Positions 1 through 64,000 of a stretch of DNA of 64,000 nt are shown here, piece after piece. How positions within the stretch are numbered: position 1 is the stretch's first letter; every line of letters begins with the position of its first letter. The notes under the pieces are model-generated. The model had not been told where the DNA came from, made no database searches, and saw only the letters and a list, made by a program, of their open reading frames with translations. Made by a program: the position numbers and the translations under genes. Source of the DNA: a virus (taxonomy: Duplodnaviria > Heunggongvirae > Uroviricota > Caudoviricetes); the IMG/VR virus record IMGVR_UViG_3300031857_000071, positions 18,271 to 82,270 of that record; one strand, written 5' to 3'.

Positions 1-757
1 TATCAATCTTATTAGAATCTTCCAGTAATATTAGACCCTGTTGATAAAAGTTCCAATCATGGAGTCTTCGTGTGCTTAACATTCCACTAGCAGTTTGTAA
101 GTGGGAAATTATCGAATTTGCTTGTGTGGTGGTTATGTTTGATGCCAAATTTCCAGTGCCATCCAAATAAATTGAAGAATTTAGTGTCGGATAGTCATTT
201 GTAATAATCACTGTATTTGCGGCAATATCATCACCCATGAATAAACTTGTCATGCATCCTAGCAACGGAGTTGAATCTTGAATACCATCGGTGTTATTCA
301 ACAACATCAACAAGTTTTGACCCACCTGTACAGAGGTATCATAGTCTGGATATTCAATCACAGGAGAACCGTTTTCTGGAACGGTAGATTCGGCTCTAGT
401 CACTCCAGCGACATTTGATGTGTGTTGCTTGAATAGATTTATTTCCGATAAAAGTGTGGTTGCTGATGATTGCAGACCTGCTCCATTAGCTGTATCATAT
501 GAAACAATCGTCAGCATTAGGTTGTATAGGTTCTGTGTACTCGATTGAAGTTCATTACATACATTCAATACTGGATTTTTGTAGTAATTTGTTGCTATGA
601 TTGTACCATTGGCCAGGTCACTTTTTTGCCATGGCTCAAGTGATATTGGTTGTGTGTTTAGAAAGTTTTTTGTATCCTGACTCAAGTAAATTGCATCACC
701 GAATTTACTTGTATCGAAACTGAAACTTAATCTGTTAAATACGTTTGCGCCTGACAT
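1..757 (-). CDS. Hypothetical virion/baseplate-module protein. N-terminal part only; the ORF continues past the window start.
   Basis: Open frame on the minus strand. ATG at 755-757 lies directly downstream of the spike ORF in the same operon. No stop codon before the window edge. Confidence 0.35.
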   Translation of the reverse strand, partial: MSGANVFNRLSFSFDTSKFGDAIYLSQDTKNFLNTQPISLEPWQKSDLANGTIIATNYYKNPVLNVCNELQSSTQNLYNLMLTIVSYDTANGAGLQSSATTLLSEINLFKQHTSNVAGVTRAESTVPENGSPVIEYPDYDTSVQVGQNLLMLLNNTDGIQDSTPLLGCMTSLFMGDDIAANTVIITNDYPTLNSSIYLDGTGNLASNITTTQANSIISHLQTASGMLSTRRLHDWNFYQQGLILLEDSNKID

Positions 758-768
758 TCAAATCTCCA

Positions 769-1548
769 TTATAACATTTTACGTAAAGGTGTGGAAGTTG
801 GACCCTTTGGTGCTTTATGTATATGCGAATTGTACTGCATTCTCATAGTCATCATTGTACCTAAAGTGTCTCTCACCATAGCACCTTGTGTAAGTGGTGT
901 CCAAAGGCTTACAGCACCAAAAATTGGTCCGAGTGTGTCGATACCGAGATTGGAACTGAGTTTCATACCTGCCGTTACGTTTTCAACCGCAGAAACTGAT
1001 TGTTTAGAAATGATTGAACCGGAGACGTTCAAATCACTGTTAATATTCACGGCTGATGCCGCTCTGATACTGACTGTACCAAGTTCTCCACCAGCAAAAA
1101 GTGAAATGTCACCACCTGAGGTTATCTCCACTTTTTCACCTGAATTGATTTTTGTTTTTCCGTTTACCTGTTGATATGAGTCACCATTAACTTGACTATA
1201 ACAATCACCAACTACATTAAAAACGGAATCTCCTTGCACCGTGATATTACAAACACCATTGATAAGTACATTATTGTTACTTGCAATAATTTCGTATTTG
1301 TCACCAAGAATTTTAACGATTTGTTGACCGTTCGCTTGTATTTCCGTGAAAGTACCGGTTCTATGTTGAATTCGAACCCTCTCAAATTCTGGTGTGTCAT
1401 CCATTTCTATAAAATGACCTGATTCCGAGCCAATTACTCTATTGAGTGGTGGGGATACATTCCAGTCTGATGGTGGTTCTGTCCAAGAATAATCAGGACC
1501 AGGTTTTTGAGCAATAAATTGCTGTTCGATTTGTGCTTCTGTTGCCAT
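769..1548 (-). CDS. Baseplate central spike beta-helix protein, resembling the gp5 C-terminal needle
   Basis: 259 aa with repetitive V/I-x-G-x short beta-helix-like repeats (VLINGVCNITVQGDSVFNVVGDCYSQVNGDSYQQVNGKTKINSG...). Starts 3 nt after the stop of the OB-fold ORF. Confidence 0.45.
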   Translation of the reverse strand: MATEAQIEQQFIAQKPGPDYSWTEPPSDWNVSPPLNRVIGSESGHFIEMDDTPEFERVRIQHRTGTFTEIQANGQQIVKILGDKYEIIASNNNVLINGVCNITVQGDSVFNVVGDCYSQVNGDSYQQVNGKTKINSGEKVEITSGGDISLFAGGELGTVSIRAASAVNINSDLNVSGSIISKQSVSAVENVTAGMKLSSNLGIDTLGPIFGAVSLWTPLTQGAMVRDTLGTMMTMRMQYNSHIHKAPKGPTSTPLRKML

Positions 1549-1551
1549 AAT

Positions 1552-2568
1552 TTAAATTCTTCCTGAATATGATTTTGGATTAAGAGTTGCTTGTGTTGTT
1601 GCTACGAGAGATTGTGCGCCTGCGACTGTTGATGTTGTTGCACTTACTGTCTTGTTAACATCGTTAATTAAACCTTTAACTTCACCTACAAGCCCACCAG
1701 AACTGGTTGCTATTGATAATGCAGATTTCAATGAGTTGTAAAGTGCCGCCAAACAATCTTGAAACATTTGTAATAATCTTGCAGGTAAACTTAAAATCCA
1801 TGCAATCATTTTTTGCACATATGCAACATATCTTGCAATTTCAAGTATAACATTGTTGATAAAATCTAAAAAATCCCTAATATCTTTCAATATACCCCGA
1901 ATAACTTTGATTGCACCAATGATCTGTGTGACCAATGGAGAACTTGAGGCTCCTGAAGTGATTGCTTCGATTCCTTTTCTTATAGCTTGAAATAAAGTTG
2001 AATTTTTTAGGTCTTCAAGTGCCTGTTTGAATCTTATGTTATTGGCTATATCACAAACGTGCGCCCTCGACTTGTCAGACTTTTCAATTCCGGTACCCTT
2101 ATATGTATTCGATGTAGCTGGCGCTGTTGATTCACCCACACGCACAGGTTTCATTGCTGGTGTGTCGGAGTAAACAACTGGTGTTATCGCATTCGACTCA
2201 TTTAATGAAGAATTTGTATATTTTGCTTTTGCAAAAAAACCTCTACCTTCTACCTCATCCGCTTCTTGTTGCGGTATGGCAGGAAACACACCAAGCATGG
2301 CTGGTGCCTGTGATGAAAGACCATCCATAAAGAAACCAAAAACATAGTCACCTTCCATTGGTGTGGAAAATGTCCTAGAATCATTTACAGGATACAATGG
2401 TGTTGCCCAAGGTAATTCAGATGTTGGAATTTCCTGTAAGTTATCGGTGTGAGAACCAAAAATCCTAACTTTACAACGACCCACGTTCAATGGATCAACA
2501 CGGTCTTCTACGACACCAATCCACCAAACGAAATCGTCGTGTCCGAGTCTATTTTTAAATTCTGTCAT
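1552..2568 (-). CDS. Baseplate hub subunit: gp5-like N-terminal OB-fold domain protein with no lysozyme domain
   Basis: N-terminus WWIGVVEDRVDPLNVGRCKVRIFGSH matches the conserved gp5/VgrG OB-fold motif (vGvVedv.DP...GRvrVRi.G.H). Confidence 0.5.
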   Translation of the reverse strand: MTEFKNRLGHDDFVWWIGVVEDRVDPLNVGRCKVRIFGSHTDNLQEIPTSELPWATPLYPVNDSRTFSTPMEGDYVFGFFMDGLSSQAPAMLGVFPAIPQQEADEVEGRGFFAKAKYTNSSLNESNAITPVVYSDTPAMKPVRVGESTAPATSNTYKGTGIEKSDKSRAHVCDIANNIRFKQALEDLKNSTLFQAIRKGIEAITSGASSSPLVTQIIGAIKVIRGILKDIRDFLDFINNVILEIARYVAYVQKMIAWILSLPARLLQMFQDCLAALYNSLKSALSIATSSGGLVGEVKGLINDVNKTVSATTSTVAGAQSLVATTQATLNPKSYSGRI

Positions 2569-4019
2569 TATACATCACCTTTTATTGCTTTTTGCATGTC
2601 ACCTGAATTGTCATAATTATCAACCGATGCACTGTAACTATCTTTAACAACTTCAAGTATAGTTTCATATTTACCCGCAAAATCAATAATATGGCGAACG
2701 GCTGTAATCATATAAATTCCTGAGTGAAATGGATCTTCTTCACCGGCATCATAACCAGATTCATTCTTACTTCTGCTTGATGGTAAAGACACACCCACTA
2801 ACATACCAACAGTTAAGTTTGGATCACCTGAAACTGAAAGTTTAATTCTAGAATAATGTGAAAGAGAAAGCTGTGCAGTTCTGTTTGGTACATAATCTTC
2901 TACTCTAACATCATTGGCAACATTCCACGGTTCTTCACTGATTCCCAATGCTTTCTTTTGATCGGAATTAGATACTGTAACTTTCAATACTGCATCATAA
3001 TTCTCATTAGCTTTTTTACCAAGTCTATTTTTCAATTCTGGTATTAAAGAGTTTTCATTTAGTTTTTTTGAATTTTGAAAATATGCTGAATAATCAAATT
3101 TTGTGTCTTTGAAGGTTCTTGTTAGAGGATCAATTGAAATCAATCTATTAGCAAAAGCACCGGATATAGTTCCATACAAAGTGTCGAAAGTGTCGAGAAA
3201 CACATATGATTTTATACCAATAAGGTTTCTACCCAACTCCGCACTTTTAATTTCCCAACCAACACCATTTATTTTATTACCAGCACTTCTCGGTATGTAA
3301 ATAAATTGTATGTATGGTTTTTGTGAAAAGAGATTTTGTAATGAGTAAAAATTGAAACCCTCAGCGTTTTCATAAAAAAGAAAATCAGCACCTTTTTTGC
3401 CAATAGGTTTCGCATAATTTGACAACCAATTAATAGCTTCGAATGGCTTCTTATATGGTATTACAAAATCGTAAAGACCATCTGTTTCCTGCATTCTAAT
3501 AAACTTTTTATCAATTTTTAATTTGTCCGAAAGTATGTCGTATATAATTTCTGATATTTTTTTACCTGAATATGATTTGCTAACTTTTGTTTGCTCGGAT
3601 AATAATAATTCTTCTGAGCAAAAATGTAGTGCATATGTTTCTGTTGCACTATTGTTTAATACTCTTTCAGAAACACGATAAATTCTAAAATATTTTTCAG
3701 TTGTTAATTCTTCATTTGATTTTATAGTTTTCTTAAATTTTAATTTAAGATAATCGAATCCTGACATTCCGAGTCTGTCAATTAAACTTATTGAATCGTT
3801 GATTAATATACTTCCGCTTGTTATTCCTTTAAAAATGTCTTCATAATATGATAATTCAACCATCATCATTTTGATGTTTGTGTTATCTTTTGCAGTAATA
3901 ATGTATGCTTCATCAAGACTGTAATCATCAGCCGTAATTAAACCACGGGTTTGTACGACAGGTGCTTCTTTCGGTGCCAAAATTGAATTTTGGCCAGCAA
4001 CTTCAATATTTTGTAACAT
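2568..4019 (-). CDS. Putative baseplate hub/structural protein (gp27-like position)
   Basis: 483-aa ORF start-overlapping the gp5-like ORF in the structural operon. No diagnostic motif seen. Confidence 0.3.
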   Translation of the reverse strand: MLQNIEVAGQNSILAPKEAPVVQTRGLITADDYSLDEAYIITAKDNTNIKMMMVELSYYEDIFKGITSGSILINDSISLIDRLGMSGFDYLKLKFKKTIKSNEELTTEKYFRIYRVSERVLNNSATETYALHFCSEELLLSEQTKVSKSYSGKKISEIIYDILSDKLKIDKKFIRMQETDGLYDFVIPYKKPFEAINWLSNYAKPIGKKGADFLFYENAEGFNFYSLQNLFSQKPYIQFIYIPRSAGNKINGVGWEIKSAELGRNLIGIKSYVFLDTFDTLYGTISGAFANRLISIDPLTRTFKDTKFDYSAYFQNSKKLNENSLIPELKNRLGKKANENYDAVLKVTVSNSDQKKALGISEEPWNVANDVRVEDYVPNRTAQLSLSHYSRIKLSVSGDPNLTVGMLVGVSLPSSRSKNESGYDAGEEDPFHSGIYMITAVRHIIDFAGKYETILEVVKDSYSASVDNYDNSGDMQKAIKGDV

Positions 4020-4669
4020 TATGCAACTTTCATTAATACTTTAAGTTGTTGTTCCATTTCACCTGCATATGTACTATTCAATAACTTAATTTGTCTCCTA
4101 GACTCATTTAATTCTTCTTCGTAATCATATAACGTTACAATATTTTTTGTTGTTGATACAATACATTGTGTTCCGTTTGCAACTGGAGGATCGGGTATAT
4201 CATATGTTACCGTAGATTCTGTGAGCGTATTATATTCGCTTTGTGTTATTGAAACTTCTTTAATAGTTTCTGTTCTGGTATAAACATCAGTTGTTGTTAT
4301 AATTTTTTTATATTCATATACGGTTGTTTGTGTATATTCAAAAGGTGTTTTTCCTGCATCCTCTGCTTCTGTTGCATATTTTGAACCCAGGTATTCCAGG
4401 AAAGATGCATATGGCATTGGCCATTCCCAAACAGGATCTAAAATTTGATTTGAGAATAAAACTATCCAATATTTGAATGGATCACCATAATATTTTTCAG
4501 CAACAATCTCCGGTGTATCACCTTCTTGTATCGCATACTCATAGAATTGCATTGGATTGTTTATCAATTCTTGAACTAATGCCGCACGTGCCAACAAATT
4601 GGTCATCAATATAGGATAACCATTTTGGTCTGGTGTAATTATTTTAGGTAATGTTTTGAAATAGTACAT
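4019..4669 (-). CDS. Hypothetical baseplate-module protein
   Basis: 216-aa ORF coupled by ATGA overlaps on both sides, within the baseplate operon. Confidence 0.3.
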   Translation of the reverse strand: MYYFKTLPKIITPDQNGYPILMTNLLARAALVQELINNPMQFYEYAIQEGDTPEIVAEKYYGDPFKYWIVLFSNQILDPVWEWPMPYASFLEYLGSKYATEAEDAGKTPFEYTQTTVYEYKKIITTTDVYTRTETIKEVSITQSEYNTLTESTVTYDIPDPPVANGTQCIVSTTKNIVTLYDYEEELNESRRQIKLLNSTYAGEMEQQLKVLMKVA

Positions 4670-5805
4670 TAGTATCCCGCTTTAATTCTATTTTTATCGA
4701 TGATAATAGTCTCTTTAAATTGAAGGGTCATCTTTATTTGTACAGGAGAACCATCATTAAAAGTTGACCAACCATTTGGACCGTAATCGACACTTATATT
4801 TTCTAAAACAGTTCCACCAGTGTCGTCACCTATTCTAGGTACATATTCGTTTCGTTTACCTTTGTAAAGGAATTCTATTTTGAAGGGGTAAGGAACTTCC
4901 ATAAACAAACCTTGTGAAAAGTAACCTAGGGGTTTCAGTTCTGGTGCGGCCGCAAATTTAAAATGTTCAATAATTTTTTTTACTTCTTCACTTTCTTCTT
5001 TACTGTAAGGAGTGAATACAAAATCAAACTGAAAAGTTCTAAAGCCAACACCTCTAAACAAAACTTGAAGTTGTGGGTTTATTGCTTGACCCAAACCTCT
5101 TGCGGCAAGGTCACCAAGGTTGTTCATACCAAGTGCTTTTCCTGCCGCATTTGCGAGAGTATATCTGATAAATGGATCTGAACCAGCTTTGTTTGCCAGT
5201 TGTTCAATAGTTTTATCGGCTGAACCATTGAATAGGTCAAGCATTGATGTTCCAGCTTGCGCCAAGAAATATGCTTTACCTAAAGATTCTGTTAAACTAA
5301 TATCATCATAAGATGCACCGTATGTAACATTTACAGTATCCGGAATATAAAGTGCAATAGATGTATCAGGTTTTCTAGGAACATCTGCGGCCGCAATTTG
5401 TCTACTAAGGTTAGTTAAAGATTTTTTAAAATCCTCTGGGGCTTGAGGTAATTCTACCGTAGGTTTACCCTCTAACACATTTTGACCACTTTGAGCGATA
5501 GAACTACCCACGGCACCTGCATATCGAGCCCCTCCTGTAATCACATTAATAGTGTCTGTTACAATTTCCGGTTTGTAGTCGGGATCGGGTCGCATAGATG
5601 TGAATTTAATCACATGACTACGTGTTGCGTCTGATCCCAAATTGCGAGGATATTTTAATCCGGTAAATTCGAATTTATTTCCATACAGTAACTGTAGTGG
5701 ACCATTTATGGTTCCCGGTACTGAAATACCCGCTATTGAGGTTGGGATAGATATTGGCATGGTTTTTGTTATTTTAAGAAGGTAATATACATATTTATAT
5801 GGCAT
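4669..5805 (-). CDS. gp19-fold baseplate/tail-tube protein (gp48-like tube cap candidate)
   Basis: C-terminal region ...GSPVQIKMTLQFKE resembles the conserved C-terminus of the gp19/gp48/gp54 family. Position in the baseplate operon. Confidence 0.4.
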   Translation of the reverse strand: MPYKYVYYLLKITKTMPISIPTSIAGISVPGTINGPLQLLYGNKFEFTGLKYPRNLGSDATRSHVIKFTSMRPDPDYKPEIVTDTINVITGGARYAGAVGSSIAQSGQNVLEGKPTVELPQAPEDFKKSLTNLSRQIAAADVPRKPDTSIALYIPDTVNVTYGASYDDISLTESLGKAYFLAQAGTSMLDLFNGSADKTIEQLANKAGSDPFIRYTLANAAGKALGMNNLGDLAARGLGQAINPQLQVLFRGVGFRTFQFDFVFTPYSKEESEEVKKIIEHFKFAAAPELKPLGYFSQGLFMEVPYPFKIEFLYKGKRNEYVPRIGDDTGGTVLENISVDYGPNGWSTFNDGSPVQIKMTLQFKETIIIDKNRIKAGY

Positions 5806-6236
5806 ACAGCGGCAAATTCACACCAAGAAACCCACAAAAGTATCGTGGAGACCCAAGAAACATCATTTATCGTTCGACATGGGAATGCCGAGTGATGAAT
5901 TGGCTTGACTCGAACGATACCATTCTAGAATGGGGTTCTGAGGAGTTCTCAATACCATATAAATCTCCGGTAGACAACCGTGTTCACCGTTATTTTCCTG
6001 ATTTTTACGTGAAAGTTAAGCAAAAAGATGATACAATCCGAGTGATGATTATTGAAGTAAAACCAGCAAAACAGACTAAACCACCAGAGAAAAAGAAGAA
6101 AGTCACGAAACAATACATCCAAGAAGTGGTTACTTGGGGTATTAATGAAGCAAAATGGAAAGCCGCAACCGAGTTCTGTCTAGACCGTGGATGGGCTTTC
6201 AAAGTATTAACAGAATATGATTTAGGATTAAAATGA
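5799..6236 (+). CDS. PD-(D/E)XK nuclease-fold protein
   Basis: Motif YFPDFYVKV...VMIIEVKP (PD ... E-x-K) is typical of the restriction-endonuclease-like fold. Opposite strand to the flanking structural genes. Confidence 0.35.
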   Translation: MAYSGKFTPRNPQKYRGDPRNIIYRSTWECRVMNWLDSNDTILEWGSEEFSIPYKSPVDNRVHRYFPDFYVKVKQKDDTIRVMIIEVKPAKQTKPPEKKKKVTKQYIQEVVTWGINEAKWKAATEFCLDRGWAFKVLTEYDLGLK

Positions 6237-7996
6237 TTAGATTGCATGTGTTGTCGGTTCCGCATACGGCATCGACAAAAGAGTATACGGTTTGCGCCTT
6301 TACTCAAAAAGTGATTAACTTTTGCAAAATGTACAAAGACATGGGTATGCATGTCATTCATTATGGACGTGATGACTCCGATGTTATCTGTGATGAACAT
6401 GTCACAGTAACAACACGTGCGCTGAATGAGAAGGTTTATGGTATATATGACTGGAAGAATCAAGGCCTAAAATACAATCAACAAGATGAGGTTTTCAAAA
6501 CATTCAACGATAACTGCATCAAAGAAATCGAAAAGCGTAAACAGCCGCACGATATTATTCTGTGTTTCTTTGGGCTGGCGCAGAAACCAGTTTGTGATGC
6601 ACACTCAGATTTGATTTGTGTTGAACCTTCTATTGGTTATCCGTCCTCCTTTGCACCATACAAAGTATATGAATCGTATGCTGTGATGCATGGTCTCCAA
6701 GGTCCAGACAAAGTAGCAACTGCCGAATATAAGTTCTATGATGTTGCGATTCCATCTGGTTTCGACCTGAGTGAATTTGAATACACTGAAAAGAAAGAAG
6801 ATTATTTCTTAATGTGTGGTCGTATGGTGTGGTCTAAAGGTGTTGACATTGCGGCTCAAGTGTGTGAACAACTTGGTGTGAAGTTGGTGTTGGCGGGCAC
6901 CACTTTTGGTCCAACCGATTGTAATGTCGGTGATACATGGCCTGCCCACGTTGAATATGTCGGTTATGCTGACGTTGAGAAACGAAAGAAACTCATGGCT
7001 GGTGCAAAAGGTTTGTTCTGCCCAACAATCTACAATGAGCCGTTTGGCTACGTAGCAATTGAAGCAATGTTATCGGGTACACCAGTCATCACAGTTGATT
7101 GGGGTGCATTCACAGAGACTGTACAGCACGGAGTGACTGGTTTCCGTTGCCGCACGTTTGAACAGTTTGTTTGGGCCGCTAAGAATATTGATACAATTTC
7201 TCCACGTGCATGTCGTGAATGGGCTGAAAAGAACTACAACTTCAATAAAATCGGTTCAATGTACAAAGAATACTTTGAATCGATTATCAACCTTTCCAAG
7301 GGTAGTGGTTGGTACACCAAGAATGATGAAAGAAAAGAACTTGAATGGCTTACCAAGACACAACCCACACAACCAAAGACGTTCAAAGAGATTCTAAACC
7401 AATATAACAGAATCAAAGATGGCAAAGTGCATTTTCTTCAGATTGGTGCCATGGATGGTGTAAAGCACGATGATCTATATCCGTATGTAATGAGTTACGA
7501 TTGGACTGGTGTTTTGGTTGAACCTCTACCAGATATGTTCGATAAACTGGTTGAGAATTATTCACTCAAAGATGGCCTAAAGTTTGAAAATTCCGCTATT
7601 GCTAACTCTGAAATCGTAACGATGTACCGTGTACCATCGGAATTGGTTGGAACTGATGGTATTCCCGATTGGGCTGAAGGTTGTTCTACGATGGTGCCAA
7701 AAACACATATTGAAGACATAGTACCACATATGGTTGAACAAGAAGTTAGGGGCATCACAATCTCTAAATTGTATGAAAAATATGGTAAACATTTCGACTT
7801 TATTCAGGTTGATACAGAGGGCTATGACTATGAAATATTCTTCCAGTTCCTTGAGAATGGATTCACAGCAGAATTGTTAAAGATTGAGATTGCACATATA
7901 ACTTATACAAAAGCGGTGTGGATGCGCTGGAAACTGGAACAAAGCGGTTATAAGACATTCATTGACGGATACGATTTAATAGCCTACCAGTTCTAG
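6233..7996 (+). CDS. Fusion protein: GT-B (group 1/GT4-like) glycosyltransferase plus FkbM-family methyltransferase
   Basis: GT1 motif EPFGYVAIEAMLSGTPVI (E-x7-E) in the N-terminal half. C-terminal half has FLQIGAMDGVKHDD ... FDFIQVDTEGYDYEI (Methyltransf_21/FkbM-like). Confidence 0.55.
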   Translation: MIRLHVLSVPHTASTKEYTVCAFTQKVINFCKMYKDMGMHVIHYGRDDSDVICDEHVTVTTRALNEKVYGIYDWKNQGLKYNQQDEVFKTFNDNCIKEIEKRKQPHDIILCFFGLAQKPVCDAHSDLICVEPSIGYPSSFAPYKVYESYAVMHGLQGPDKVATAEYKFYDVAIPSGFDLSEFEYTEKKEDYFLMCGRMVWSKGVDIAAQVCEQLGVKLVLAGTTFGPTDCNVGDTWPAHVEYVGYADVEKRKKLMAGAKGLFCPTIYNEPFGYVAIEAMLSGTPVITVDWGAFTETVQHGVTGFRCRTFEQFVWAAKNIDTISPRACREWAEKNYNFNKIGSMYKEYFESIINLSKGSGWYTKNDERKELEWLTKTQPTQPKTFKEILNQYNRIKDGKVHFLQIGAMDGVKHDDLYPYVMSYDWTGVLVEPLPDMFDKLVENYSLKDGLKFENSAIANSEIVTMYRVPSELVGTDGIPDWAEGCSTMVPKTHIEDIVPHMVEQEVRGITISKLYEKYGKHFDFIQVDTEGYDYEIFFQFLENGFTAELLKIEIAHITYTKAVWMRWKLEQSGYKTFIDGYDLIAYQF

Positions 7997-8008
7997 TATA
8001 AATACTGG

Positions 8009-8611
8009 ATGGCTTCAACACTCACACAACTCACTCAACAAAAAACGGCTCTGGAACAAGATTTTTTGTCCAGAAAATCCGTCACGTGGTTACAAGACCA
8101 AATGCGTGACCTAAAGGCGCCGATCAAATTGGCGAGAGAAATAGCAAAAGAAAAGAGTAGACAGGGTGGTCAATTTCAGATGGGTGGACTCTACCACTTT
8201 TTCTATGATCCACTGACCAAGGGAGATTTGCCTTACTATGACATATTCCCTCTGGTGATACCACTTAAACGTGATGCCGATGGATTTATAGGGCTAAACC
8301 TGCACTATTTACCACCTAGGTATCGTGCTGTGTTTATGGACAAACTCATGAATTTTGCCATTACAAATGAAAATAATGAGCCTAAACGCCTTCGTGTAAC
8401 TTATGATATTTTGACGGCAACAAAGAACTTCAAAGAGTTTAGGCCTTGTTTGAAGCGTTACCTGAATAGTCAAATTAAATCAAAGATTTTGACGATTCAA
8501 CCACCAGAGTGGGAGGTTGCATTATTTCTTCCCACAGCCGTTTTCAAAGGCGCACCCGTTTCTAAAGTTTATGCTGAATCGGTTGCCAAAGCACAAAGTA
8601 GGACATACTAA
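8009..8611 (+). CDS. Hypothetical protein
   Basis: 200-aa ORF with good coding periodicity and no recognisable motif. Confidence 0.3.
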   Translation: MASTLTQLTQQKTALEQDFLSRKSVTWLQDQMRDLKAPIKLAREIAKEKSRQGGQFQMGGLYHFFYDPLTKGDLPYYDIFPLVIPLKRDADGFIGLNLHYLPPRYRAVFMDKLMNFAITNENNEPKRLRVTYDILTATKNFKEFRPCLKRYLNSQIKSKILTIQPPEWEVALFLPTAVFKGAPVSKVYAESVAKAQSRTY

Positions 8612-9285
8612 TGGCAGGCTCAATCGCAGATTTTAAAGCAAGTTTTAATACAGACTTAGCACGACCAAGTAGGTTTGATGTAAACATTCCAATTCCTATT
8701 GGTCTTCTCCCATACAGAGAAATCGGAAGAACACTTAGAATGCGTTGTGAGAACGCAGAACTTCCAGGTCGTTCAATCTCAACAACAACGATGAAAATTT
8801 ATGGTGTCGAGGAGAAGTTTCCGTATCAAACAACATACAGTGATATCAGCCTCACGTTTATTGTTGGTGATGATATGGCTGAAAAGAAATTCTTTGATGC
8901 ATGGTTGAACTGGATTAATCCAACAATCAATTACAATCTGAAGTATAAAGCAGACTATGCTGTTCCACTCACAGTAAATCAATATGATGTGAGGAATGAA
9001 CTTTCATATTCTGTGACAATGTTGGACACTTTTCCAATTGCAGTAAATCAGCTTGACCTTGATTGGTCCTCAGATGGTCACCATAAACTGACTGTTACGT
9101 TTGCATACACAAGCTGGAGAAACAATTCAGTTGAAGCACTTGGAATGGAACTCTTGGAAACAACTATTGCAGAGTCGTTGGACTTCCCTACTTTTCCTAC
9201 TGGGTTCTTAAGATTACCATCAAACTTAGGAAAAGATTTAATTCCACCTGGAGAAAGTTTGTCACCAGGTGAAAAATTTATATAA
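8611..9285 (+). CDS. gp19-family tail tube / baseplate tube initiator protein (gp54- or gp19-like)
   Basis: ARPSRFDVNIPIP ... RMRCENAELPG ... LDWSSDGHHKLTVTFAYTSWR parallels T4 gp19 (ARPNLFQVEI ... CKATALPAG ... LDWDSNNEIQTFEVTLALDYWE). Confidence 0.5.
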   Translation: MAGSIADFKASFNTDLARPSRFDVNIPIPIGLLPYREIGRTLRMRCENAELPGRSISTTTMKIYGVEEKFPYQTTYSDISLTFIVGDDMAEKKFFDAWLNWINPTINYNLKYKADYAVPLTVNQYDVRNELSYSVTMLDTFPIAVNQLDLDWSSDGHHKLTVTFAYTSWRNNSVEALGMELLETTIAESLDFPTFPTGFLRLPSNLGKDLIPPGESLSPGEKFI

Positions 9286-9304
9286 TAAAATGGAGATATA
9301 AATC

Positions 9305-10030
9305 ATGGCTTTACCAAAAATCGATACACCGATTTATGACTTGGAATTACCATTATCAAAAAAGAAAATTCGTTTCCGTCCTTTTCTAGTGAAAGAGCAA
9401 AAGAATCTTCTAATGGCAATGGAATCTGGAGACAGAGAATCGATTGAACAAAATATAAAACAGGTTCTAAACAACTGTACAGTTACAGAAGGCATTGATA
9501 TCGAAAAACTTCCAGTTATCGATATTGAATATTACTTTCTGCAACTCCGTGCAAGGTCTGTTGGAGAAGTTGTCGAAAACAAATATCGTTGTGATAACAC
9601 GGTTGATGAAAAACCATGTAATAACATCATGGAAACATCACTGAACCTACTTGATATCAAAGTTGAGGGTGTTGTTGAAGGTAATGATGTTATCGAACTT
9701 ACCAACACAATTTCAATCAAACTGAAATATCCAGAATTTTCTGTATTAAATAAACTGTCGAAACTCACAAGCGTTTCTGATATTGCATTTGAAATGATTG
9801 CCGAATCTGTAGAGTATATCTATGATGGTGAACAGTTTTATTATGCAAAAGAAGTTGATTCAAAAGAAATTGTTGAATTCATTGAATCTCTCAATCAACA
9901 ACAGTTTGCAAAGATTGAAGATTTTTTCGCAAATCTTCCGAAGATTGAAAAGAAAATTGAAATGAAGTGTTCACGTTGCGGTTTCGAACACAAACTTGAC
10001 GTTGAAGGACTGGAAAGTTTTTTCGGTTAA
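9305..10030 (+). CDS. Hypothetical structural-module protein
   Basis: 241-aa ORF between the gp19-family gene and the large virion proteins. Confidence 0.3.
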   Translation: MALPKIDTPIYDLELPLSKKKIRFRPFLVKEQKNLLMAMESGDRESIEQNIKQVLNNCTVTEGIDIEKLPVIDIEYYFLQLRARSVGEVVENKYRCDNTVDEKPCNNIMETSLNLLDIKVEGVVEGNDVIELTNTISIKLKYPEFSVLNKLSKLTSVSDIAFEMIAESVEYIYDGEQFYYAKEVDSKEIVEFIESLNQQQFAKIEDFFANLPKIEKKIEMKCSRCGFEHKLDVEGLESFFG

Positions 10031-10080
10031 CATTTGGTCATGATAATTTGAGAAATTATTACAAAACTAATTTCTCTTTG

Positions 10081-10224
10081 ATGCAACACCATAAGTACAG
10101 TCTTACGGAACTTGAGAATATGATACCGTGGGAACGTGATGTATATGTTGGTATGCTTATACAATATATTGAGGAAGAAAATCAGAAGATTAAACAAAAG
10201 ATAAACGAGAGCAAAATTAGATGA
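10081..10224 (+). CDS. Small hypothetical ORF (47 aa) translationally coupled to the downstream gene
   Basis: ATG...TGA overlapping the ATG of 10221 (ATGA). Below the ORF-track size cutoff. Confidence 0.2.
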   Translation: MQHHKYSLTELENMIPWERDVYVGMLIQYIEEENQKIKQKINESKIR

Positions 10225-12260
10225 ACTACTACGATGCCGCCAGAATAAGAAAAAAAGGCTTCGCTAATTTAATGACAGATAAACTGACTTCAGGTCAGGG
10301 TATTTTTTCATCTAGACGAGATGCTTTGTCTGAAATGTCAAAGGCAAATTCTTTGGCTATGAAAGAACGTTTCGATCCAATGAATATTGCCAAGTTTCTC
10401 ACTGGCGGTAGCACTTTAGCACCAGCAATCGTTGGTCGCCTCACAGGCAGAAGCAAAGAAGATATTGGTTACTTTGCAGGTAAAAGACAATACCAATATA
10501 CACCAAGACAGTCGAACTACTGGCAAAAGTTTAATAGTCCAAATATGGGTGGAGGTGGCTCAAAGAAAGCTACACAGATTCTGGAAAAGATGGTCTCATT
10601 TATGGAAAAGACCAGATATGATGATGTGAAAGAGCAAGATACACTTGATTCTTATAATGAACTCAATGAATACATGAGAGCAGAGAACCACAAAGAAGTG
10701 GTGAATGTATTCAAAGAGGCAATTAAGAACAAACGCAAAGTCATGAAACACATGGCTAAAGAAGCAAAGAAACGTGCGGCTTACGAAAATTCTGTGAGTA
10801 AAAGAACACAAGCGGCGGAACGAAAGGCTCCTGCGCCTTCGGCTCCTTCAGCACCAACACCAGTTCCAGTACCCAGACCACCAGCACCGGCTCCTGCACC
10901 GGCTCCTAGACCACCAGCACCGGCACCTGCACCGGCACCTGCACCGGCACCTGCACCAGCACCAGCACCGGCTCCAGCACCGGCTCCAGCACCTAGACCA
11001 CCAGCACCGGCACCTGCACCGGCTCCAGCACCTAGACCACCAGCACCTGCACCGGCACCTGCACCGGCTCCAGCACCTAGACCACCAGCACCGGCTCCTG
11101 CACCGGCTCCTGCACCGGCTCCAGCACCTAGACCACCAGCACCGGCTCCTGCACCCAGACCACCAGCACCGGCACCCGCACCAGCACCTGCACCGGCTAG
11201 ACCACCTACTGCGGCACCTGCACCCCCAGCACCGGCTAGACCACCTACTGCGGCACCTGCACCTCCAGCACCCGCTAGACCACCTACTGCGGCACCTGCA
11301 CCACCAGTATCAATTCCACCGAGTGCCGCAATAGTTGGTGCCTTTGGGGTTGGAACTGTTGGTGCCGCTATTGCTGAAAAAATGGCCAAAAAAGAATCTG
11401 CCGGAGGTAAACCGGATTCTTATTATATGGCCAACATAGTAAGAGGAGGAACCAAAAGTGACACATCCAATTCATTTAGAATAATAAAAGGAAATATTGA
11501 TGTGACAACTGGCCAACCTTATCCAAAAGATTTGACTGATATGACCATAGCTGAAGTAGTTGAACTTGCCAATAGGAGGAGCCAACATTTTGACAAAGCA
11601 GGAGCCGGAGCGGCTATGGGTAAATATCAATTTATGCCACAAACGCTTGCCGGTAGATACGATAGGAAAACAAACACCTTTTTGCCGGGAGTAGCACAAA
11701 AAGTTTTCGGTCCTTGGGCAATGTATCAACCTTTTTCTAAAGAAAATCAAGAGATAATGCAACAGTTTTTGATGCGGGCAAATGCAAGAGCATTAATGAA
11801 AGATAATTTACCAATAACTGATGCAAATTTGTACATGTTACATTTTTCAGGTAATACAAGCATGGTGAGAAAAATGATGGCCGCAAATGATACTGATAGT
11901 ATGTCCACCATATTATCACCTGCTGCCGTCATAGCGAATAAAACAGTAGCGAATATGACTGTTGGTGAGTATAAAAGAAAAATTTTGAATATTTTTGACT
12001 CCAAAGTTATAACCTATCAGCAACTCACAGAAGGTATTAATGTTCCCACACCAACAGGAACACTTGAAGATTATCAGGCTGGAATGAGACTACAACAAGC
12101 TGAAGAAAAAAGGGCTGAAATGAGGTCAAGATTCCGAAGATCCGAAATACTACAACAAAACGGTGTTATGGTCAATCAAAACAACATTACAAATAGACAA
12201 AGAAATGTGAATGTGAATTCGGCACCTTTACAAGAATTAAATCCAAGAATAGGACACTAA
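10221..12260 (+). CDS. Large virion protein with three parts: a conserved N-terminal domain, a roughly 150-aa Pro-Ala repeat linker, and a C-terminal lytic-transglycosylase-like domain. Candidate hub/tape-measure or ejection protein.
   Basis: PAPAPAP/PRPPAPAPA repeats. SLT-like motif E(VVELANRRSQHFDKAGAGAA)MGKYQFMPQT fits E...GLMQxMPxT. The first 90 aa are paralogous to the next gene. Confidence 0.5.
   Translation: MNYYDAARIRKKGFANLMTDKLTSGQGIFSSRRDALSEMSKANSLAMKERFDPMNIAKFLTGGSTLAPAIVGRLTGRSKEDIGYFAGKRQYQYTPRQSNYWQKFNSPNMGGGGSKKATQILEKMVSFMEKTRYDDVKEQDTLDSYNELNEYMRAENHKEVVNVFKEAIKNKRKVMKHMAKEAKKRAAYENSVSKRTQAAERKAPAPSAPSAPTPVPVPRPPAPAPAPAPRPPAPAPAPAPAPAPAPAPAPAPAPAPAPRPPAPAPAPAPAPRPPAPAPAPAPAPAPRPPAPAPAPAPAPAPAPRPPAPAPAPRPPAPAPAPAPAPARPPTAAPAPPAPARPPTAAPAPPAPARPPTAAPAPPVSIPPSAAIVGAFGVGTVGAAIAEKMAKKESAGGKPDSYYMANIVRGGTKSDTSNSFRIIKGNIDVTTGQPYPKDLTDMTIAEVVELANRRSQHFDKAGAGAAMGKYQFMPQTLAGRYDRKTNTFLPGVAQKVFGPWAMYQPFSKENQEIMQQFLMRANARALMKDNLPITDANLYMLHFSGNTSMVRKMMAANDTDSMSTILSPAAVIANKTVANMTVGEYKRKILNIFDSKVITYQQLTEGINVPTPTGTLEDYQAGMRLQQAEEKRAEMRSRFRRSEILQQNGVMVNQNNITNRQRNVNVNSAPLQELNPRIGH
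10840..11300. repeat. Tandem nucleotide repeat (units like ccagcaccggctcctgcaccggct) encoding the (PA)n/PRPPAPAPA linker
   Basis: Directly visible near-identical 6-30 nt units over about 460 bp. The antisense GA-rich ORF 10781-11389 is an artefact of it. Confidence 0.85.
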
Positions 12261-12261
12261 A

Positions 12262-13674
12262 ATGGATTACAGAGTAGCAAGCAATATCAGAGGTAAATCT
12301 CTATCGTCAATGATGGCGGATAGAATCGCATCCGGTGGTTCTATTGGATCATCCATTAGAAGTTCCATCTCCGATAAACTGAAAGCAAGGGCAACCGGTG
12401 TCAAAGAAAAGTTTGATCCAATGAATATTGCACGTGCAATGACGGGTGGCGGTAGACTTGCTCCCGCAATTCTCGGTAGACTCACTGGTCGTTCACAGTC
12501 TGACATAAATTATTTTGCGGGTGATAAGAACAAAAAGGGTAGAAGTTACACACAAATTCCAACCTACATGAACACACCAGGTGAAGGCCTTGGTGGTTCA
12601 GCCGTTGATGTATTAAATAAAATGCTTGCATTCATGGTTAATTCCCGTGCAAGTGACTTAAAGAAAAAAGAAACGGCAAAACAATTTCTCGAAGAACAAA
12701 AGGTTGAAGAACAGCGCAGACAAGATGAATTCTTAGAGTTATTGAAAGTATATACCTCTTTAGGCACATCCACAGTGATAAAAGCCGAAGAAGGTGAAAA
12801 CATGATGGATAAGTTTAAGAGAATGCTGGATGCTCTTGCATATAAATTTCAAAAGATGTTGGATGCAATCAATGTCTTTAAAAATGCTAAAGCATTGGCT
12901 TCTCTTGTTGGTCTTCTAACTAATCCTCTCGGTTTGGCCATAGGTGCAATTATAGCCGCAACTTATGGATTGCAAAAATTAGCCGATAAAACACCAAACT
13001 TCTCCGTTCTTACACCACAAGAAGCACAGAATGTTTTGAACAGTAAAGATCCATTTGCAATTCAGCAAGAAGGTGGATATGATAAACTTGCCAACATAAT
13101 ACGAAATGGACCAGCAGAAGCACAGAAAGCATTGGACGATTTTAAGGCTGGAAGAATAACAGAACCTGAAATCAATAAATTGGGTGGTGTAACAAAACTT
13201 GAAGAAATTGCCAAACAAACCGGACTTGCGGTTCCCGAAAACGTAGCACTTCCAGATAAAGTTCAACCCAGACCTATAAGCCGTGGCCAAAGTCAAATGA
13301 TGTGGGACCAAAGATATGGTAAAGATTACAATCCAGATGGAACAAGAAAACCAACACAAGTTCCAAACACTGGCACATCACCGGCCGCCACGCCCGTACC
13401 TAATACACCACCGCCACCGCCAGCATCAAATCAATCAAGCGCAGAACCGGTTCAACAAACACCTGTTTCTGCAAGAATGAATAATGCTGTAGGTGAAAAT
13501 CAAGATTTGAATTTGATGGTAAATATGGACACACAAACGCCTGTGGCACCTATCATAACAACAAACACAAGTTCTGTTGATTTGCCTGATAGACCTATTC
13601 CTGCTACTGCATTAGTACGTGACAGGACTCCGATTCTTGCTCATGTTCTTAACGCATCTTTAGCACCAGTATAA
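12262..13674 (+). CDS. Virion protein paralogous at its N-terminus to the preceding gene, with a different C-terminal region
   Basis: N-terminus ...KFDPMNIARAMTGGGRLAPAILGRLTGRSQSDINYFAG versus ...RFDPMNIAKFLTGGSTLAPAIVGRLTGRSKEDIGYFAG in the upstream protein. Confidence 0.45.
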   Translation: MDYRVASNIRGKSLSSMMADRIASGGSIGSSIRSSISDKLKARATGVKEKFDPMNIARAMTGGGRLAPAILGRLTGRSQSDINYFAGDKNKKGRSYTQIPTYMNTPGEGLGGSAVDVLNKMLAFMVNSRASDLKKKETAKQFLEEQKVEEQRRQDEFLELLKVYTSLGTSTVIKAEEGENMMDKFKRMLDALAYKFQKMLDAINVFKNAKALASLVGLLTNPLGLAIGAIIAATYGLQKLADKTPNFSVLTPQEAQNVLNSKDPFAIQQEGGYDKLANIIRNGPAEAQKALDDFKAGRITEPEINKLGGVTKLEEIAKQTGLAVPENVALPDKVQPRPISRGQSQMMWDQRYGKDYNPDGTRKPTQVPNTGTSPAATPVPNTPPPPPASNQSSAEPVQQTPVSARMNNAVGENQDLNLMVNMDTQTPVAPIITTNTSSVDLPDRPIPATALVRDRTPILAHVLNASLAPV

Positions 13675-13675
13675 A

Positions 13676-13704
13676 AAAAGCCCGCACAAGGCGGGCTCAA
13701 AACT
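13676..13704. terminator. Bidirectional rho-independent terminator between convergent genes
   Basis: aaaaaGCCCGCacaaGGCGGGCtcaaaac hairpin, A-run on one side and T-rich on the other. Confidence 0.6.
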
Positions 13705-13721
13705 TTCGGTCAAGGAGAGTT

Positions 13722-14603
13722 TTATTCTTCGGCTAGCTTAGAGAAATAAGCCAAATCATCATCATCTTCAGCAATACCGGCATCCGCCATCACTGGCGCA
13801 GGCTTACGTGGCATTGCTTTAGCTTGTTCAACTGTAGTCTTTGCGGCTACTGGTGAACCATCAAGGCCGAGAACTTTATCAAGGCGTGCCTTCAACTCAT
13901 CATAAGACTTGAAGTTTTCTGGTGCAAGGAACTCTTTGAGGGAGTATTCTTTCTTCCAGATTGCTTCTAGCTTCTCATCGTCATCCAACAATGCGGATGG
14001 AGATTCGAATTCAGACTTATCATAGTTCTGATAGCCCTCAACTTTACGAATCTTGAGTTTGAAGTTTGCACCAGCCCACATATCAAAAGGATTAATTGGC
14101 TTTTCATCCTCAAAAGCAGGATTCATTGCTTCGTTAATCTTATCAAAGATTTTTTTTCCGAACTTGTAAAGGAAAACTTTACCTTCGTTCTGAGGATTCT
14201 TAGAATCTTCAACAACGTAGATGTTAGCCATGTAAGACAGGCGGCGCTTTTGCTTACGTGCAACTTCCTTGTTTGCTTCGATGCCAGAGTTCCACAACTG
14301 AGAGTTGTATTCAGAAACTGGATCTTTCTGACCAAGAGTGGTCAGTGAGTTTTCGATGTACCAGCCACCAGGTCCCTGGAAGCCGTGATTGAAAACTTTC
14401 ACCCATGGTAGGGCGTCATCACCATCAACGGAAGGTTGAGGAAGAAAACGAATAACTGCATAACCGTTACCAGCCTTATCGACTTCGGGTTTCCAGAAAT
14501 TATCTTCTTTGGTTGGGGATTCGGTCGTATTGAGTTGCTCAATAGCCTTTGCGAGTTTGTCCAGGTTGCTGGAGTTACGCTTGAGATTTGCGAATGAAGA
14601 CAT
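13722..14603 (-). CDS. 32: Single-stranded DNA-binding protein gp32
   Basis: GNGYAVIRFLPQP, VFNHGFQ, EGKVFLYKFGKKIFDKIN and an acidic C-terminal tail. Colinear with T4 gp32. Confidence 0.85.
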   Translation of the reverse strand: MSSFANLKRNSSNLDKLAKAIEQLNTTESPTKEDNFWKPEVDKAGNGYAVIRFLPQPSVDGDDALPWVKVFNHGFQGPGGWYIENSLTTLGQKDPVSEYNSQLWNSGIEANKEVARKQKRRLSYMANIYVVEDSKNPQNEGKVFLYKFGKKIFDKINEAMNPAFEDEKPINPFDMWAGANFKLKIRKVEGYQNYDKSEFESPSALLDDDEKLEAIWKKEYSLKEFLAPENFKSYDELKARLDKVLGLDGSPVAAKTTVEQAKAMPRKPAPVMADAGIAEDDDDLAYFSKLAEE

Positions 14604-14686
14604 AGTATTTTCCTTGTATAAACGTTGTATTAAATGTATTTCGAATTATCCACATATATCATAATGTATGAAGTATATAGGCGAAA

Positions 14687-15169
14687 TCAAAGATACATCT
14701 TCAGCATTGCGATAGTAGAAACGGCATCTGTGTGAAGTATGCCAATACCACCGGCTTTGTTCCAATCATCGATAACGGATTTAGTGTCATCGATAATGAT
14801 GGAATCTGGAGTAGCATACTTGTATTTCAGGGATTTACCTGGAACAAAGTTTGCTTTGTAGTGAATGTTGTGCTTGTTCAACCACATTTGTTTTTGTGGT
14901 GCAATCATTCCGTGATTTTCAGGTCGTGCAGTTGACGAAAGGATTTCTTTAGGTACATCAAAACTGTTCAAGTAACTCAGGAGTTCAAGTGCATCAGGCA
15001 TGAGGTCAAGTGTACTGAATTCACCATCTTCAATGAACTTTTTGAAGAACCCATTAAATTCTTTATTGCTTCGTGTTTCCTCTGGTGTCGCACGGAACTT
15101 TTCCTTGTAACGTTTAGAGAAATCTGCAATCACGCCATCCATATCAACGTAAACGGTTTGTATTTTCAT
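14687..15169 (-). CDS. HAD-superfamily 5'(3')-deoxyribonucleotidase-like protein
   Basis: N-terminal VYVDMDGVIADF (DxDxV motif), about 160 aa. Confidence 0.5.
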   Translation of the reverse strand: MKIQTVYVDMDGVIADFSKRYKEKFRATPEETRSNKEFNGFFKKFIEDGEFSTLDLMPDALELLSYLNSFDVPKEILSSTARPENHGMIAPQKQMWLNKHNIHYKANFVPGKSLKYKYATPDSIIIDDTKSVIDDWNKAGGIGILHTDAVSTIAMLKMYL

Positions 15170-15774
15170 GTTGTAGTCAGATTTAAGTTTTTCTTAAGTA
15201 TTGCAAGCATCTTGGGTTTATCAAAGTTTAAGAATGGTTTATACTTCTCACAACTCTTGACGAATTCTGGAAAGATAATGTCATCATCAACTTTTTTAAC
15301 CCACATGGGCAAGAAGTTTAATAACTCATTTAAGATAATTAAAGTCTCTTTAGCACACATATCTTGCATATAAAGATTATACAACAACGGGTACTGTTTG
15401 TCAACCACCCTGAGCAATTCTTCCGGATTGTTTACCGAATCGAATAGCCTGTGGAGGTCTTGTTCAAAAACATAGGAGAGGGACTGTTGGGTTTTTTGCC
15501 ACACCTTGTATTCGGACTCCGCATCCTCGGACAGAAGGTCACCCACCCATATTTTTGGATTCACTAGCATATTGGCAACAAAAAAACCAAAGAGTTCATC
15601 ACGCTTGTATTTTCTGGACAGTTTATAGAATTGAAACTTGTCCTTACGGAGCATGAATTGGTCTTTGGTTACATTTGTTTTGCCAGAATACTTCACATAA
15701 TCATACTTTGAAGTGAAATGTAGTTTCAATGCATGAAACAGAGCATACGCTTCAAAACCACCGGCTTCACTCAT
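15166..15774 (-). CDS. 59: gp59 helicase-loader protein (loads the gp41 helicase)
   Basis: KYDYVKYSGKTNVTKDQFMLRKDKFQFYKLSRKYK parallels T4 gp59 KYDVIKYNWCMRVSDAAYQKRRDKYFFQKLSEKYK. Lies upstream of gp32 as in T4. Confidence 0.7.
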   Translation of the reverse strand: MSEAGGFEAYALFHALKLHFTSKYDYVKYSGKTNVTKDQFMLRKDKFQFYKLSRKYKRDELFGFFVANMLVNPKIWVGDLLSEDAESEYKVWQKTQQSLSYVFEQDLHRLFDSVNNPEELLRVVDKQYPLLYNLYMQDMCAKETLIILNELLNFLPMWVKKVDDDIIFPEFVKSCEKYKPFLNFDKPKMLAILKKNLNLTTT

Positions 15775-15992
15775 AATGGCAACTTATTCACTTTCTTAAT
15801 CATATTTGCGGCTTGTGCTTCATCAGAAATTTTGGCTTTGATTGGTGCAGTGAGAAGTGTTGCGGCAATCTCTACTTCAAAACCAGTTTCTTCACAGTGT
15901 AGAATAATAGCATCCATATAGGGTATTCTTTTCTTTTGCACAATTTCTTCAATAATGGCTGAGAACTTTCGTTGTTCTTCCTTAGTGGCCAT
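15771..15992 (-). CDS. Hypothetical protein
   Basis: 73-aa ORF coupled to gp59. Confidence 0.3.
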   Translation of the reverse strand: MATKEEQRKFSAIIEEIVQKKRIPYMDAIILHCEETGFEVEIAATLLTAPIKAKISDEAQAANMIKKVNKLPL

Positions 15993-16207
15993 TATTTCTT
16001 ACCCATTGAATAAGCAATGCAAACAGCATTCGTGGCAGTTTCATACGCACACTTAACGGAGATTGGATCGATACCTTTTTGGATAGCTGATTCAATATTC
16101 TTTGCCATGTTGTTACGATCATTGATGTTGTAAATTGTAAATGCGGCGATAGATGAACACACTGCAAGTGTGATACAAACAATAACCGTGATAACTTCTT
16201 TTTGCAT
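15992..16207 (-). CDS. Small single-pass membrane protein (about 72 aa). Start trimmed to the ATG just after the SleB-like stop.
   Basis: TM segment VITVIVCITLAVCSSIAAFTIY. The track ORF 15992-16273 overlaps the hydrolase gene and probably starts at the internal ATG at 16205-16207. Confidence 0.35.
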   Translation of the reverse strand: MQKEVITVIVCITLAVCSSIAAFTIYNINDRNNMAKNIESAIQKGIDPISVKCAYETATNAVCIAYSMGKK

Positions 16208-16208
16208 T

Positions 16209-16763
16209 TTAGATGACTCCTTTGTTTCTGTCAATTTCGTCTTTGTTGCTTCTGTAGAAGATGTGTCTGCCAATTTGGTCTACCTTTTTTAATTTCCATT
16301 GTGGATTAACATAGTCTGCATGGTAATATGTTGCACCGTTTGTTACATCGGTTTGATGTTCAAAGTTGATGACCATATTAATTGCTAACTGACGAATCTC
16401 ATTATACAACGAGGTGCCTCGAATTGTCAACTGTTTATCGGTACTTTTCTTCTCACAATACCAAGAGAATTGACATACACCACCGGTTTTCTGATACACT
16501 ACTCCGCAAATGTCATTCGCATAATTACCTGTTCTGAGCCTATTAAATGTAACGAAAGCAACGGCTTTCTTGCCATCGAGTGGCTCATTTGCGGCTTCAA
16601 AATAGATATTATCAGCTAGGCAAGTTATTTGTTTCTGTGTCTCCTTATCTAAGGAATGAAAACTTGCCTTGAATGGTAAATTATATAAATCTATATTTAC
16701 CATTGACAGTGATATGATGACTGCGGAAAATAGTATGCTTAAAAGTATTGGTTTACTTTGCAT
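16209..16763 (-). CDS. SleB-family cell wall hydrolase with signal peptide
   Basis: N-terminal hydrophobic signal. C-terminal GATYYHADYVNPQW resembles the SleB/Hydrolase_2 signature. Confidence 0.6.
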   Translation of the reverse strand: MQSKPILLSILFSAVIISLSMVNIDLYNLPFKASFHSLDKETQKQITCLADNIYFEAANEPLDGKKAVAFVTFNRLRTGNYANDICGVVYQKTGGVCQFSWYCEKKSTDKQLTIRGTSLYNEIRQLAINMVINFEHQTDVTNGATYYHADYVNPQWKLKKVDQIGRHIFYRSNKDEIDRNKGVI

Positions 16764-16774
16764 TTTTATTTCCT

Positions 16775-17079
16775 ATGTGTTGAACATGGTGGTTGGTTAT
16801 TCTGTTACGAGGAAACCAACCGAAACCCTAGTCAGCGTTTAGGCTGCCAATGCGAACTTTTCATCGTTTGCGTTTACTTTGATTTAGTTTTTACACCTGC
16901 TCTGGTGAGTTGTCCACTTCTGTACTTGTTGCCCTGTCGAAACCTGGTCATCCCCATCAAAAACACACCCCATTACAGCCCTCAGAGGTTTCTTTCATGT
17001 AAGACATGTGTTTTTGGTGGAGATGGGCGGAATCGAACCGCCGTCCAGAACACTTTTCTAGTTGCTTCATACAACCATA
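16775..17079 (-). ncRNA. ssrA: Circularly permuted (two-piece) tmRNA (ssrA). The acceptor piece is upstream and the coding piece downstream. Tag peptide ANDEKFALAA.
   Basis: Acceptor-piece 3' end ...GGACGGCGGUUCGAUUCCGCCCAUCUCCACCA ends at 17015, with a T-arm and 3' acceptor strand. About 60 nt downstream (5' end at 16955) is GGGGAUGACCAGGUUUCGACAGGG, compare E. coli GGGGCUGAUUCUGGAUUCGACGGG. GGGGAUG pairs with CAUCUCC including a G3-U wobble. Tag ORF GCA AAC GAU GAA AAG UUC GCA UUG GCA GCC UAA at 16839-16871. Confidence 0.8.
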
Positions 17080-17085
17080 GCCTCT

Positions 17086-17114
17086 ATTATAGAGGTTTTT
17101 TATTTAGGTGTCAA
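17086..17114 (-). promoter_or_regulatory. Consensus sigma70-type promoter for the tmRNA precursor
   Basis: Minus strand TTGACA - 17 nt - TATAAT, about 8 nt upstream of the inferred precursor 5' end. Confidence 0.6.
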
Positions 17115-17140
17115 GCGTTTTTGTAGTTTAAATGGTAAAC

Positions 17141-17794
17141 TTATGATTTTGGTTTAATACATTCCACACAGAGTGATTCAACTGCTCTTAGTGGATCATC
17201 GAAACGTAATTTGTCGTTCTGGTGTAAATCATAGTTTCCATCAGCATAGCTTGTTCTTCGAACATTTTCAAATCCAATCGAACTGAGAAGCCAGAGAAGT
17301 GTTTCAAAATCATATGTAGCTTTATGGTCGTGGTCATGCATGGCTGAGTTGAACAAAGAACCGCTTGTTCTCATCAAATGGGCCTTTTCTCTGAATCCTT
17401 CCATCTTCATGTAGGTTTCGAAAAAATGCATCTTTTTTGTTTTATATGCATCAATCCAGAACTCTAAATCTGGAACAATCAGTCTCATTTTTCCTCCAGG
17501 TTTTAATGCTCTGAAACATTCCTGTAGTATGAATAGGCCGTCCAGATAACTAACATGTTCTAAGAAGTGTGACTGATATATTCCCTCTAAAGAGTTGTCT
17601 GCGGCAGGAATGTCTTTAGTTAAATCGAAATTTAGATAGAACTTTCCGCTAGGCAGTTGAACAAAATCTTCATGTGGTCCATTAGGTTGAAAATCAATAT
17701 TCAAGTATGGTTCATCTTTATCGTCCGGACCTGAACCAAGATTGTAGTGAGAAAAACGGTCCGAATATTTTTTATATTTTATTGCATTAGTCAT
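17141..17794 (-). CDS. SAM-dependent methyltransferase
   Basis: LKPGGKMRLIVPD-type motif of class I methyltransferases. Confidence 0.45.
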   Translation of the reverse strand: MTNAIKYKKYSDRFSHYNLGSGPDDKDEPYLNIDFQPNGPHEDFVQLPSGKFYLNFDLTKDIPAADNSLEGIYQSHFLEHVSYLDGLFILQECFRALKPGGKMRLIVPDLEFWIDAYKTKKMHFFETYMKMEGFREKAHLMRTSGSLFNSAMHDHDHKATYDFETLLWLLSSIGFENVRRTSYADGNYDLHQNDKLRFDDPLRAVESLCVECIKPKS

Positions 17795-17795
17795 A

Positions 17796-18461
17796 TCAAT
17801 ACTGTAGTGCTGTCATATATTTAAATTCAGTTAGGTTTGTGATATCACCATAACCACCAACAGGCATGAGATTAAATGCTAAACTATAACGGGACTTGTT
17901 CGTATCATTCTTCGGAACAAAGTGCGGTAGATGAGATGGAAATATGATGAGCCTACCTTTAGATGCAGGTACAGCAAAATGATAGATAGAAAAATCATTT
18001 TGTATTTTATGATTCTTTTTTGGAATCATCTGAAACATTGCAGAAGTACCTGCATTTTTTTCGAATATTAATGCCGAATTTTCATCATATTCATCGTCAA
18101 AATACAACACACCTGAAATAAAACTATTCGGATGCACATGTGTTTTGTGTTCTTGTGAGTTAGTCTTGTTGTTGACCCACGATAACACATCAACCAAACC
18201 TTCAACTTCAAAACCCATAACTTCTGTTGCAAATTTTTTGGCATTTATCAGAATGTTATTTCTAATTGACGAAAGTTTTTCTAAACGAAGCACTTGCTTA
18301 TTCTCGGTATTTTCACCCCATATATCGCATACCTTTTCTCCACTTGGGAGTAGTTCTTCCACTCTATTTGTTTTTAATGAATACAATTCATCCTGAATTT
18401 CTTTGGTGATCTCCAGGTTTTGTATAAAAATTGGTGTTGGGAAAATAGGAATAACATTCAT
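17796..18461 (-). CDS. 2OG-Fe(II) oxygenase-family protein (cyanophage-type 2OG-FeII_Oxy_5-like)
   Basis: HKTHVHPNSFISGVLYF ... HLPHFV motif. Paralogous to the next gene. Confidence 0.5.
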   Translation of the reverse strand: MNVIPIFPTPIFIQNLEITKEIQDELYSLKTNRVEELLPSGEKVCDIWGENTENKQVLRLEKLSSIRNNILINAKKFATEVMGFEVEGLVDVLSWVNNKTNSQEHKTHVHPNSFISGVLYFDDEYDENSALIFEKNAGTSAMFQMIPKKNHKIQNDFSIYHFAVPASKGRLIIFPSHLPHFVPKNDTNKSRYSLAFNLMPVGGYGDITNLTEFKYMTALQY

Positions 18462-19168
18462 TATAAAACATCCCTATAATTAAATTGAGTAAGTTCTTCT
18501 GCTGAACCTAGACCATCTTTTGTTAGCAAATTAAATGCAAGGCTATATCTGTTAAAGGGTGTGGTGTTTAAATCAACTTGATGCACCAAAGTGGCCGGAA
18601 ATAACACCAAAGTTCCCTTGGAAACTTTAACAGTGGCGACTCGCCTAGTACTGAAAGGTGCTTCAGCAATTCCTGATATACATTCTGGAGGTAAATATTT
18701 CGGACGTAAAATAAATTCACTCTCTGAATCTGGATGCATTTTATTCGAAAAATGTAGCGGCATATTTTCCGTGTGTTCATCGAAAAAATATACTCCCGAA
18801 ATTATACTGTTTGGATGACTATGTGGCATGTGTTGATTATTCGGACGTTTTACTGTCACCCATGATAGCACATCTATCATTTCATTGGTGTCGATACCCA
18901 ATAAATCACGTGCAAATTCTTTTCCGGCGTATAGAATTTTTTTCCTCAAATCTTTACAAATGTCATCACGCAAAATCATAACATTTGTGGATACTGCACC
19001 ATAACCAGCAGGTTCTGTTCCTATAGGATGATTTAGTTCCGTATTCGTTAGATAATTTTGTAATTCATTCGATGGTTGATATTCGCCAATTGCAATAGGT
19101 TTAGCTAACACGGGATGCACTATTAAATTCAACATTTCATCATTATTTTCACTCATCATTTTCTCCAT
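18461..19168 (-). CDS. 2OG-Fe(II) oxygenase-family protein, paralog of the preceding gene
   Basis: HMPHSHPNSIISGVYFF ... TLVHQV. ATGA-type overlap with its neighbour. Confidence 0.5.
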   Translation of the reverse strand: MEKMMSENNDEMLNLIVHPVLAKPIAIGEYQPSNELQNYLTNTELNHPIGTEPAGYGAVSTNVMILRDDICKDLRKKILYAGKEFARDLLGIDTNEMIDVLSWVTVKRPNNQHMPHSHPNSIISGVYFFDEHTENMPLHFSNKMHPDSESEFILRPKYLPPECISGIAEAPFSTRRVATVKVSKGTLVLFPATLVHQVDLNTTPFNRYSLAFNLLTKDGLGSAEELTQFNYRDVL

Positions 19169-19174
19169 TTAAAA

Positions 19175-19738
19175 TTAAAAAGCCCAAGTAACAAATGACC
19201 ATCTCTCACCTTTGGTCACAGTTTCAACTCTATGTCGATACATAAAAGCTGAGGGAAAAATTAGAACATCTCCCTTTTTCATGTTTATTTTCAAATCATC
19301 AAACATTATAAATTCACCGCCTTCATAATCATCATTTAGACAACCAACAATAGATAGTAGAGGACTGCCAGAACCTTTTTCGAAAATACTCACAATATTA
19401 TCACTGTGTTCCGACATACTTGTTCCTGTCACATATCTATTTATTCTGAATTCAGATGTGTGTCTTAACTGGATATGAACGGGATGGCGATTCATATAGG
19501 AATTTATCCATTCAATACATTTTTTTGCCAGATAGTCGAGATGTTCACCTTCAAATACCAAATTCAAAAGTTCCTTATCCCTTCTCGTTGAAATATTCAT
19601 TGTTTTATTTGGATCATAACTTGTCCATGCATGTTCAATCCAGTCATCTCTTACGGAGTATTTTTTGATGGCACTGTCGCAAAATTCTTCAGGTAATACA
19701 CCCTTCATCAAATGAATATATTCATAAAGTTGTTTCAT
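19175..19738 (-). CDS. Prolyl-4-hydroxylase-like 2OG-Fe(II) oxygenase
   Basis: HSDNI (HxD) ... GGEF ... H ... RWSFVTWAF (RxS) arrangement. Confidence 0.5.
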   Translation of the reverse strand: MKQLYEYIHLMKGVLPEEFCDSAIKKYSVRDDWIEHAWTSYDPNKTMNISTRRDKELLNLVFEGEHLDYLAKKCIEWINSYMNRHPVHIQLRHTSEFRINRYVTGTSMSEHSDNIVSIFEKGSGSPLLSIVGCLNDDYEGGEFIMFDDLKINMKKGDVLIFPSAFMYRHRVETVTKGERWSFVTWAF

Positions 19739-19819
19739 GTTTCCTCACTAAAAAAATTAAAATCACGAATTATTTATATATAAATAGGAGGGTTAGTTAT
19801 AAAATAACGGAGAAATTAT

Positions 19820-21001
19820 ATGCCATTGACATTATCCACGGACAATCTTACTGCATCGGGACTTAGCCTAAGCGGTTCTGTCCCCACACCTTTCATTCCT
19901 GCACCAGGACCACAGACTTCAACTTATAATAGTACGTATGCAGGTGCCACCAGTAGAATAAGGCTTTTAAGTGCTCCGGTACCGGGAAGTATATATCCCC
20001 AGGCCTTTTTGGAAATTCCTATTCCAACACTTACTGATAATCAGTCTTATCCAGGTATTTCCGCAGGTCGAGTTCAGGGTGGTGACGGTGGAATCAGATT
20101 GATATCTAATTTAAACACATCGAATGATCCTGCCGCCAATCAAAACCGCTCCAACTTTTTAATGGGCGTTTATACTGATACTCCTGCGTCTAATACATAT
20201 CCTTTGCAAGTCGGCCGTAGATTCTCTCCTGGTGTTTCTGGACAGTCATCTTACCTTGGTGGACTTGCCGTTCTTGGTCAGACAACTATGGACTCCACTC
20301 CAATTGGCACAGCCGCCCAACCCGGCGGTGCATACACGCTTGATTTAGTTAGAAACGCACCTGCACCTATTTCTGCTCCAAGTGGAGCGGTGATGAGGAT
20401 GAGCGCCGGTGCACCAGGTGTAACAGCTTATTACGTCACTTTTCAACAAGGCGCAGAAAGAGGCTCAATATTTACTCCAGGATCAACAACAACTTATGCA
20501 ACCAGTTCAGACTATCGATTAAAAGATAATATTACTCCACTTGATTCTGAAGAAGAATTACAAAGAATCAATCAGTTACGTCCCCGTAAATGGAATTGGA
20601 AAACCAACCAAGATCCTGGAGTGGGCTTCATCGCACATGAACTTCAAGAAACATTTGAAGATGCGAATAAACTAGGTATGGTTTCAGGAAGCAAAGATTC
20701 TGTCACACGTAAGGGTAGAATTGTTGACGTTACAACAGGTGAACCAATTCATAGAGTGCCAAAAATAGATGAAACGACTGGTGAAGAAACTATAGAATAC
20801 TTTTACGTAGATGAACCAACTATTGAAGACGCCGCAAATCTGGCTGCCGATGGTAAAGAATGGGTATATCATCACGATGAACCACTCTATCAAGCAATCG
20901 ATACATCTTTCTTAGCTTCATCCACAGTAGCGGCTATTCAGGCTTTAACAAATAGAGTCACATCACTTGAATCTAGAGTTGCGGCACTTGAATCCATATA
21001 A
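19820..21001 (+). CDS. Tail fibre/spike-like structural protein with a C-terminal intramolecular chaperone (peptidase S74-type) domain
   Basis: SDYRLKDNITPL (SDxRxK autocleavage motif) followed by GFIAHELQETF and a C-terminal coiled-coil LTNRVTSLESRVAALESI. Confidence 0.6.
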   Translation: MPLTLSTDNLTASGLSLSGSVPTPFIPAPGPQTSTYNSTYAGATSRIRLLSAPVPGSIYPQAFLEIPIPTLTDNQSYPGISAGRVQGGDGGIRLISNLNTSNDPAANQNRSNFLMGVYTDTPASNTYPLQVGRRFSPGVSGQSSYLGGLAVLGQTTMDSTPIGTAAQPGGAYTLDLVRNAPAPISAPSGAVMRMSAGAPGVTAYYVTFQQGAERGSIFTPGSTTTYATSSDYRLKDNITPLDSEEELQRINQLRPRKWNWKTNQDPGVGFIAHELQETFEDANKLGMVSGSKDSVTRKGRIVDVTTGEPIHRVPKIDETTGEETIEYFYVDEPTIEDAANLAADGKEWVYHHDEPLYQAIDTSFLASSTVAAIQALTNRVTSLESRVAALESI

Positions 21002-21696
21002 CGAATTCTACTTGATTTCCTATCAAATATAATCATAAATTGATCTAAACGAATCATAACCTCAAGAGGGTCCACAAGACCCTCTTCCATTACCTTATTG
21101 AAAAGTCTTTTAGCCGAGTGATTGTCAACGGAATATGCAAAAGGTTCTCCCATGCATGGCCAGTTGCTATTGTGAAACAAAGGCTTATCATCAGAAAGGC
21201 AATGAATTGAATTTCTGGGAACATGTTCCTTTAGAGGTTCCATCAAAATTGCATCGTGTTCTAAAATAATACAAGGTTTACCCATACTCATGCATTTACT
21301 CCATGCCGCCATGTGAGTAAGTATTCTACAAACCTGATTGTGATTTAATCTCGATTTGAGTCTAACTTGATTAGTCCATTCCTGTGACTCATAATAAAGT
21401 GGTGGAAAAACTTCCTTGATTTTTACATTATCATAAGCATGTGGTGACACTTCAGTACGATCTAGAAAGTTGAAAGATTCAATAAGATGCAAACTGTAAC
21501 CAAATCTTTCCGCAGATGAGGTTGCTCTTTTATGCATGGGTCCTTGCAATACAATAACATCCGAAATACCAAAATCACTATAGTTTGGAACAAGATTCAT
21601 CCCTCTTGTATCCAATCTATGAAAAAGTGGTAGATGTGCATTGGGATTATTTCTGTAGTTATCTGTTCTGTATGTCATAATGAAACACCCGGACAA
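20938..21696 (-). CDS. Glycosyltransferase family 25 (LPS-type) protein
   Basis: CRILTHMAAWSKCMSMGKPCIILEHDAIL matches the GT25 core (C.LSH..W......IILEDD). Confidence 0.45.
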   Translation of the reverse strand: MSGCFIMTYRTDNYRNNPNAHLPLFHRLDTRGMNLVPNYSDFGISDVIVLQGPMHKRATSSAERFGYSLHLIESFNFLDRTEVSPHAYDNVKIKEVFPPLYYESQEWTNQVRLKSRLNHNQVCRILTHMAAWSKCMSMGKPCIILEHDAILMEPLKEHVPRNSIHCLSDDKPLFHNSNWPCMGEPFAYSVDNHSAKRLFNKVMEEGLVDPLEVMIRLDQFMIIFDRKSSRIRYMDSSAATLDSSDVTLFVKA

Positions 21697-23048
21697 GTTG
21701 TAATTTCTTTTCGAACTTGTATTGAATCATATTTTGTGCATATTGTTGACACTTTTTCACAATCAAATAACTGTGTTGCATAAAGTTTTGTGTATACGAA
21801 TTCGAATTTAGATGAATCGCAAAAAACATCATTTACATTTTTAATTCCTTCTAACAGACATGCGGTGAACAGTCTTTTCGCCATAGCAGGATCTATGGCA
21901 TACGCATGTTGGCCCATTGGAAAGAAATAATTTTCACTTCCATAATTTAGCATTGCATTGTCTAATTTTTCTTTTTGTGTATTTTCATTTAGATAGTCGA
22001 TAAGATAACAGTAGTCGTTTTTTAAGTTTTTATCACTTATCATTTCTTGTGCAATATAATTGTGTCCAAGATAGTGTAAACAATTATAAAAAGGAAAATG
22101 TGTGTATGGTTGAAGCATAACAGCATCATGTTCCAAAATCACAATTGGTTTATTAATTGTTATGCAATGTGCCCATAATGCCACGTGGCTTAACGTACAA
22201 CCAATCTCAGGATAAGACATTTTCGAATCGACAACTTTGATCCATTTCATATAATCATTATTCTTCAGATGATCTGGTGTTTTTATTTGTTTCCTGTCTG
22301 AGCCATCATATCCATGAAACAATTTATATTTCATTCCGGCTCTCTGGAGTGACTGTATACACAACTCCAACCTTGTATCCGATATGATGTTATCTTTCAG
22401 ACAAATTATATACGCACCTTCAATCTCAGAATTGTAATTGCTGTTTAGATTCACTCCATCATCATGTTTAGTATGAAATTTGTGTTTAACACTTTTTGGT
22501 ATTTTTGAACACCAAATTTGACCAAATTGAGTTACATCAGATAGGCATGTTGTAACTGCCTCTACTACACCCGGAAAGTCTTTTACACCAAAGTCATCAC
22601 CGGCTATGACACCACCTTCTTTCATTTTCGGTAGCCACGCTTGAATGTCTTTCATAACACCCTCGAAAGAATGATCTCCATCTATAAACAAAAAGTCGAT
22701 TGACTTATCTGGATATCTTGATGCTAATGAAGAACTGTCACCAACAATCGGATTGACGATGTGTTTGACCGGCTCAATATTAGCCAGAAATTCTTTTTGA
22801 AGTGTATTGTTCTGAATGGACTCATATGCTTGATGTTCACCTGAACCCATAAAAGAATCTATGGCATCAAACTTGATTTTTTTACCTGAGTTGTTAATCT
22901 CAACTCCCATCATAACTGTGGATTTACCCTTCCAACAACCAATCTCAACAAAATGGGCGCCGTCAGAAGCGGTGTCAACCATTCTTTTGTATAATTTGGT
23001 TTGCTCTACAGTTAACCATCCTTCAATATCCCAATGATAGTATTCCAT
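21675..23048 (-). CDS. Fusion protein: class I SAM methyltransferase (Methyltransf_24-like) N-terminal half plus GT25 glycosyltransferase C-terminal half
   Basis: N-term HFVEIGCWKGKST ... FLFIDGDHSFEGV. C-term GCTLSHVALWAHCITINKPIVILEHDAVM. Confidence 0.5.
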   Translation of the reverse strand: MEYYHWDIEGWLTVEQTKLYKRMVDTASDGAHFVEIGCWKGKSTVMMGVEINNSGKKIKFDAIDSFMGSGEHQAYESIQNNTLQKEFLANIEPVKHIVNPIVGDSSSLASRYPDKSIDFLFIDGDHSFEGVMKDIQAWLPKMKEGGVIAGDDFGVKDFPGVVEAVTTCLSDVTQFGQIWCSKIPKSVKHKFHTKHDDGVNLNSNYNSEIEGAYIICLKDNIISDTRLELCIQSLQRAGMKYKLFHGYDGSDRKQIKTPDHLKNNDYMKWIKVVDSKMSYPEIGCTLSHVALWAHCITINKPIVILEHDAVMLQPYTHFPFYNCLHYLGHNYIAQEMISDKNLKNDYCYLIDYLNENTQKEKLDNAMLNYGSENYFFPMGQHAYAIDPAMAKRLFTACLLEGIKNVNDVFCDSSKFEFVYTKLYATQLFDCEKVSTICTKYDSIQVRKEITTCPGVSL

Positions 23049-23076
23049 AATTACTCCATAATATATTAATCTGTTT

Positions 23077-23736
23077 TTATCTATTATTCTTATAGAAAGA
23101 AATATGTTCTATTAGGTTATGTATATGGTCTTCCGTACTCTCAATAAAAATAAGTGGACTTTCATTCTCAACCGCCATAACAATCACAATCTGGTCAATC
23201 GGAACACCAACATGTTCTTCATACATGCCAGAATATGCAGTACATTGTGCAAAATAGTCCTGTATGTCTTCCTTCTGTTTAATCTTCTTTGAAGTTTTAA
23301 AGTCAATTACAGATAGTACACCGTCCCATTCAGCAATCAAGTCAACACGACCAGCCATACCGATGCGTTCAGACCAGAGTGCCTGTTCAATGTAGTGTAT
23401 ATTATCGATTCTTTGTATCGATGGAATTAATGTGCGGAACATCTCCACAGCATCAGGCATTTCCCGTACCCAATCGATCTTTTCATTCTTTAGATACCGT
23501 TCTGCTAGGTCATGCACACGATTACCACGACCTGTGGCAAGTTTGGAAATACGGTTGGCTTCAACTTCACCAACCCTATTTCTCCACTCCATGATTGCCT
23601 GTTTTTTCATTGCACCAACAACAGTCGTAACCGATGGCAAGCGTTTACCGCTAGGTGAAGTGTAATAGCGTTTGCCGTCTGAGTGTGTTTCCGATTTTAG
23701 GTCAGGAAGGACCATTGGTGAGCAATGTGTAAACAT
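23077..23736 (-). CDS. PD-(D/E)XK nuclease (RecB/Cas4-like fold, no Cys cluster)
   Basis: GRVDLIAEWDGVLSVIDFKTSKK (D ... D-x-K). Confidence 0.4.
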   Translation of the reverse strand: MFTHCSPMVLPDLKSETHSDGKRYYTSPSGKRLPSVTTVVGAMKKQAIMEWRNRVGEVEANRISKLATGRGNRVHDLAERYLKNEKIDWVREMPDAVEMFRTLIPSIQRIDNIHYIEQALWSERIGMAGRVDLIAEWDGVLSVIDFKTSKKIKQKEDIQDYFAQCTAYSGMYEEHVGVPIDQIVIVMAVENESPLIFIESTEDHIHNLIEHISFYKNNR

Positions 23737-23737
23737 A

Positions 23738-23986
23738 TTATTCTAATTCAACCTCAACTTGTTTGAAACGTTTTTCCTGAATCGTTTCTTCTTTCCATAT
23801 TTTTCGTGGATTGCCACACATGATACAACCAGGACGACCACAATCTAGTGCATGGTGTTTAGCCAATTTGTGTGGCTCTTTCACTTCAATTCCATGTGAT
23901 TTTGCAATCTTTACCTGTTTCTTTATAGCCGTTTCATCAGCATGAATACGTTTGCTGTGTTTGATTTTGTCATATTCTGTACTCAT
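23738..23986 (-). CDS. Small Cys-containing hypothetical protein
   Basis: 82 aa, DCGRPGCIMCG motif. Confidence 0.3.
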   Translation of the reverse strand: MSTEYDKIKHSKRIHADETAIKKQVKIAKSHGIEVKEPHKLAKHHALDCGRPGCIMCGNPRKIWKEETIQEKRFKQVEVELE

Positions 23987-24753
23987 TCTGCATCCTCATA
24001 TTTTAGTTTGGCGATAATGTAGTCCTTAACGAGAGAACTACGGACAATATCATCAACAGTAAACTCAATCTTTGTAAATGCTTTCATGTGATATGCAACA
24101 TCAAAGAACTTAAGAATACCTGATACATCATTTTTCTTTTTGTTCAAGTCTGTTTGGCGGTAATCACCACACCAAATAATCTTTGAACGGTAACCAACAC
24201 GGGTCATTACAGTATCAATCTCCTCAAATGTCATGTTCTGCATTTCATCAACAATAATGATTGCATCATCAAATGACATACCACGAATGAATGATGTAGA
24301 AATGAATTCAACAAAACCTTGTTCAGAGAGCCTTTGATATGCATCTTTTCTTCCGAAAAGCGTGTCTGCAATTTGAACATATGGTTGTTGATAAATCTCC
24401 ATCTTCTCCGTTACATCACCAGGTAAATGCCCAATTTCCCTAGATTGTACGGCTGAACGTACAATAATAACTTTCTTAAACGGATTGTTTTTATCGAGAA
24501 CTTCTTCCAGTGCTTTATAGAGAGCACAGAATGTTTTACCGGTACCTGCTACACCGTGAAGTGCTAAGAAATAATCTCCCCTTTTATATGCATCAAAGAA
24601 TATTCTTTGATTCTCTGTTAATGGCTCAAATGTTTTTAGGTGATCTAATTTGATTCTTAGTGTATTGTTTATTACAGGTTGATGTGTATGCGTATATTCA
24701 TCCATACTAATAACATCATTCCTTTTTTGAACTGGAGATTTTCTACTAGCCAT
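23983..24753 (-). CDS. phoH: PhoH-family ATPase
   Basis: Walker A LHGVAGTGKTF, Walker B IIVDEMQN. Size and layout typical of phage phoH. Confidence 0.8.
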   Translation of the reverse strand: MASRKSPVQKRNDVISMDEYTHTHQPVINNTLRIKLDHLKTFEPLTENQRIFFDAYKRGDYFLALHGVAGTGKTFCALYKALEEVLDKNNPFKKVIIVRSAVQSREIGHLPGDVTEKMEIYQQPYVQIADTLFGRKDAYQRLSEQGFVEFISTSFIRGMSFDDAIIIVDEMQNMTFEEIDTVMTRVGYRSKIIWCGDYRQTDLNKKKNDVSGILKFFDVAYHMKAFTKIEFTVDDIVRSSLVKDYIIAKLKYEDAE

Positions 24754-24776
24754 TAATACCTCTTATTGTTAGTTGA

Positions 24777-25058
24777 TTACCATTCTCTGCCCATTTTCGT
24801 TTTGTGTGATTTCGCCAACGTATTTCCTGGAACAGTATCCTTAATTCTCTGAATAACCCCTTTCTCGAATGCTGAATCGTAAGACTTGGTTCCTGGAACG
24901 CTCATACGAGCCGCATCTGAGAACCTAGGCAAATCTTCTGGTGCAAAGTAACGCTCCAGATGTGTGTTATCTTCTTTGAATTTATCGTATTCGGATAGTT
25001 TAAGAACATGTTCTTCAACTTCTCCGGTGTTTGCATTTTTAAATGTGTAAGTAGGCAT
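24777..25058 (-). CDS. Hypothetical protein
   Basis: 93-aa ORF. Confidence 0.3.
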   Translation of the reverse strand: MPTYTFKNANTGEVEEHVLKLSEYDKFKEDNTHLERYFAPEDLPRFSDAARMSVPGTKSYDSAFEKGVIQRIKDTVPGNTLAKSHKTKMGREW

Positions 25059-25657
25059 TATAAGTTAAAAACAATTGAAATTCGTGGATCGGTAGATTGA
25101 TTTGGCATCACTTCGTGATATAGCCATGCAGGCCACATCATCAGTAAACCTGGATATGGTTTGTAATCAAAGTGTTTGTATGCATACCAGTTTGTTGGAT
25201 CTTTCACGTGAAACATGTAATCGAAAAAATCTCTAAATGGTTGATTAGGTGAAAACCTAATGTCGGCGGAACCTGGTGGAGTTTGCAGGTAGAAAATACC
25301 TGAGATAGTACATTGTGAGTGTACGTGTTTTCCGTGTGCAGAGCCTTCTTTGAAGTAATTCAGGAAGAAGTATGGATTAAATTTGATTGGACCTGGGTCA
25401 TAACCTTGTAGTTCCAAAAAGTTGCGACCCTTACCCATAATGAATTGACAGAATTCAGCATAGTCCGGATGCGTAGGCAAATCTAAGTTCATGTTATGCG
25501 TGGTTTTACCATTCGCATAAAAATCTTGATTCGATGGTTGTGTTTCAAAATAGTTCTTTACTTTGGGTAGAAGAACATCAACCCATTCTAGATGGTCTTC
25601 TCGGCCAATCGTAGATGGGAAAAAATTATCAAGTATCATATGGTAAAAATACCTCAA
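25058..25657 (-). CDS. 2OG-Fe(II) oxygenase-like protein
   Basis: GKHVHSQCTISGIFYLQTP ... WPAWLYHEV resembles the cyanophage 2OG-FeII_Oxy_5 pattern. Confidence 0.4.
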   Translation of the reverse strand: MRYFYHMILDNFFPSTIGREDHLEWVDVLLPKVKNYFETQPSNQDFYANGKTTHNMNLDLPTHPDYAEFCQFIMGKGRNFLELQGYDPGPIKFNPYFFLNYFKEGSAHGKHVHSQCTISGIFYLQTPPGSADIRFSPNQPFRDFFDYMFHVKDPTNWYAYKHFDYKPYPGLLMMWPAWLYHEVMPNQSTDPRISIVFNL

Positions 25658-25901
25658 GTTTCTTAAGTTTGGCCTCGATGGCGATATTTAAATCGTTCTC
25701 AGTAATATTTATATCGGTTTCTTCCATCAGAACTTTGATAATTGCTAAAACATCACCAATCTCTGTAATAAGTGACTGTCTATTGGTAACACCTTGCCAT
25801 TCACCCTGCATTCCAAAACGATTGATTTTGGATACTGCTTGAATCACTTCTGCACATTCTTCTTGGAGAACGGCCATTACTGTTTGTGTATTACGCTTCA
25901 T
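25629..25901 (-). CDS. Small MazG-like nucleotide pyrophosphohydrolase domain protein
   Basis: LQEECAEVIQA (EExxE-type) helix. 90 aa. Confidence 0.4.
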   Translation of the reverse strand: MKRNTQTVMAVLQEECAEVIQAVSKINRFGMQGEWQGVTNRQSLITEIGDVLAIIKVLMEETDINITENDLNIAIEAKLKKLEVFLPYDT

Positions 25902-26362
25902 TCAATTCTTTCTTTATATTCTTTGGTTGGTGTATAAGGAAAGGTGATTGGAACACAACTCTCTTTACATGTAAAATATGATTTACCTGTATTACCATCC
26001 TCATCTGTATAATAGTCATAGAAGATAATACCATCAATATCATATGCTTGACCATCAAAACGGTCTGCCTGTTTGAATACGTGAGAACACCGTTTGTTTT
26101 GGAATACACCATCATGTACTTCATTCCATTCCCAATCTTCACCGGTCAAGGGAACAAGTGGTTCAAACATTGCAAGAGTTTTAAACACATTAACGGCATA
26201 TGGTGCAGAAGAACCAGAATGACCTTCATCAGCAAACACTTCAAGCAACTTCAATACATGGTTGCAAATTGCCTCCTGCATTTCATTATCGAATTTACCA
26301 TTCTCATCACACCAGCCTGCGGCTCTGAATTCCATGAGAGCATGATTTTTCAAATTACTCAT
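25898..26362 (-). CDS. Hypothetical protein
   Basis: 154-aa ORF, coupled. Confidence 0.3.
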   Translation of the reverse strand: MSNLKNHALMEFRAAGWCDENGKFDNEMQEAICNHVLKLLEVFADEGHSGSSAPYAVNVFKTLAMFEPLVPLTGEDWEWNEVHDGVFQNKRCSHVFKQADRFDGQAYDIDGIIFYDYYTDEDGNTGKSYFTCKESCVPITFPYTPTKEYKERIE

Positions 26363-26579
26363 TATTTTTTTATCCTTTTACCAAATTCATCTGTTTCTTC
26401 TGCCCAATGTACTACACACCAATCATCAATACAAAGTTCTCTACTAATTTTATCGTGTTTATTCGATTCAACCATTTTACTATACCAATATTTGTAGTAT
26501 GATTCGATGATTTGGTCTTCACTCCATGTTTCTTGTACATGCTGACCAAATTCACCTGGAAAAACTATAGTCCAATACT

Positions 26580-27149
26580 TCATACAGAGTACCAGCTTGG
26601 AGTTGGACGTGAATTGATTTTACCTTGCCATGATGCAAAGCCACGTTTGTTTTTGTTGTAGTAATTATGGTAAGATGCAAGTTCATCACCTGAAACTTTC
26701 ACATCATCAGGCATTGCTGGTGTTGGTGGAGTGAAAGGTTTCTGAGTGATGTTTTTGGGTGCAACTTTTAGTGGTTCTAGCAATTTAGAACATGCATGAA
26801 TTTTACCATAACGATAGGTGTATTCGTCTAGCAGGTGTACCCACATTTTGTATAGCCATGCATAGTTTGCTTCTGATTGGCGGCACCAGATAGCAGACGG
26901 ATGGTTCATGTGTGTTGCTTTGTAAAGCGTGGTGTCACGTGCATCAGTTAGACGCCAGACTTTTGTGTTGCGGTAACGTGCAGGTAAAGAACCATGCACA
27001 TAACGTTTTTCAATTTCTTCGTAGCCATCAATAACACGGTGTGCAGTTGACATGAGTTGTGCATACTCGATAATCATTTTGACAACGTGTTTCGAGATAT
27101 GCATTTCAGCACAAGTTTGTGGGTCAGAATCAAGATAGAAGATGTTCAT
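26580..27149 (-). CDS. Hypothetical conserved protein
   Basis: 189-aa ORF; function not recognised. Confidence 0.3.
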   Translation of the reverse strand: MNIFYLDSDPQTCAEMHISKHVVKMIIEYAQLMSTAHRVIDGYEEIEKRYVHGSLPARYRNTKVWRLTDARDTTLYKATHMNHPSAIWCRQSEANYAWLYKMWVHLLDEYTYRYGKIHACSKLLEPLKVAPKNITQKPFTPPTPAMPDDVKVSGDELASYHNYYNKNKRGFASWQGKINSRPTPSWYSV

Positions 27150-27319
27150 GTTTTCACCAATGGCGGATTACGCCTGCAATAATAAAAAAGTTTGTGATGA
27201 TATACAATAATACAATAAGAGTGCGTATGATGGCAACCTTATCGGCTTTGTGGTCATTGGGATGGGCCTTTTCACCTAGTGCTTTCGCCCATAGTGTCCA
27301 CCAATAATTCAGGTATTCT

Positions 27320-28132
27320 TTAAGTTTGTACCTCATCTACAATGTATCCTTTTTCTTTAAGGTTTTCAACATCCATTTCGAAATATGGATACAATATTGT
27401 AGCAGGTACAACTGGTGTTGTCAATATCATTTCTTGAATATTTTCAGGCCATGTACCTTCCATTTCGGCAAATCTCCATTTGTACAGGAAATTAGCCCAT
27501 GATAGGCCTCGGAATTTATGTGAACGGGATTGTTCTTCATACCGTTCTGATTGTGGTTCTGGTCGTTTTGCAAGGTGTAATGTTGGCTCCCACACACGAC
27601 CATGTGCGAAGTCATTGATTGACGATTTTTCTGGTAGGTGTTTGATTGCTCGAAGAAAATAATCACCTTCACCAAAGCCATAATGAAAACGTTCATCCCA
27701 CATGCCAATCTTCTTTACTGCGTTTGGTGTATATGCACACACCATATCACCAGCATCATCGGCATAGAAATCAAAGTCTTTCATTACCTTCAACAGTTGT
27801 GGAATCCAATCATAGTTCCAAACTGTATCATCTTGCACAGTTACAACAATATCAGCATCAGGTTCATTTAGATTTTTGAAACCATGAATGAGTGCCATGT
27901 TCCACATACGTGCAAGCATGGCAGTTGCAAAGTCTGGAGTTCCACGATTGTGTATCACATTTACATGTGGTGCAAATCGTGGATCAATTGAAAAGTTTGT
28001 GTGATTGTTGATGATGTTAACGTGAATGTCAACACCTTCTGGTAGTAATTTGAAACCTTCAAAGAGTGTGTGAAGGTTCATGTTCAATGCTTCTGCATCT
28101 TGCCATGTTACAACAAATATTTTAATTTTCAT
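27320..28132 (-). CDS. Putative glycosyltransferase-like protein
   Basis: 270 aa with VTVQDD (possible DxD). Assignment is weak. Confidence 0.25.
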   Translation of the reverse strand: MKIKIFVVTWQDAEALNMNLHTLFEGFKLLPEGVDIHVNIINNHTNFSIDPRFAPHVNVIHNRGTPDFATAMLARMWNMALIHGFKNLNEPDADIVVTVQDDTVWNYDWIPQLLKVMKDFDFYADDAGDMVCAYTPNAVKKIGMWDERFHYGFGEGDYFLRAIKHLPEKSSINDFAHGRVWEPTLHLAKRPEPQSERYEEQSRSHKFRGLSWANFLYKWRFAEMEGTWPENIQEMILTTPVVPATILYPYFEMDVENLKEKGYIVDEVQT

Positions 28133-28419
28133 ACAACCATTCTAATCAAACCAACCGAATCAATTGTCACAAGTAACATGTAGTTAGCCAACATGCCAAA
28201 TGATTTCCGAGTATAACTAGCCCAAGCATACATAGCACAACCAGCAATCCAGATAGGATATAGAACAAGTAGTGGAGGACTGGGTACAGTAAGAGCCATG
28301 GTGATCGAACAGCCGATGCTAATAGCCCAAGCCAGCAACTCAATAACAAAGCGAAAACGATTAGAACGCCAATCATCTTTAATCCACTCAAAAATACCTA
28401 TCAATAAATCATTCATCAA
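28129..28419 (-). CDS. Small multi-pass membrane protein
   Basis: 96 aa, two or three hydrophobic segments. Confidence 0.3.
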   Translation of the reverse strand: MMNDLLIGIFEWIKDDWRSNRFRFVIELLAWAISIGCSITMALTVPSPPLLVLYPIWIAGCAMYAWASYTRKSFGMLANYMLLVTIDSVGLIRMVV

Positions 28420-28421
28420 TA

Positions 28422-28730
28422 TTAAAGTTTAGGAATGTCAAACTCAACACCCTTACCTTCCTCTTGTGCTTTGATTGTTGGTGCATCTTTTTTTACCTTA
28501 GGGAAACGTTTTGCAATGTCATCAGCAGTTACTGTGGTCATGGCAAATTGCATGAATTGTGTGTAGCTGTCAGATACGGTCATGGTGCGTGGACCACCCG
28601 CCTCAGTTGCGGAGAAATAGAGAACACAACCACCAGCAACGAGTGGTGCAATCTCAATAATATTGTCCAGATTGACAATAAGTTTGCATTGTTTAGGTGC
28701 AACGGAATTAACTTCAACGAATGTAGCCAT
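28422..28730 (-). CDS. Hypothetical protein
   Basis: 102-aa ORF with RBS AAGAGGT. Confidence 0.3.
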   Translation of the reverse strand: MATFVEVNSVAPKQCKLIVNLDNIIEIAPLVAGGCVLYFSATEAGGPRTMTVSDSYTQFMQFAMTTVTADDIAKRFPKVKKDAPTIKAQEEGKGVEFDIPKL

Positions 28731-28782
28731 AATAACCTCTTAATAAAAAAAATAAAAACCAATCAACATCATAAAACAAAAA

Positions 28783-28815
28783 ACGCCAAAAGTCAAGGCG
28801 TATACCTTTTTCTTT
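28783..28815 (-). terminator. Terminator hairpin overlapping the -35 of a downstream promoter
   Basis: Minus strand ACGCCTTGACTTTTGGCGT + TTTTTGTTTTATGAT. Also reads as TTGACT-N17-TATGAT. Confidence 0.4.
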
Positions 28816-28911
28816 CGGCGTTCTTCGATTTCTTGATATATCTTTACCTGTTCCAGGAATAACTCAAAATTGTCCATAATAAAACCAGAATTGTTTCAGA
28901 TAGTTTATTTA

Positions 28912-29073
28912 GCAGTCACGGTATCAATCTGATTCTTTAAAATTTCAACTGTTGCGGCCAATTCTTCGTTCACACGAATGCCTTCTAAATTCAGTTCTTG
29001 GATTCTATTTTCCAATTGCTTCATTTCGGCAATCATCTTATCAAATTCTTGTTCAATTACATTTTGCATGTTA
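28912..29073 (-). CDS. Small hypothetical coiled-coil protein (54 aa, below track cutoff)
   Basis: ATG..TAA ORF MQNVIEQEFDKMIAEMKQLENRIQELN... in an otherwise unannotated gap. Confidence 0.25.
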
Positions 29074-29172
29074 GTACATTCCTGTATTCTTTGGATTCTT
29101 ACGAATTTCTAATAGAATTTCGTAAAACATTTCCAGTGCTTGTTTAATTAAAGACATGTTTGTCTCCAATAT

Positions 29173-29391
29173 TTAGACAGCCTTGGCGGCTTTTTGCACT
29201 GCGTTTGTTGCTTCTTCTGAAACGTGTGTGGAAATATCAGTGAATGATTTTACGATTTGTTTTGTGAATGCGGTTTGTGCATCAACAAATGCGTTGAGTG
29301 GCTTACGAATCTTTTCATCAGTGATGAAAGCGGATACGAAATACTTTTTGGAACCTTGGACGGTATCGATGAATGTGTCTGTTGCGAACAT
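29173..29391 (-). CDS. Hypothetical protein
   Basis: 72-aa ORF. Confidence 0.3.
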   Translation of the reverse strand: MFATDTFIDTVQGSKKYFVSAFITDEKIRKPLNAFVDAQTAFTKQIVKSFTDISTHVSEEATNAVQKAAKAV

Positions 29392-29507
29392 TGTTTTCTC
29401 CTAAATTTAGCGAGGGTTAATAAAAGCGGTAACCATATTAGCGTTACTACTTAGATTATATAGGAGTTTTTGTTGCAGTGCAACATGTATTTCATAGAAT
29501 ACCAAGT

Positions 29508-29765
29508 CTAAAGTTTCTCAATGTAATTGTATTGTAGATGCCGCTTAGCCTCATTCACCGAATGAGTTTTATGACCATTGATATAGATGACCTTCGGTGA
29601 ATATATCAGAATTTCACCATGAGTCATTTTCAGCCGATAAAAGGTTTTACCCTTAGAATCAACTTCTTTTGTTCTAATATCACGGAAATTCTCAGCGAGA
29701 CCAGCCCACATGATAGTTTCACGAATCTCATCCGAGATTAACATACGAAAATAATTTGCGTTCAT
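29508..29765 (-). CDS. Hypothetical protein
   Basis: 85-aa ORF. Confidence 0.3.
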   Translation of the reverse strand: MNANYFRMLISDEIRETIMWAGLAENFRDIRTKEVDSKGKTFYRLKMTHGEILIYSPKVIYINGHKTHSVNEAKRHLQYNYIEKL

Positions 29766-30056
29766 AATATATTATAACATAATCACATCAAAATGGCAAG
29801 TGTTATTTCACGTTTGTTGCAAAAAAACAACAGTCTGGAACGCTCTAGGAGTGCCTAGGTCACTTGGCACTGTTCACGGCTTCTACAAGGCGCTTCCATT
29901 CGTCCTGATTGAGGAAAAACTCAACCTTAGACTGTATGGCATCTGGAAACTTAGCGCCTTGGTATTTGGTCGTTAGTTTCACATGTTTTAATTCACGTAT
30001 ATCATCTACTTCTAGGAAGTATTGATATTGTTGATATTCATCAGAAATTTGAAATC

Positions 30057-31286
30057 TCATATAAACCCCATTTTACGTTCGGTTGTTTTTTTCATATTTG
30101 TATTCTGTTCAAAGAATACATCGGCAATGGACCATGAAGAACGTTCACGATTCAATTTTGTTCCAACTTTAGTTGCCAATTTTTCTGCCTGTTCTTGATT
30201 CAGTTCATCAAAGTGCAGAATGTCATAGCAACGACCTGGACGGATCAGTGCAGAATCAATGTCACGAATAGATGGCAAGTTTGTGGAGAAAATCAGTTTC
30301 TTGTTTCGTGTAGTCACAAGACCATCACCAACGTTTAGAAACTTGTGCATCATTGTATTACCTTCGGAACGTGCCTTCAGGAACATATCAGCATCTTCTA
30401 GAACAAGAACGTTCTTCTCACCTTCAATGAAGTTGGCGAACACATAATCTTTCTCCAAAACATTTGAATCATAAGACACAATAGCAGATGCTTCAGAGTG
30501 TTGTAGGAGACCACGAATGAATGTGGTTTTACCGGTGCCTGGTGGTCCAATCAACAATAGAATAGATGCAGATGAGTGCATGAAGCCATCATAGAATTCG
30601 GCGAGTGTTTGACCCTCAAGGAAAGGATACATTTCCTCAACTGGCATACGGTCGTGCCGTAGTGGAATTTCAATAGAAGAACCATCAGAGGAATAAATCC
30701 ATTCGATTTGGTTTGTTACAAACTCAAAATCAGTTTCAAATTGCTTTTCGTATTTCTCAACGAAATCTTCATCACCCACAAGTTCAACAGAAACGTGTGT
30801 AGAATGAATGTTGAAGAACAAATAAGAAAAAGAATCATCATCAAAGAAATAACCTGTTCCATTTTCATATTGGAAGCGGCGGATGTCCTGAATCGTGTCA
30901 ATGTAATCCAACCATTCTTTTTTGGTTGCGTACATGCTCAACCGAGTTTGGAATGTTTCGAGTTGACGATCAGAACGTTCATGTAAAATTTTGCTTGTGA
31001 TTAGGTCTGCAATATCATTTGCACCCAAGAAAATTTCACCATTAACATCATTCATCTTTATACCTTCATTTCTCCACCATTGTGGTCTTTTACTACGTCT
31101 GTTTATGTTTCTTCTTGCAATTGCTCTAACTGACATATTTTTAATACCTGCCCATATAACATGTTTCTTTCTGGTTTTCCTTGAACCACTCCGTGATTCG
31201 CTTCTGCCAATTTCGGCAAGCCACTTATCAATTCTTTTTGAAACAGCCGACCCGCTTTTAATAGTTTTAAACCTTCTCCGTCTCAT
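30057..31286 (-). CDS. AAA+ ATPase with a roughly 230-aa N-terminal domain of unknown function
   Basis: Walker A LLLIGPPGTGKTTF, Walker B VLVLEDADMF, arginine-finger region IRPGRCYDILHF. Confidence 0.55.
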   Translation of the reverse strand: MRRRRFKTIKSGSAVSKRIDKWLAEIGRSESRSGSRKTRKKHVIWAGIKNMSVRAIARRNINRRSKRPQWWRNEGIKMNDVNGEIFLGANDIADLITSKILHERSDRQLETFQTRLSMYATKKEWLDYIDTIQDIRRFQYENGTGYFFDDDSFSYLFFNIHSTHVSVELVGDEDFVEKYEKQFETDFEFVTNQIEWIYSSDGSSIEIPLRHDRMPVEEMYPFLEGQTLAEFYDGFMHSSASILLLIGPPGTGKTTFIRGLLQHSEASAIVSYDSNVLEKDYVFANFIEGEKNVLVLEDADMFLKARSEGNTMMHKFLNVGDGLVTTRNKKLIFSTNLPSIRDIDSALIRPGRCYDILHFDELNQEQAEKLATKVGTKLNRERSSWSIADVFFEQNTNMKKTTERKMGFI

Positions 31287-31396
31287 CGAATTCTACCACC
31301 CATGTTGCCCAATCATTCCGTTTGATTTTACTCATGTCAATAGAATTATCTTTGCAAAACTTCCATGCATCAAGATAAAAGTGAAAAAATTCCATA

Positions 31397-31588
31397 TCAT
31401 TTGTCCTTTGCTTTGTATTCGAAATTCCAATACTGACGACCCTCTGGAGTGTACTCTATGTTACCCCGTCTGTCAACAGTTTCAAGCCATCGACAGTCAT
31501 TGTTTGCCACAGTAACAGGAAACCATGCGAACCAATCGTGCCATTGCATTTTACCAGAATAGTCTTTTGGTCCGCATTTAAGTTTCAT
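31397..31588 (-). CDS. Small hypothetical protein
   Basis: 63-aa Trp-rich ORF between the SPFH and AAA genes. Confidence 0.3.
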   Translation of the reverse strand: MKLKCGPKDYSGKMQWHDWFAWFPVTVANNDCRWLETVDRRGNIEYTPEGRQYWNFEYKAKDK

Positions 31589-32401
31589 TTATTTACCTAC
31601 GTTTACGTTAGGATTCGCACCAATCACAAGAGTGTTGCCTTTGAATGATGCAATACCTTGAGCCTGAATCTTAGCGGCTTCTGCAAGTGTCATACGAGTT
31701 TGAGCATCCATGTATTGAATAGCGCCAGCGTTTGAGTTCAAAGCGGCAATACGTTCAGCTTCTTTCTTGGCAGTTTCAACTTCAACAGTCTTTTGCTTGA
31801 ATTCATTCTTTGCACGAACCAAATCATTGGCAGATGCAACAACAGAATCAGCCGGCACAACATTACGAATCATAACTTGGCTGATAGTGATTGAACCGTC
31901 CAGTTTTTCTTCTGAAAGGTTACGGACGATTTCGTCCTTGATAAAGTTCTCCATGTCAGAACGGGCGTCTGCCATGTCCAAGGCCTCATACTTACGTGCG
32001 GCTTTGTAGATAGCATTACGGGCATTTTGCACCACATAGTTGTACATCACATATGTATCACCTTTAAACTCAGCGTGAAAACTCTTGTTCTTTGTGGAGT
32101 ACAATTCAGCAACAGTTTGCGGATTGATGTTGTAAACAACTACAGCATCAAAGTCTTTCATTGTAGAATTATCTTTTGCAACGGGTGTCATATTCTCCAA
32201 TACAACGTTCACATCCTTAATTGGGAACGTAAGCACAGTACCAACCAATGTTTGGTTGAAAGAACCTGGAAGCAATTCACCAGATTGTACCTGTTTATCA
32301 AAGCCAACACGAACACCAACTTCACCAGTTTCAATACGAGTACAAGCGGCAGTCATTGCAACAGCGGCGGCGATAACAGAAATTTTCAGAAAGCGAGACA
32401 T
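31589..32401 (-). CDS. SPFH/band-7 (prohibitin-like) lipoprotein
   Basis: Signal peptide plus lipobox VAMTAAC. GEVGVRVGFDK-type SPFH core and a C-terminal coiled-coil. Confidence 0.55.
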   Translation of the reverse strand: MSRFLKISVIAAAVAMTAACTRIETGEVGVRVGFDKQVQSGELLPGSFNQTLVGTVLTFPIKDVNVVLENMTPVAKDNSTMKDFDAVVVYNINPQTVAELYSTKNKSFHAEFKGDTYVMYNYVVQNARNAIYKAARKYEALDMADARSDMENFIKDEIVRNLSEEKLDGSITISQVMIRNVVPADSVVASANDLVRAKNEFKQKTVEVETAKKEAERIAALNSNAGAIQYMDAQTRMTLAEAAKIQAQGIASFKGNTLVIGANPNVNVGK

Positions 32402-32583
32402 AACAATCCTTTAAAAGAGAACAACAATAGAAATGAGAAACACAGTGGTGATTATAGCACAGACCAGACTATATGCAAGCAGTTTAGTTAGAATCCATTT
32501 TTCTTTACCACTTAGTTGAGTAAACACTTTGATACCAAAAAAGGTAATCAAGAATACAATAACGAATGCAAGAATAATACGTA

Positions 32584-33141
32584 TCATGGAAATTTCCATC
32601 CTTTAGAAGTGTATTTTTCAACACGTTTTTGTGAAAGTGCAAAAGCATTCTTATGCTCATTCTTAATCAGGTGTTTGTTAAGAATAGCATTGTATTGCTT
32701 CTGTGAAATGTGAAGTGAATTGTTTGAAATTTTATACCACGGCATACAATGCACAAAATCAAATGTGCTTCTTGCATCAGCCGTATGAAGTGTAATCACT
32801 TGGAGTTTATTGATAAAGGTTGTGGCATTAGCAGTGACCAATTTACCTTCAATTTGAACCTCAACATACTTTTCATCGGCATCTTGAATGAGATTTTTAT
32901 CCATGCCAGTAACATATTGTTTGAAAGACATGATATCATTTGTATTGTTTAAATACAAATCGTAGTCTTTAGGTGGTTCATTGTGCATTAGTGAAGAAAT
33001 GGCACCACCACTAACAATAGCCTTATCTCTAAGAAAATCCCTAAGGGCTTCTGGAAGTTGATTCAACAAAACGGACATATTTGCAAACAGAGCCTTTTTT
33101 GCATCCAGCACATGTTCTTTGTCAATATCTTTAAGTGTCAT
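32584..33141 (-). CDS. Hypothetical protein
   Basis: 185-aa ORF. Confidence 0.3.
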   Translation of the reverse strand: MTLKDIDKEHVLDAKKALFANMSVLLNQLPEALRDFLRDKAIVSGGAISSLMHNEPPKDYDLYLNNTNDIMSFKQYVTGMDKNLIQDADEKYVEVQIEGKLVTANATTFINKLQVITLHTADARSTFDFVHCMPWYKISNNSLHISQKQYNAILNKHLIKNEHKNAFALSQKRVEKYTSKGWKFP

Positions 33142-33457
33142 TGTAGTGCATTCTCAAAATCTTAACTTGGTCATTTGGTGCAAGATAACACCTTGCATTT
33201 ACAAGTGTGTCTAGTGTGATGTTATCTCGCATCTGTGTGAATTCAACAAGACCATTAGAAATCATGAATTCGGCAAGTTGTGTTGCCATAGAAGTTCTAA
33301 GGTATTGTTTGAATTCATGGTCCGCATACAACATTTTGTGTTCAGGCACACGAATTGTACCACGGACCATCTTACCACCAATTGCAACATCCTTATAAGT
33401 AAACTTGAAGTCCTCATAAGGATTAAAATCCCAATTTAGTGGGGTTTTATAGGACAT
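33131..33457 (-). CDS. Hypothetical protein
   Basis: 108-aa ORF. Confidence 0.3.
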   Translation of the reverse strand: MSYKTPLNWDFNPYEDFKFTYKDVAIGGKMVRGTIRVPEHKMLYADHEFKQYLRTSMATQLAEFMISNGLVEFTQMRDNITLDTLVNARCYLAPNDQVKILRMHYNDT

Positions 33458-33804
33458 TACACAATTTCAGGTGCAATGTCGTTGGTCTCAGTAGCCTTTT
33501 GCTTTTCACGTTTAACTGGTGCAACAGGCGCAACAGGCTGAACACGACCGATGTAGCGACCTTCAGGAGAAAACTCTTGGAAGTTCACCAACTGATATGC
33601 AGTCACTTTGCGACCATCTTTGTGGACACGGACAATACCACCATCTTTGCGGATGTTGTAAATGTTAGTGGACAAACGATAGAGAACACCTTCTTGGTCG
33701 GAACCCTTGAAGCAAGCCTCAATCTCTGCGGGAGAGATAGGTTTGCCAGAGAGCATAACGCAAGCAATTTTTTCGTGACGGTTGATTTTAGTGGTAGTAC
33801 GCAT
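33457..33804 (-). CDS. Hypothetical protein
   Basis: 115-aa ORF. Confidence 0.3.
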   Translation of the reverse strand: MRTTTKINRHEKIACVMLSGKPISPAEIEACFKGSDQEGVLYRLSTNIYNIRKDGGIVRVHKDGRKVTAYQLVNFQEFSPEGRYIGRVQPVAPVAPVKREKQKATETNDIAPEIV

Positions 33805-33894
33805 AATATATCCTTTTCAAAAGAGAATTACCAGATTCAATTGTAACAGAGTGGCAGTCTGGTGGCAACCACTCTGTTGTTAAAATACCACAGT

Positions 33895-35067
33895 TTAGAA
33901 TGGTATTTCTTCATCAGGTGAGGTAGGCATCACAGGTGCGGTGTTTGCCTCCGCCACTTTGATATCAACCTTCGCATACAGGTCAAGGAACGAATCCTTG
34001 GTCTCTTGGTCAAAACGATTCACACACAGTTGAATTGCCTTCTGACGGTCTTTGAAGATTGAATAGGTCTTTGCAATGTGGACCAAACGGCGAGTGGAAA
34101 CAATCTCATCAACACCGCCTTCGGCAAATGTTTTACGAATAACATCAGCCCACTTCACAAGGTTCTCGGCAAACTCATCATCATTCAACAATGGTTTCAG
34201 AATCTTGAGTTCGACTTTGGACTCAGGATATTCCTGTTCCACGGTAATGTTGAAACGTTCAAGGAACGCATCATCAAGAATCTGTGAAAGGTAACGACCT
34301 TCTTCAGAGCCACGACCTTTAGTGTTTGCAGTAGCAACAACGTTGAAGCCACGTTTTGGATAGATGTATTCACCAGACTTTTTGTTGAAGTAAGGTTTGC
34401 CTTCGAGAATACCTTGGAGGCACATCAGTTTGTTAGAACCACGGTCAACTTCGTCAATCAACAGGATTGCACCACGTTTCATGGCAGTCATAACAGGACC
34501 ATCACGGTACACCACGTTACCATCAATCAGTGTAGGACCACCAATCAGGTCAGATTCATCGGTTTCAACGGAGATGTTAACACGGATGCATTCACGTTTG
34601 AGTGTAGCACACACTTGTTCAACCATCAGCGTTTTGCCATTGCCTGACATACCAGTGATAAACACGGGAAAGAATTCCTGTGATAGTACAATCGAGGTCA
34701 GGTCTTTGTAGAAACCAAAGGGCACATAGCCTTGGTACTTTTCGGGAATGGATGTGTCTGCATGGTCTTCGAGTTTCTTTTGACGGAGAACATGGACGGT
34801 TGCAGTTTGTGCCATTTCGACAACAGCAGGTTCTTCCATAACCGTTGCAGTCATGGCAGGACGCACAGCATTAGGTGCATCAGGAAGGAGGTACTGACCA
34901 CGATTCGCACGGAATTCTTGGCGAGTAACAAACCAGAAGGGATACGGGACTGACCGTTCATCAACGACACGTTGAATTTGGTCACGATTCAAAATTGCAT
35001 TCTCACCGAAAATCTCAGTAGCGGCTTGGACGAATGCTTTTGCATTACGATTCATAAAGTTCTCCAT
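33895..35067 (-). CDS. cobS: MoxR/CobS-family AAA+ ATPase (the gene usually annotated cobS in marine T4-like phages)
   Basis: Walker A ITGMSGNGKT, Walker B AILLIDEVDR, AAA_5-like layout, about 390 aa. Confidence 0.55.
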   Translation of the reverse strand: MENFMNRNAKAFVQAATEIFGENAILNRDQIQRVVDERSVPYPFWFVTRQEFRANRGQYLLPDAPNAVRPAMTATVMEEPAVVEMAQTATVHVLRQKKLEDHADTSIPEKYQGYVPFGFYKDLTSIVLSQEFFPVFITGMSGNGKTLMVEQVCATLKRECIRVNISVETDESDLIGGPTLIDGNVVYRDGPVMTAMKRGAILLIDEVDRGSNKLMCLQGILEGKPYFNKKSGEYIYPKRGFNVVATANTKGRGSEEGRYLSQILDDAFLERFNITVEQEYPESKVELKILKPLLNDDEFAENLVKWADVIRKTFAEGGVDEIVSTRRLVHIAKTYSIFKDRQKAIQLCVNRFDQETKDSFLDLYAKVDIKVAEANTAPVMPTSPDEEIPF

Positions 35068-35104
35068 AACAAGGTGTTTCTATTATATCACAGTTTCTGC
35101 CACA

Positions 35105-35135
35105 TGGCAACCATTTTTTGGTAGACATGTTGCAT
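35105..35135 (-). promoter_or_regulatory. Phage early-type promoter upstream of the cobS-like gene
   Basis: Minus strand TTGCCA-N17-TATAAT with TGnTATAAT extension. Same core as the island repeats. Confidence 0.45.
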
Positions 35136-35520
35136 GGAAACAACAATCATGTACCAGTTTATATCCATATTTACCTCTTTCCATTCTTGTTTGTTGCATA
35201 AGTAGGTATGTCCATCCTTCAAATGAGGTTCACCTGGACATCCACCTTAGTTACATTCATCTTATCATCATAACTGGTATAGGTCTTACCAAAACCAGTG
35301 ATGTTTTCTCTAGCACAGGTTTCCAATGCCATCCACACCGCAACACGTTGAGAAGTGAATACAAATTTATTCTGAAGGTCTTTCACATCCATAATGAAAC
35401 CAACACCATTTACAATGGCACGGAACTTCTGAGTGTTATTGAGACCCCAAATGATTTGCTTAGTACGCATTACGAACCTTTCACATTGAATAAGACTCTA
35501 TTATACCACAGGCCAAAAAA

Positions 35521-35560
35521 AAGGCAACCATAAAGATTGCCCTTTGTTGTTTTTTTACAA
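35521..35560. terminator. Bidirectional rho-independent terminator
   Basis: aaaaaaGGCAACCataaagaTTGCCctttgttgttttttt; hairpin flanked by A-run and T-run. Confidence 0.55.
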
Positions 35561-36029
35561 CACTTCACCAATAGCCATCGGAACAGCCAAGGACGTATTC
35601 GTACACACGTTTCCGTCCTTCCGCACCAGTTTGGTACACTTCATCAGGTGTTTTCAAATCAAATGCTTTGTTTGGTGAATCCCACCAGCCATCGACCAAT
35701 TGTGGTGAACCTATCATAGCATACAGATAGCGATTGATATCAGATTTTATAATCACATTTTCAATTTGGCGTTTGCGCCAGCCTTGTGCAGTCATCATTT
35801 AACTCCGAAAAGACTTTTAATCAATATTGCACCAAAACCAGGATCATACGGAAAAGGTTCATCTTTCCATTTGAGTAGTTCATTTGCACATTCTTTAACC
35901 AGAAGTTCAGTGAATACTTCAAACTCTTTTGAGTAGTCAGAAGACCAATCAATCACAGCACCTTCTGGTTTCCATTCCTCAGAACCCCAAAATACAAAGC
36001 CAGCTTTTTCGGCTAAGAATCTAATTCTC

Positions 36030-36497
36030 TCATTCATTTTCCACCCCATCATTCAAATCTTCTTCACGTGTGTGTACATCACATGCGGTGTAAATCCAAC
36101 CACGACCACGCATTTTACCTGGTGCTCCACATTTTTCACAAGTAAATGCACTCATAGATTCCGCCATACGCACCATACCATCGATAGTATCATCACCACC
36201 ATGATAATAGAATCTGAGTGTGCCAAACTTTTCTTTCACTTGGTCAACCACAACCTGCGGCACTTCATCACGAATTTTTTGATCGTATGGATTATCCTTC
36301 AAAAGACGTTCACGTTGGCCATTCTTCCAATCAATGTGGTGTTGCATGTTTGCACAGAGTGCATTAATGATATTGAACCATCCATCACCATGTTCAAAAC
36401 CCCAACACATGGCAGTTTCTCTCATGTCTGCATTACGATTCACAAACATTCTAGGATACTTTTCACAAAGTAGTTTATCTAGTTCTTCACGCATCAC
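36030..36497 (-). CDS. Hypothetical protein with C-terminal zinc-ribbon-like Cys pairs
   Basis: 155 aa, CEKCG ... C. Confidence 0.3.
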   Translation of the reverse strand: MMREELDKLLCEKYPRMFVNRNADMRETAMCWGFEHGDGWFNIINALCANMQHHIDWKNGQRERLLKDNPYDQKIRDEVPQVVVDQVKEKFGTLRFYYHGGDDTIDGMVRMAESMSAFTCEKCGAPGKMRGRGWIYTACDVHTREEDLNDGVENE

Positions 36498-36881
36498 CAG
36501 TCCTTCACATCAGTAATATCAACAGTCGTATCTTTATTATCAAACAAATCAAACTTCACACGAACATTTGCACCAATGCCGGATGAATGGTCAGCTTCAA
36601 CCTCAAAGTGTTTAATGTCTTTGAAGTGTTGTGCAATCTCATACAGTTTTTCAATCTGTTCATGGTTTAAAATAATACTCTTAGCCACAATTAACCTCCG
36701 TAATATTTGATAACGGTATCCAATGCTTCAAGCAAGCGAGTGTTATACACCACATCTTCCGGATGCAGATAACTACCTTTTTTGAATTGTTTCAATTCCT
36801 TTTTGATATATTTCTGGTGGTCTTTCAATGATATCAATGCAAGACGTTCAGCGGTTTCAATATCGATTTCAAGTTTAGCCA

Positions 36882-37355
36882 TTATGTTCTCCAAATTTCT
36901 TTAAAGCCTTCATCTTCGGTTGGTTCATCCCAACCATCAATCATAGATTGAAGTACATCAGATGGTATCACCTTTCCTGGTCTGTTGGCAAGTCTTTTTT
37001 GAAGTTCTTCGGGCTTTGGGATCCGAAAAACCACAGCAATCGCATAATATTCCGGTAACATTCGGAATTTCTTCGCCCTTGATGCAATAGTGGTGGAGGT
37101 TTGGTCCCAAATGATATCCTTACCAGCATCACGTGCGCCATTTACAGCACCAGCCATTCTTGCAACGGCAATAGGCATATATTCTTCAAACACCTCAGTG
37201 TAGGTTTTACCAACAGTTTTAGCCCATTCTTCAACATACGTATCAGTTGAAATATATGCACAATCTTTCATCCAAAACTGTTGGTTTTTTACCCATGTGG
37301 ACTTACCAGAACCTGGTACACCAATCAGCATGTAGAGTTTAGGTTTTTCGTTCAT
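36882..37355 (-). CDS. P-loop kinase-like protein (AAA_33/adenylate-kinase-like)
   Basis: N-terminal YMLIGVPGSGKST Walker A, 157 aa. Confidence 0.45.
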   Translation of the reverse strand: MNEKPKLYMLIGVPGSGKSTWVKNQQFWMKDCAYISTDTYVEEWAKTVGKTYTEVFEEYMPIAVARMAGAVNGARDAGKDIIWDQTSTTIASRAKKFRMLPEYYAIAVVFRIPKPEELQKRLANRPGKVIPSDVLQSMIDGWDEPTEDEGFKEIWRT

Positions 37356-37855
37356 TCAATACCTTTCGACAATCAATCAATAAATCTCTTACTGCATCAT
37401 GGTTAGCGAGTTCGGGATTAAATAGACCACCATTGGACAAATATGCCGTGATTCTATCAATCAGTTCTTGTGCTTTATCGTTCATCAGGTTCTTTCTCAT
37501 AACATGTTAAACACACAGCATCATACCGTGGACCACCCATAGAAGCAATAGCACCTCGGCAATACTTACACATGATAAAAGCACAGGTAGTAACAAAGTC
37601 ACGTTTAGCTTCGTACATCGGATAGAATCCTTCTTCACGTTCTGTATAACCTATTAGCTTACGGTCTTCATTCATCTTGAATTTCCCTCAGTTTTTCTAA
37701 TGCTTCAATCAATGCGGGTATAGTGCGTCTATCGAATTCGAATTTAATAGGTGTACCCAAGAAATCATAATCGTGAATGTGCATTGACACCATCATCAAT
37801 CTATCATCACTCAAAGTGATATACGGAGAACCGTCCGGTTTTTCTAAAATAACTT

Positions 37856-38173
37856 TCATACATTTCCCAATCCAATTCTACTATAACCTAACTTGCTTTT
37901 AATCTCTTTACGGTACGTGTTCTTCTCTGGTTTCCACGCTCTTGGATCAACTGTTTCACCAGTAAGCACATAGCGAAAGTCTGGATCATATATCATGCGG
38001 CCTGATAATTTCCATATTGGTTCACCGTTATATGGAAAAATACAACCACGGCACATACACCAACTCCAGCCACTGTCAGTCATTACATTACCGTTTACAG
38101 TGCCAACGTATTTGACTACGTTGCCTTTGTGCATTTCTTTGATAGCTTCGTGATAGTCAATCATTGTTTTCAT
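37856..38173 (-). CDS. Hypothetical protein
   Basis: 105-aa ORF. Confidence 0.3.
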   Translation of the reverse strand: MKTMIDYHEAIKEMHKGNVVKYVGTVNGNVMTDSGWSWCMCRGCIFPYNGEPIWKLSGRMIYDPDFRYVLTGETVDPRAWKPEKNTYRKEIKSKLGYSRIGLGNV

Positions 38174-38511
38174 CTTGATACACTCACTTTGGCATCAGGG
38201 TCATCCCAACATGCATTACGATACTCATACACGAACTTTTCAAGGTTATTGTATGTACCCCATCCGTTTTCAGGATTGAACGTCATGTAGTGGTAAGGGT
38301 CTGACAATAGAATATTCCATCCTTCATCCAGAAGTTCGGAAATATCTTTCGCATACTCCAGACCGTGCTCATCAGGTCGCCAAAGTACATCATACAATGT
38401 CAGACCATTTGCCAGTTTGACCTGTGCGGCCATTTTACCTAGATTGTGTGTGATGTTTCCAGAATATACAGAAGTTGGTTGCACCACCATCAAATCAACA
38501 TCGAGGCTCAT
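38170..38511 (-). CDS. Hypothetical protein
   Basis: 113-aa ORF. Confidence 0.3.
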   Translation of the reverse strand: MSLDVDLMVVQPTSVYSGNITHNLGKMAAQVKLANGLTLYDVLWRPDEHGLEYAKDISELLDEGWNILLSDPYHYMTFNPENGWGTYNNLEKFVYEYRNACWDDPDAKVSVSR

Positions 38512-38849
38512 CTCACAGTCACCATGAATTCGTTTGGCTTTTTAGTATCTTGAATTGATGCAGTAAAACCAACAGTTTTGAATGCACCATAAATTGTTTT
38601 CTTATTGTTTGCGGTGAGTAAAATCTTTTTACCAACCTTCAAATTCGATTCACGCAAGAATTGAGTTAAGCCATTTGGTGCCCTAGTTTTCATGGCTTTT
38701 GTGGCTTTGATCTTGGCTACCTTGGGTTCTTTGATTGCTTTTGGTTTACCATAGCTTGCAGTATCAATCATGAGTTTACCTTGAATGATGTGCATGTCAA
38801 CGGGTGAATCAAAATAAATGGTTGCGTTGTTAAAAATCACAGAGTGCAT
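38508..38849 (-). CDS. Hypothetical protein
   Basis: 113-aa ORF. Confidence 0.3.
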   Translation of the reverse strand: MHSVIFNNATIYFDSPVDMHIIQGKLMIDTASYGKPKAIKEPKVAKIKATKAMKTRAPNGLTQFLRESNLKVGKKILLTANNKKTIYGAFKTVGFTASIQDTKKPNEFMVTVR

Positions 38850-38860
38850 AATATATCCTA

Positions 38861-39301
38861 TCAGTTGTTACGGGTTTCACGTTTTATATAAAAATCACGA
38901 ATTGCTCTCGCATCATGGAGTGCATTGTGCGGAACTAATGATTCATATTCAATACCAAAGTCTAATTCGAATTTGATATTTGGTAGCAGACCGAGGCGCA
39001 TACCTGGTCCTGTGATAATGGACTCACAGAAGTGTCGAATGTCATCAGGCCAATCGGCAATGATAATCGTTTCACTTTTGTTATTCCACAGATAGTTCGC
39101 CAATTCTTGTTGGAATTGATGATGGGTACATGGAACCAAAAACATATGTGGTGCAACATTCTCACGCACCCAAGGGTCCAATTGGTCTTTGATTTCCAAT
39201 TCTTTATAGAATTCGGGAAATGTAGTGTCCTCTGGTACCAATGCCATAGACATTAGTTTACCACCAAAGCCATTGAATTCAGTATCTAGAAAAAATCTCA
39301 T
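38861..39301 (-). CDS. DEDDh 3'-5' exonuclease (DnaQ/RNase T-like; dexA-like)
   Basis: Exo I FFLDTEFNG, Exo III HNALHDARA. Confidence 0.55.
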   Translation of the reverse strand: MRFFLDTEFNGFGGKLMSMALVPEDTTFPEFYKELEIKDQLDPWVRENVAPHMFLVPCTHHQFQQELANYLWNNKSETIIIADWPDDIRHFCESIITGPGMRLGLLPNIKFELDFGIEYESLVPHNALHDARAIRDFYIKRETRNN

Positions 39302-39727
39302 TTTTTAACTTCAAAATCTCGCCTGATAATTTCAGCAATATCAACATCACCATCCCGTACATATTTGTCGGCAACCTCAGCACACCGTTTCACAATCAAT
39401 TCAGTAAACTTTTCCAGTGTGGATTTCCATTTTGCATGGTCCTTACCCAATGCATACACATCGAGGTGTGATTCTCTTGCAAATTCCATAATTCGTTCGT
39501 TCATAGGTAACTTTTCCCAAATACTTTGTGAATACACATTTTGTTACCAACACCATCCTCACGGTCAGCAATCATGCTCATATCAAATTCTGTTGGATAA
39601 TGACGGAGTAGATGTAGAGCCTGTTTCCGTACACCGGATGGCACACGTGGTGTTTTCTTTGGATCAAGGAGTTCCAATAGGAATTTCTGTGTGTTAATCA
39701 CAGCGTTTGTGCGTTCTACAGGTACAG

Positions 39728-40141
39728 TCATAGTTTTTCCACTACAATTTTATTTCCAAAATCTTCACCAAACGAAATGTTTTCGTGGTACACTTTCACC
39801 AAGCCCTTCCGTGAGAGTCCTTCAATAGCAAGAAACGCACAGAATGCATTCATTCTTTCAGATACTTGTTCAGCATCTTTTGATTGTTCGAGTCCTTCAC
39901 CGGTGGCTAGCATCTCGGAGATGAGTAGGACTTCATCAAGGCGTGAGTTTTCCTCATTATCGGCAATCTTTAGGAGTGTGTCCACATCCGAATCAGATAG
40001 TGCTTTCAGAAAATCACCAGGTCGCATATAACCAGAATCGGATAGGTCCATAGCAAGGGTACGGGTAAGGGGTAGGAAGTCCTTGCATTTTATCACCTTA
40101 TCGTATGAAATGGCAATAGGTCCTTCATCAAAATCATCCAT
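39728..40141 (-). CDS. Hypothetical acidic protein
   Basis: 137-aa ORF. Confidence 0.3.
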   Translation of the reverse strand: MDDFDEGPIAISYDKVIKCKDFLPLTRTLAMDLSDSGYMRPGDFLKALSDSDVDTLLKIADNEENSRLDEVLLISEMLATGEGLEQSKDAEQVSERMNAFCAFLAIEGLSRKGLVKVYHENISFGEDFGNKIVVEKL

Positions 40142-40374
40142 AATATGCTCCTTTTAAAGAATTTTACCAATACCGTGGTAAATCAGGTCATCAAGTTCTT
40201 TTTGATAATCTTTACCTTCCCTACGTTTCTGCCAAATCGCACTGATAATCTCATTCATTTGTTCGGAAGTGGCATAATCACCAATGGACAGATTCCGATA
40301 TTTAACTTCATTCAGCAGGTCATCATCTTCAATTTGGTCCAAATCAACATCAACATCAACAGTAACATAAGCCA

Positions 40375-40782
40375 TTATTCAGTCTCCTTTTCTGTGCAAA
40401 ACTCTTTAAAATAACTCCATGGTCCGGTGAATAGGTGCTCACCTTCCCAGCCAAACACGGTGATACGGTCAGAATAAATGTGGTACTCATATTCTTGACC
40501 ACAATCTTTGGTTGTCACTGGGTAGATATAGAAACCACCAACACCGGTTTTAAAATGTGCAATCATTTGTGCGGCGAGGCAACCCATACCGTTAGCCACT
40601 TTCCGCTTTTCATCAAACGGAATACCATTTACAATCGCATTAAATGAATTCAGAAATTCAGCCAGTTCAGCACCGTGACCGGACGGATAACCATCAAACT
40701 GGCGGTACATATTGATAATCGGTTCAGGTGATTCACCTTCATAATGGTCAGTGTAAACAAAGGTAAGAGAGCGAGTTCCCAT
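40375..40782 (-). CDS. Hypothetical protein
   Basis: 135-aa ORF. Confidence 0.3.
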   Translation of the reverse strand: MGTRSLTFVYTDHYEGESPEPIINMYRQFDGYPSGHGAELAEFLNSFNAIVNGIPFDEKRKVANGMGCLAAQMIAHFKTGVGGFYIYPVTTKDCGQEYEYHIYSDRITVFGWEGEHLFTGPWSYFKEFCTEKETE

Positions 40783-40796
40783 GATATAATTCCTTT

Positions 40797-41201
40797 TCAG
40801 TTTGTTTTAAATGAGTCAAACCATGCGAGTAGAATATCCCTAGCTTCCGAGCGGGATATTGCAAACTCACGTTCCAGATAGGGTGCCGCACCCCACATAT
40901 TAGTTTCACCAGAATCCCGTAGTTCAACGAGATAATCAAAATATTCTTTCATTTCATTTTCCTTATCAAAACCAAGTGCAATATACACACATTCACGCAC
41001 GGCTGTATCTGTAGCCTCACCGAAATCATTGGGAAACCTTCGTGACAGGCTTTCCAATTCATCATATACTTGATTCCAATTCATTTTGAGATTCCGTGCC
41101 ATACGGACAATGGAATGAACGGCATCATTACCAAAATCGGTATACATTGCATAATAGGGTGTAGGAAAATCAACGGGGTTATTTGTATTTGTGGAGTGCA
41201 T
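40797..41201 (-). CDS. Hypothetical protein
   Basis: 134-aa ORF. Confidence 0.3.
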   Translation of the reverse strand: MHSTNTNNPVDFPTPYYAMYTDFGNDAVHSIVRMARNLKMNWNQVYDELESLSRRFPNDFGEATDTAVRECVYIALGFDKENEMKEYFDYLVELRDSGETNMWGAAPYLEREFAISRSEARDILLAWFDSFKTN

Positions 41202-42263
41202 AATGTTCTTTCAATATGGATAAGCCGAGAAAGTCTTTGCGTCCTTCATTAGACAATATGATGCACGGTTCATCCATCCGTCATTCTTCCGATGTGCCCG
41301 TGGTCCACGGAAACGGATTTTGTATTTACCAGGGTAAACAGAACGAAACTCATTCAGAAGATGAATTGGTATGTTAGTGAACACTGCGGCAGTATTCATC
41401 CGAGAATAGAATCGAAAAATATTAGACATTATGCCATCCATGGTTCATCAAAAGTATATGCATCAGATGCCAGATTCATCTCCTGAATTACAATAGAGAT
41501 ATGATATTCAGCATCAGTCCGAGAATAAAAGGTTTCTACAAGGGTTCCAGAATAGAATACCTCATAGAGTCCATCATCATTTTCAATAATATCAAACATT
41601 ATTCGTCCTCATCAACAGTAGCAAAGAGTTTAGCACCTTCGTCCATAAAGACAGAGAATGCCATCATAGTCTTTTCAGAATAGATCATTCTCCCATGCTT
41701 TTGAATGTCCTGAAGTAACTCCAAGAAACCAATTCCAAGAAAATTACGTTCTTTATCCAAGATAGAAATTGCAGTAGTGATTTTCATAGTAACTCCGTCA
41801 TTAAACCTTATAAACCTTTTCTTCAACAACGGGATAAACTGCCCTGAATGTAATCTTAGAACAATCAGAATAACGTTTCTTCAAGAAATTCCGAATTGCG
41901 GATACAGACTTAAAATAACCAGTAGCTTCAATCCACTGTCCTTCAAAATAAACCGAATACTGTTTCATAGTCATCCTTTGTTATCAATCAATAGAGAGAA
42001 TTATACACGTTCCAAGGAGAAAGGCAAGTAACCAAAAAGTTCTCCATCCTTCCGGTCAACTATTCACCGTTTGTAGTGAACCGGACGCTCATAACGACCT
42101 TCAGAGTCCCGATAAAGAGAGACATAATGACCGTATTTACTTCCATCATCAAAAGTATATGAGAAGGTAGAATCATAGGAGAGTGGAGGGAAGTTTAGTG
42201 CCCAAGATTCCAATAATCCTTCAGATTCAAGAGCAGAATTGAGGGTGGGAAAGAAGTTTTGTT

Positions 42264-42413
42264 TCATACGAATAAATCTCCATAATATTCTTCATCAAAA
42301 GCATCAAAATCCTTTTGTATCCATTCAATAGTATAACCATTAGAAGAATACTCAGAAGCCATTTTCTCCAATTCAGCGAGAGCCATAGAAGGAGAAAGTT
42401 TCTGATTAGCCAT
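42264..42413 (-). CDS. Small hypothetical protein. The track ORF 42264-42575 is trimmed to an internal Met.
   Basis: MANQKLSPSMALAELEKMASEYSSNGYTIEWIQKDFDAFDEEYYGDLFV. The upstream part of the track ORF is low-complexity and lies in the non-coding repeat region. Confidence 0.3.
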   Translation of the reverse strand: MANQKLSPSMALAELEKMASEYSSNGYTIEWIQKDFDAFDEEYYGDLFV

Positions 42414-42621
42414 TAGAGAGAGGTTGGAGCAATGCATAAAGTTATTAGAATCTTTATGTGCGGAGACCTGAATGAATTGGCGGGTGTTTGTGTTTGTCTG
42501 TGTCATGGATGGTATTATAGCGGAGATGGTAGGAATGGCAATAGGGTGGATGGAGGTGTTGCTCAAATACAACATGGAACATGGAATCTTTATAGGAAGA
42601 ACCAGTATGCAATATAGTGCA

Positions 42622-42641
42622 TGTGGATAACCTGTGGATAA
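42622..42641. promoter_or_regulatory. Two tandem perfect DnaA-box 9-mers (TTATCCACA on the minus strand) 11 bp apart
   Basis: Plus strand tgtggataacctgtggataa. Confidence 0.4.
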
Positions 42642-42964
42642 CTTTTTGGAATGTGCATGGAATGTGTAGCGGGACCTTAATTACTGACCAGTCAGTCAGT
42701 ATGTCGCTGGATGTGTCGCTGGCCATCGGCAGTGTGAAGTTCTTATTTAGTCTTAGTTGCTGGCTGTGAGCGCCTGAAATTTTCTCAGAGTGTCTCAGAG
42801 TACCACAGCACGTTCCAGTGGGTTCCAGCACGTTCCAGCATGTCCCTTGACGGTGTGGTAGAGTACCATTCAGAGCAGTGCAGAGGTGCTGGAGTGTGTT
42901 TGGGTGCTTCACGCATCCAGCGGGCAGCCTCTACGTCCATCCCCAGTGTGCTGTTCGAACCATG

Positions 42965-43010
42965 TGTCTATTATAACCGAAAAAACGCCACCTGGCAACC
43001 ACCAGGCGGC
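42965..43010 (-). terminator. Rho-independent terminator whose 3' arm and T-run overlap an early promoter
   Basis: Minus strand GCCGCCTGGTGGTTGCCAGGTGGC + GTTTTTTCGG. Also TTGCCA-N17-TATAAT. Confidence 0.5.
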
Positions 43011-43032
43011 TCACTGTTGTTTCTTTACAACA

Positions 43033-43260
43033 TCATTCTTCCTCAGAGAATCCTTCAGAGAGGACTATCTGGTCCTCATAGTAGTTCCGTTCCTCCTCCA
43101 TGCACAGGTTACCCTCTACCTCGAACACCAGGTCCGTGGCAGTCTTTTCATCACACCCAGTGGTGGACTTCACAAATGCAATAATGTCCTCGAATGCATC
43201 GCCATTGGAGATGCAGGTTTCAATATCCATCAGCAGGTCTTTCATCTTACTCATCATCTT
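43033..43260 (-). CDS. Small acidic hypothetical protein. The start is trimmed to avoid overlap with the upstream gene.
   Basis: MSKMKDLLMDIETCISNGDAFEDIIAFVKSTTGCDEKTATDLVFEVEGNLCMEEERNYYEDQIVLSEGFSEEE. GC-rich codons. Confidence 0.35.
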   Translation of the reverse strand, partial: KMMSKMKDLLMDIETCISNGDAFEDIIAFVKSTTGCDEKTATDLVFEVEGNLCMEEERNYYEDQIVLSEGFSEEE

Positions 43261-43726
43261 CCTCCTGTTCGGCTTCCCAATCGGCCATCTGGTCGGAGAT
43301 ACAGAATTCCTCATCCAATTCGGTCGGGAGAGTGTCTGCCACCTCTGCCGCATTCATGTCCGAGTATTCATAATAATCATCGAAGCCGTCTTCATACAGT
43401 CCAGCAAAGGCCATACCGGGTTCATAGTACATCGCCTTGACCTCGAAACCCATTTCTTCCATCGCACGGTACGCCTCTGTGGGTGGTGCCCAAGCGGAGT
43501 CGAAGGAGATTTTCAGGGTGTTTGGATTGGGTCGAATGTAGCCATTGTCACCACCGACATCCCATTTGGTGCCCCAGTTGGACACGCACCAATCATAATC
43601 CCATTCACCCTCATAGGGTACCAATGTTTCCAGCAGTTTACCATCAGTGAAACCAGCCACCGCCTTGTCAATCATGGCTGGGTCATCATGTTTCAGTGTG
43701 AGAGAATTAGAGCACCAATTTGGCAT
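43247..43726 (-). CDS. Hypothetical protein with an acidic C-terminal tail
   Basis: 159 aa, N-terminus MPNWCSNSLTLKHDDPAMIDK. GC-rich codon usage. Confidence 0.4.
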   Translation of the reverse strand: MPNWCSNSLTLKHDDPAMIDKAVAGFTDGKLLETLVPYEGEWDYDWCVSNWGTKWDVGGDNGYIRPNPNTLKISFDSAWAPPTEAYRAMEEMGFEVKAMYYEPGMAFAGLYEDGFDDYYEYSDMNAAEVADTLPTELDEEFCISDQMADWEAEQEEDDE

Positions 43727-43742
43727 GTTTCGTCCTTTGTTG

Positions 43743-43798
43743 AATGAATGATTGTATTATACAGGTTCTGGTTGGTTTGGCAACCATTACTTGACCGG
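43743..43798 (-). promoter_or_regulatory. Repeat cassette R1: inverted repeat TTGACC-N5-GGTCAA plus early promoter TTGCCA-N17-TATAAT
   Basis: Plus strand attatacaggttctggttggtttggcaaccattacttgaccggattggtcaac, upstream of the gene starting at 43726. Confidence 0.55.
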
Positions 43799-43921
43799 AT
43801 TGGTCAACTTCTTGTGGGTCACACCTTTCCGATAGGTGATATCGGGAATGCGGTGCGTCCTGTCTTTGAGCCAGTTTACCATGTAGGTCCATCGGGTGTC
43901 CATATTATTCTCCTTCATTAA

Positions 43922-44803
43922 TTAACCACAGATTGTGTATTCTGCCAAATCTTTCCACTTGGCACCAGCCGACTTGCGGATTTTGGTGGTCTGGATCAGT
44001 GTACGGAGTGACAGTTCTTTAACGTCATCTTGGAGGTTGTCAATCAGGTCCAGTGCATCGGACTTTTCTGTCTTTGAATACTCTGGCATAAATTCTGGCT
44101 GAGCCACAATGTAACGCATACGCTCCACCTTTTGCTCGGTCGTCATGGTCAGGTCAACCGCCATCGAACGGGTGATGATGGCTTGGTCCATCGAATCGGA
44201 GGACAGGTTGGAGATGAACACCACACGGCCTTTGAATTCGAAGGATTGTGGCAACTCGTCATCCTTCATGTCGGCACGCCATGAAATCACACGGCGAGAG
44301 TAGGAGTCCAAAGCACCTTTGAGCAGGTTCAGAGAGACCGGATCCTTTAGCACCGAGTCGCAATCATCAAAAACGACCACGCCGTCCTTGTTTTCGTACA
44401 GTGTACGGTAGAGGCCCTTAGGTGTAGAATAACCTTTAATGACACGGTAGGATTTTGAGGTGTTGAGTTTACCACCGACCTCGAATTCATCAAGGAGGGT
44501 AACGTCCCGCATACCGGCATCATTCAGTGCCTTGGTGACGGTGTGGGACTTTCCCAAGCCACCGGGACCAGAAACCACCACCGATGCTTGGTCGCCTTTG
44601 ACCAACATGTTGACCATGTCAGACACAAAGCCGAACCGCTGGTTGATGGTGAAGCGGGACTCCTTGACATTGATGGAAACACCACCGGGAGCGCCTGTAG
44701 CCTTTTTGATGACATAATCCATGTGCGCCTTGTTGGTGCGCTTCACCACCTTGCCATTGATGTTGGCAACGTACTTACCATTAATGAACTTGACTTCAAT
44801 CAT
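43922..44803 (-). CDS. P-loop NTPase, possibly AAA+/helicase-loader-like
   Basis: Walker A SGPGGLGKSHTV, Walker B GVVVFDDCD, 293 aa. Confidence 0.45.
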   Translation of the reverse strand: MIEVKFINGKYVANINGKVVKRTNKAHMDYVIKKATGAPGGVSINVKESRFTINQRFGFVSDMVNMLVKGDQASVVVSGPGGLGKSHTVTKALNDAGMRDVTLLDEFEVGGKLNTSKSYRVIKGYSTPKGLYRTLYENKDGVVVFDDCDSVLKDPVSLNLLKGALDSYSRRVISWRADMKDDELPQSFEFKGRVVFISNLSSDSMDQAIITRSMAVDLTMTTEQKVERMRYIVAQPEFMPEYSKTEKSDALDLIDNLQDDVKELSLRTLIQTTKIRKSAGAKWKDLAEYTICG

Positions 44804-44873
44804 ATAAACCTTTCAATTGTCAATACCATGTTGAAAAACACCACCGGGAGAGATGCTTTTTAATATGGTATCG

Positions 44874-44927
44874 ATTATACCAGAACCAGCAGGTTCTGGC
44901 AACCAATACTTGACCGGACAGGTCAAC
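44874..44927 (-). promoter_or_regulatory. Repeat cassette R2
   Basis: attataccagaaccagcaggttctggcaaccaatacttgaccggacaggtcaac. Reads on the minus strand as TTGACC-TGTCC-GGTCAA ... TTGCCA-N17-TGGTATAAT. Confidence 0.55.
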
Positions 44928-45201
44928 CTTTCGTCACAATGACGGGACCAGGTTTCCGTGCGGCTTTGCGAGCCTTCACGCCAACGGGGTTGGCCTTGTC
45001 CATAAGGCGAGCCAGTGTGGCTTGCGCCTTGCGGATGGACTCTTGGCGCTTTGCTTCCTTAGCGGTCGCCTTGGCCTGTACAGCCCGTTCCTTTTCGACC
45101 TTCACAGCCTCAGCCAATTCCTTGACGGAGACCTTAGCCTGTGCCAAAGCCGTACGGGCGGCGGCCAAAGCCACCTGGAGTTCTGTTTTTGCTTTCATCA
45201 T
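44923..45201 (-). CDS. Ala/Lys-rich histone H1-like / AlgP-like basic coiled-coil protein
   Basis: 92 aa, AKxxAxKAxxA periodic repeats. GC-rich codons. Confidence 0.45.
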   Translation of the reverse strand: MMKAKTELQVALAAARTALAQAKVSVKELAEAVKVEKERAVQAKATAKEAKRQESIRKAQATLARLMDKANPVGVKARKAARKPGPVIVTKG

Positions 45202-45225
45202 TCACCTTTCACATTAAAAACACAA

Positions 45226-45278
45226 TTATACCACCTGGCTACCATTTTGGCAACCAATACTTGACCGGACTGGTCAAC
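45226..45278 (-). promoter_or_regulatory. Repeat cassette R3
   Basis: attataccacctggctaccattttggcaaccaatacttgaccggactggtcaac. Confidence 0.55.
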
Positions 45279-45555
45279 AATCGGGGTCGAAGGACTCCCA
45301 CTCTTGGGCTTCGTCCGGTTGACCGTCATCCTCTGGCTCCATCTCGGAGTCGGTGAGACCTTCCACGAAAATGCCGTCCTCGGTCAAGGAGTCCACGTAG
45401 TCGTTGAAACCACAACGGAATGCTACTGGATCAACCTCACGCAGGACGTGGGAAGCGGAGTAGGTCATACCGCACAGTTCCACCGGACCCTCACAATCGT
45501 CCAGCATTTCCTCATACATTTCCAAGGCGGTTCGTTCGGATATCACTTGTTGCAT
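45274..45555 (-). CDS. Small acidic hypothetical protein
   Basis: 93 aa, high GC. Confidence 0.35.
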   Translation of the reverse strand: MQQVISERTALEMYEEMLDDCEGPVELCGMTYSASHVLREVDPVAFRCGFNDYVDSLTEDGIFVEGLTDSEMEPEDDGQPDEAQEWESFDPDC

Positions 45556-45586
45556 GTTCTTTCCTTTTCTTTCACAATATGGATTG

Positions 45587-45640
45587 GATTATACAGGTTT
45601 CGGTAGGTTTGTCAACCAATACTTGACCGGATTGGTCAGG
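45587..45640 (-). promoter_or_regulatory. Repeat cassette R4 (here the -35 is TTGACA)
   Basis: ggattatacaggtttcggtaggtttgtcaaccaatacttgaccggattggtcag. Confidence 0.55.
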
Positions 45641-45845
45641 TATCAAATTCGCAGGACTGGTTCAGGAACAGGTCCAGTTCCAATCCTTCGTTCAAAATAG
45701 CGGCAACTTCCATTGCCTCTTCCTCGGTATCGAACCGGTCGATGGACTCTCCGGAACGGACAGAATCGGACAATTGGGTCCAGCGGACCACACGGAAGTC
45801 CATGGTTTTGTCGTGGTATTCGGTGGTGTAGGTTTTGTTCATCAT
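45636..45845 (-). CDS. Small hypothetical protein. The N-terminal extension of the track ORF is rejected.
   Basis: MMNKTYTTEYHDKTMDFRVVRWTQLSD... The upstream 85 codons of track ORF 45636-46103 are read-through of repeat cassettes R5/R6. Confidence 0.3.
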   Translation of the reverse strand: MMNKTYTTEYHDKTMDFRVVRWTQLSDSVRSGESIDRFDTEEEAMEVAAILNEGLELDLFLNQSCEFDT

Positions 45846-45850
45846 GTCGT

Positions 45851-45915
45851 GGATTATACAGGTACCAGCAGGTTTGGCAACCATGCTGGCAATACTTGAC
45901 CAAAATGGTGGGTCA
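45851..45915 (-). promoter_or_regulatory. Repeat cassette R5 (inverted-repeat spacer about 9)
   Basis: ggattatacaggtaccagcaggtttggcaaccatgctggcaatacttgaccaaaatggtgggtca. Confidence 0.5.
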
Positions 45916-45967
45916 TTAATATGGCACCCAGCCTCCACGTCCACCCCAGTCCTGCTTTCGAATAGGT

Positions 45968-46072
45968 CCATTATACCAGAACCAGCCGGTTTGGCAAGTA
46001 ACCAAAAAGTACTCCATCCTTCCGGTGGGTCATTCCAACGGATGGTTGCCATTTCCGCTGGTTCTGGTATAC
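45968..46072. promoter_or_regulatory. Repeat cassette R6: divergent promoter pair. The minus-strand promoter is CTTGCCA-N17-TATAAT and the plus-strand promoter is TTGCCA-N16-TATACT driving gene 46089.
   Basis: cattataccagaaccagccggtttggcaag ... ggttgccatttccgctggttctggtatact, then RBS AAGGAAA and ATG at 46089. Confidence 0.5.
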
Positions 46073-46088
46073 TCCATTCCATAGTGAA

Positions 46089-46850
46089 TTGAAAAGGAAA
46101 CAAAAAATGAAATTACTCTCCACTGGCAACCCTAAGGTCCTCAAGGGCATGGCTCAAGGCTACAATACCTACATCCTGCACCTCGCACCAGCCAACCTGT
46201 CCGGCTTTGAGACCTGCGCCAAGCGGACCGCTGGTTGCACGGCGGCATGCCTGAACCTCGCTGGACGTGGTGGTATGTTCAAAAAAGGCGAGACCACCAA
46301 CGTTATCCAAAAGGCTAGAATCCGCAAAACCCAAATGTTTTTTGAGGCTCGCACCGGTTTTATGGAATGGCTTGTTGCCGATATTGAATTGGCCATTAAA
46401 CAATCCGCCAAAATCAATATGGTCCCAGTGATTCGCCTTAATGGTACATCGGACCTGGCATTCGAAAAGTATGCCGCCATCCGTAATGGTGTAGAATATA
46501 AAAACATTTTCATGGCATTCCCTGAAATTCAATTCTACGATTATACCAAGATTCTCGGCCGTAAAATTGCCGATTATCCCAATTATCACCTGACATTCTC
46601 CGCAGCCGATGGTAATGATTCGGACGTTGAAAAGGCTATTGCCCAAGGTTATAATGTAGCCGTGGTTTTTGGTATTAAGAAAACCCTCCCAATGCCTGCC
46701 GATTATCTCAATATGCCAGTTTTTAATGGTGACGAATCGGACCTCCGTTTTCTGGATCCAAAAGGTTCGGTTATTGGCTTATATGCCAAAGGCAAAGCCA
46801 AAAAAGATAATACTGGCTTTGTGAAATTCATTCAATTGGTCGCCGCTTAA
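46089..46850 (+). CDS. Hypothetical conserved phage protein (KxLSTGNPKxxKG N-terminal motif, Cys cluster CxxxxxxCxxxC)
   Basis: 253-aa ORF with good RBS. GC-rich codons. Confidence 0.4.
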   Translation: MKRKQKMKLLSTGNPKVLKGMAQGYNTYILHLAPANLSGFETCAKRTAGCTAACLNLAGRGGMFKKGETTNVIQKARIRKTQMFFEARTGFMEWLVADIELAIKQSAKINMVPVIRLNGTSDLAFEKYAAIRNGVEYKNIFMAFPEIQFYDYTKILGRKIADYPNYHLTFSAADGNDSDVEKAIAQGYNVAVVFGIKKTLPMPADYLNMPVFNGDESDLRFLDPKGSVIGLYAKGKAKKDNTGFVKFIQLVAA

Positions 46851-46865
46851 TATAAAGGAAACATT

Positions 46866-47087
46866 ATGTCCAAAATCAAATTACCATTCGAATGCATGGT
46901 TGGAACCGAGAATGAGGTTATTACCAATCCATTTTCTGGTCAATCCATTACATTATCTCCAGAGGCAGTTGCCGTATATGATACCATTATGGGTTGCCAA
47001 TTAATCGGGGATTATAAGAGAATGCAAAAGGGGCTGGATTGGTTCCGGCGCCACTTCCCAGAGGCTTACATGGTGCTCCTGGATTGA
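46866..47087 (+). CDS. Hypothetical protein
   Basis: 73-aa ORF, RBS AAAGGAAACA. Confidence 0.35.
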   Translation: MSKIKLPFECMVGTENEVITNPFSGQSITLSPEAVAVYDTIMGCQLIGDYKRMQKGLDWFRRHFPEAYMVLLD

Positions 47088-47150
47088 CCCACCACTCCGG
47101 TCAAGTATTCCAAGCATGGTTGCCAAAACCGGGCCCTTCCGCCATAATCC
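47084..47150 (+). promoter_or_regulatory. Repeat cassette R7 in plus orientation (TTGACC-N9-GGTCAA, TTGCCA-N17-CATAAT)
   Basis: Plus strand ggtcaagtattccaagcatggttgccaaaaccgggcccttccgccataatcc. Confidence 0.5.
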
Positions 47151-47179
47151 AACCATGTTGAATTTGAAAGGAAACAAAA

Positions 47180-47379
47180 TGACAGGTCAAGACCTCTCCA
47201 AGGCACTGGTTGCCGCCATCCAGAACCGCCAAGCCGTGCGTGGTTACAACCAGCAGGATGCCAATGCCTACACCGTTGGATACCTTGAGTCCCTCATTGG
47301 TACCTTGTGCAACCTCTCGCCTAAGGTCAAAAAAGAGGTTTTGAGCACCTTGGTATACGTAACCAATAATAAGGAGTAA
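47180..47379 (+). CDS. Hypothetical protein. The track ORF 47116-47379 is trimmed to the ATG after RBS AAAGGAAACAAA.
   Basis: MTGQDLSKALVAAIQNRQAVRGYNQQDANAYTVGYLESLIGTLCNLSPKVKKEVLSTLVYVTNNKE. Confidence 0.35.
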
Positions 47380-47382
47380 ATT

Positions 47383-47601
47383 ATGACTGATTTTGAAACC
47401 AAGTGCTATGGCATGAGCCAAGCCGATATCCGGAGCCAGTATATGGAGGGCTTGACCGCTCGCCTCTCCGGCTTGGAAATGGTGGTGATGGGCATCCTGT
47501 CCGATTGTCAGGAACTACAGGCTATGGGTCGGAATGAGGCAGTCCGTAAGCAATTGAACGTGGCTAAATTTATATTGTCGGAAATGATGGAGGGTAAGTA
47601 A
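47383..47601 (+). CDS. Hypothetical protein
   Basis: 72-aa ORF coupled to the upstream gene. Confidence 0.35.
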   Translation: MTDFETKCYGMSQADIRSQYMEGLTARLSGLEMVVMGILSDCQELQAMGRNEAVRKQLNVAKFILSEMMEGK

Positions 47602-47602
47602 T

Positions 47603-47707
47603 ATGTTTTCAGAAAATAAGTGGGAAGACCTTGCATTCAAGGTGGTGGCGGTGCTAGGCTTGGTGGTGGTGTTGCTGGACCTGCTATATTGGCGGGCAGG
47701 CTAAAGG
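47603..47707 (+). CDS. Small hydrophobic peptide (34 aa)
   Basis: RBS GGAGGG 8 nt upstream. MFSENKWEDLAFKVVAVLGLVVVLLDLLYWRAG. Confidence 0.3.
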
Positions 47708-47728
47708 TTGGGGACCAGTTGGTCGGAG

Positions 47729-47752
47729 GGACGCTTAGGCGTCCTTTTTTTG
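47729..47752 (+). terminator. Rho-independent terminator ending the plus-strand island operon
   Basis: GGACGCttagGCGTCC followed by TTTTTTT. Confidence 0.6.
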
Positions 47753-47928
47753 TGCTTAAAAATACCAGAGACAGTGCCTTAAAGGTAATACTATGTAAGT
47801 AATTTTGTGCTATGGCCCAAACTCTTTTTTCCCTATTTTTATTTTCTGGGGCCCCTAGCACGTTTTCGAATTTTTCACTTTCACATACCTTCGGAATTTT
47901 CTCCGGACCCCTCCACGTTTTTTCGAAT

Positions 47929-48165
47929 TTAGTATTCTCTCAGTCTCTTTATGGACTTCGGCTTTACTATGAGTATTCTACTCTTGGTTTTCGGGAATGG
48001 AAGGTCGAGGTGTACGGAAACTCTCGGTCCTTCTTCCATAGAGATTTCGGTGTCGTTTCCTACTGTACCGATAAATGGAACGCCTTCGTGCTTTCCATAT
48101 ACTCTATCACCCATCTCGAATGTCGGTTTGTATCTGTTCTCTCTGAAGTATTCAGCTAGGGTCAC
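47929..48165 (-). CDS. Hypothetical protein
   Basis: 78-aa ORF. Confidence 0.3.
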   Translation of the reverse strand: MTLAEYFRENRYKPTFEMGDRVYGKHEGVPFIGTVGNDTEISMEEGPRVSVHLDLPFPKTKSRILIVKPKSIKRLREY

Positions 48166-48342
48166 TTTCGTTCTCCTCTAGTCTCGCAGAATCAAATGCG
48201 GCTCTCAGCCAGAGTTTCAGGTACTCTTGGGTTTTATGGTCGTTTGTTTTATTCCCTGGAAAGGAGGAAAAAAATCGCTCTGACCGGAAGGAAAAACCCT
48301 CTAGTTCGTGAAACCAGTCCTCAAAGTTTTCGTATTCGTATC

Positions 48343-48603
48343 TCATTGGTGTTCAGAGATAAGTGTCTGGATTTTCTTCTTTACTTGGGATTTACAGAAG
48401 TCCATCATATCCTTATCGTATGTTGTGTATGTTCTATCTCTAAGGTCAGCTTCGTCCACGGCTTTCTCTGCTTCTCTCAGGGTGAGTTCAATAACTCTCT
48501 GTACAAAGCCATACTCTACTTCTTTTGAGGTATAGACTCTGTTTTCTTTCAGATAATCTACATTCGCTTTCTCGGCTATCTCAATCGTCTTTTCTGAAAT
48601 CAT
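48343..48603 (-). CDS. Hypothetical protein
   Basis: 86-aa ORF. Confidence 0.3.
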   Translation of the reverse strand: MISEKTIEIAEKANVDYLKENRVYTSKEVEYGFVQRVIELTLREAEKAVDEADLRDRTYTTYDKDMMDFCKSQVKKKIQTLISEHQ

Positions 48604-48809
48604 TTCTTTCCTTTGATTGTTGTTACCACATTACCAAATGTGACCATTGAGAGCCATACGACAGCACACCATGTTTCAAACTGGTACGGTATCGATAGTG
48701 AGAAAAGTGTGTTGAGTGACCAGATAGTAGCAATCGGTCCAAGAATAATTGCGGCGATACCAAGTGCAAGCCAACCAAAAATCGTAAATGTGTTCATTAA
48801 TCTATCCAT
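48600..48809 (-). CDS. Small membrane protein
   Basis: 69 aa, two hydrophobic helices. Confidence 0.3.
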   Translation of the reverse strand: MDRLMNTFTIFGWLALGIAAIILGPIATIWSLNTLFSLSIPYQFETWCAVVWLSMVTFGNVVTTIKGKK

Positions 48810-49192
48810 TCTAAAATTTCAAAATATTCTTCGACACGTTCCTTTGCATGTTCAAAGGATGTCGCAAGGACTTCTAGTGAAAGTATATCATCTTCGAGGT
48901 GCATTGTAAATGGACAATCGTTTGCTTTTTTGGAAGATATAGTATCACCAATATCAACTCTACCGTTTACAGTATAGAACTTACCGTTTTTAACTCTGTC
49001 AAGTACATCATACGTCTCCGTATGTATAGACACAACAGCATCGAACCATTTCTCGGCTTGTTGTTGTGTCTCAAATCTTGGTGAGAGTTCAGTTCCGGAA
49101 CTTGGATTAACCCAGAACCAAACCGGATCTTTCATATCCGTTTGTCTATACTTTATCAGAGCCGCTTTAAACTGCTTCTTCTGGAGTGTCAT
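48797..49192 (-). CDS. Hypothetical protein
   Basis: 131-aa ORF. Confidence 0.3.
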   Translation of the reverse strand: MTLQKKQFKAALIKYRQTDMKDPVWFWVNPSSGTELSPRFETQQQAEKWFDAVVSIHTETYDVLDRVKNGKFYTVNGRVDIGDTISSKKANDCPFTMHLEDDILSLEVLATSFEHAKERVEEYFEILEWID

Positions 49193-49743
49193 GGTTTCTT
49201 CGAAAAGAAAAGCTGGATTGAGATTCTAGGCTGTGCTGACGTTGATGTTGGTGTTGTACAATGCCATTCTCTCTCGGTTGAGTATACCGCAGTGTTGTAT
49301 TGTGGGCAGTAGAATTGACCCTGTTTCGGATTATAGCCATATTCGTCTACACCCTTGTTTTCTTCTGTCCATGCAAACCAACCACCCCAATTAGAATCCC
49401 ATTCTTTGTTGAGATAGATTGACATAGCATCATAGTCTGCATAGTCTGGATGCCAGTTTACACAAGACGTTTGATAACCAACGTAAAAGATGGCCGCAGA
49501 AGAATGTGGAAGATAATCCAACTTACTCCGGTTCACTAACTCATAGTAAATTGGATTCTTCCATTCATCAGCCAATGCACGTGAAAGAATTGTTCCTGAC
49601 GTAGCATACTTCAGGACATCTACCCACTTTGTTTGGTTTGATGCCCAAACATCACCCATCTTTGTTTCTTCGTTCCACGCAAGGAGTCTTTCAATAAACT
49701 CCTCAGAGAGAACATCTGTCAAAATTTTAATCATATCATGCAA
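49189..49743 (-). CDS. Hypothetical protein, possibly a divergent 2OG-Fe(II) oxygenase
   Basis: 184 aa; C-terminal PRISIQLFF resembles an RxS terminal strand. Weak. Confidence 0.25.
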   Translation of the reverse strand: MHDMIKILTDVLSEEFIERLLAWNEETKMGDVWASNQTKWVDVLKYATSGTILSRALADEWKNPIYYELVNRSKLDYLPHSSAAIFYVGYQTSCVNWHPDYADYDAMSIYLNKEWDSNWGGWFAWTEENKGVDEYGYNPKQGQFYCPQYNTAVYSTEREWHCTTPTSTSAQPRISIQLFFSKKP

Positions 49744-51934
49744 TTAAGTTAATGAAGCGGTTCAACACGATACGATTAGAAACACGATTGCTTGTGTACT
49801 TTGAGAAAGCAGAAACAAGCCCACGGGTCGTTGTTGAAGAAACTTCGAATTCATCATCTTCGTCAGTGTCCAGTTTGTCTGAACGGAGGAAGTAATATTC
49901 ATCGTATCCAACGTTATTTAGATACGTGAAGTTGTTCTTGCGGAAGTCTGCCACACGTTTTTCAGTTCCAGTCTGTTCAGCTTTCGGTGTGTAGAGATCC
50001 AGTGCATGGCGAACATCACGTAATCTTGCAACATAGAAACCAACCACGTTTGCATCTGTGCGTTGCTTCAACAGTTTGAGAAGTGCTGTCGTTTGGGAAA
50101 CACCACGACCACCATAACCATGGCCCTCAATAACTTCAACGGATGCTTTCGTTACTGTGTCACGGAAGAAACTCCGCATTTTCCAGTTAGAATCAGCATT
50201 CGATGTTTCATAACGTTCACCATCAATGGCTTCAATACGACCATACAGTGAAGAACCTTCACCATCAGTCAGGAACACAGTATTCACAATTTGAAGTTTA
50301 TTCTGTGTTTTGAATTGAGGAATCAGTTTGAATGCGGCAACTACGGCTTCATTCAGTGGAGTACCACCGAGTTCCAGAATTTCTGGAGGTTCCATGTTTG
50401 CACAAGTACCACGGCGACCAGTACCATAATCAAGGAGGTAGGATGCCATCTTAGAGAATTCATTTGCACTCATCTTATGAGAAAGAATATTGAGCAAAGA
50501 GAAATCATGGATAATCAAATCACCAACTTTCAACTTTTGTGGCTTCTTGTTTTGTTGCGTGAACATTTTTCCTGTTGTGAATGCATATACTTCGTAAGGA
50601 ATGTTTACCTTCTTGCAGAACATCACAAGGTTCAAAAGTTGCTTCACTGTCGGATTCATGTGGTCACACATAGAACCAGACCAATCGATGAACATGACCA
50701 GACCGTGAGACTTACCATTCGGCACTTTAGTGAGTCGAGCAAAAATGTCATCCGTAAATTTGAATTCATGGATCTTTGACATGTTGAGTTCACCTGTCTT
50801 TGAAATCTTCGCACGTGTTTGCTGTTCGGCATTCTTACGCATTTCGAATTCTTTGACAAGATAAGAAACGACCTTGTTTGATTCGTTCCGAAACTTGCTG
50901 AAATTTTGACGCATCTTGTCGGTATGAAACCATTCGGAACGAATTGGATCAGAATTGTGTCGTTCAACTTCGGAAATCAAAGTTTTGTGGTCAACAATGA
51001 TGTTTTCTAGAATCAGTTCGGGAATGTTAGAATACATAACATCTTTCCGCTTTTCACCAGAATACAATTCCTTTTCCTTTTCACGGAAAGAATTGTCAGT
51101 CTCTGATTCGATCTTAGTGTCGTCTGAACCAGCAGAACCTGTTCCACCAGTTTCAAGTGGAGATTCACCGTCTTTTTCTTCGGCTAGTTCTTCTTGACCT
51201 GAGGAACCAACGGTAAGGTCACCTTCTTTAGGATCACCTTCTTTTGGTTTTGTTTCGGACTTCTTTTGGTCTTCACCTTCACTGAGATCAAAATCCATGG
51301 AAACAGAAACATCAGATTTTTCACCAGGTTCTTCGTTTCCTCGTGTATTTCCAATTTGCGGTTGAATTTTTGGCTTCTCTGCTTGTTCTTTCATAAACTT
51401 TTGAATTTTCATGGCAATGGCCAGAGTTTCTTCAAACGTTTCAGCATCTTCAACTTCACGTACAAGTGTATATTCTTCGGAAGTGAAATCGATACCTTGA
51501 GCCGCACCACCTTTTGTGTAAAGATTGACACGGTCAATGAAATTCATGGAATTTAGGTCTTTACCTTCAGTACCAAAGAAATCCATTTCCATGAGTTCAC
51601 GATAACCTTTGACAAAGGAAATACGGATACCAGGAAATCTACGTTTGATTTTCTTTTCGATACGTGCATCTTCGCACACATTAAGAATTGAACGATTGAC
51701 TTTGAGGTCAACGACAGAATCGTGCCAACCTTTTTCAGGCGTTTCTAGTGCATGGCCAACTTCGTGACCGAGTAGAAGGTCAATAACTTCGTTGGAAAGA
51801 TTGCCGTTCAGAACAGGAACGGTGAGAACACGGTTTTTGATATCGAAAAATGCTGTCGGAACCTGACGTTGTTCTACAATCAGGTTTTCCGTAGCCATGA
51901 GGCGTGCAAGATTTGATTTTGATTCAACTAGCAT
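49736..51934 (-). CDS. VWA-domain protein with an N-terminal HExxH metallopeptidase-like motif and an acidic central region (CobT-like / vWA-MoxR-associated)
   Basis: LLLGHEVGHAL near the N-terminus. MIDAS motif MFIDWSGSM in the C-terminal half. Central D/E/K-rich segment. Confidence 0.5.
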   Translation of the reverse strand: MLVESKSNLARLMATENLIVEQRQVPTAFFDIKNRVLTVPVLNGNLSNEVIDLLLGHEVGHALETPEKGWHDSVVDLKVNRSILNVCEDARIEKKIKRRFPGIRISFVKGYRELMEMDFFGTEGKDLNSMNFIDRVNLYTKGGAAQGIDFTSEEYTLVREVEDAETFEETLAIAMKIQKFMKEQAEKPKIQPQIGNTRGNEEPGEKSDVSVSMDFDLSEGEDQKKSETKPKEGDPKEGDLTVGSSGQEELAEEKDGESPLETGGTGSAGSDDTKIESETDNSFREKEKELYSGEKRKDVMYSNIPELILENIIVDHKTLISEVERHNSDPIRSEWFHTDKMRQNFSKFRNESNKVVSYLVKEFEMRKNAEQQTRAKISKTGELNMSKIHEFKFTDDIFARLTKVPNGKSHGLVMFIDWSGSMCDHMNPTVKQLLNLVMFCKKVNIPYEVYAFTTGKMFTQQNKKPQKLKVGDLIIHDFSLLNILSHKMSANEFSKMASYLLDYGTGRRGTCANMEPPEILELGGTPLNEAVVAAFKLIPQFKTQNKLQIVNTVFLTDGEGSSLYGRIEAIDGERYETSNADSNWKMRSFFRDTVTKASVEVIEGHGYGGRGVSQTTALLKLLKQRTDANVVGFYVARLRDVRHALDLYTPKAEQTGTEKRVADFRKNNFTYLNNVGYDEYYFLRSDKLDTDEDDEFEVSSTTTRGLVSAFSKYTSNRVSNRIVLNRFINLIA

Positions 51935-52015
51935 GTGTTTCCTTGTGTGTTTGTAGTATGTATTATATCATACTGACAGGAAATGTCAAGTCATGTGTTG
52001 TTTTTTTGAGACAAA

Positions 52016-52384
52016 TCACTCTTTTTTAGTGATAATTAGTGTTCCGGCTTCGGAAACTTCAAGATTTAGTGTGTCACCTTCTCTCCAGCCGACTTCGGCA
52101 ATCATTTCCGGTGGAAAAGTCAGAATTCCGTCTCCGGATCCGTCTCCGGCGTCTTCGATGTACATTGGGCCATAAACTTTTGGCTTAGGATTTACCCATT
52201 GATGCACAACATCGGTTAATTCTTCCCACGGTTGTCGTTTTCCGACTAATTCCTTATCTAAAGCAAAATAAATGTCGTTTGCCAACTCAGGATCACTTTG
52301 AATTATCGCTTTTGCGAGTCTTTGCGTATCAGTGGACATGGTCGCAACCTGAAAAAACAATTTTCTTCTGTTTTTCTGCGACAA
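52016..52384 (-). CDS. Hypothetical protein with a possible C-terminal AbrB/MazE-like swapped-hairpin domain
   Basis: PPEMIAEVGWREGDTLNLEVSEAGTLIITKK. Confidence 0.3.
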   Translation of the reverse strand: MSQKNRRKLFFQVATMSTDTQRLAKAIIQSDPELANDIYFALDKELVGKRQPWEELTDVVHQWVNPKPKVYGPMYIEDAGDGSGDGILTFPPEMIAEVGWREGDTLNLEVSEAGTLIITKKE

Positions 52385-52598
52385 TCATTTCAACATGCAT
52401 TAATGTCTCCATAACTTCTTCATAACTCATTTTTTCCAACTCCTCGGAGATTTGTTGGACTTCACTTTCATTAAGCATAATTTTCCTTTTGGCGGTGCTT
52501 AGGTTGACGAATGTACTTGGTCTCAATCCTGTGTCTTTGTGCAGGTTTGATAGGAGTACGACAAACTGGTTTTGGTATCTTAATTAAAATTTTCATTT

Positions 52599-52934
52599 TT
52601 ATCTCCGCATTTTTGCCATGTCTTGTGCTTCCTCCACAGAAAATACAGGAACAGCATTGGACTTGTGGAGAGTGCCAATACCTAGAATTTTGTCACCGGT
52701 GTAAACTTGTTTAGGTTTAACCGTTGCGTTACCCATCATTTCAGGATTTAATGAGGGTACATTTTGTACCCCTCGAACAGGAGTGGAAAAACCATAAGTC
52801 CAAGGCTGAATATCACGTTTCACCTTTTTAGCAGTAGGAGTTTGGTGTTTAGCCAACCACTCTGCATACTCCTCTCGCTCTTTTTTAGGCTTGAGTTTAG
52901 GTTTAGACTTTTCTTGTCTCACATAAAACATCAT
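52599..52934 (-). CDS. Hypothetical basic protein
   Basis: 111-aa ORF. Confidence 0.3.
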   Translation of the reverse strand: MMFYVRQEKSKPKLKPKKEREEYAEWLAKHQTPTAKKVKRDIQPWTYGFSTPVRGVQNVPSLNPEMMGNATVKPKQVYTGDKILGIGTLHKSNAVPVFSVEEAQDMAKMRR

Positions 52935-53208
52935 AATATATCTCCAAAACGAATAACACTATTATACTCGTTCCACCGATAAAAGTCAAGTGGGTGTGTT
53001 GTATTTTTACAACTTACTGTATCGTTTTTCTATAAACCCATAATCATCATCTTCATGTTGACGCTGGCGCATTCTACGTAATTCCGCCGCTTCTTTTTTA
53101 CGCTTTTTGTTTCTGTTGAATTCTTTCGTTGAGTTATATTCATTAGAATATTCTTCTTCGAAAGGACGAAACTTAGGAACAAATTTTCCCACTTCTTTTT
53201 CTCCGTAG

Positions 53209-53631
53209 TTATAGTACATCAGGAATGTTATCATGGATAAACTTATATGTCAATCCCTTAACACCCAAATCTTTCTTAAAAATTCCAATAACAACATCCG
53301 CTTCACGTGGTTCGAGAGATTCCAATAAAACCATGAGAATTTCTTCTGCACGTTTTGTGGTCAATTTCTCGGCGGTTTCATTACCAACACGGAACATGTA
53401 AAGGCGTTTAAGTTCAGTATCAAGTGAGGCATAAGAGATTCCAGGTTTTGTATCTGGTTTTTTATATCTCGCTGGATAATCTTTAAACTTCCATTCCATC
53501 TCCGGTCGATATGCCAACTGGAGTACCAATTTTACTGTTGGTGTCCAATTGTTGGCAAGTACATTAATCTTATCTTGTTTCGAATTTGCTTTTGCGAATT
53601 CATCAAACACTTCATAAACATTTTTTCTCAT
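53209..53631 (-). CDS. Hypothetical protein
   Basis: 140-aa ORF; ATGA overlap with rnh. Confidence 0.3.
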   Translation of the reverse strand: MRKNVYEVFDEFAKANSKQDKINVLANNWTPTVKLVLQLAYRPEMEWKFKDYPARYKKPDTKPGISYASLDTELKRLYMFRVGNETAEKLTTKRAEEILMVLLESLEPREADVVIGIFKKDLGVKGLTYKFIHDNIPDVL

Positions 53632-54482
53632 TAAAATTCCTCAATTACTTCCATTAGGTTTTTCAGCTTCTTGTCCATGAAGTAATTAATCAACTTGGAA
53701 CGTGGAGCCGGCTTTGTGTTATTATATGTATCAATAATCGAATTTTTAATATCGCTAGGAATTTGTCTTAGGTCAATTAATGTTTGATTTCTTGAAAAAC
53801 CGATACGTGCATTCTCATCTTCCCAATCAGAATAGTTTTCATTCATCATTTTCTCAAGACGATTTTTATTGATAGGTGTTTGACGTAGGTCACGCACAAA
53901 ACAATCAGCAGGAGACAGAACATTAGGTATGCCATCACCTTTATCACCTTTGATGATTTTCTCTTTCAATTCAGCCAAAGCATCTTCGGACTTAATATAC
54001 TTTTTCTGTGCAGGATTGTATTGCTTAACATTCTTGTACATTTGAAGTTGTAGAAAGTCACCATCGCTGGATAGAATGAGGATTTTGTTGTCACCACCAG
54101 CATAGATTGGTGTAAGTGTGCCGATAATGTCATCGGCTTCTGCACCATCAACATCAATAACTTTGTATGGAAAGTTTTCTTTGAGTTCTTGCTTTAGATT
54201 GCCAAGAATGTCAAAAATGAGGTGCCAATCGAGGTCGGACTTTTCACGTGCCTTTTTACGACCAGCTTTGTAGAATGGAAAGAATTCTTTGCGCCAATAT
54301 TTTTTATTGTCACAACAAAGCACAACTTCACCATACTCTTGGCGAAATTGCTTAACGTGGCCACGGATGATATTGAGTACCAAGTGTCGCACTAAACCTT
54401 CTTCAAGTTTCACGTTTTTTTGACCAGCAATTTGTGCCATCAAGCCAGATAGCAAAACCTGGTTCAAATCAATGAGAATCAT
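53631..54482 (-). CDS. rnh: RNase H (5'-3' exonuclease, FEN family)
   Basis: Colinear with T4 RNase H: LIDLNQVLLS..., VVLCCDNKKYWRK, GRKKAREKSDLDW, IDVDGAEADDII, ILILSSDGDFLQL, KGDKGDGIP. Confidence 0.85.
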   Translation of the reverse strand: MILIDLNQVLLSGLMAQIAGQKNVKLEEGLVRHLVLNIIRGHVKQFRQEYGEVVLCCDNKKYWRKEFFPFYKAGRKKAREKSDLDWHLIFDILGNLKQELKENFPYKVIDVDGAEADDIIGTLTPIYAGGDNKILILSSDGDFLQLQMYKNVKQYNPAQKKYIKSEDALAELKEKIIKGDKGDGIPNVLSPADCFVRDLRQTPINKNRLEKMMNENYSDWEDENARIGFSRNQTLIDLRQIPSDIKNSIIDTYNNTKPAPRSKLINYFMDKKLKNLMEVIEEF

Positions 54483-54490
54483 TTTATACC

Positions 54491-55585
54491 TTATTTAATT
54501 ACTCGTAGAAGGATTATATCAGAATTTATACGACCTGTCAAGGCCTGTTCAACGGCATTAATATCCGAAAGAACTTTCCTAAGTGCAACTTTACCAGCTT
54601 TTAGTGTTGCGGGTAAAACAACTTCGGGTTTACGAATAGTTTTTTGAATGGAAGTTTCTTCGTTGAAATTAATGAGTGTTGTACCCTTAACATTCAATCC
54701 ACCGGAATCGGTGGCATTGTAACAACCGAGTTTGCGGGTTTTAGTGTTAAAGACCCACAACTGTGTAGCACCGAGGATATCAACAGGATTAATAGAAGCG
54801 GCCTTATATTCATTATCTTCCTTTTTGAATTGTAACTTTTCGATAATTTTATCTACAGGCTTGGCCTTCTTCTTCCTAGGCGCACGTGTGAGTTTTGCAG
54901 TATGTGCAATTTTTGCACAATCGTCAATGATGCGTTTTAGAAGTGAAGCATAGTCTTTCAATTCTTTTTTAGTCAGGAATGAATAACCTTCGACAAGTTG
55001 TTCGTCTTTGCCTTTAATAGCTTCTTCTATTTCTTCCAGTTTCTTTTCATACACGGGAATAATATGTTTCGTATGGGCACCTTTGATATCCAAGGTTTTC
55101 ATCAAATCATATGGATCAAAAACATCCTTGAATTCACGAACAGAGAAACAATCATCAATCGCACCTTCGATTTCACCGATATAGTCACGGGTTTTTTCAG
55201 CCACACGTTCTTGTATGGAAACAACAACCTTCGGTTCCGTTTCTTCAATTTCTTTTTTAATCGGAGATTTATTTTTCAAGTCTTCAATGAATGTGGTAAT
55301 CCATTGTTCGTTTTTCTCCGAAAGTGGTGCACCACGGAGTTTCATACGGCAAACGAAACCTAAATTTTGAAAATCGTCATCTGAAACCTTTTCGATCAAC
55401 TCGATTTCGGCTTTTGATGTGCCAATTTCTTTGAGATAAGAAAGTGTGAACTTTTTACTTTCTTTTGAATCGGAATGATAGTTGTACCAATTCAATGCGG
55501 TTGACAGTGAACTTTCGCCTTTTTTCCAAGACGGTTCACCGCCAGCCAGTGCTTTTTCGAATTCTTTAACTGATGCGTGTCTCAT
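54491..55585 (-). CDS. Hypothetical protein (364 aa) in the position occupied by dsbA and gene 33 in T4
   Basis: Long ORF coupled to rnh. No motif recognised. Confidence 0.35.
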   Translation of the reverse strand: MRHASVKEFEKALAGGEPSWKKGESSLSTALNWYNYHSDSKESKKFTLSYLKEIGTSKAEIELIEKVSDDDFQNLGFVCRMKLRGAPLSEKNEQWITTFIEDLKNKSPIKKEIEETEPKVVVSIQERVAEKTRDYIGEIEGAIDDCFSVREFKDVFDPYDLMKTLDIKGAHTKHIIPVYEKKLEEIEEAIKGKDEQLVEGYSFLTKKELKDYASLLKRIIDDCAKIAHTAKLTRAPRKKKAKPVDKIIEKLQFKKEDNEYKAASINPVDILGATQLWVFNTKTRKLGCYNATDSGGLNVKGTTLINFNEETSIQKTIRKPEVVLPATLKAGKVALRKVLSDINAVEQALTGRINSDIILLRVIK

Positions 55586-55847
55586 GTGTAGTAACAGCCT
55601 TAACAGAGTCGGTTCGGAAAGAACGCCAACCGTTACTTTCCATATCCCATACTGCTAGTGTATCAGGATTCTCTGCTCTTGGCAAACTCTCGGTCAAAAG
55701 TTGTTGCCCCTCTACAACAGGTTTTTGTGGTAGATATTCTGGTAGAAGTGTGCATTTCATTTCACGTTCCGTACCATCAATTTTAGTAAATACAACTGTA
55801 GAAACAGTATTGGACAAAATTTGTTTCAATTCATACTTATCAAACAT
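55566..55847 (-). CDS. Hypothetical protein
   Basis: 93-aa ORF. Confidence 0.3.
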   Translation of the reverse strand: MFDKYELKQILSNTVSTVVFTKIDGTEREMKCTLLPEYLPQKPVVEGQQLLTESLPRAENPDTLAVWDMESNGWRSFRTDSVKAVTTHETRIS

Positions 55848-56214
55848 CGTTCATTTCCTTTTCATAATATTCAATATACTCTGCCGTTCTTTCACTGAGT
55901 GCATCAAATGCCGCAGTTACGAACTCGTTAGAGGTTGTGGTAGTTTTAGCGACCATTCCCAAGAATCCATTATCTAACATATTTGTGATATAGTCAATAG
56001 GTGAAATCAAGATTGCCTGAAATTTTTCTGGCATTTTTGGTGGATCTTCTGGAAAGATAATAATATCATATAAATCACCATTTGAATTACCTGATATTTT
56101 CTCACCAGGGTCTTTATACTGAAATCCACAAATTTCCAAATCTCCATCATCATTTCGATAGAAATTTATACCATCAAATGGTTCAGTCTTTAATGCTTGC
56201 CAAGATTCGCTCAT
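55840..56214 (-). CDS. Hypothetical acidic protein
   Basis: 124-aa ORF. Confidence 0.3.
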   Translation of the reverse strand: MSESWQALKTEPFDGINFYRNDDGDLEICGFQYKDPGEKISGNSNGDLYDIIIFPEDPPKMPEKFQAILISPIDYITNMLDNGFLGMVAKTTTTSNEFVTAAFDALSERTAEYIEYYEKEMNDV

Positions 56215-56620
56215 TGAATGCCTTTATGTGGGTCTTTCGAACTTTTACCATAATCCATGCGTTATAATAATCTTCTGATTCTAATACGCATCTATCAAAT
56301 TGTTCTTTTGCTTCAAGATAACCACATTCACCTTTAGATTTACATAGGTGTATTATTTCTCTTTTAAATGAATGTGTACCATGTCGTTCCACATCACATT
56401 GTAATTCCGCATTTGAACCATAATAAGTTAACCAATCGGAAAATGATTTAACTTTTTTCCTTTTACCTTTAATTACTTTTGTTCTAACGGAATAGAAAAA
56501 CTTTTTACCTATGTATTTTTTACCTGTTGTTAAATGTGTTATTACATACACGAAACCATAATTGTCACCAATGTCTTGTTCTGTGAAATCTTTATCTTTA
56601 TAAATCCAATTTATTTCCAT
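56183..56620 (-). CDS. GIY-YIG endonuclease (seg-like homing endonuclease, short form)
   Basis: YGFVYVITHLTTGKKYIGKK GIY-YIG motif near the N-terminus. Confidence 0.55.
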   Translation of the reverse strand: MEINWIYKDKDFTEQDIGDNYGFVYVITHLTTGKKYIGKKFFYSVRTKVIKGKRKKVKSFSDWLTYYGSNAELQCDVERHGTHSFKREIIHLCKSKGECGYLEAKEQFDRCVLESEDYYNAWIMVKVRKTHIKAFNERILASIKD

Positions 56621-56796
56621 TCCTCGTTCTCATCAAAGTCCTCATCATCTATATATTCTTCGTTGAGGACTTCAATTCTTTCACCACAGAAGGGGCAAAA
56701 GGACGGGGATTCATCAGATACATAATCTTCTTCAAAAGCAACTTCAAAAGTTGATTCGCAATTTTCACATTCTGCTGTTATTAATTTTTCTGACAT
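56611..56796 (-). CDS. Small zinc-ribbon protein
   Basis: CENCES ... CPFCGE. Confidence 0.3.
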   Translation of the reverse strand: MSEKLITAECENCESTFEVAFEEDYVSDESPSFCPFCGERIEVLNEEYIDDEDFDENEEWK

Positions 56797-56805
56797 AGTT
56801 TCTCC

Positions 56806-57792
56806 TTAATTCGCCCAAACATCACCCCAGTTTCCTGTTGTGGCGCCTTTGGCATAGTCTGTTGCACGATTTTCAAAGAAATTTGTGTGTGTAGGTGCAT
56901 TAATCATTTCTTCAACCCATGGAAGTGGATTTTTCTTAACCTTCATAATACCCTTTAACCCAAGTGAGATAAGTCGGCGGTCAGTGATGTAACGGATATA
57001 TTTTTTAACATCCTCCGAATTCAAACCTTCCATAGCACCCATAGAGAATGCTAGGTCAATAAACTTGTCTTCAAGTTGAACCATCTTCTCTGCGATAGTA
57101 TAAATTCTACCCTTGAGTTCATCATTCCAAATTTCTTTGTTTTCTTCTATGTAGGTACGGAATAATTTAATCATTCCTTCGGCGTGCATCGTTTCGTCAA
57201 CAATAGACCAAGTAACAATCTGACCCATACCTTTCATCTTACCTGTACGTGGGAAGTTTAACAACATAATGAATGAAGAAAACAACTGCATACCTTCAGT
57301 GAATGCGGAGAATACTGCAATGTGTTCTGCTGTGGATTCTTTCGTTGAATTATGTGAAGAAATATCCATGACATAATCATGTTTATCTCTCATTTCCTGA
57401 TAGTCTAGGAATTGGTTATATGTTGTTTCTGGAAGACCGAGAGTTTCAATCAAGTGTGAATAAGCGGCAATATGAAGTGCCTCACGTGCGGCAAAACCGG
57501 ACAACATCATACGCACTTCTGGTTGTGGGAAATATGGCAGATAATTCCGTACATAACCACCAGCAACGTCAATATCACCTTGTGTGAAGAAACGGAAGAT
57601 GTGTGTTAAGAATTGTTTTTCTTCATCGGATAATTTATTCTTCCAATCCTTCACATCTTCTGACATTGGAACTTCTGTATGAAGCCAATGTGATTGTTCG
57701 TGTTTGAGCCATGCATCATATGCCCAAGGGTAGTTAAACGGTTTGAAATGATTTCTTTCATCTCTTAAACTTGTTGCATTCTTTTTAACCAT
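56806..57792 (-). CDS. nrdB: Ribonucleotide reductase class I beta subunit
   Basis: Ferritin-like fold with REALH and EGMQ-type iron ligand motifs; 328 aa. Confidence 0.85.
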   Translation of the reverse strand: MVKKNATSLRDERNHFKPFNYPWAYDAWLKHEQSHWLHTEVPMSEDVKDWKNKLSDEEKQFLTHIFRFFTQGDIDVAGGYVRNYLPYFPQPEVRMMLSGFAAREALHIAAYSHLIETLGLPETTYNQFLDYQEMRDKHDYVMDISSHNSTKESTAEHIAVFSAFTEGMQLFSSFIMLLNFPRTGKMKGMGQIVTWSIVDETMHAEGMIKLFRTYIEENKEIWNDELKGRIYTIAEKMVQLEDKFIDLAFSMGAMEGLNSEDVKKYIRYITDRRLISLGLKGIMKVKKNPLPWVEEMINAPTHTNFFENRATDYAKGATTGNWGDVWAN

Positions 57793-58072
57793 TAATCCAC
57801 TCCGTCAGTTGTTGCTTTGATTTCACACCAGTCATTCTTTTAACTTCTATGTTACCATCTTTCATAACAAGTGTTGGAACTGAACGAATGCCATATTCTA
57901 CAGCAAGATCAGAATGCACATCGATATCAACAACTTCAACAGGAACACCAGCATTGATTTCTTCTAGTGTCGTTGCCATTACTTTGCAGGGTTGGCACCA
58001 AGATGCCGTAAATCTTAAAATTCTTTTCATACTATTAGCACCATGAGGTTTTGGCTTCACCGTAATATTCAC
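57785..58072 (-). CDS. Thioredoxin/glutaredoxin-like redoxin (nrdC-like)
   Basis: WCQPCK active-site motif, 95 aa, overlaps the nrdB start. Confidence 0.6.
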   Translation of the reverse strand: MNITVKPKPHGANSMKRILRFTASWCQPCKVMATTLEEINAGVPVEVVDIDVHSDLAVEYGIRSVPTLVMKDGNIEVKRMTGVKSKQQLTEWING

Positions 58073-58469
58073 GTGCGAAACCGTTTGTTATTAACATTTG
58101 TCTTAAACTTTTACCATCGAGTATAACATCACCCAATACACGACCACCATACTTGTCCCAATCCATCAAAATGATTTGACGTTTTTGTGCCGCATTGATT
58201 TGCGCTTTGGTAAATGCAGTTGCCGCTTGGCCACGTGCATCTTCACTTGGGCATTTTGCACGATGACCCTTCTCAGGTGTATCAACACCGAAAACACGTA
58301 CACTGAGTTCCTTTTTCAAAGGATCGGGCAACCAGTTTGCTTGGAATGCTACTGTATCACCATCCACAACTCTTGTCAATACCGCATCATAAATTACACC
58401 ACTTTTTTCTTTTTGAGCAAATGCTGGTACTATACAAAGTGCTAGTATTATTGTTATTATTTTTTTCAT
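58035..58469 (-). CDS. Secreted staphylococcal-nuclease (SNase)-like thermonuclease
   Basis: Signal peptide, then VRVFGVDTPEKGH and YGGRVLGDV motifs. Confidence 0.6.
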   Translation of the reverse strand: MKKIITIILALCIVPAFAQKEKSGVIYDAVLTRVVDGDTVAFQANWLPDPLKKELSVRVFGVDTPEKGHRAKCPSEDARGQAATAFTKAQINAAQKRQIILMDWDKYGGRVLGDVILDGKSLRQMLITNGFAREYYGEAKTSWC

Positions 58470-59104
58470 TTTTCTTTTCTTTCGTACATATAAGTGTCTG
58501 TATCACCGAGAGACCACTTAGCTTCAGTTTCAACAGACCATCTTTTGGTTGATACTTTAAAATCCGGATATTTTAATTCTCTAGGATTACTAGAGGGTTC
58601 AAACACAATCATTCTATTATTCGGTTGACATGCAAATTGTCCATTATCACATTTAATAAAATTATATGATTTGTGGTCCTCAACATCCTCAGAGAAGCCA
58701 GTATCTATAGTATTAAAATCTGAATGTGCAGAATCTACAGTAAACATATATTCACCATACATCCAACCACCATTTTTCAATTTAAATTTGCATTTCATGG
58801 ATTGAAGTTGGGCTTTCTTCAATACTGTAATGTCGTAACTTAAACTGTCCCACAGTTGTAGATAATCTAAGGGTAATGGTTCACCTTCAATTGGTTTCCA
58901 ACAGTATGCACTGATCGGTAACTTATCATAAAGCGCACCATATTCATTCAAATAAGATTCGATCCTAAAGGCTTGTCCCCTCAGAGATTTAATACTTATC
59001 CACCAACAAGGAACGAATTCACCGAATCCTTCTTCGAAATCATAAAGAAACTCTTTACGAATGAAACATTTAACAGCAGGTAAATTTGCAATTATGTGTG
59101 ACAT
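58466..59104 (-). CDS. Hypothetical protein
   Basis: 212-aa ORF. Confidence 0.3.
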   Translation of the reverse strand: MSHIIANLPAVKCFIRKEFLYDFEEGFGEFVPCWWISIKSLRGQAFRIESYLNEYGALYDKLPISAYCWKPIEGEPLPLDYLQLWDSLSYDITVLKKAQLQSMKCKFKLKNGGWMYGEYMFTVDSAHSDFNTIDTGFSEDVEDHKSYNFIKCDNGQFACQPNNRMIVFEPSSNPRELKYPDFKVSTKRWSVETEAKWSLGDTDTYMYERKEK

Positions 59105-59721
59105 GTTTTTCCAGACGCTAATACAATTTTACAGATATGTTCAAGGCGTTCAATGTGTTCATAAGCACGCCATGGACTTGTATCAATAGCAACAACACCA
59201 TGACCCTTAATTCCTACAATATCATAAGCAATGTTACCATAGTCATCCAATTTTAGATTTTCAAAGCATTGATCTGCCAACTCTTGACTAATAGGAGGAA
59301 CATCTCCTACGTTAGGAGCAACTTTGGTGTAGCGATTAAGTTCCGGGAACGCATCACTAATTGTGCTGAGGTCAATACCGGCGTGCATTGCCGCAATACA
59401 GTATGTTGGGTGTACGTGTACTACTACTCGCACATCATTGCTGTGTTGACCCATGCATCTTTGTAATCCAAAGTGTAATGGTATTTCTCCACTAGGCTTC
59501 AGTTTAGCACTGATATCGGAGTAATGTTCTTCTTGCCACAGCAAACCATGTATGCTAATTTTTTTAAACTGATCCGGTTGTAGCGTCTGTTTACGAACGC
59601 CACTTGGTGTAATATAGAAATGGTCACGGTCGTGATGGCGAATACTTACATTTCCATCACGACTTGTAATCCAATTTCGTTTGTATGCATCCACCATAAT
59701 ATCACATATAGTTTCTAGCAT
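59092..59721 (-). CDS. Class II aldolase/adducin-family protein (FucA/MtnB/AraD-like)
   Basis: RDGNVSIRH ... ITPSG ... GEIPLHFG ... VVHVHPTY (HxH zinc ligands). Confidence 0.55.
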   Translation of the reverse strand: MLETICDIMVDAYKRNWITSRDGNVSIRHHDRDHFYITPSGVRKQTLQPDQFKKISIHGLLWQEEHYSDISAKLKPSGEIPLHFGLQRCMGQHSNDVRVVVHVHPTYCIAAMHAGIDLSTISDAFPELNRYTKVAPNVGDVPPISQELADQCFENLKLDDYGNIAYDIVGIKGHGVVAIDTSPWRAYEHIERLEHICKIVLASGKTCHT

Positions 59722-59726
59722 ACAAT

Positions 59727-61538
59727 TTAACCCTCGCAGGCGATACAGTCATTACCTTCTGCAATTGCAGTCATGTCAATTTCTTTGATTACGTCACGTT
59801 CAATTCTCTTGGAGACTTTATCAGCCTTTGCCAATTTTTCTGAACGGCAGTAATAAAGGGTTTTCACACCTTTTTTCCATGCTAAGAAGTGAATGGCATG
59901 GATGTATTTGATGTGGGAATCTGGACGGAAGAACACGTTTAAAGATTGTGCTTGGTCAATATAAACTTGACGGTCTGCCGCATGTTCAATCACCCAACGT
60001 TGGTCAATTTCCATGGAAGTTTTGAAAACTTCTTTAGTGTTCTCATCCATCCAGTCTAGGTGTTGTACAGAACCATCATTAGCAATAATAGAAGACCAAA
60101 TTTGCTGATATTCATCTTCACCTTTTGGTGTCAATGCTGAATCATTTGGATCCAAATATTTCATGATGACTTTATCAAGCCAACGGTTCTTATTTAAAAA
60201 TGCGCCCGATAGAGTGTCCTGACGGTAAGCGTTAGCACGATAAGGCTCAATGCTAGGGCTAGTATTTCCCATAATGATAGACGAAGAAGCATTTGGAGCA
60301 ATAGCCATAACATGACTGAAACGCTTGCCAGTGCCCACGGCATCGGGTGCTTCACCACGTTCAGTGCCGAGTTGAAGATTCGCCTCATCTAGTTTCTCCC
60401 TAATGTTTTTAAAAATCTTATTGTTTAATACTTTTGCCATTACTCCTTCGAACGCAACGTTGTTTTTCTGTAGAAATGCGTGAAAGCCCAAAGCACCAAC
60501 ACCGATGCTCCGCTCACGGCTAGCACTGTATCTCGCTCTTGATATGCTATCAGGAGCATTATTAATGAAGAACTGCAAGACGTTATCGAGCATCTCAGCC
60601 ACGTCCCGAAGAAAAGTTGGGTGATCTTTCCAATCATCATAATACTCCAAATTTACAGAAGATAAACAACAAACGGCAGTGCGTTCTTCATTTGTAGGAA
60701 GAATGATTTCAGAACAAAGATTTGATTGGTGTACTTTCAGACCTTTGTCTTTTAGCCATTGTGGTAATGCACGGTTCGAGGTATCGATGTAATGAATATA
60801 TGGTTCACCCGTGTGCATACGTAGTTCAAGAATTTGTTGCCATAGGTGTTTAGCTGAAACAGTTTCACGCACTTCACCTGAGTGTGGATCAACAAGTTTC
60901 CAATCATCGTTTGCGGTAGGATCAACCATACACTTCTCAATGATTTGCATGAAATCATCAGTGATGTTAATTCCATGGTGTAGATTTAAACAACGGACGT
61001 TTGGATCACCCGTTGGCTTCCGCATCTCTAGAAAGGGAATAAGGTCAGGATGACTAATATCAAGGTAGGCAGCATAAGAGCCACGGCGAGTGCGTCCTTG
61101 ACGATACGCAAGACTAGAGGCATCGTAAATTTTGAGGTGAGGCATAACGCCAGTACTCTTATCATCCGCAGAGCGTATCCCAAAGCCGATGCCAACACCG
61201 CCACCAAACATAGACAGCCAATTAGTTTCAGAAAGATTATCAACTAGACCCTCCGCAGTATCTTCAACATAGTTAAGAAAGCATGAAATAGGTAGCCCAC
61301 GCTTAGAACGGCCGTAAGAAAGAATTGGAGTGCTATAGCTAAGCCAATGATTAGAGGCGTAATTATACAAACGCTGAGAATGCTCCGGATTAGAACCAAA
61401 AGATGATGATACATATGCAAACCTTTGTTGTGGTGATGTTTCATCATCACGCATATACGACTCTTTCAATCGCTTTATACCCAATTCATCAAATAGCTTA
61501 TCTTTCTCCAAGTCTATTTTGATACCCATATATTCCAT
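59727..61538 (-). CDS. nrdA: Ribonucleotide reductase class I alpha subunit, compact form without an ATP-cone
   Basis: Active-site SCFLN, glycyl-radical-free class I pattern, C-terminal CIACEG redox tail; 603 aa. Confidence 0.8.
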   Translation of the reverse strand: MEYMGIKIDLEKDKLFDELGIKRLKESYMRDDETSPQQRFAYVSSSFGSNPEHSQRLYNYASNHWLSYSTPILSYGRSKRGLPISCFLNYVEDTAEGLVDNLSETNWLSMFGGGVGIGFGIRSADDKSTGVMPHLKIYDASSLAYRQGRTRRGSYAAYLDISHPDLIPFLEMRKPTGDPNVRCLNLHHGINITDDFMQIIEKCMVDPTANDDWKLVDPHSGEVRETVSAKHLWQQILELRMHTGEPYIHYIDTSNRALPQWLKDKGLKVHQSNLCSEIILPTNEERTAVCCLSSVNLEYYDDWKDHPTFLRDVAEMLDNVLQFFINNAPDSISRARYSASRERSIGVGALGFHAFLQKNNVAFEGVMAKVLNNKIFKNIREKLDEANLQLGTERGEAPDAVGTGKRFSHVMAIAPNASSSIIMGNTSPSIEPYRANAYRQDTLSGAFLNKNRWLDKVIMKYLDPNDSALTPKGEDEYQQIWSSIIANDGSVQHLDWMDENTKEVFKTSMEIDQRWVIEHAADRQVYIDQAQSLNVFFRPDSHIKYIHAIHFLAWKKGVKTLYYCRSEKLAKADKVSKRIERDVIKEIDMTAIAEGNDCIACEG

Positions 61539-61542
61539 ATTT

Positions 61543-61902
61543 TTACCCTTTTATAATTGCTTTAATGTTAGGTGGTGTCCAGCCTTCTGGCTTCAACACT
61601 TTGCCGTCTTCACGTTTGATAACTTTTCCATTCGAGGAGATTTTACTTAGGTTACTTCTGGCCACTTCATCCCATACTTCTTGTTGTGGAATCTGTAGCG
61701 TGTGTTCAAGACCTTCAATAACCCACTTGAGATCCGCACACGCATCAGCAATTTCGATATTGTCTCTATTGCCAAATGCAACCATCAATTCTTTAAATTC
61801 TTCAATAATTAAATCGATGTACAATTCGGATTGTTTACCATAGTCGGTCTCTTTTTGGTCACATGCGTCCATGAAAATTTTTACATCATTTTTGGTGTCC
61901 AT
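61543..61902 (-). CDS. mazG: MazG-like nucleoside triphosphate pyrophosphohydrolase
   Basis: EEFKELMVA and EIADACADLKW helices; 119 aa. Confidence 0.55.
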   Translation of the reverse strand: MDTKNDVKIFMDACDQKETDYGKQSELYIDLIIEEFKELMVAFGNRDNIEIADACADLKWVIEGLEHTLQIPQQEVWDEVARSNLSKISSNGKVIKREDGKVLKPEGWTPPNIKAIIKG

Positions 61903-61912
61903 TTTTTCTTCC

Positions 61913-62929
61913 TTAGTTCCATGTTTTTAGCCAAGTATCATTTTCAACATAGTGTTTAACTACTTGTTTTAGTTTTTCATCAATTTCAGTTTCATCAACC
62001 CAACCAAGTTCTTTCATTCTTTCACCACACACTGAATAGCGGTTGTCATGTCCAGGCCTAACTGAATGTGAGTTGGTCAATTCATATTTTAACTCTTTAC
62101 CAAGTATGTTGGCAATCTTCTTTGCCATTTCCAAATTATCAATCTCATGCTGTGCCGTAATGTTGTATTTTGGGCAAGTAATACCTGTATCATCGCTAGA
62201 AGTTAGTTCGGAATTTACCAAGAAAATTAATGCTTTACCAACTTCACTTGCGTAGATGTATTTTCTGCTTCCAGGTTTGCCATTTTTATCAGTATGAATA
62301 ATTAATGTTTCATCATTCAGAATTTTCCTAATACACAATGGAATAAATTTTTCAGGATGTTGCCTCTCACCAAAAACATTCATTGTATGTGTGATACACA
62401 TCGGCAAATTGTATGTGTTGTTGAAGGCTATACACAATTCTTCTCCACCAGCCTTTGTTGCACTATATGGATTTCTAGCATTGTATCTAGAGTATTCATT
62501 AAATGTAATTTCAGATTTTGCTGGACCAAATACCTCATCGGTGCTGAAATAGAAAAACTTCTTTAGATTTTTTTGTGTTCTCGCAAAATTTAAAATATTG
62601 CATGTACCCACAACATTATCTAGAACAAAATTCATTGGGTTATCAATACTTCTATCAACGTGACTGCTGGCCGCAATATGGAAGATGTAATCAACTTCAC
62701 CCAACTGTTTATTCAGTAATGGTCCTATTTCAGACCTTAGGTCATGGTGAATTATTTTGATTCTATGATTTTCAGGATTATCTTTAACAATATCATAAAG
62801 TCGATTCAAATTTCCGGTGAAATTGAGTCTCTCAAGAGTGATAATTTCCCAGTCAGTTTTATCCAAAATTTCTTTGACGAAATGATGTGCAATAAAGCCT
62901 GTAGCACCAGTAATCAATACTTTATTCAC
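61913..62929 (-). CDS. NAD-dependent sugar-nucleotide 4,6-dehydratase/epimerase (RmlB-like dTDP-glucose 4,6-dehydratase)
   Basis: GATGFIAHH Rossmann motif; catalytic YSATK (YxxxK). Confidence 0.65.
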   Translation of the reverse strand: MNKVLITGATGFIAHHFVKEILDKTDWEIITLERLNFTGNLNRLYDIVKDNPENHRIKIIHHDLRSEIGPLLNKQLGEVDYIFHIAASSHVDRSIDNPMNFVLDNVVGTCNILNFARTQKNLKKFFYFSTDEVFGPAKSEITFNEYSRYNARNPYSATKAGGEELCIAFNNTYNLPMCITHTMNVFGERQHPEKFIPLCIRKILNDETLIIHTDKNGKPGSRKYIYASEVGKALIFLVNSELTSSDDTGITCPKYNITAQHEIDNLEMAKKIANILGKELKYELTNSHSVRPGHDNRYSVCGERMKELGWVDETEIDEKLKQVVKHYVENDTWLKTWN

Positions 62930-63596
62930 TGATGTATTCCTTAATCATTGGGAAAATTGGTTGAATCGCATCTGCACATGCTAGTGCAATATCACGATGT
63001 TCTTTTTGTGTTCCGTTATCGGATCGGAGTTGTATGTAGTGGACCCAGGAACGGAGAGTTCCGTTCATGTACATGCGGGATTTTGTGTTACCCTCTGGTA
63101 ATACGGCACGTGCTTGTTCCTTTGCAATGCCTTTATCTAAAGCCCATGTGTAAACATCTTTTGTGCGCTTCAACAAATCGTTTTGTAGATTTTCCCATTG
63201 ATATGCAAGCTGGCGCTGTTCGTCTGTAGTCAAATCCATTTCAATTGAATTTTGACGATTCTTCGTGTCTTGCAATCTTGCATCACGGAGTTCAAATCCC
63301 AGATCATCTGCACGTGCATATCGCTGTGAGAATTCTTGAAAGGAGAATGAACGATGGCGGAGAATCTGCCTTGCAATGTCACGGGTAGTATCAATCTGCA
63401 AACACACGGAGACCATCTCCAATGGAGACCAATGCTGGTGCTTAATTAGATAACGCACCAACTTTTCCGCAGTTTCGGTGTTGTTTTGGTTTGATGGATT
63501 GGAAACACGTGCGGCAAATGCCACCTGCTCCAACAAATTCATGCCATCGGGACTTTGTGAATAATTAATTAATTTAACGTTCATACTTTCTTCCAT
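62922..63596 (-). CDS. thyX: Flavin-dependent thymidylate synthase ThyX
   Basis: ThyX signature RHRSFSFQEFSQRY (RHR-x7-S). Confidence 0.85.
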   Translation of the reverse strand: MEESMNVKLINYSQSPDGMNLLEQVAFAARVSNPSNQNNTETAEKLVRYLIKHQHWSPLEMVSVCLQIDTTRDIARQILRHRSFSFQEFSQRYARADDLGFELRDARLQDTKNRQNSIEMDLTTDEQRQLAYQWENLQNDLLKRTKDVYTWALDKGIAKEQARAVLPEGNTKSRMYMNGTLRSWVHYIQLRSDNGTQKEHRDIALACADAIQPIFPMIKEYISE

Positions 63597-64000
63597 TGAA
63601 TAAATTCCATCTTTGCTCTCAAATTCACAAAGGTGTTTTTGTTAATAATATCAACAATCTCATCACTGGTAAAACCAGATAGAATCATATCATTAATATC
63701 TTTCTCTTGCATCATCTCCGGCCAAATACAAATTGCAAAATGATTTTCAATCGCCTTGTCCATTAATTTACATATGTCTTTGTTTCTTGGTTCATTATCA
63801 AATACCAGAGTCAATTTGTCCCTTGGTATATAATTGACTGCGTTTGCTAAGTTAGCATCGGCAGTAGCAACGGCATTAGGAAGAAAAAGTGAATCAATCG
63901 GACCTTCAGTAACATAAATTTTTTCTTCTAAATTTACTCTGTCAAGTCCGAAAATCTTAATACTTTCTTCGGCTAATTTAATTGTGATGTAGCGTATCTT
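63581..64000 (-). CDS. DNA primase, C-terminal TOPRIM portion. The 5' part of the gene lies beyond the window end.
   Basis: Continuous minus-strand frame to the window edge: ...YVTEGPIDSLFLPNAVA ... LTLVFDNEPRN (TOPRIM E and DxD/E motifs). The track ORF starts at an internal TTG. Confidence 0.45.
   Translation of the reverse strand, partial: KIRYITIKLAEESIKIFGLDRVNLEEKIYVTEGPIDSLFLPNAVATADANLANAVNYIPRDKLTLVFDNEPRNKDICKLMDKAIENHFAICIWPEMMQEKDINDMILSGFTSDEIVDIINKNTFVNLRAKMEFIQWKKV

Follow-up and report, generated by a model that had tools for sequence, protein, structure and literature searches.

The two-piece tmRNA of beta-proteobacteria was reportedly described by Sharkady and Williams in 2004. 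The two-piece tmRNA of Cupriavidus shares with the phage gene described here the permuted order, the tRNA-like domain, the P2 helices, a near-identical resume and tag region (ANDEKFALAA in the species sampled, which were chosen by tag search), the pre-tag hairpin, and the post-tag hairpin and pseudoknot. The phage gene differs in its longer spacer, in lacking the terminal GC-rich hairpin/terminator, in place of which an open reading frame (ORF) follows 28 nt on, and in its setting, a T4-like phage of 37-39% GC as against a Cupriavidus chromosome of 58-65% GC.

Two-piece tmRNAs are also known from phages. Buchholz et al. (2022; PMC9004378, Table S1) listed 53 in phage genomes, including those of T4-like cyano- and pelagimyophages and of the Stenotrophomonas Mendera group, and found a permuted tmRNA in 17 of 47 related contigs. 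The initial annotation had left undecided whether such an element had been reported for this phage group; the kind is known from aquatic T4-like phages (PMC9004378, Table S1), and in the cyanophage genome papers tmRNA appeared in reference-list entries only. The marine phages Melnitz (a phage of OM43) and the pelagimyophages HTVC008M and Mosig are likewise T4-like aquatic myophages that carry a permuted ssrA with an early promoter and no reported SmpB, and the same functional speculation was offered for Melnitz and the pelagimyophages as is offered here (PMC9004378). However, the Melnitz and pelagimyophage genes are of the alpha type and contain a glutamine (glnA) riboswitch within their 3' domain; their neighbors are a transcription coactivator, thyX, and curli genes, whereas the present gene is of the beta type, has no glnA match, and lies near genes for Hydrolase_2, gp59, and gp32.

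The only cultured-phage relatives of the gene detectable by BLAST were those of Menderavirus (Mendera, Moby, Marzo, and IME-SM1) and Synechococcus phage BUCT-ZZ01, which are also beta-type (approximately 94.5 bits in Rfam) and called as permuted by ARAGORN. These genes are far more diverged, with approximately 70-120 nt aligned by blastn, and encode the tags VAANDDSYTVRIAA and ANDETFSMALAA rather than ANDEKFALAA; the Menderavirus tmRNA lies inside a tRNA cluster, whereas no tRNA gene was found by ARAGORN in the window (the whole 64-kb stretch of DNA analyzed here). The Menderavirus tmRNAs have already been annotated or listed, and the BUCT-ZZ01 gene is unannotated in its record. The mycobacteriophages of the Bxz1 group, Bacillus phage G, and DS6A also carry ssrA without a phage SmpB (PMC4131195), but belong to unrelated phage lineages with unrelated hosts; the genes of the Bxz1 group and phage G are one-piece, in the standard order, and that of DS6A consists of the TLD only, with no tag frame.

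Architecture of the permuted tmRNA gene

ARAGORN called a permuted tmRNA ('tmRNA*') with the tag ANDEKFALAA on the minus strand at 16748-17107. The locus matched Rfam beta_tmRNA (RF01850) over its full length (model positions 1-331) at 155.2 bits (threshold 84, E = 8e-48), and tmRNA_permuted (RF04321), also over its full length (positions 1-213), at 132 bits (threshold 47, E = 1.3e-25). Within the Rfam clan, beta_tmRNA was the best-scoring member; no match to alpha_tmRNA or glnA RNA was reported, and no Rfam family other than the tmRNA models, glnA RNA included, reached threshold anywhere in the 64-kb window. In the tRNA-like domain, the acceptor stem has 7 bp and carries the G3-U70 wobble that marks alanine identity, the T-arm has a loop of the GGUUCGAnUCC type, and the 3' end is CCA; the mRNA-like region comprises an alanine resume codon, a hydrophobic degron ending in LAA, and a stop codon after it. 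In the gene, the acceptor (3') half precedes both the 5' half and the tag. These features go far beyond what chance would produce. The permuted, two-piece tmRNA in a T4-like phage that had been proposed from the letters was upheld by the ARAGORN call, both Rfam matches, and the gene content, and its acceptor half, 5' end, acceptor pairing, tag frame, and promoter were all found on re-reading the sequence. The comparison with alpha-proteobacterial and cyanobacterial genes held for the permuted layout but not for the subtype, which the RF01850 match and homology to Cupriavidus genes assign to the beta-proteobacterial two-piece lineage.

The acceptor piece, as delimited by Rfam alignment and covariation, is approximately 64 nt long (17015-17078, minus strand, as are all features of the gene) and contains the 5' strands of P2c (17076-17071) and P2a (17052-17046), the T-arm (17042-17026), and the 3' strand of the acceptor stem, CAUCUCC (17025-17019), followed by the discriminator A and an encoded CCA that ends at 17015. 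The 3' half of this piece reads GGACGGCGGUUCGAUUCCGCCCAUCUCCACCA. The coding piece (16955-16789), of which the 3' end is inferred, includes the mRNA-like region and the 3' domain and begins at 16955 with GGGGAUGACCAGGUUUCGACAGGG. Its first seven nucleotides, GGGGAUG (16955-16949, with G3 at 16953), pair with CAUCUCC, and the third pair is the G3-U wobble that had been pointed out in the initial annotation; G3-U was invariant in 61 of 61 sequences. The 3' strands of P2a (16936-16930) and P2c (16913-16908) follow, and the acceptor stem, P2a, and P2c are predicted to join the two pieces in trans.

A spacer of 59 nt (17014-16956) separates the two pieces and forms a hairpin closed by AAAACACA and UGUGUUUU (MFE = -14.6 kcal/mol), leaving a 4-nt leader, UGAU, ahead of G1. 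Spacer length ranged from 30 to 186 nt across homologues. In the comparison of 61 diverged viral sequences, the closing stem covaried at all eight pairs and was 91-94% paired; the stem and the UGAU leader also occur in the Cupriavidus genes. This arrangement fits what would be expected of an RNase P substrate.

Downstream of P2, a hairpin of the form CACC...GGUG occupies 16907-16894. MAFFT misaligned this short, variable element, so that helix 8 was only 24% paired in the alignment, but when each sequence was folded separately, 64 of 77 homologues had the hairpin, its stem sequence varying among them. No second pseudoknot stem for this hairpin was found by eye in the window or in Cupriavidus. 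The tag frame (16871-16839) reads GCA AAC GAU GAA AAG UUC GCA UUG GCA GCC UAA, with GCA as the resume codon and the UAA stop at 16841-16839; ARAGORN called the same peptide as the initial annotation. This peptide was identical in 91 viral homologues (ARAGORN calls), and 87 ANDEKFALAA homologues compared at the codon level carried 19 distinct DNA sequences with synonymous-site differences. Among 71 homologues chosen without reference to the tag, 67 tags began with AN, 59 ended with LAA, and 53 were 10 residues long. The tag, a canonical AND...ALAA degron, is thus conserved and under selection as a peptide.

The post-tag domain (16830-16791) consists of a hairpin between GGUUGGUU (16821-16814) and AACCAACC (16798-16791), and a pseudoknot stem in which UAGGG (16830-16826) pairs with CCUCG (16812-16808) in the hairpin loop. 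The hairpin was 86% canonical across homologues, with compensatory changes at 8/8 pairs. The pseudoknot core GGG/CCU showed 11 GC-to-AU double changes, and its pairing was 0.82 in register, compared with 0.55-0.73 when slid. The terminal 9-bp GC-rich hairpin of the beta model (approximately positions 308-328) was deleted in the alignment of the phage gene to RF01850; it occurs in Cupriavidus, Pelistega, and some viral homologues (e.g., L013, L015, and L030).

Promoter and genomic setting

A sigma-70-type promoter directly upstream, as had been claimed, was found on the minus strand at 17114-17086, with TTGACA (17114-17109), a 17-nt spacer, and TATAAT (17091-17086), matching the consensus at 12/12 positions. 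The window contains six perfect consensus promoters including this one, and all six lie on the minus strand. Transcription would start at approximately 17078, 2-3 nt before the acceptor piece enters its first helix. Of 89 viral homologues, 26 had a promoter match of at least 10/12 at the corresponding position, compared with approximately 1% of random 60-mers, and the -10 box ended exactly 9 nt before the first helix in 15 homologues. The UUGA...UAuAAU columns of the Rfam beta_tmRNA model itself align to the phage promoter, and the promoter distance is shared with the Rfam beta consensus. The element is a consensus sigma-70 promoter upstream of the tmRNA, and its distance from the gene is conserved. 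The limitation of a strong promoter at this place to 26/89 homologues was counted against the main explanation given below. An inverted repeat, CCTCTA-TAA-TAGAGG (17081-17095), encloses the -10 box, and its arms covary in the sub-clade of the window; on the plus strand, the repeat is followed by a T-run, and a terminator-like site was consequently flagged at 17079-17097.

The gene content of the window is T4-like, including gp32, gp59, baseplate genes, RNase H, RNR, PhoH, and CobS. A megablast search of 50,697 phage genomes with the 15 kb surrounding the gene yielded no match, and hence no close cultured relative in that collection, and blastn of the gene region against phage genomes gave short matches only, to Menderavirus, Xanthomonas phages, and BUCT-ZZ01; the nearest cultured relatives of the phage itself are cyanomyoviruses. 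Immediately downstream, an ORF on the minus strand (16763-16209) encodes a Hydrolase_2 (SleB-type) cell-wall hydrolase (Pfam PF07486, 78 bits) with a hydrophobic N-terminus, starting 28 nt past the tmRNA 3' hairpin. The hydrolase gene is probably co-transcribed with the tmRNA because no minus-strand terminator was found between 16791 and 16763. A search of the 64-kb window with an E. coli SmpB query, for which the bacterial flanks yielded no positive control, gave chance-level matches only; tmRNA function would thus depend on host SmpB.

Viral homologues, bacterial relatives, and host

Related tmRNA genes were identified in at least 189 viral contigs of IMG/VR, in 156 of which ARAGORN called a permuted tmRNA; these callable genes formed 103 clusters at <92% identity. 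Folding and cofolding of the single sequence reproduced the acceptor stem, the T-arm, and the spacer hairpin (z = -1.8), but helix P2 was absent from the MFE structure, and covariation was used instead for this reason. In 61 diverged homologues, 88.8% of cells paired, compared with 75.5 ± 0.5 in shuffles, and double-sided (compensatory) changes occurred at 28 of 37 pairs. The covariation score was 0.415, compared with 0.158 in shuffled alignments (reached by 0/500 shuffles) and 0.05-0.12 with slid registers. The inter-piece helices P1, P2a, and P2c all covaried: the acceptor stem was 100% paired, with position 5 occurring as UA (28), CG (19), or GC (12), and P2a and P2c were 98.9% and 93.9% paired, respectively. 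The T-arm was 100% paired, with GC/AU/CG/UA swaps.

The surroundings of the gene are also conserved. Across 189 viral loci, Hydrolase_2 was found near the tmRNA in 145, gp59 in 125, a PD-(D/E)XK nuclease in 103, and gp32 in 98, and in the closest 40 of the 145 hydrolase loci, which were those examined, the Hydrolase_2 homologue was on the same strand and downstream of the tmRNA. The tmRNA thus appears to be inherited within a conserved T4-like module.

The nearest bacterial relative found was 69-72% identical to the phage gene. Identity to the Cupriavidus genes was likewise approximately 69-72%, and these scored 281-287 bits with RF01850, compared with 155 bits for the phage gene. By sequence distance, bacterial beta-type genes fell inside the range of viral diversity, and genes may have moved between phages and bacteria in either direction. 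A permuted gene in Pelistega was suspected of being prophage-borne, a suspicion rejected on its neighbors, which are chromosomal housekeeping genes. The exact tag occurred in 32 species among approximately 185,000 bacterial species, and 31 of the 32 belong to Burkholderiales; the own gene of these tag-bearing species is mostly one-piece. The earlier idea that the tag might point to a host lineage is partly in keeping with this near-confinement, but base composition failed to corroborate it (approximately 37-39% GC in the phage, compared with 58-70% in the tag-bearing bacterial genomes). The host may belong to Burkholderiales.

Possible roles of the phage tmRNA

Taken together, the phage gene is real and very likely functional, and we consider with high confidence that it represents a genuine beta-type two-piece (circularly permuted) ssrA in an uncultivated T4-like phage. 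Under the proposed mechanism, host RNA polymerase would transcribe the gene early in infection, RNase P would cut before G1, and the spacer would be trimmed back to CCA. The acceptor piece would be charged by host AlaRS, and host SmpB and EF-Tu would bring the tmRNA to ribosomes that have stalled on mRNAs that are broken or lack a stop codon, where translation would resume on GCA and append ANDEKFALAA, so that host proteases of the ClpXP type would degrade the tagged product. The need for this would arise during the shut-off of host transcription and the breakdown of host nucleic acids by the phage, which would fill the cell with truncated mRNAs. The benefit to the phage might, as a conjecture, be added ribosome-rescue capacity and amino-acid recycling, and the phage may in this way manipulate host trans-translation.

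A functional tmRNA could also serve mainly in counter-defense, rescuing ribosomes that stall when nucleases or toxins of host abortive-infection systems cleave mRNA or tRNA, or in the selective destruction of host proteins. The structural evidence applies equally to such a role, an early-type promoter would suit action at the start of infection, and selective tagging of host proteins has been raised as a possibility (PMC9004378). However, no sequence feature separates this role from general rescue, and no defense or anti-defense genes were identified alongside the tmRNA. To our knowledge, tmRNA has no means of choosing host over phage proteins, and we regard this role as improbable. A very low probability is likewise given to the phage RNA acting as a decoy or inhibitor that sequesters host SmpB or EF-Tu and thereby prevents host trans-translation, even though conservation within the gene is highest in the tRNA-like domain, the weak search of the window found no SmpB, and a TLD-only fragment from mycobacteriophage DS6A has been shown to inhibit tmRNA (PMC4131195; PMC11915505). 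A pure decoy would need no tag frame, resume context, or post-tag domain; in the phage gene, the tag frame is intact and its peptide is under constraint (AN start, LAA end, 10 residues, and synonymous variation), the resume-codon context is near-identical to that of functional bacterial genes, and the post-tag domain covaries, all of which count against a decoy.

Two further explanations were considered. Since tmRNA genes are common integration sites and their fragments occur in prophages (PMC9004378), and the phage gene lacks the 3'-terminal hairpin of the bacterial model, the gene might be a passenger of no use to the phage: a recent host-gene capture, a pseudogene in decay, or what is left, in the manner of attP, of an integration site in a tmRNA gene. 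Yet the gene is complete rather than a mere 3' fragment, the phage is T4-like with no integrase among the window ORFs scanned, the closest bacterial gene found is just 69-72% identical, and the family extends over the viral contigs and clusters counted above with conserved synteny and pervasive compensatory substitutions; covariation and synteny effectively refute such a passenger, to which a negligible chance is assigned. Equally negligible is the chance that the locus encodes a protein on the opposite strand, the RNA match being incidental. An ORF of 122 aa with a TTG start is indeed open in the window (16758-17126, plus strand), with a weak promoter-like site at 16703-16731 and the terminator-like hairpin at 17079-17097 on the same strand, but that terminator-like site lies inside the ORF, ahead of its stop codon, the frame is open for at least 100 aa in just 24 of 103 homologues, and the substitutions follow the RNA helices, in line with the Rfam E-value of 8e-48.

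The genuine, functional tmRNA preferred here leaves knowledge of the nature and mechanism of tmRNA unchanged, and adds a well-supported beta-type case to the known phage-borne two-piece tmRNAs. The gene appears to be a conserved, vertically inherited trait of a large uncultivated T4-like lineage rather than a sporadic capture. The covarying spacer stem offers comparative evidence of selection on precursor processing, and the near-universal AND...ALAA tags argue in favor of phages performing trans-translation rather than blocking it. A broader interpretation, put forward only tentatively, is that the gene marks a large, water-borne, uncultivated T4-like lineage in which the beta two-piece tmRNA is passed on vertically in a fixed gp32-gp59-hydrolase module, with a tag that is possibly a host-matched degron. 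If ANDEKFALAA is such a degron, the host would be predictable from the tag, and the two-piece form would belong to the phage lineage, not to the host. The tag and the RNA subtype may thus aid host prediction for these phages, and the viral family would provide many natural variants for studies of two-piece tmRNA processing.

A permuted tmRNA gene among T4-like phage genes

The minus strand of the window was read for gene layout at 16600-17300. A promoter with a 12/12 consensus match (TTGACA-N17-TATAAT, 17114-17086) was followed by the acceptor piece, which ended with ...GGACGGCGGUUCGAUUCCGCCCAUCUCCACCA at 17015, a 59-nt spacer, and the coding piece, which started with GGGGAUGACCAGGUUUCGACAGGG from 16955 and contained the tag frame GCA AAC GAU GAA AAG UUC GCA UUG GCA GCC UAA (16871-16839). 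ARAGORN called a permuted tmRNA (tmRNA*, 16748-17107, minus strand, tag ANDEKFALAA) as the sole gene in the whole 64 kb, and found no tRNA genes in this window. The Rfam search at curated thresholds (84 bits for RF01850 and 47 bits for RF04321) returned beta_tmRNA (RF01850, 155.2 bits, E = 8e-48, model 1-331 of 331) and tmRNA_permuted (RF04321, 132 bits, E = 1.3e-25), both above threshold; no other RNA family exceeded its threshold anywhere in the window. The permuted layout, coordinates, promoter, and tag proposed by the initial annotation, which had suggested a tmRNA finder and Rfam models as a check, were exact to the base. The element is a real gene, found at once by standard tools, and its sequence makes a functional two-piece tmRNA very likely.

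The gene was surrounded by T4-like phage genes. Those for replication and nucleotide metabolism included the gp32 single-strand-binding protein (13722-14603), the gp59 helicase loader (15166-15774), a deoxyribonucleotidase, a T4-type RNase H, both ribonucleotide reductase subunits, and ThyX. The window also encoded structural proteins (baseplate hub, tail-lysozyme, and tail-tube-cap) and auxiliary proteins (PhoH, CobS- and CobT-like proteins, and several 2OG-Fe(II) oxygenases), and no photosynthesis genes or integrase were found among the large ORFs scanned. Among cultured phages, gp32 was closest to that of the cyanomyoviruses S-SCSM1, P-SSM2, and P-SSM5, at an identity of only ~61%, and no phage genome matched 15 kb of the window by megablast. 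The GC content of the window was 36-48%, mostly ~38-40%. The 378 nt that separate a methyltransferase-like ORF (stop at 17141) from the downstream ORF of a Hydrolase_2 (SleB-type) cell-wall hydrolase (ATG at 16763) were taken up by the tmRNA gene. Directly upstream lay a variable island of ~6 kb (17141-23100). Besides the methyltransferase-like ORF, it comprised glycosyltransferase/methyltransferase fusions, three 2OG-Fe(II) oxygenase ORFs in tandem, and, on the plus strand, an ORF whose product has an S74 (endosialidase-chaperone) tail-fibre domain. This island was common to the viral locus L018 and almost no other relatives; in L167, a homologue of the region from 23139, the start of a PD-(D/E)XK nuclease gene, came next in its place. 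L018 was 99.5% identical to window 14899-20347, and thus belongs to the same phage population.

Structure and tag under selection

The homologous genes were cut into acceptor and coding pieces and aligned with MAFFT, and Rfam-derived pairs were projected from the window; compensatory changes occurred throughout these pairs. The formal covariation test covered 61 diverged sequences (alignment A2), with 500 shuffles and slid registers as controls. Cells that pair amounted to 88.8%, against 75.5 +/- 0.5 in shuffles and 42-58% in slid registers, and 28 of 37 pairs had changed on both sides (shuffles, about 20). The covariation score of 0.415 was reached by 0/500 shuffles (0.158), and slid registers scored 0.05-0.12. 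In A2 (n = 61), the acceptor stem and T-arm were 100% paired, stem position 5 was UA in 28, CG in 19, and GC in 12 sequences, and the alanine identity pair G3-U occurred in 61/61. The helices joining the two pieces were 98.9% (P2a) and 93.9% (P2c) paired, with double changes at 5/6 pairs in each. The spacer-closing stem (AAAACACA/UGUGUUUU in the window) was 91-94% paired, with covariation at 8/8 pairs; folded alone, the spacer gave -14.6 kcal/mol and left a 4-nt leader, UGAU, before G1. The Cupriavidus genes have the same spacer-stem and leader geometry. These features imply, on comparative grounds, selection on a processing substrate, and the covariation of the spacer stem is an addition of this analysis. 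The post-tag hairpin (GGUUGGUU/AACCAACC) was 86% canonical, each of its pairs showing compensatory changes, and its loop supplied the CCUCG that forms the post-tag pseudoknot stem with UAGGG; the core of the latter (GGG/CCU) had 11 GC-to-AU double changes and paired best in register.

The short hairpin after P2, helix 8, was misaligned by MAFFT and was assessed by folding each sequence. This recovered it in 64/77 homologues; examples of its stems are CACC/GGUG, CGGU/ACCG, and CGAC/GUCG. Between the window (16907-16894) and L018 (about 2060-2090), this hairpin was swapped wholesale (CACCAGAGCAGGUG to CGACACAGAGAGUCG) with pairing kept, despite 99.5% identity over 5.4 kb. The L018 version is that of L011, L074, and L167, which suggests a possible small recombination patch inside the tmRNA gene. 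Some viral acceptor pieces (A2 columns 1-35, e.g., L003, L006, L009, and L020-L022) formed a second structural class, with a local hairpin, CCCUUC...GAAGG(G/C), where the class of the window has a weakly paired P2b region.

Tags were compared among contigs found via the tRNA-like domain, with no selection for any tag (n = 71). They started with AN in 67 and AND in 61, ended with LAA in 59 and AA in 66, were exactly 10 residues long in 53/71, and varied mostly at positions 4-6. Furthermore, 87 ANDEKFALAA genes checked at the codon level comprised 19 DNA sequences that differed at synonymous sites. At the sequence level, such variation is what is expected of a translated degron. A TLD-only form that inhibits tmRNA is on record from DS6A (PMC4131195); for the present gene, a decoy that uses the tRNA-like domain only is disfavoured by the degron pattern of the tag.

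Expression signals

Six perfect TTGACA-N16-18-TATAAT sites were present in the window (54541-54513, 51989-51962, 45615-45588, 17114-17086, 16430-16401, and 15404-15376), all on the minus strand, which encodes most window genes; one lay inside the Hydrolase_2 ORF. Early promoters are an established class in T4 biology, and by analogy these six probably represent the early-promoter set of the phage. A promoter match of at least 10/12 was found upstream of the tmRNA in 26/89 homologues, against ~1% of 60-mers drawn at random from the same loci. The -10 box ended exactly 9 nt before helix P2c in 15 homologues, a spacing shared by the Rfam consensus; transcription may therefore simply begin at the 5' terminus of the acceptor piece. 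The stretch from the 3' hairpin (end at 16791) to the start codon of the hydrolase (16763) contained no terminator, and read-through into the hydrolase ORF is likely on this reading of the region; the coding piece would owe its 3' end to processing.

An inverted repeat, CCTCTA-TAA-TAGAGG (17081-17095), enclosed the -10 box of the tmRNA promoter. Its arms varied yet stayed complementary in the sub-clade of the window (CCACTA/TAGTGG, GCTGCTA/TAGCGGC, TTGAGAG/CTCAAG, and TAATG/CATTA), and on the opposite strand the repeat and the A-rich promoter spacer combined were scored as an intrinsic terminator (plus-strand site 17079-17105). This covarying hairpin is also an addition of this analysis.

Viral family, bacterial carriers and host

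In a 2014 census, the only phages known to have ssrA were mycobacteriophages and phage G, alongside DS6A with its TLD-only form (PMC4131195). Buchholz et al. (2022) reported that the T4-like OM43 phage Melnitz carries a two-piece ssrA and that 17/47 Melnitz-like contigs have a permuted tmRNA; in their work, 18,146 phage genomes yielded 53 two-piece tmRNAs, of which 50 came from marine or aquatic samples (PMC9004378). Their Table S1 lists permuted genes in Synechococcus phages (S-CAM1, S-CAM3, S-CRM01, S-SSM7, and S-CBWM1), the pelagimyophages HTVC008M and Mosig, the phiCbK group, and the Stenotrophomonas phages Mendera, Moby, and YB07 (PMC9004378). A 2025 database holds 79 phage sequences and introduced RF04321 (PMC11915505). 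In the Stenotrophomonas phage Marzo (MZ326868.1, L001 2672-3325), the annotated tmRNA overlaps flanking tRNA-Thr and tRNA-Leu annotations, and a second, overlapping standard tmRNA call by ARAGORN (tag APDLGSDASA) is probably spurious. The Synechococcus phage BUCT-ZZ01 (ON615601.1, L002) carries a clear permuted beta-type tmRNA at 2923-3341 (minus strand; tag ANDETFSMALAA; RF04321, 112 bits), unannotated in its record; a tRNA call at 4388-4463 (minus strand) with anticodon CTA, labelled tRNA-Pyl by ARAGORN, could be an amber suppressor.

In IMG/VR, the permuted-layout pattern (T-loop to CCA, 40-70 nt, then GGGGNUG...GGUUUCGAC) was found in 75 contigs, and ANDEKFALAA in any codon usage in at least 119. 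Both scans and two cultured-phage loci yielded at least 189 loci. Among the matches listed, ARAGORN called a permuted tmRNA in 156/189, 91 of these with exactly ANDEKFALAA; a standard tmRNA was the sole call in none of the 189. The viral genes formed at least 103 clusters at <92% identity. The flanking genes of the window were common to L167, L165, L105, L161, L119, L164, and L005 at 77-88% identity. Near the tmRNA, among the 189 viral loci listed, homologues of Hydrolase_2 numbered 145, gp59 125, the PD-(D/E)XK nuclease 103, and gp32 98; in the best 40 of the 145 Hydrolase_2 homologues, the hydrolase was downstream on the same strand. Because these neighbours recur, the tmRNA gene appears to be a vertically inherited part of a large T4-like lineage.

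In bacteria (one genome per species, 185,579 species), ANDEKFALAA occurred in 32 genomes, namely 31 Burkholderiales (Rubrivivax MAGs, Roseateles, Ideonella, Mitsuaria, Rhizobacter, Sphaerotilus, Zoogloea, Protistobacter, Cupriavidus, and Pelistega) and one 337-bp Stutzerimonas scrap. Most carried a standard one-piece gene (RF00023, 200-214 bits); the gene was permuted in Cupriavidus, whose 281-287 bits on RF01850 make it canonical beta type, and in Pelistega (144.5 bits). Among the loci L190-L221, the tag was found in one-piece genes (Rubrivivax/Roseateles/Ideonella group) and two-piece genes (Cupriavidus and Pelistega), so it is common to both gene forms within Burkholderiales. The permuted gene of Pelistega europaea (L200 1696-2078, minus strand) had chromosomal housekeeping genes around it, including Prc, and is thus native. 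The tail-specific protease Prc, which degrades ssrA-tagged periplasmic proteins, was encoded immediately beside it (2201-4447, minus strand). The window gene was 69% identical to Cupriavidus over 252 nt (blastn) and 72% on conserved alignment columns; Cupriavidus ranked 69th of 104 by similarity to it, and median identity was 0.69 viral-to-viral and 0.66 Cupriavidus-to-viral. Judged by distance, the bacterial beta type lies inside the spread of viral diversity. The bacterial model (RF01850) ends in a GC-rich hairpin/terminator, whereas the window gene lacks one; some viral homologues have kept it.

The initial annotation had taken the tag as a possible hint of host lineage. The exact tag in Burkholderiales (31/32 genomes) points to a putative host in this order. 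On the other hand, tag-bearing bacteria had 58-70% GC, except Pelistega (42%), against a median of 37% for viral loci, and the nearest cultured phages infect cyanobacteria. BUCT-ZZ01, with its beta-type gene, was reported on Synechococcus elongatus, and an alpha-type gene occurs in a phage of a non-alpha host (PMC9004378); tmRNA type is therefore an unreliable host indicator. Two-piece tmRNAs of aquatic T4-like phages had been catalogued before, and the window gene represents the beta subtype. This analysis adds the strict taxonomic distribution of the tag and shows how large and diverse the uncultivated viral family is and that its gene neighbourhood is fixed.

Follow-up and report, generated by a model that had tools for sequence, protein, structure and literature searches.

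In T4-like cyanomyoviruses such as P-SSM2, S-SM2 and S-SSM7, clusters of LPS-type genes whose role is unknown lie close to phoH and to tRNA genes (Sullivan et al. 2010, PMC3037559). Among the giant viruses, PBCV-1 decorates its virion proteins by means of A064R, a GT-GT-MT protein, and the separate methyltransferase A061L, while mimivirus L230, a GT joined to a lysyl hydroxylase, acts on the viral collagen-like proteins (PMC9614988). The locus described here shares features with both kinds of system, and with others outside these groups. T5-like phages link receptor-binding and receptor-blocking genes (pb5/oad with llp), and there are phages with LPS-modifying functions. In the Skp1 pathway of Dictyostelium and Toxoplasma, and in plant Hyp-O-glycosylation, a P4H-type enzyme acts first and soluble GTs then build a short glycan on the hydroxyproline.

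The window, by which we mean the whole stretch of 64,000 nucleotides analysed, comes from an uncultured phage in the lineage of T4-like aquatic myoviruses. In it, a discrete accessory cassette is inserted between a conserved exonuclease gene (exo; 23077-23736, minus strand) and a phage-encoded, permuted two-piece tmRNA gene (16781-17128, minus strand; Rfam RF01850, 155 bits; ARAGORN tag peptide ANDEKFALAA), which lie outside the cassette as the two borders of an insertion hot spot. The tmRNA gene is kept in nearly all relatives, and the two border genes are directly adjacent in L004 and L020. An ORF check of the window together with Pfam bore out the seven genes that a sequence-only reading had placed here, in content, coordinates, strands and domains. 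To one side of a central fibre gene are one P4H-type and one or two PF13759-type oxygenases, with an optional PhyH-like enzyme and class-I methyltransferase; to the other are two glycosyltransferases of the GT25 type, one of which carries an O-methyltransferase-like domain as a fusion (MT::GT25). The proximal boundary is marked by a conserved AT-rich element, ATTAATATATTAT (23058-23070, minus strand), a putative promoter or RBS region just upstream of the MT::GT25 start. This element is found in the window, L200, L202 and also L206, whose cassette occupies a different backbone site, and DNA similarity between the two cassette contexts stops approximately 22 nt upstream of the MT::GT25 ATG.

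The cassette resembles the cyanomyovirus clusters in its T4-like marine/freshwater myovirus backbone, in the position of its accessory glycan-type genes near phoH and beside an RNA gene, in its sporadic distribution and unknown function, and in that functional linkage has been proposed. It differs in its size of 5-6 kb, in having an opposite-strand S74 fibre at its centre flanked by P4H-type and PF13759 oxygenases, and in existing as numerous diverged alleles whose genes travel as one block; moreover, cultured phages yielded no close match to it in DNA or protein.

The fibre gene (19820-21001, plus strand) encodes a very short stand-alone protein of 393 aa whose PHROG matches are tail-fibre families. 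It lies outside the structural module, although the earlier description of it as far from the baseplate module is true only in a relative sense, since baseplate-hub and tail-tube genes (0.8-13.7 kb) are found in the same window, about 6 kb away. Residues 230-393 (20507-21001, plus strand) make up the S74 intramolecular chaperone (Pfam Peptidase_S74 at residues 230-283, 51.4 bits), with the autocleavage motif S230-D-Y-R-L-K235, of which S230, D231, R233 and K235 are invariant among 44 homologues, and a terminal helix. The AF2 model of this domain reaches a pLDDT of 80-97, with the helix at 362-392, and its cleavage would be expected from the family. The protein resembles other S74 (endosialidase-type) fibres and spikes, such as K1F/endoNF and the T5 L-shaped fibre pb1, in its C-terminal Peptidase_S74 domain, the invariant S-D-x-R-x-K and the terminal helix, but it differs from them in its short length, its richness in proline, its location outside the structural module and its flanking enzymes.

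The mature part (residues 1-229; 19820-20506, plus strand) is rich in Pro, Ser, Thr, Gly and Ala, contains no lysine, and lacks detectable homologues other than its own alleles, to which it is 75, 59, 35 and 30% identical. Its AF2 monomer model is of low confidence (pLDDT <50) and uninformative. Presumably, this is the exposed or receptor-binding portion and the candidate substrate of the enzymes. It is also the fastest-evolving element of the cassette, with a dN/dS of 0.31-0.43 versus 0.06-0.24 for the enzymes. Proline makes up 10% of the window allele and 6.5-10% across all 10 linked fibres, 3-4 times the level in 162 S74 fibres taken as unlinked (medians of 2.1-2.3%), among which enzyme absence was verified for 52 (median 2.1%, maximum 4.3%), the other 110 having a median of 2.3% and a maximum of 5.3%. 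The separation between linked and other fibres is complete (p = 3e-7). Furthermore, the linked fibres contain 32 Pro-Gly pairs where 15.9 would be expected, and 25 Ala-Pro pairs where 12.6 would be. This substrate-like composition favours the reading to which we tentatively give first place, at a little short of an even chance: that the cassette is a self-contained mobile accessory-fibre unit whose enzymes hydroxylate the fibre's prolines and then glycosylate and methylate it. Against this, the linked fibres are mutually homologous, so that common descent, and not independent selection, may account in part for their richness in proline. The main rival, which the sequence-only reading had also raised as remodelling of host LPS and which we consider rather unlikely, is that the fibre binds a host surface glycan (LPS/LOS core) and that the GT25s, O-methyltransferases and 2OG oxygenases remodel this same glycan or lipid A in the infected cell; it leaves the proline enrichment unexplained.

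The oxygenase operon begins with Oxy3 (19175-19738, minus strand; 187 aa), a P4H-type (PF13640) 2OG-Fe(II) oxygenase divergent from the fibre (Pfam 2OG-FeII_Oxy_3, 49.8 bits). Its sequence matches in the PDB are the PKHD-type hydroxylase PiuC (E 5e-4) and a Bacillus prolyl 4-hydroxylase (E 0.04), and HxD...H...RxS is kept in 8/8 alleles. Oxy3 is the fastest-evolving of the enzymes (dN/dS 0.24; identity of 76% in L202 and 44% in L204), second only to the mature fibre, which we count in favour of fibre decoration; remodelling of the receptor gives no reason for the invariant presence of a P4H-type enzyme as the fibre's divergent neighbour. Conversely, homologues of this enzyme are scattered among the replication genes of cultured cyanophages, which counts against decoration, and the cassette enzyme families are generally found without linkage to fibres. 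Next in the operon are two PF13759-type 2OG-Fe(II) oxygenases (Pfam 2OG-FeII_Oxy_5), Oxy5b (18461-19168, minus strand; 235 aa, 56.3 bits) and Oxy5a (17796-18461, minus strand; 221 aa, 72.7 bits). They had been read as tandem paralogs, and at 35% identity (E 4e-36) they clearly are. Catalytic motifs are conserved in both (HxHPNS...H...RxS in Oxy5a, dN/dS 0.09-0.11), and the nearest solved relatives of Oxy5a are the uncharacterised proteins 3BVC and 2RG4. L206 has a single Oxy5 copy, while in L204 the two copies are separated by an additional PhyH-like gene. That 2OG-dependent LPS hydroxylases exist (KdoO, LpxO) speaks for the receptor as the target, although domain-family scans of the window's cassette proteins gave no recognisable lipid- or membrane-enzyme domain.

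The spacer between Oxy3 and the fibre (19739-19819) contains two back-to-back T4-type late-promoter motifs read from the sequence, TATAAATA, one facing Oxy3 (19771-19778, minus strand) and the other facing the fibre (19779-19786, plus strand), and both genes are preceded by a Shine-Dalgarno sequence. The motif has only five sites in the 64 kb, these two included. Correctly oriented intergenic copies of TATAAAT number four in the window, the two outside the spacer preceding gp2 and the baseplate hub. Among the alleles examined, (N)ATAAATA is present toward the fibre in 7/7 and toward Oxy3 or the oxygenase operon in 5/7. If these putative promoters function, they provide a co-expression signal that favours a decorated fibre, and an oxygenase operon transcribed back-to-back with the fibre would come late for an envelope change before lysis. 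In contrast, no allele has a late-type motif upstream of MT::GT25, which weighs against decoration; this operon comes after early/middle-type genes (exo, phoH), as suits remodelling of the receptor.

The MT::GT25 fusion (21675-23048, minus strand; 457 aa) consists of a Methyltransf_24 domain (O-methyltransferase-like, 79 bits) and a Glyco_transf_25 domain (63.7 bits), an architecture common to about 40 database clusters. In the PDB, it matches 6G7D, a 'methyltransferase domain protein' that is the best solved match of the methyltransferase domain (E 9e-8) and that we take to be a sugar O-methyltransferase, and, weakly, the GT25 8XC8. The second glycosyltransferase (20938-21678, minus strand; 246 aa) is encoded by an ORF of 20938-21696, and translation probably begins at the ATG at 21678, the start called in other alleles. 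The sequence-only reading had counted two GT25 enzymes; Pfam confirms the fused one, whereas the small one scores 20 bits, below the cut-off of 24, yet it is a genuine, if divergent, paralogue of the fused domain (BLASTP E 3e-14, with the LEHD motif in common). Its gene is found in every allele readable on the GT side (dN/dS 0.08-0.10), is convergent with the fibre gene and overlaps it by 64 nt (20938-21001). LEHD is present in 8/8 alleles of the fusion and 6/8 of the small enzyme; the DxD motif is the variant E-H-D and is degenerate in the small enzyme of two alleles, a point against decoration. At the distal end lies an optional class-I SAM methyltransferase (17141-17794, minus strand; 217 aa; Pfam Methyltransf_11, 26.4 bits against a cut-off of 21.2), absent in L002, L206 and L213, 93-94% identical to the window in L200/L202 and 55% in L204, with a dN/dS of 0.06-0.10. 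Given the dN/dS range of the enzymes and their conserved catalytic motifs, we conclude that these are functional genes.

GT25 is best known for LPS/LOS core synthesis, as its Pfam family name ('LPS biosynthesis protein') indicates, and the JGI name of the fusion is 'GR25 family glycosyltransferase involved in LPS biosynthesis'; both support the receptor over the fibre as the target. The same is true of the cyanophage LPS-type clusters near phoH and tRNA genes (PMC3037559). However, the LEHD-type GT25 subtype was not found in any of 185,579 bacterial and archaeal species genomes; this lack of a detectable bacterial counterpart is at odds with receptor remodelling and counts for decoration.

Hypermodification of DNA or nucleotides, as in T-even glucosylation or the TET/JBP-linked systems, would make the fibre a mere passenger, and we regard it as very improbable. 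GT25 (PF01755) and Methyltransf_24 (PF13578) do occur among the neighbours of phage TET/JBP-type 5-methylpyrimidine dioxygenases (10.1101/2025.08.14.668559), and PHROGs labels the family of the methyltransferase domain 'DNA methyltransferase'. Nevertheless, the cassette oxygenases belong to PF13640 and PF13759, not to TET_JBP, and appear to be expressed late; Pfam detects no DNA cytosine or adenine methyltransferase and no hydroxymethylase in the cassette; and the cassette is optional among near-identical genomes, with the fibre always included. The match to 6G7D likewise argues against it.

The expectation that fibre and enzymes are inherited together was checked among relatives, and the linkage is clear. 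Nine distinct alleles (the window, L200, L202, the P0005 contig, L204, L001/L002, L206-208, L211 and L213/214), with fibres 38-83% identical, all share the order Oxy5(n)-Oxy3-[opposite-strand fibre]-GT25s-MT::GT25, and every fibre orthologue with readable context is flanked by the same oxygenase and GT25 genes. Approximately 25 close relatives without the fibre also lack the enzymes at the site, and relatives with 88-95% identical flanks have zero cassette genes there. Independent variation of fibre and enzymes was looked for among these relatives, and at the exo|tmRNA site no relative had one half without the other. L206-208 have the block elsewhere, flanked by homologues of the genes that occupy 47.9-48.2 kb and 48.3-48.6 kb in the window; hence, it moves as a unit. 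This linkage and mobility count for decoration, although receptor remodelling predicts co-inheritance and co-divergence equally well.

A simpler view, improbable in our judgement, is that the genes have no shared function, being auxiliary metabolic 2OG oxygenases, 'stuffer' glycan genes and a spare fibre that are co-exchanged as hot-spot neighbours. Indeed, the exo|tmRNA site is hypervariable, and its many unrelated cargoes in relatives include Gly_rich_2 proteins, repeat proteins, OMP-like barrels, a secreted nuclease and homing endonucleases. In the same vein, T4-like cyanophages have many 2OG oxygenases at scattered positions (PMC3037559); a fourth PF13759 oxygenase detected by Pfam in the window (25058-25657), just outside the seven-gene region, is conserved backbone and not part of the cassette; and such enzyme neighbours are found at 0/78 other S74 fibre loci. 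What this view fails to accommodate is that nine alleles and two backbone sites retain order and orientation even where protein identity has fallen to 30-50%, that neither half stands alone, that the bidirectional late-promoter-type spacer is conserved, and that the fibre's proline bias fits the adjoining enzyme class.

The GT25 genes are separable from the S74 fibre in L212, L091 and L081-L087, which counts against decoration. L091 has its GT25 within a heptose/sugar-nucleotide cluster, in line with receptor remodelling, and L081-L087 have tandem GT25 genes with no fibre nearby. In L212, the GT25 pair is flanked by other fibre-like and glycine-rich proteins and adjoins a membrane-bound FA-desaturase/hydroxylase-like protein, which could not act on a soluble fibre; this coupling, too, fits remodelling of the receptor. 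On the other hand, L212 lacks the Pro-rich fibre and the cassette-type oxygenases together, which we count for decoration. A further argument for the receptor comes from T5, where a receptor-binding gene is linked with the receptor-blocking llp. As with pb5/oad and llp, a presumed receptor-binding gene and a divergent, possibly receptor-acting set are here co-inherited as a host-range unit, but the partners are cytoplasm-type enzymes (oxygenases, GTs and MTs) rather than a lipoprotein. If the receptor were indeed remodelled, progeny would be spared adsorption to debris, or superinfecting phages would be excluded, and the genes would travel together since specificity and masking must match.

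For decoration of the fibre, the giant viruses provide precedents. The cassette shares with PBCV-1 the fusion of GT domains to a methyltransferase, plus a separate methyltransferase, and with mimivirus L230 the coupling of a 2OG-dependent amino-acid hydroxylase, there acting on a viral structural protein, with a GT; in all, the enzymes would be cytoplasmic and need no host machinery. It differs in having bacterial hosts rather than algae or amoebae, in its enzyme families (GT25/LEHD, PF13640 and PF13759) and in its candidate acceptor, Pro or Ser/Thr in a non-collagen fibre that is lysine-free in the window allele. The likeness to the Skp1 and plant Hyp pathways is one of enzyme classes only, as the GT families differ and Hyp in the fibre is hypothetical.

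The earlier proposal of a hydroxylated or glycosylated fibre thus gains from the linkage, the proline enrichment and the late motifs, while the modification itself, like the activities and substrate of all cassette enzymes, is what we infer. The core would be a small homotrimer-type fibre with a Pro-rich mature part of about 230-280 residues, folded and subsequently freed by its C-terminal S74 chaperone. Back-to-back late promoters would drive joint production of fibre and oxygenases in late infection. Fibre prolines would be hydroxylated by the P4H-type enzyme, possibly assisted by the PF13759 enzymes, X-Pro-Gly and Ala-Pro contexts being enriched; a short O-linked glycan, attached to the hydroxylated residues or to Ser/Thr, would then be the work of the two GT25 enzymes; and the methyltransferase domain(s) would cap it. 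The outcome would be a decorated, fast-diversifying receptor-binding or shielding fibre. Taken together, the constant inheritance of the fibre with modification enzymes suggests that this phage modifies its fibre chemically.

All seven ORFs that the sequence-only reading had described between 17141 and 23048 were found in the window on the strands that it gave. On the minus strand, Pfam identifies a class-I methyltransferase (17141-17794), two PF13759 2OG-Fe(II) oxygenases (17796-18461 and 18461-19168), a P4H-type PF13640 oxygenase (19175-19738) and a 457-residue fusion of Methyltransf_24 and GT25 domains (MT::GT25, 21675-23048), while the plus strand encodes a 393-residue fibre (19820-21001) with a Peptidase_S74 intramolecular chaperone at its C-terminal part. 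The PF13759 pair, described earlier as tandem paralogs, is indeed 35% identical, and the HxHPNS...H motif is kept in 15 of 15 PF13759 proteins. The claim of two GT25 enzymes holds for the fused domain, which scores 63.7 bits against a Pfam cut-off of 24; the small GT25-like ORF (20938-21696, minus strand) falls below the cut-off at 20 bits, though it is a genuine divergent paralogue (E 3e-14). The fibre and small GT25 genes are convergent, and their 3′ ends overlap by 64 nt (20938-21001), by 42-64 nt in most alleles and by 4 nt in the related contig L002; hence, their transcripts would be mutually antisense at the ends.

The P4H-type oxygenase scores 49.8 bits against a cut-off of 27, and its HxD...H iron triad and RxS 2OG-binding motif are kept in 8 of 8 alleles. 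Its sequence matches in the PDB, to PiuC and a Bacillus P4H, are weak, and the accessible literature gives no substrate for PiuC-type hydroxylases. The LEHD motif is present in all eight fused GT25 domains and in six of eight small GT25s (variants MEHN and LEND); in an alignment with the solved GT25 8XC8, the phage L-E-H-D falls on F-E-D-D, whose E-D-D is the canonical DxD-type motif. A pattern scan of 185,579 bacterial and archaeal species-representative genomes found no GT25 of the LEHD type. The closest solved relative of the fusion's methyltransferase domain is 6G7D, a mycobacterial sugar 1-O-methyltransferase. A GT25-oxygenase fusion, suggested by PHROG 61 matching both domains, was not borne out in eight longer GT25 homologues. 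It is unlikely that these enzymes form a DNA hypermodification module: TET/JBP-linked clusters of that kind combine a TET_JBP dioxygenase with a DNA methyltransferase or hydroxymethylase (preprint 10.1101/2025.08.14.668559), and the Pfam scan of the cassette returned neither a TET_JBP (PF12851) match nor a DNA methyltransferase domain.

When a collection of 5.8 billion proteins was queried with the fibre, full-length orthologues of 82, 66, 64, 62 and 46% identity were recovered, together with two longer relatives. Every readable context of these orthologues holds one or two PF13759 oxygenases, a P4H-type gene divergent from the fibre, a convergent small GT25 and the MT::GT25 fusion. The fusion protein as query found a 46%-identical relative on at least 24 contigs, with the same cassette beside the exonuclease and phoH; the genome of that relative also encodes CsgF and CsgG. 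Nine distinct cassette alleles are thereby at hand, the window included. In L211 (551-892, minus strand) and L213 (12432-12773, plus strand), two further related contigs, a conserved 113-aa HEKIH protein (HExxH, metalloprotease-like) replaces the distal class-I methyltransferase. The closest S74 protein beyond these, P0012, is encoded in a standard podovirus structural module that has no such enzymes, and homologues of the cassette enzymes occur within 8 kb at none of 78 other S74-fibre loci. A scan of metagenome contigs gave no further full-length fusion alleles, and when viral contigs were scanned with the MT::GT25 alignment, most matches were stand-alone methyltransferase domains, from which linkage cannot be judged.

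The co-inheritance that the sequence-only reading had expected is thus seen across relatives: since every readable allele has the same arrangement, independent variation of fibre and enzymes, the pattern that would speak against their linkage, was not observed. Chance linkage of unrelated genes in an insertion hot spot is an unlikely account of an order kept in this way. The locus is best read as a mobile cassette for an accessory fibre, with enzymes that have this fibre as their substrate; we would give this reading somewhat less than an even chance. Its main rival, in which the fibre recognises a surface glycan that the cassette enzymes remodel in the infected cell, accounts for the co-inheritance equally well.

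The window belongs to a T4-like myovirus, with gp5-, gp48-, gp2-, tail-tube- and gp26-like genes at 0.8-10 kb, gp32 at 13.7-14.6 kb, and ribonucleotide reductase and RNase H farther along. Its nearest cultured relatives, judged by gp32, are cyanomyoviruses at ~61% identity. Megablast found no DNA-level relative of the region among 50,697 phage records, and tblastn with the fibre, the fusion and the small glycosyltransferase gave partial, distant matches only. We describe the locus from 51 related viral contigs that were anchored on a conserved exonuclease gene (23077-23736, minus strand) and onto which the neighbouring window proteins were mapped. The conserved backbone comprises gp32, four small genes, a cell-wall hydrolase and a tmRNA on one side, and the exonuclease, phoH and a backbone oxygenase on the other, with 85-97% identity in close relatives. 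A fourth PF13759 oxygenase beside phoH (25058-25657, minus strand) is part of this backbone (66-97% identical in relatives) and lies outside the cassette.

The stretch between exonuclease and tmRNA is variable. The two genes abut directly in contigs L004 and L020, while other relatives carry 1-4 kb of unrelated cargo, which includes a DUF7936 protein with a Ser/Thr/Gly-rich protein, a Gly_rich_2 tail-fibre-type protein, and three paralogous repeat proteins. Among the 51 contigs, the cassette is carried by L001 and L002 only, plus the identical fragment L052; there, gene order and the inversion of the fibre are as in the window, but protein identity is only 36-53%, as opposed to about 90-97% in the flanks. 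The cassette is present in a minority of relatives and sits two genes from phoH (the exonuclease and a small ORF lie between) and adjoins the tmRNA. In contigs L206-208, a five-gene core is instead flanked by homologues of the genes that the window has at ~47.9-48.2 kb and 48.3-48.6 kb, a site ~25 kb away from its exonuclease-tmRNA junction. DNA similarity between the window and these contexts, the conserved ATTAATATATTAT element included, stops ~22 nt upstream of the MT::GT25 start. The cassette is thus a block that moves as a unit. The alternative site (48159-48374 of the window) lies at the edge of a patch at 42000-48000 with a G+C of 0.46-0.51, compared with ~0.37 elsewhere, and with many overlapping ORFs on both strands; the patch has no Rfam match and matches only PHROGs of unknown function (phrog_1250 and phrog_1617).

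The tmRNA gene at the other border (16781-17128, minus strand) is of the two-piece, permuted type; it is recognised by Rfam beta_tmRNA with 155 bits and by ARAGORN, and its tag peptide is ANDEKFALAA. Phage-encoded two-piece tmRNAs are known also from Melnitz-like phages (PMC9004378). The gene has a perfect sigma-70 consensus, TTGACA-17-TATAAT, at 17114-17086, and is kept in nearly all relatives. In several of them (L005-L008, L018/L019 and L023), a second copy of its last ~45 nt lies 0.3-0.5 kb downstream and brackets inserted DNA; these duplicated 3′ ends look like integration scars inside the phage genome. GIY-YIG-like homing-endonuclease ORFs are inserted beside the tmRNA in L002 (16350-16868, minus strand) and L005 (11087-11476, minus strand), and the gene may be disrupted in L002, where the match ends at about model position 265.

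Other proteins of the hot spot were also recorded. The repeat proteins are three tandem paralogues of ~320 aa in L011 (5337-8306, plus strand) with repeats GGDKAIFGYG...TNLVSNTGVVASDVTGVGTAR, and a similar 332-aa protein directly follows the cassette in L204 (6789-7787, minus strand); none has a Pfam or PHROG match, and they may represent another class of accessory surface protein. Between tmRNA and cell-wall hydrolase, L011 (9793-10356), L018 (12348-12770), L023 (7584-8015) and L030 (3450-3911) encode small signal-peptide proteins with a C-terminal Phe that resemble outer-membrane beta-barrels (weak YfaZ match). At the hot spot, L030 additionally encodes a secreted non-specific endonuclease.

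Protein identities to the window were compared in contigs L200, L202, L204 and L002, in this order. They are 75, 59, 35 and 30% for the mature part of the fibre (residues 1-229), 93, 81, 51 and 49% for its chaperone part, and 90-95, 76-93, 44-72 and 35-52% for the enzymes; the exonuclease is 99, 98 and 95% identical in L200, L202 and L002, respectively. The dN/dS ratios are 0.31-0.43 for the mature fibre, 0.12-0.17 for the chaperone part, 0.06-0.24 for the enzymes and 0.01-0.03 for the exonuclease. Thus, all of the cassette enzymes are functional genes under purifying selection, the P4H-type enzyme being the fastest-evolving among them. The mature fibre evolves fastest of all, as expected of an exposed receptor-binding part.

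PHROGs match the fibre to tail-fibre families through its C-terminal half, where Peptidase_S74 (PF13884) scores 51.4 bits against a cut-off of 22 over residues 230-283. At the start of this domain, S230, D231, R233 and K235 of the S-D-x-R-x-K autocleavage motif do not vary among 44 aligned homologues; the chaperone is predicted to cleave itself off at S-D-Y-R-L-K, after a mature part of 229 residues. An AF2 monomer model is confident for the chaperone domain only (pLDDT 80-97, against <50 for the mature part). The mature part contains 23 Pro, 27 Ser, 26 Thr, 27 Gly and no Lys; a hydroxylysine or collagen-type reading was dropped for the window allele because of this lack of lysine. Proline makes up 6.5-10.0% of the mature part in all ten fibres that sit in cassettes. 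In comparison, 110 other small S74 proteins have a median of 2.3% and a maximum of 5.3%, and 52 S74 fibres for which the absence of the enzymes at the locus was verified have a median of 2.1% and a maximum of 4.3%. Linked and unlinked fibres are completely separated (Mann-Whitney p = 3e-7), although the ten linked fibres are homologous, with mature parts down to 30% identity, and are therefore not ten independent observations of proline richness. For Ser, Thr, Gly and Lys the two groups show no difference, and Pro-Gly and Ala-Pro dipeptides each occur at ~2 times the expected frequency in the linked fibres. The proline content of the linked fibres, against the 5.3% maximum in the 162 controls, lends indirect support to peptidyl-proline as the substrate of the P4H-type oxygenase, with TPFIPAPGPQTS and NAPAPISAPSG as candidate peptides. 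Remodelling of a host glycan leaves this proline bias unexplained.

The glycan-remodelling model also fails to explain a putative late promoter shared by fibre and oxygenases. The fibre gene and the P4H-type gene are separated by 81 nt (...TTATTTATATATAAATAGG...), and in this spacer the T4 late-promoter motif TATAAATA occurs on each strand, at a distance of ~34 nt from either start codon. Octamers of this type occur only five times in the 64-kb window, and TATAAAT, by which late promoters have been annotated in T4-like cyanophages (PMC3037559), occurs at only four correctly oriented intergenic sites, the other two of which precede gp2 and the baseplate hub. Despite diverged spacers, (N)ATAAATA faces the fibre in 7 of 7 alleles and the oxygenase operon in 5 of 7; a late-type motif upstream of MT::GT25 is absent in every allele examined. 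We infer that the spacer motifs act as late promoters.

Where GT25 relatives are more distant (30-39% identity), other viral contigs show three kinds of context. In the first, tandem GT25 pairs lie with methyltransferases and no S74 fibre is nearby. In the second, the unrelated contig L091 (170-13673), a GT25 belongs to a sugar-nucleotide/heptose/glycan cluster (RfaE/HldE-like protein, epimerase, cupin and GT2-MT fusion) flanked by a 1328-aa RCC1-repeat protein and by a collagen-like (G-x-y) fibre of 768 aa whose triplets contain Lys; this is a possible phage system for collagen-type hydroxylysine or glycan decoration. In the third, L212, MT::GT25 and a small GT25 are flanked by two glycine-rich, fibre-like proteins (one Gly_rich_2) and followed by a membrane FA-desaturase/hydroxylase-like protein; an S74 fibre is lacking there, and no cassette-type oxygenase could be detected. 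The GT pair is hence separable from the Pro-rich fibre and the oxygenases, yet tends to adjoin fibre-like genes. Two annotations in L212 were set aside: p194, a 2OG oxygenase by eye (HxD...H...R), has no profile similarity (hhalign probability <2%), and the "GP38" label on a 328-aa protein, which is glycine-rich and fibre-like, was not reproduced by the Pfam scan. An N-terminal module common to the L212 glycine-rich and the L009/L015/L018 island proteins is weakly supported (E 0.04). In cultured cyanophages, P4H-type homologues are single and scattered among replication genes. The window itself encodes a second GT-MT fusion (6233-7996, plus strand; 587 aa; GT4-type Glycos_transf_1 with FkbM-type Methyltransf_21; phrog_3408, E 6e-125), placed in the baseplate/tail module between gp48-like and gp2-like genes and a further candidate for virion-linked glycan chemistry.

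The lipid-type enzyme in L212 favours the glycan-remodelling explanation, as do the LPS pedigree of the GT25 family and the cyanophage LPS gene clusters already known near phoH and tRNAs. Like those clusters (Sullivan 2010, PMC3037559), the cassette is sporadic and lies near phoH and an RNA gene in a T4-like genome, although tblastn found no orthology between them. If the enzymes act on the fibre instead, the fibre and the oxygenases would be co-expressed late, prolines of the fibre would be hydroxylated, the two GT25 enzymes would build a short O-glycan, and a methyl cap would be added. A bolder version, which we hold as a tentative proposal and rate lower than the general one, is a portable modification kit for a single fibre: the P4H-type enzyme would hydroxylate prolines, the phage-specific GT25s would add a methyl-capped O-glycan, and kit and substrate would evolve together and move between genomic sites as a unit of host range. 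Hydroxyproline- or collagen-type glycosylation would then have its first counterpart in a prokaryotic virus. Giant viruses offer precedents (PMC9614988) in A064R (GT-GT-MT) with A061L, and in L230 (GT plus lysyl hydroxylase), which acts on viral collagen-like proteins. In gene architecture, the cassette resembles these PBCV-1 and mimivirus systems, with their GT+MT fusion, separate MT and hydroxylase.

T4-like aquatic phages are already known to carry accessory glycan-type clusters and many 2OG oxygenases, both unexplained, and giant viruses are known to decorate virion proteins with enzymes of their own. For a portable block that combines a Pro-rich S74 fibre with P4H-type oxygenases, phage-specific GT25s and methyltransferases, we found no described precedent. 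The block is small (<6 kb) and self-contained. Should its enzymes remodel host LPS, it would illustrate in compact form how receptor recognition and receptor masking can be matched. If the fibre is what they decorate, hydroxylation and glycosylation by virus-encoded enzymes can occur on the receptor-binding proteins of phages. This would amount to a layer of host range and of immune or protease shielding, so far documented mainly in giant viruses, that is invisible to sequence-based prediction of receptor-binding proteins. Some of the abundant 2OG-Fe(II) oxygenases of aquatic T4-like phages, and their "LPS-type" genes, whose roles have been in question since the first cyanophage genomes, would also gain a definite substrate.

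Follow-up and report, generated by a model that had tools for sequence, protein, structure and literature searches.

Comparison with related contigs shows a conserved non-coding early transcription unit, predicted to be promoter-driven and bounded by promoter/stem-loop cassettes, in the DNA of an uncultured, large T4-like phage from freshwater, of which a stretch of 64,000 nucleotides (hereafter the window) was analysed. The unit opens with a conserved motif of about 45 bases that is previously undescribed, and goes on with short tandem repeats that include a pair of consensus DnaA boxes. The cassette is real, and we propose, at a probability of roughly one in three and by analogy with known origins, that it could act as an origin-like initiation site together with host DnaA. 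Promoters, terminators, transcription and protein binding are throughout predictions from sequence, and it is on this basis that we infer the function of the unit, including DnaA binding, transcription and any role in replication.

A non-coding unit between predicted promoter/stem-loop cassettes

The earlier note had described about 550 bp of non-coding DNA downstream of a terminator/promoter module and took it for a candidate replication origin or regulatory RNA. Both parts of that module, the hairpin and the promoter P1, were found (Table 1), and the non-coding stretch is real, but its length comes to about 455 bp (~42962-42507), as positions 42414-42506 are coding. They belong to a conserved 80-aa gene, which is leaderless because its ATG lies only 7 nt after the TATAAT of P2, and whose product has no family match in a Pfam search. 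P2 is a second strong promoter within the same interval.

The −35 hexamer of P1 sits within the terminator hairpin, and transcription from P1 would start at about 42963. The minus strand carries four near-identical sigma-70 promoters (TTGCC[A/T], 16-17 nt, TATAAT), at 43783, 42998, 42541 and 42027, and two of them directly follow stem-loops. The stem-loop at P1, which is kept in relatives with changes in the stem, is predicted to terminate the 74-aa gene upstream and, at the same time, to supply the stem-loop of a PeSL-type cassette. In T4-type phages a PeSL combines a stem-loop terminator with a strong sigma-70-like promoter, and such elements are found between small genes in variable early regions (PMC2839356); in the window as well, sigma-70 consensus promoters fused to stem-loops are repeated in a variable early region. 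However, PeSLs normally flank small orphan genes, whereas here they flank non-coding cargo, and in a second unit the motif is the sole cargo.

Four ORFs, of 152, 51, 61 and 50 aa, can be traced in the region. The 152-aa and 51-aa frames on the minus strand are both shifted in L127, a near-identical contig that lacks exactly two CTGGAAC repeat units, a deletion of 20 bp, which bears out the earlier view that no credible ORF is present; relatives carry many other indels across the region that are not multiples of three. Every frame being broken in this way, and a Pfam search of the ORFs in the region having given no match, all four were ruled out as genes, and as the motif and repeat modules are conserved in diverged relatives, which argues against junk, it is most improbable that the region is a small protein gene or sequence without function. 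The near-identical metagenome contigs, L127-L134, all break within the non-coding region.

T4 had served as the earlier frame of reference, but the phage is a distant T4-like one and not T4, and nucleotide comparison gave no match for the window DNA among 50,697 GenBank phage records. This comparison revealed no cultured relatives at the DNA level. The phage encodes a T4 nrdC.10-like ATPase whose counterparts in T4-like phages of Aeromonas and Enterobacter are about 30% identical, and the window carries a ribonucleotide reductase gene as well. The sole ARAGORN result, a two-piece tmRNA of betaproteobacterial type, suggests by its type alone a betaproteobacterial host. The minus strand is also the orientation of the genes on both sides of the non-coding unit. 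Relatives with the same two flanking genes retain a region of similar length between them, and the flanking proteins are 74-84% (74 aa, upstream) and 91-96% (67 aa, downstream) identical; at more distant homologues of the flanking genes (L001-L006, L149-L191) the element is mostly missing. The family search identified no initiator gene near the unit, and the neighbouring small proteins are without a family match.

Table 1. Features of the non-coding unit and of related cassettes in the window.
Feature	Position	Strand	Remarks
Second unit: TTGCCA-16-TATAAT (45997-45970) and divergent motif copy (TTCGAAAGCAGGACTGGGGTGGACGTGGAGGCTGGGTGCC)	45924..45997	-	covariance model E = 7e-7
PeSL-like modules	43010-42970, 42058-42000, 45915-45853	-	promoter joined to stem-loop
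Stem-loop and T-run, GCCGCCTGG-TGGT-TGCCAGGTGGC then GTTTTTT	42987..43010	-	10 pairs, 7 GC
P1, predicted early sigma-70-type promoter, TTGCCA-17-TATAAT	42970..42998	-	11/12 matches
Conserved 5′ motif copy 1, N-G[GTTCGAACAG]C-N', 3-8 nt linker, CTGGGGRTGGACG-NNN-RAG	42920..42966	-	covariance model 52.5 bits
Patch varying between near-identical population variants	42870..42905	-	L129, L131 vs window; also L204, L211, L221
10-bp tandem repeat containing CTGGAAC, 3 copies	42806..42840		spacing 10 (repeat scan)
Tandem repeat ACTCTGAGA x2	42782..42801		spacing 10; conserved in relatives
Tandem repeat CCAGCGACA x2	42701..42722		spacing 12 (repeat scan); conserved in relatives
Palindrome ACTGAC-TG-GTCAGT	42683..42700		window and L136/L135; absent in L138/L139/L140/L137
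Tandem repeat CACATTCCA x2	42647..42666		spacing 11
Two perfect DnaA boxes (TTATCCACA)	42622..42641	-	tandem, 11-bp spacing, TTATCCACA-GG-TTATCCACA
Near-palindrome ATGCACTATATTGCAT	42607..42622		14/16 by own count; abuts DnaA box
Tandem repeat TTCCATG x2	42572..42586		spacing 7; conserved in relatives
P2, predicted second early promoter, TTGCCA-16-TATAAT	42514..42541	-	strong conservation in relatives
80-aa gene, conserved	42264..42506	-	ATG at 42506; 3-nt indel and synonymous changes in relatives

DnaA boxes and short tandem repeats, and their turnover in relatives

The tandem perfect DnaA boxes reported earlier are present on the minus strand (TTATCCACAGGTTATCCACA), and their two perfect copies of the consensus 9-mer mark a DnaA-box cluster. 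By chance, and with as many as two mismatches tolerated, such a tandem arrangement should turn up 0.01 times per window. Taken singly, boxes show no enrichment in the window, whether perfect (3 found vs 1.04 expected) or with at most one mismatch (24 vs 25 expected).

The direct repeats are likewise real, CTGGAAC occurring in three copies and CCAGCGACA, ACTCTGAGA, CACATTCCA and TTCCATG in two each. The description of several short iterons holds as far as tandem repeats go, but they are five different modules of two to three copies that differ between relatives, and appear not to form one iteron family. The inverted repeat could be read at 42695-42684, but with TG and not CA as its spacer (CTGAC-TG-GTCAG), and the repeat scan gave no inverted repeats. 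Six exact 8-mer tandem repeats (offset 7-12 bp) lie within 42571-42840 (270 bp) as against about 7 per 64 kb of shuffled sequence, which makes them about 200-fold denser than in shuffles; the window has a single other stretch of equal repeat density, inside a 679-aa ORF. The repeat spacings in the unit are 10, 10, 11, 11 and 12 bp, or about one helical turn, and a spacing of 10-12 bp is typical of arrays in which neighbouring proteins occupy the same face of the double helix.

As for conservation in related phages, which the earlier note had left to comparison, the boxes are kept in seven of eight related units in two to four copies, two in the window and L138/L139, three in L140 and L144, and four in L136/L135, while L137 has none and carries other repeats in their place. 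Except in L137, therefore, they are conserved as boxes in diverged relatives with changing flanks, and their retention at changing copy number fits a putative functional DnaA-binding site, with the boxes under selection. Conserved too are the stem-loop with its promoter, the first ~45 transcribed bases, P2, TTCCATG x2, the CTGGAAC repeat (three copies in the window, one in L127, two to four in relatives), the CTCTGAGA and GCGACA repeats, and the TGCAC-TATATT-GCAT element that adjoins the boxes. The near-palindrome ATGCACTATATTGCAT, which includes the TATATT of a weak promoter-like site (TCCACA-16-TATATT), is conserved in L138/L139/L140 and occurs twice in L144, where the order of the DnaA boxes and the TATA-palindrome is reversed. 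Repeat modules, the ACTGAC..GTCAGT palindrome for example, are gained and lost between close relatives, and the region evolves as a mosaic of short repeat modules. Such evolution, and repeat spacings of about one helical turn, speak for sites where proteins bind double-stranded DNA and not for RNA structure. Alifold on the region downstream of the motif in relatives found no compensatory pairs, and the MFE z-score of the whole transcript is only -2.2.

A conserved motif at the head of the predicted transcript

The first ~45 transcribed nucleotides follow the pattern GGTTCGAACAGC, a linker of 3-8 nt, and then CTGGGGRTGGACG. A scan for this pattern returned 11 IMG/VR contigs, and an exact-pattern scan of metagenomes at least 120 contigs, from which at least 110 distinct instances were taken forward; as exact patterns were used, the size of the family is underestimated, and many instances are close relatives. 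The promoter-plus-motif unit recurs in at least 100 other phage contigs and is therefore a real element. The family is made up of many uncultured, mostly freshwater phage contigs, whose names suggest mostly lake metagenomes. Among the matches listed, 97 instances have complete flanks, and in 49 of these a TATAAT-like −10 hexamer precedes the start of the motif by 6-10 nt; the promoter there is often a full TTGACA-17-TATAAT, and many other copies follow a conserved GAGAGCGA leader.

Because the search pattern required them, conservation of the pattern bases themselves is circular. At positions that the pattern left free, however, the small hairpin of the motif does covary: the pair adjoining the closing G-C is U-A in 29, A-U in 14, C-G in 7, U-G in 2, G-C in 1 and other in 4 of 57 sequences. 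The covariation score is 0.397, whereas shuffles give 0.158, none of 500 reaching the observed value, and slid partners give at most 0.133. In promoter-adjacent units the stem has merely 2-3 bp. The alternative of a regulatory RNA, raised earlier, gains support from a transcript that would begin with a widely conserved motif and a covarying hairpin. The motif has no relevant match among Rfam covariance models, even with the E threshold relaxed to 10 for the short region, no match in 185,579 bacterial and archaeal genomes, no real match in the 50,697 GenBank phage records, and we found nothing on it in the literature.

Several other interpretations of the motif were set aside. A leaderless peptide from the ATG of ATGGTTCGAAC was rejected, as many copies have no ATG and the linker of 3-8 nt puts the conserved block in all three frames, so that the motif cannot encode a peptide. 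A pseudoknot or helix from alifold (GUUCG-UGGAC with CAG-CUG) was uninformative, its bases being fixed by the pattern, and divergent copies were by eye unsupportive; a CAGC-GCUG helix, and a contact of the 3′ block of the motif with the downstream hairpin loop, were by eye inconsistent across variants. The later G-runs of a four-run G-quadruplex are not conserved, and the likeness to a tmRNA or tRNA T-loop is a resemblance with no model match. Weak matches in Synechococcus and Variovorax phages look like chance in coding-like sequence, and the match in L029 lies in coding-looking DNA that reads as ParB-like from its translation. Matches in the GC-rich contigs L280 and L299 were judged by eye to be chance or coding; they were left out of the alignments, yet are counted in the tallies of downstream boxes, SlmA sites and clusters given below.

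A profile search found a second, divergent copy of the motif in the window at ~45962-45924, directly after a TATAAT. This copy is conserved in relatives; it is followed immediately by a stem-loop (45915-45897) and the next promoter, and forms a stand-alone unit of ~70 nt between two promoters. Being essentially promoter, motif and stem-loop, this second unit favours a small RNA product.

Variable cargo downstream of the motif

Among the matches listed, 33 of 88 units have at least two DnaA boxes (at most one mismatch) in the 450 nt that follow the motif, and 31 of 88 have a perfect box there, as against none of 93 units with at least two boxes upstream and a background of 0.26 boxes per 450 nt. 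An unbiased k-mer count over the matches listed likewise gave TTATCCACA as the top 9-mer downstream of the motif, with 90 copies in 31 of 89 units. Both orientations are found among the boxes, an indication of sites on double-stranded DNA. In the largest sister lineage a consensus promoter is followed by the motif, a palindrome, 4-10 boxes in opposed arrays and a terminator, and these units stand alone at strand-switch points, between divergent and convergent genes. The downstream sequences of the matches listed fall into 29 clusters, three of which contain boxes (the largest lineage, the group of the window and L271), and L116 is a divergent fourth case of the motif with DnaA boxes. At least 120 IMG/VR contigs contain the tandem boxes as the exact 21-mer, and of the matches listed L116 alone has the motif; tandem DnaA boxes at 11-bp spacing are therefore a widespread phage feature independently of the motif.

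One other cluster carries repeated 12-bp palindromes (GTAAGTACTTAC) in place of boxes. In the E. coli SlmA site, positions 1, 2, 4 and 5 are always G, T, A and G, position 3 is a purine and position 6 a pyrimidine (PMC3020112), and the palindromes fit this experimentally defined site. Among the matches listed, 13 of 88 units have such sites after the motif, 29 in total, and none lies upstream of it; 1.57 Mb of other loci contain one. The window has no GT[AG]AG[TC][AG]CT[TC]AC palindromes, their occurrence being confined to sister cassettes on other contigs. This SlmA-like cargo is suggestive and comes essentially from one lineage, so that the sites may instead serve a phage protein. In the literature searched we found no paper that links SlmA-type sites to phage genomes.

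Discussion

Based on these comparisons, we propose that the unit may work in two layers. In the RNA layer, the P1 transcript would be headed by the conserved motif of ~45 nt with its small hairpin; in the DNA layer, the next ~330 bp would present short tandem repeats 10-12 bp apart, including the consensus DnaA box pair. Host DnaA, and other proteins on the remaining repeats, could assemble on the phage DNA early in infection, and this assembly at the boxes, with transcription from P1, may let the unit act as an origin-like initiation site, a counterpart of T4 oriE with host DnaA as an added helper. DnaA-box clusters are classic components of origins, and DnaA-assisted plasmid and phage origins are known. 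To our knowledge, the replication origins of T4-type phages are poorly defined, and we know of no involvement of a host initiator in them, nor of a need for DnaA in T4-type phages.

The idea of a candidate origin, already put forward from the sequence, gains by the early promoter, the conserved boxes and the repeats, but not every expected feature is there. No AT-rich unwinding element was found, the GC content being 0.41-0.53 across 42350-43100 vs ~0.38 for the window, and no AT-rich 13-mer-like tract was seen near the boxes. The cumulative GC skew keeps falling across the site and has no turning point at the unit, and there is no strand switch, with minus-strand genes on both sides; a GC-skew bump at 47.3-47.9 kb was judged by eye to be plus-strand coding sequence read in reverse. 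Beyond ~42720 the transcript would be C-rich and G-poor (plus-strand GC skew up to +0.39); an untranslated RNA of this kind would be a good target for Rho, and a long R-loop is the more doubtful for it. The missing unwinding element and skew inflection, the loss of the boxes in L137, the turnover of modules and the SlmA-like cargo of a sister lineage, SlmA sites having no role in initiation that we know of, all weigh the origin reading down.

Known origins offer partial likenesses. T4 oriF and oriG have a MotA-type middle promoter, and none was found at the unit, where P1 has the full −35/−10 sigma-70 form and no AT-rich element follows. A plasmid origin of the ColE1/pBR322 type has a promoter-driven untranslated transcript with a G-rich start and one or a few DnaA boxes some hundred base pairs downstream. 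The unit resembles it in all these points, but has no RNA I/RNA II structure and no homology to it, and its transcript would be C-rich and G-poor after the first 50 nt, which speaks against an extended R-loop. T4 oriE needs an early promoter and contains 12-nt repeats at even intervals, whose role is unproven (PMC3016281). The unit is like oriE in lying in an early region, in its early sigma-70 promoter where a MotA middle promoter could have stood, and in a cluster of short direct repeats at 10-12 bp, though these are heterogeneous; oriE has one 12-nt repeat family and no DnaA boxes reported, whereas here there are varied repeats of two to three copies, boxes and the motif.

The constant promoter-plus-motif head followed by variable cargo, the range of box copy number from 2 to 10, and the SlmA-like sites that lie downstream of the motif in a sister lineage and never upstream would also be accounted for by a docking or decoy array that is not an origin, whose sites titrate or relocate host chromosome-cycle proteins as phage genomes multiply. 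By analogy, the E. coli loci datA and DARS are non-origin DnaA-box clusters, with defined box arrangements and an IHF site, that act by DnaA binding, and the cluster of the unit could act outside an origin in a similar way. A further precedent is the "injection stop" region of the lytic phage T5, a non-coding, first-expressed pre-early DNA with direct repeats, palindromes and paired DnaA boxes conserved across relatives, although its own function is only proposed (bioRxiv 10.1101/866236). T5 has eight boxes in pairs 3 bp apart, within inverted repeats of the terminal repeat, and no sequence similarity to the unit, whereas the group of the window has two to four direct tandem boxes 2 bp apart, preceded by promoter and motif. 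We regard an array of this kind as possible but somewhat unlikely, as it leaves the promoter and the conserved RNA motif unexplained and the other repeats without assigned binding proteins, as the boxes are here only two, and as the SlmA-like sites may be those of a phage protein. If true, it would mean interference with host replication initiation or division, or an anchoring of phage DNA.

Just as tentatively, the whole could be a new phage element, in which a structured 5′ RNA, of a new RNA class specific to uncultured phages, heads variable arrays of binding sites for host chromosome-cycle proteins; going by the distribution of cargo, these would be DnaA sites here and in two further lineages, and SlmA-like ones in yet another.

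Local control of transcription appears distinctly less probable. DnaA is known in E. coli as repressor, activator and roadblock, and at the boxes it could regulate P2 and the weak overlapping promoter-like site, or block polymerase coming from P1. Consistent with this, the boxes lie between the motif and P2 in every T4-like relative, roughly 45-100 bp upstream of the −35 of P2, and one of them abuts the conserved TGCAC-TATATT-GCAT and overlaps TCCACA-16-TATATT; expression of the downstream leaderless genes would then follow the DnaA status of the host. But the units of the largest sister lineage end in a terminator and face convergent genes, so that there is no downstream gene to regulate, and the other repeat modules are left unexplained.

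We give a similarly low probability to a purely RNA gene, in which the 5′ motif would define a non-coding RNA of small or medium size and the repeats and boxes would be incidental or structural. The recurrence of the motif at predicted transcript 5′-ends in at least 100 contigs, the covariation of its hairpin, the stand-alone second copy in the window and the impossibility of a peptide all speak for an RNA product. On the other side stand the short stem in promoter-adjacent units, the want of conserved RNA structure downstream of the motif, with the modest z-score given above, and the 10-12 bp periodicity and orientation-independent boxes, which point to sites at the DNA level.

In conclusion, the conserved early non-coding unit with its DnaA boxes offers a concrete site for studies of T4-type origins, and its 5′ motif, with at least 100 distinct examples, is a candidate new phage RNA or regulatory element. 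As the motif heads arrays of DnaA boxes or SlmA-like sites, it suggests that phage DNA may carry "landing pads" for host cell-cycle proteins, and if the unit does belong to a new element of this kind, lytic phages would capture or redirect the host machinery of replication initiation and division control.

Population variation and repeat clusters at the locus

The locus was sampled in eight contigs near-identical to the window (L127-L134), which come from seven assemblies of ENA/JGI and one of Logan. Six of the eight reach into the non-coding region, and all six stop within it, for example at the CTGGAAC repeat or the DnaA boxes. These contigs differ by a 20-bp deletion of repeat units and by substitutions clustered at window 42870-42905, and the region 42435-42870 is a microdiversity hotspot in the phage population. 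Only one other place in the window is as dense in short tandem repeats, a cluster of six events within a 679-aa ORF, which has no Pfam match and is presumably a repetitive protein.

DnaA-box arrays, and cargo downstream of the motif

Phage genomes commonly carry tandem DnaA boxes. The exact 21-mer GTTATCCACAGGTTATCCACA is present in at least 120 IMG/VR viral contigs (L007-L126), often inside longer arrays of 11-bp period, and several unrelated-looking families occur among the matches listed. In a different phage, L168, the non-coding region upstream of its homologue of the 67-aa gene contains about 11 boxes of the TTGTCCACA type, which face either way and partly form arrays with a 9-bp period.

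Several elements follow the conserved 5′ motif. SlmA-like palindrome arrays of 2-4 copies (GTAAGTACTTAC and variants) lie 28-165 nt past it in contigs L202, L212, L213, L225, L251, L278, L282, L292 and L319, and the GTAAGTACTTAC-type palindromes are consistent with the published binding specificity of Escherichia coli SlmA. Such sites numbered 29 downstream of the motif versus none upstream and one in 1.57 Mb of other loci, the arrays coming mostly from one lineage. A further palindrome, AAGTTAGT-N6-8-ACTAACTT, separates the motif from the first DnaA boxes in L203, L220 and about 25 more units, and TAAGTTAGT is the second commonest 9-mer 3′ of the motif (31/89 units). Just past the motif in L208, L237, L253 and L268, GTGCGCATAA is followed by AT-rich near-palindromes, a putative resemblance to the XerC arm of dif.

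Flanking genes and paired motif units

Two protein families flank the motif units, a conserved one of 70-90 aa, convergent with the unit in 43 instances, and one of 100 aa, divergent from it in 25; neither has a Pfam match or a homologue within the window. The second motif unit of the window, about 70 nt long and without cargo other than the motif, is kept in relatives. Pairs of complete motif units, spaced by about 500 bp and with a separate promoter for each unit, were observed in L201 (13642 and 14144), L215 and L228. The phage-encoded tmRNA of the window specifies the tag peptide ANDEKFALAA, and the motif-bearing L201 likewise has a two-piece tmRNA of betaproteobacterial type.

Coordinates of features in the window and in compared contigs
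Feature	Location	Strand	Remark
Two-piece (permuted) tmRNA	window 16781-17128	minus	betaproteobacterial type
Second motif unit, divergent copy	window 45924-45997	minus	promoter TTGCCA-16-TATAAT directly before motif
Stem-loop	window 45915-45897	minus	immediately 3′ of second motif copy
Next promoter	window 45880-45853	minus	after that stem-loop
Leaderless-type ATG starts	window 42506, 45845	minus	
Leaderless-type ATG start	L144 ~4999		relative
Repeat cluster	window 10650-11300		
679-aa ORF	window 10221-12260		
Non-coding region, ~600 bp	L168 1540-2150		
Palindrome	L203 700-790; L220 5275-5305		
70-90-aa family genes	~250-530 nt past motif	opposite	e.g. L192, L203, L220

Early gene starts

At P1, the promoter of the motif transcript, an ATG is present at TATAAT + 6, yet without a conserved ORF behind it. 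Several early genes have their ATG exactly 7 nt past the promoter TATAAT and no Shine-Dalgarno sequence, an arrangement which suggests that they are expressed from leaderless mRNAs.
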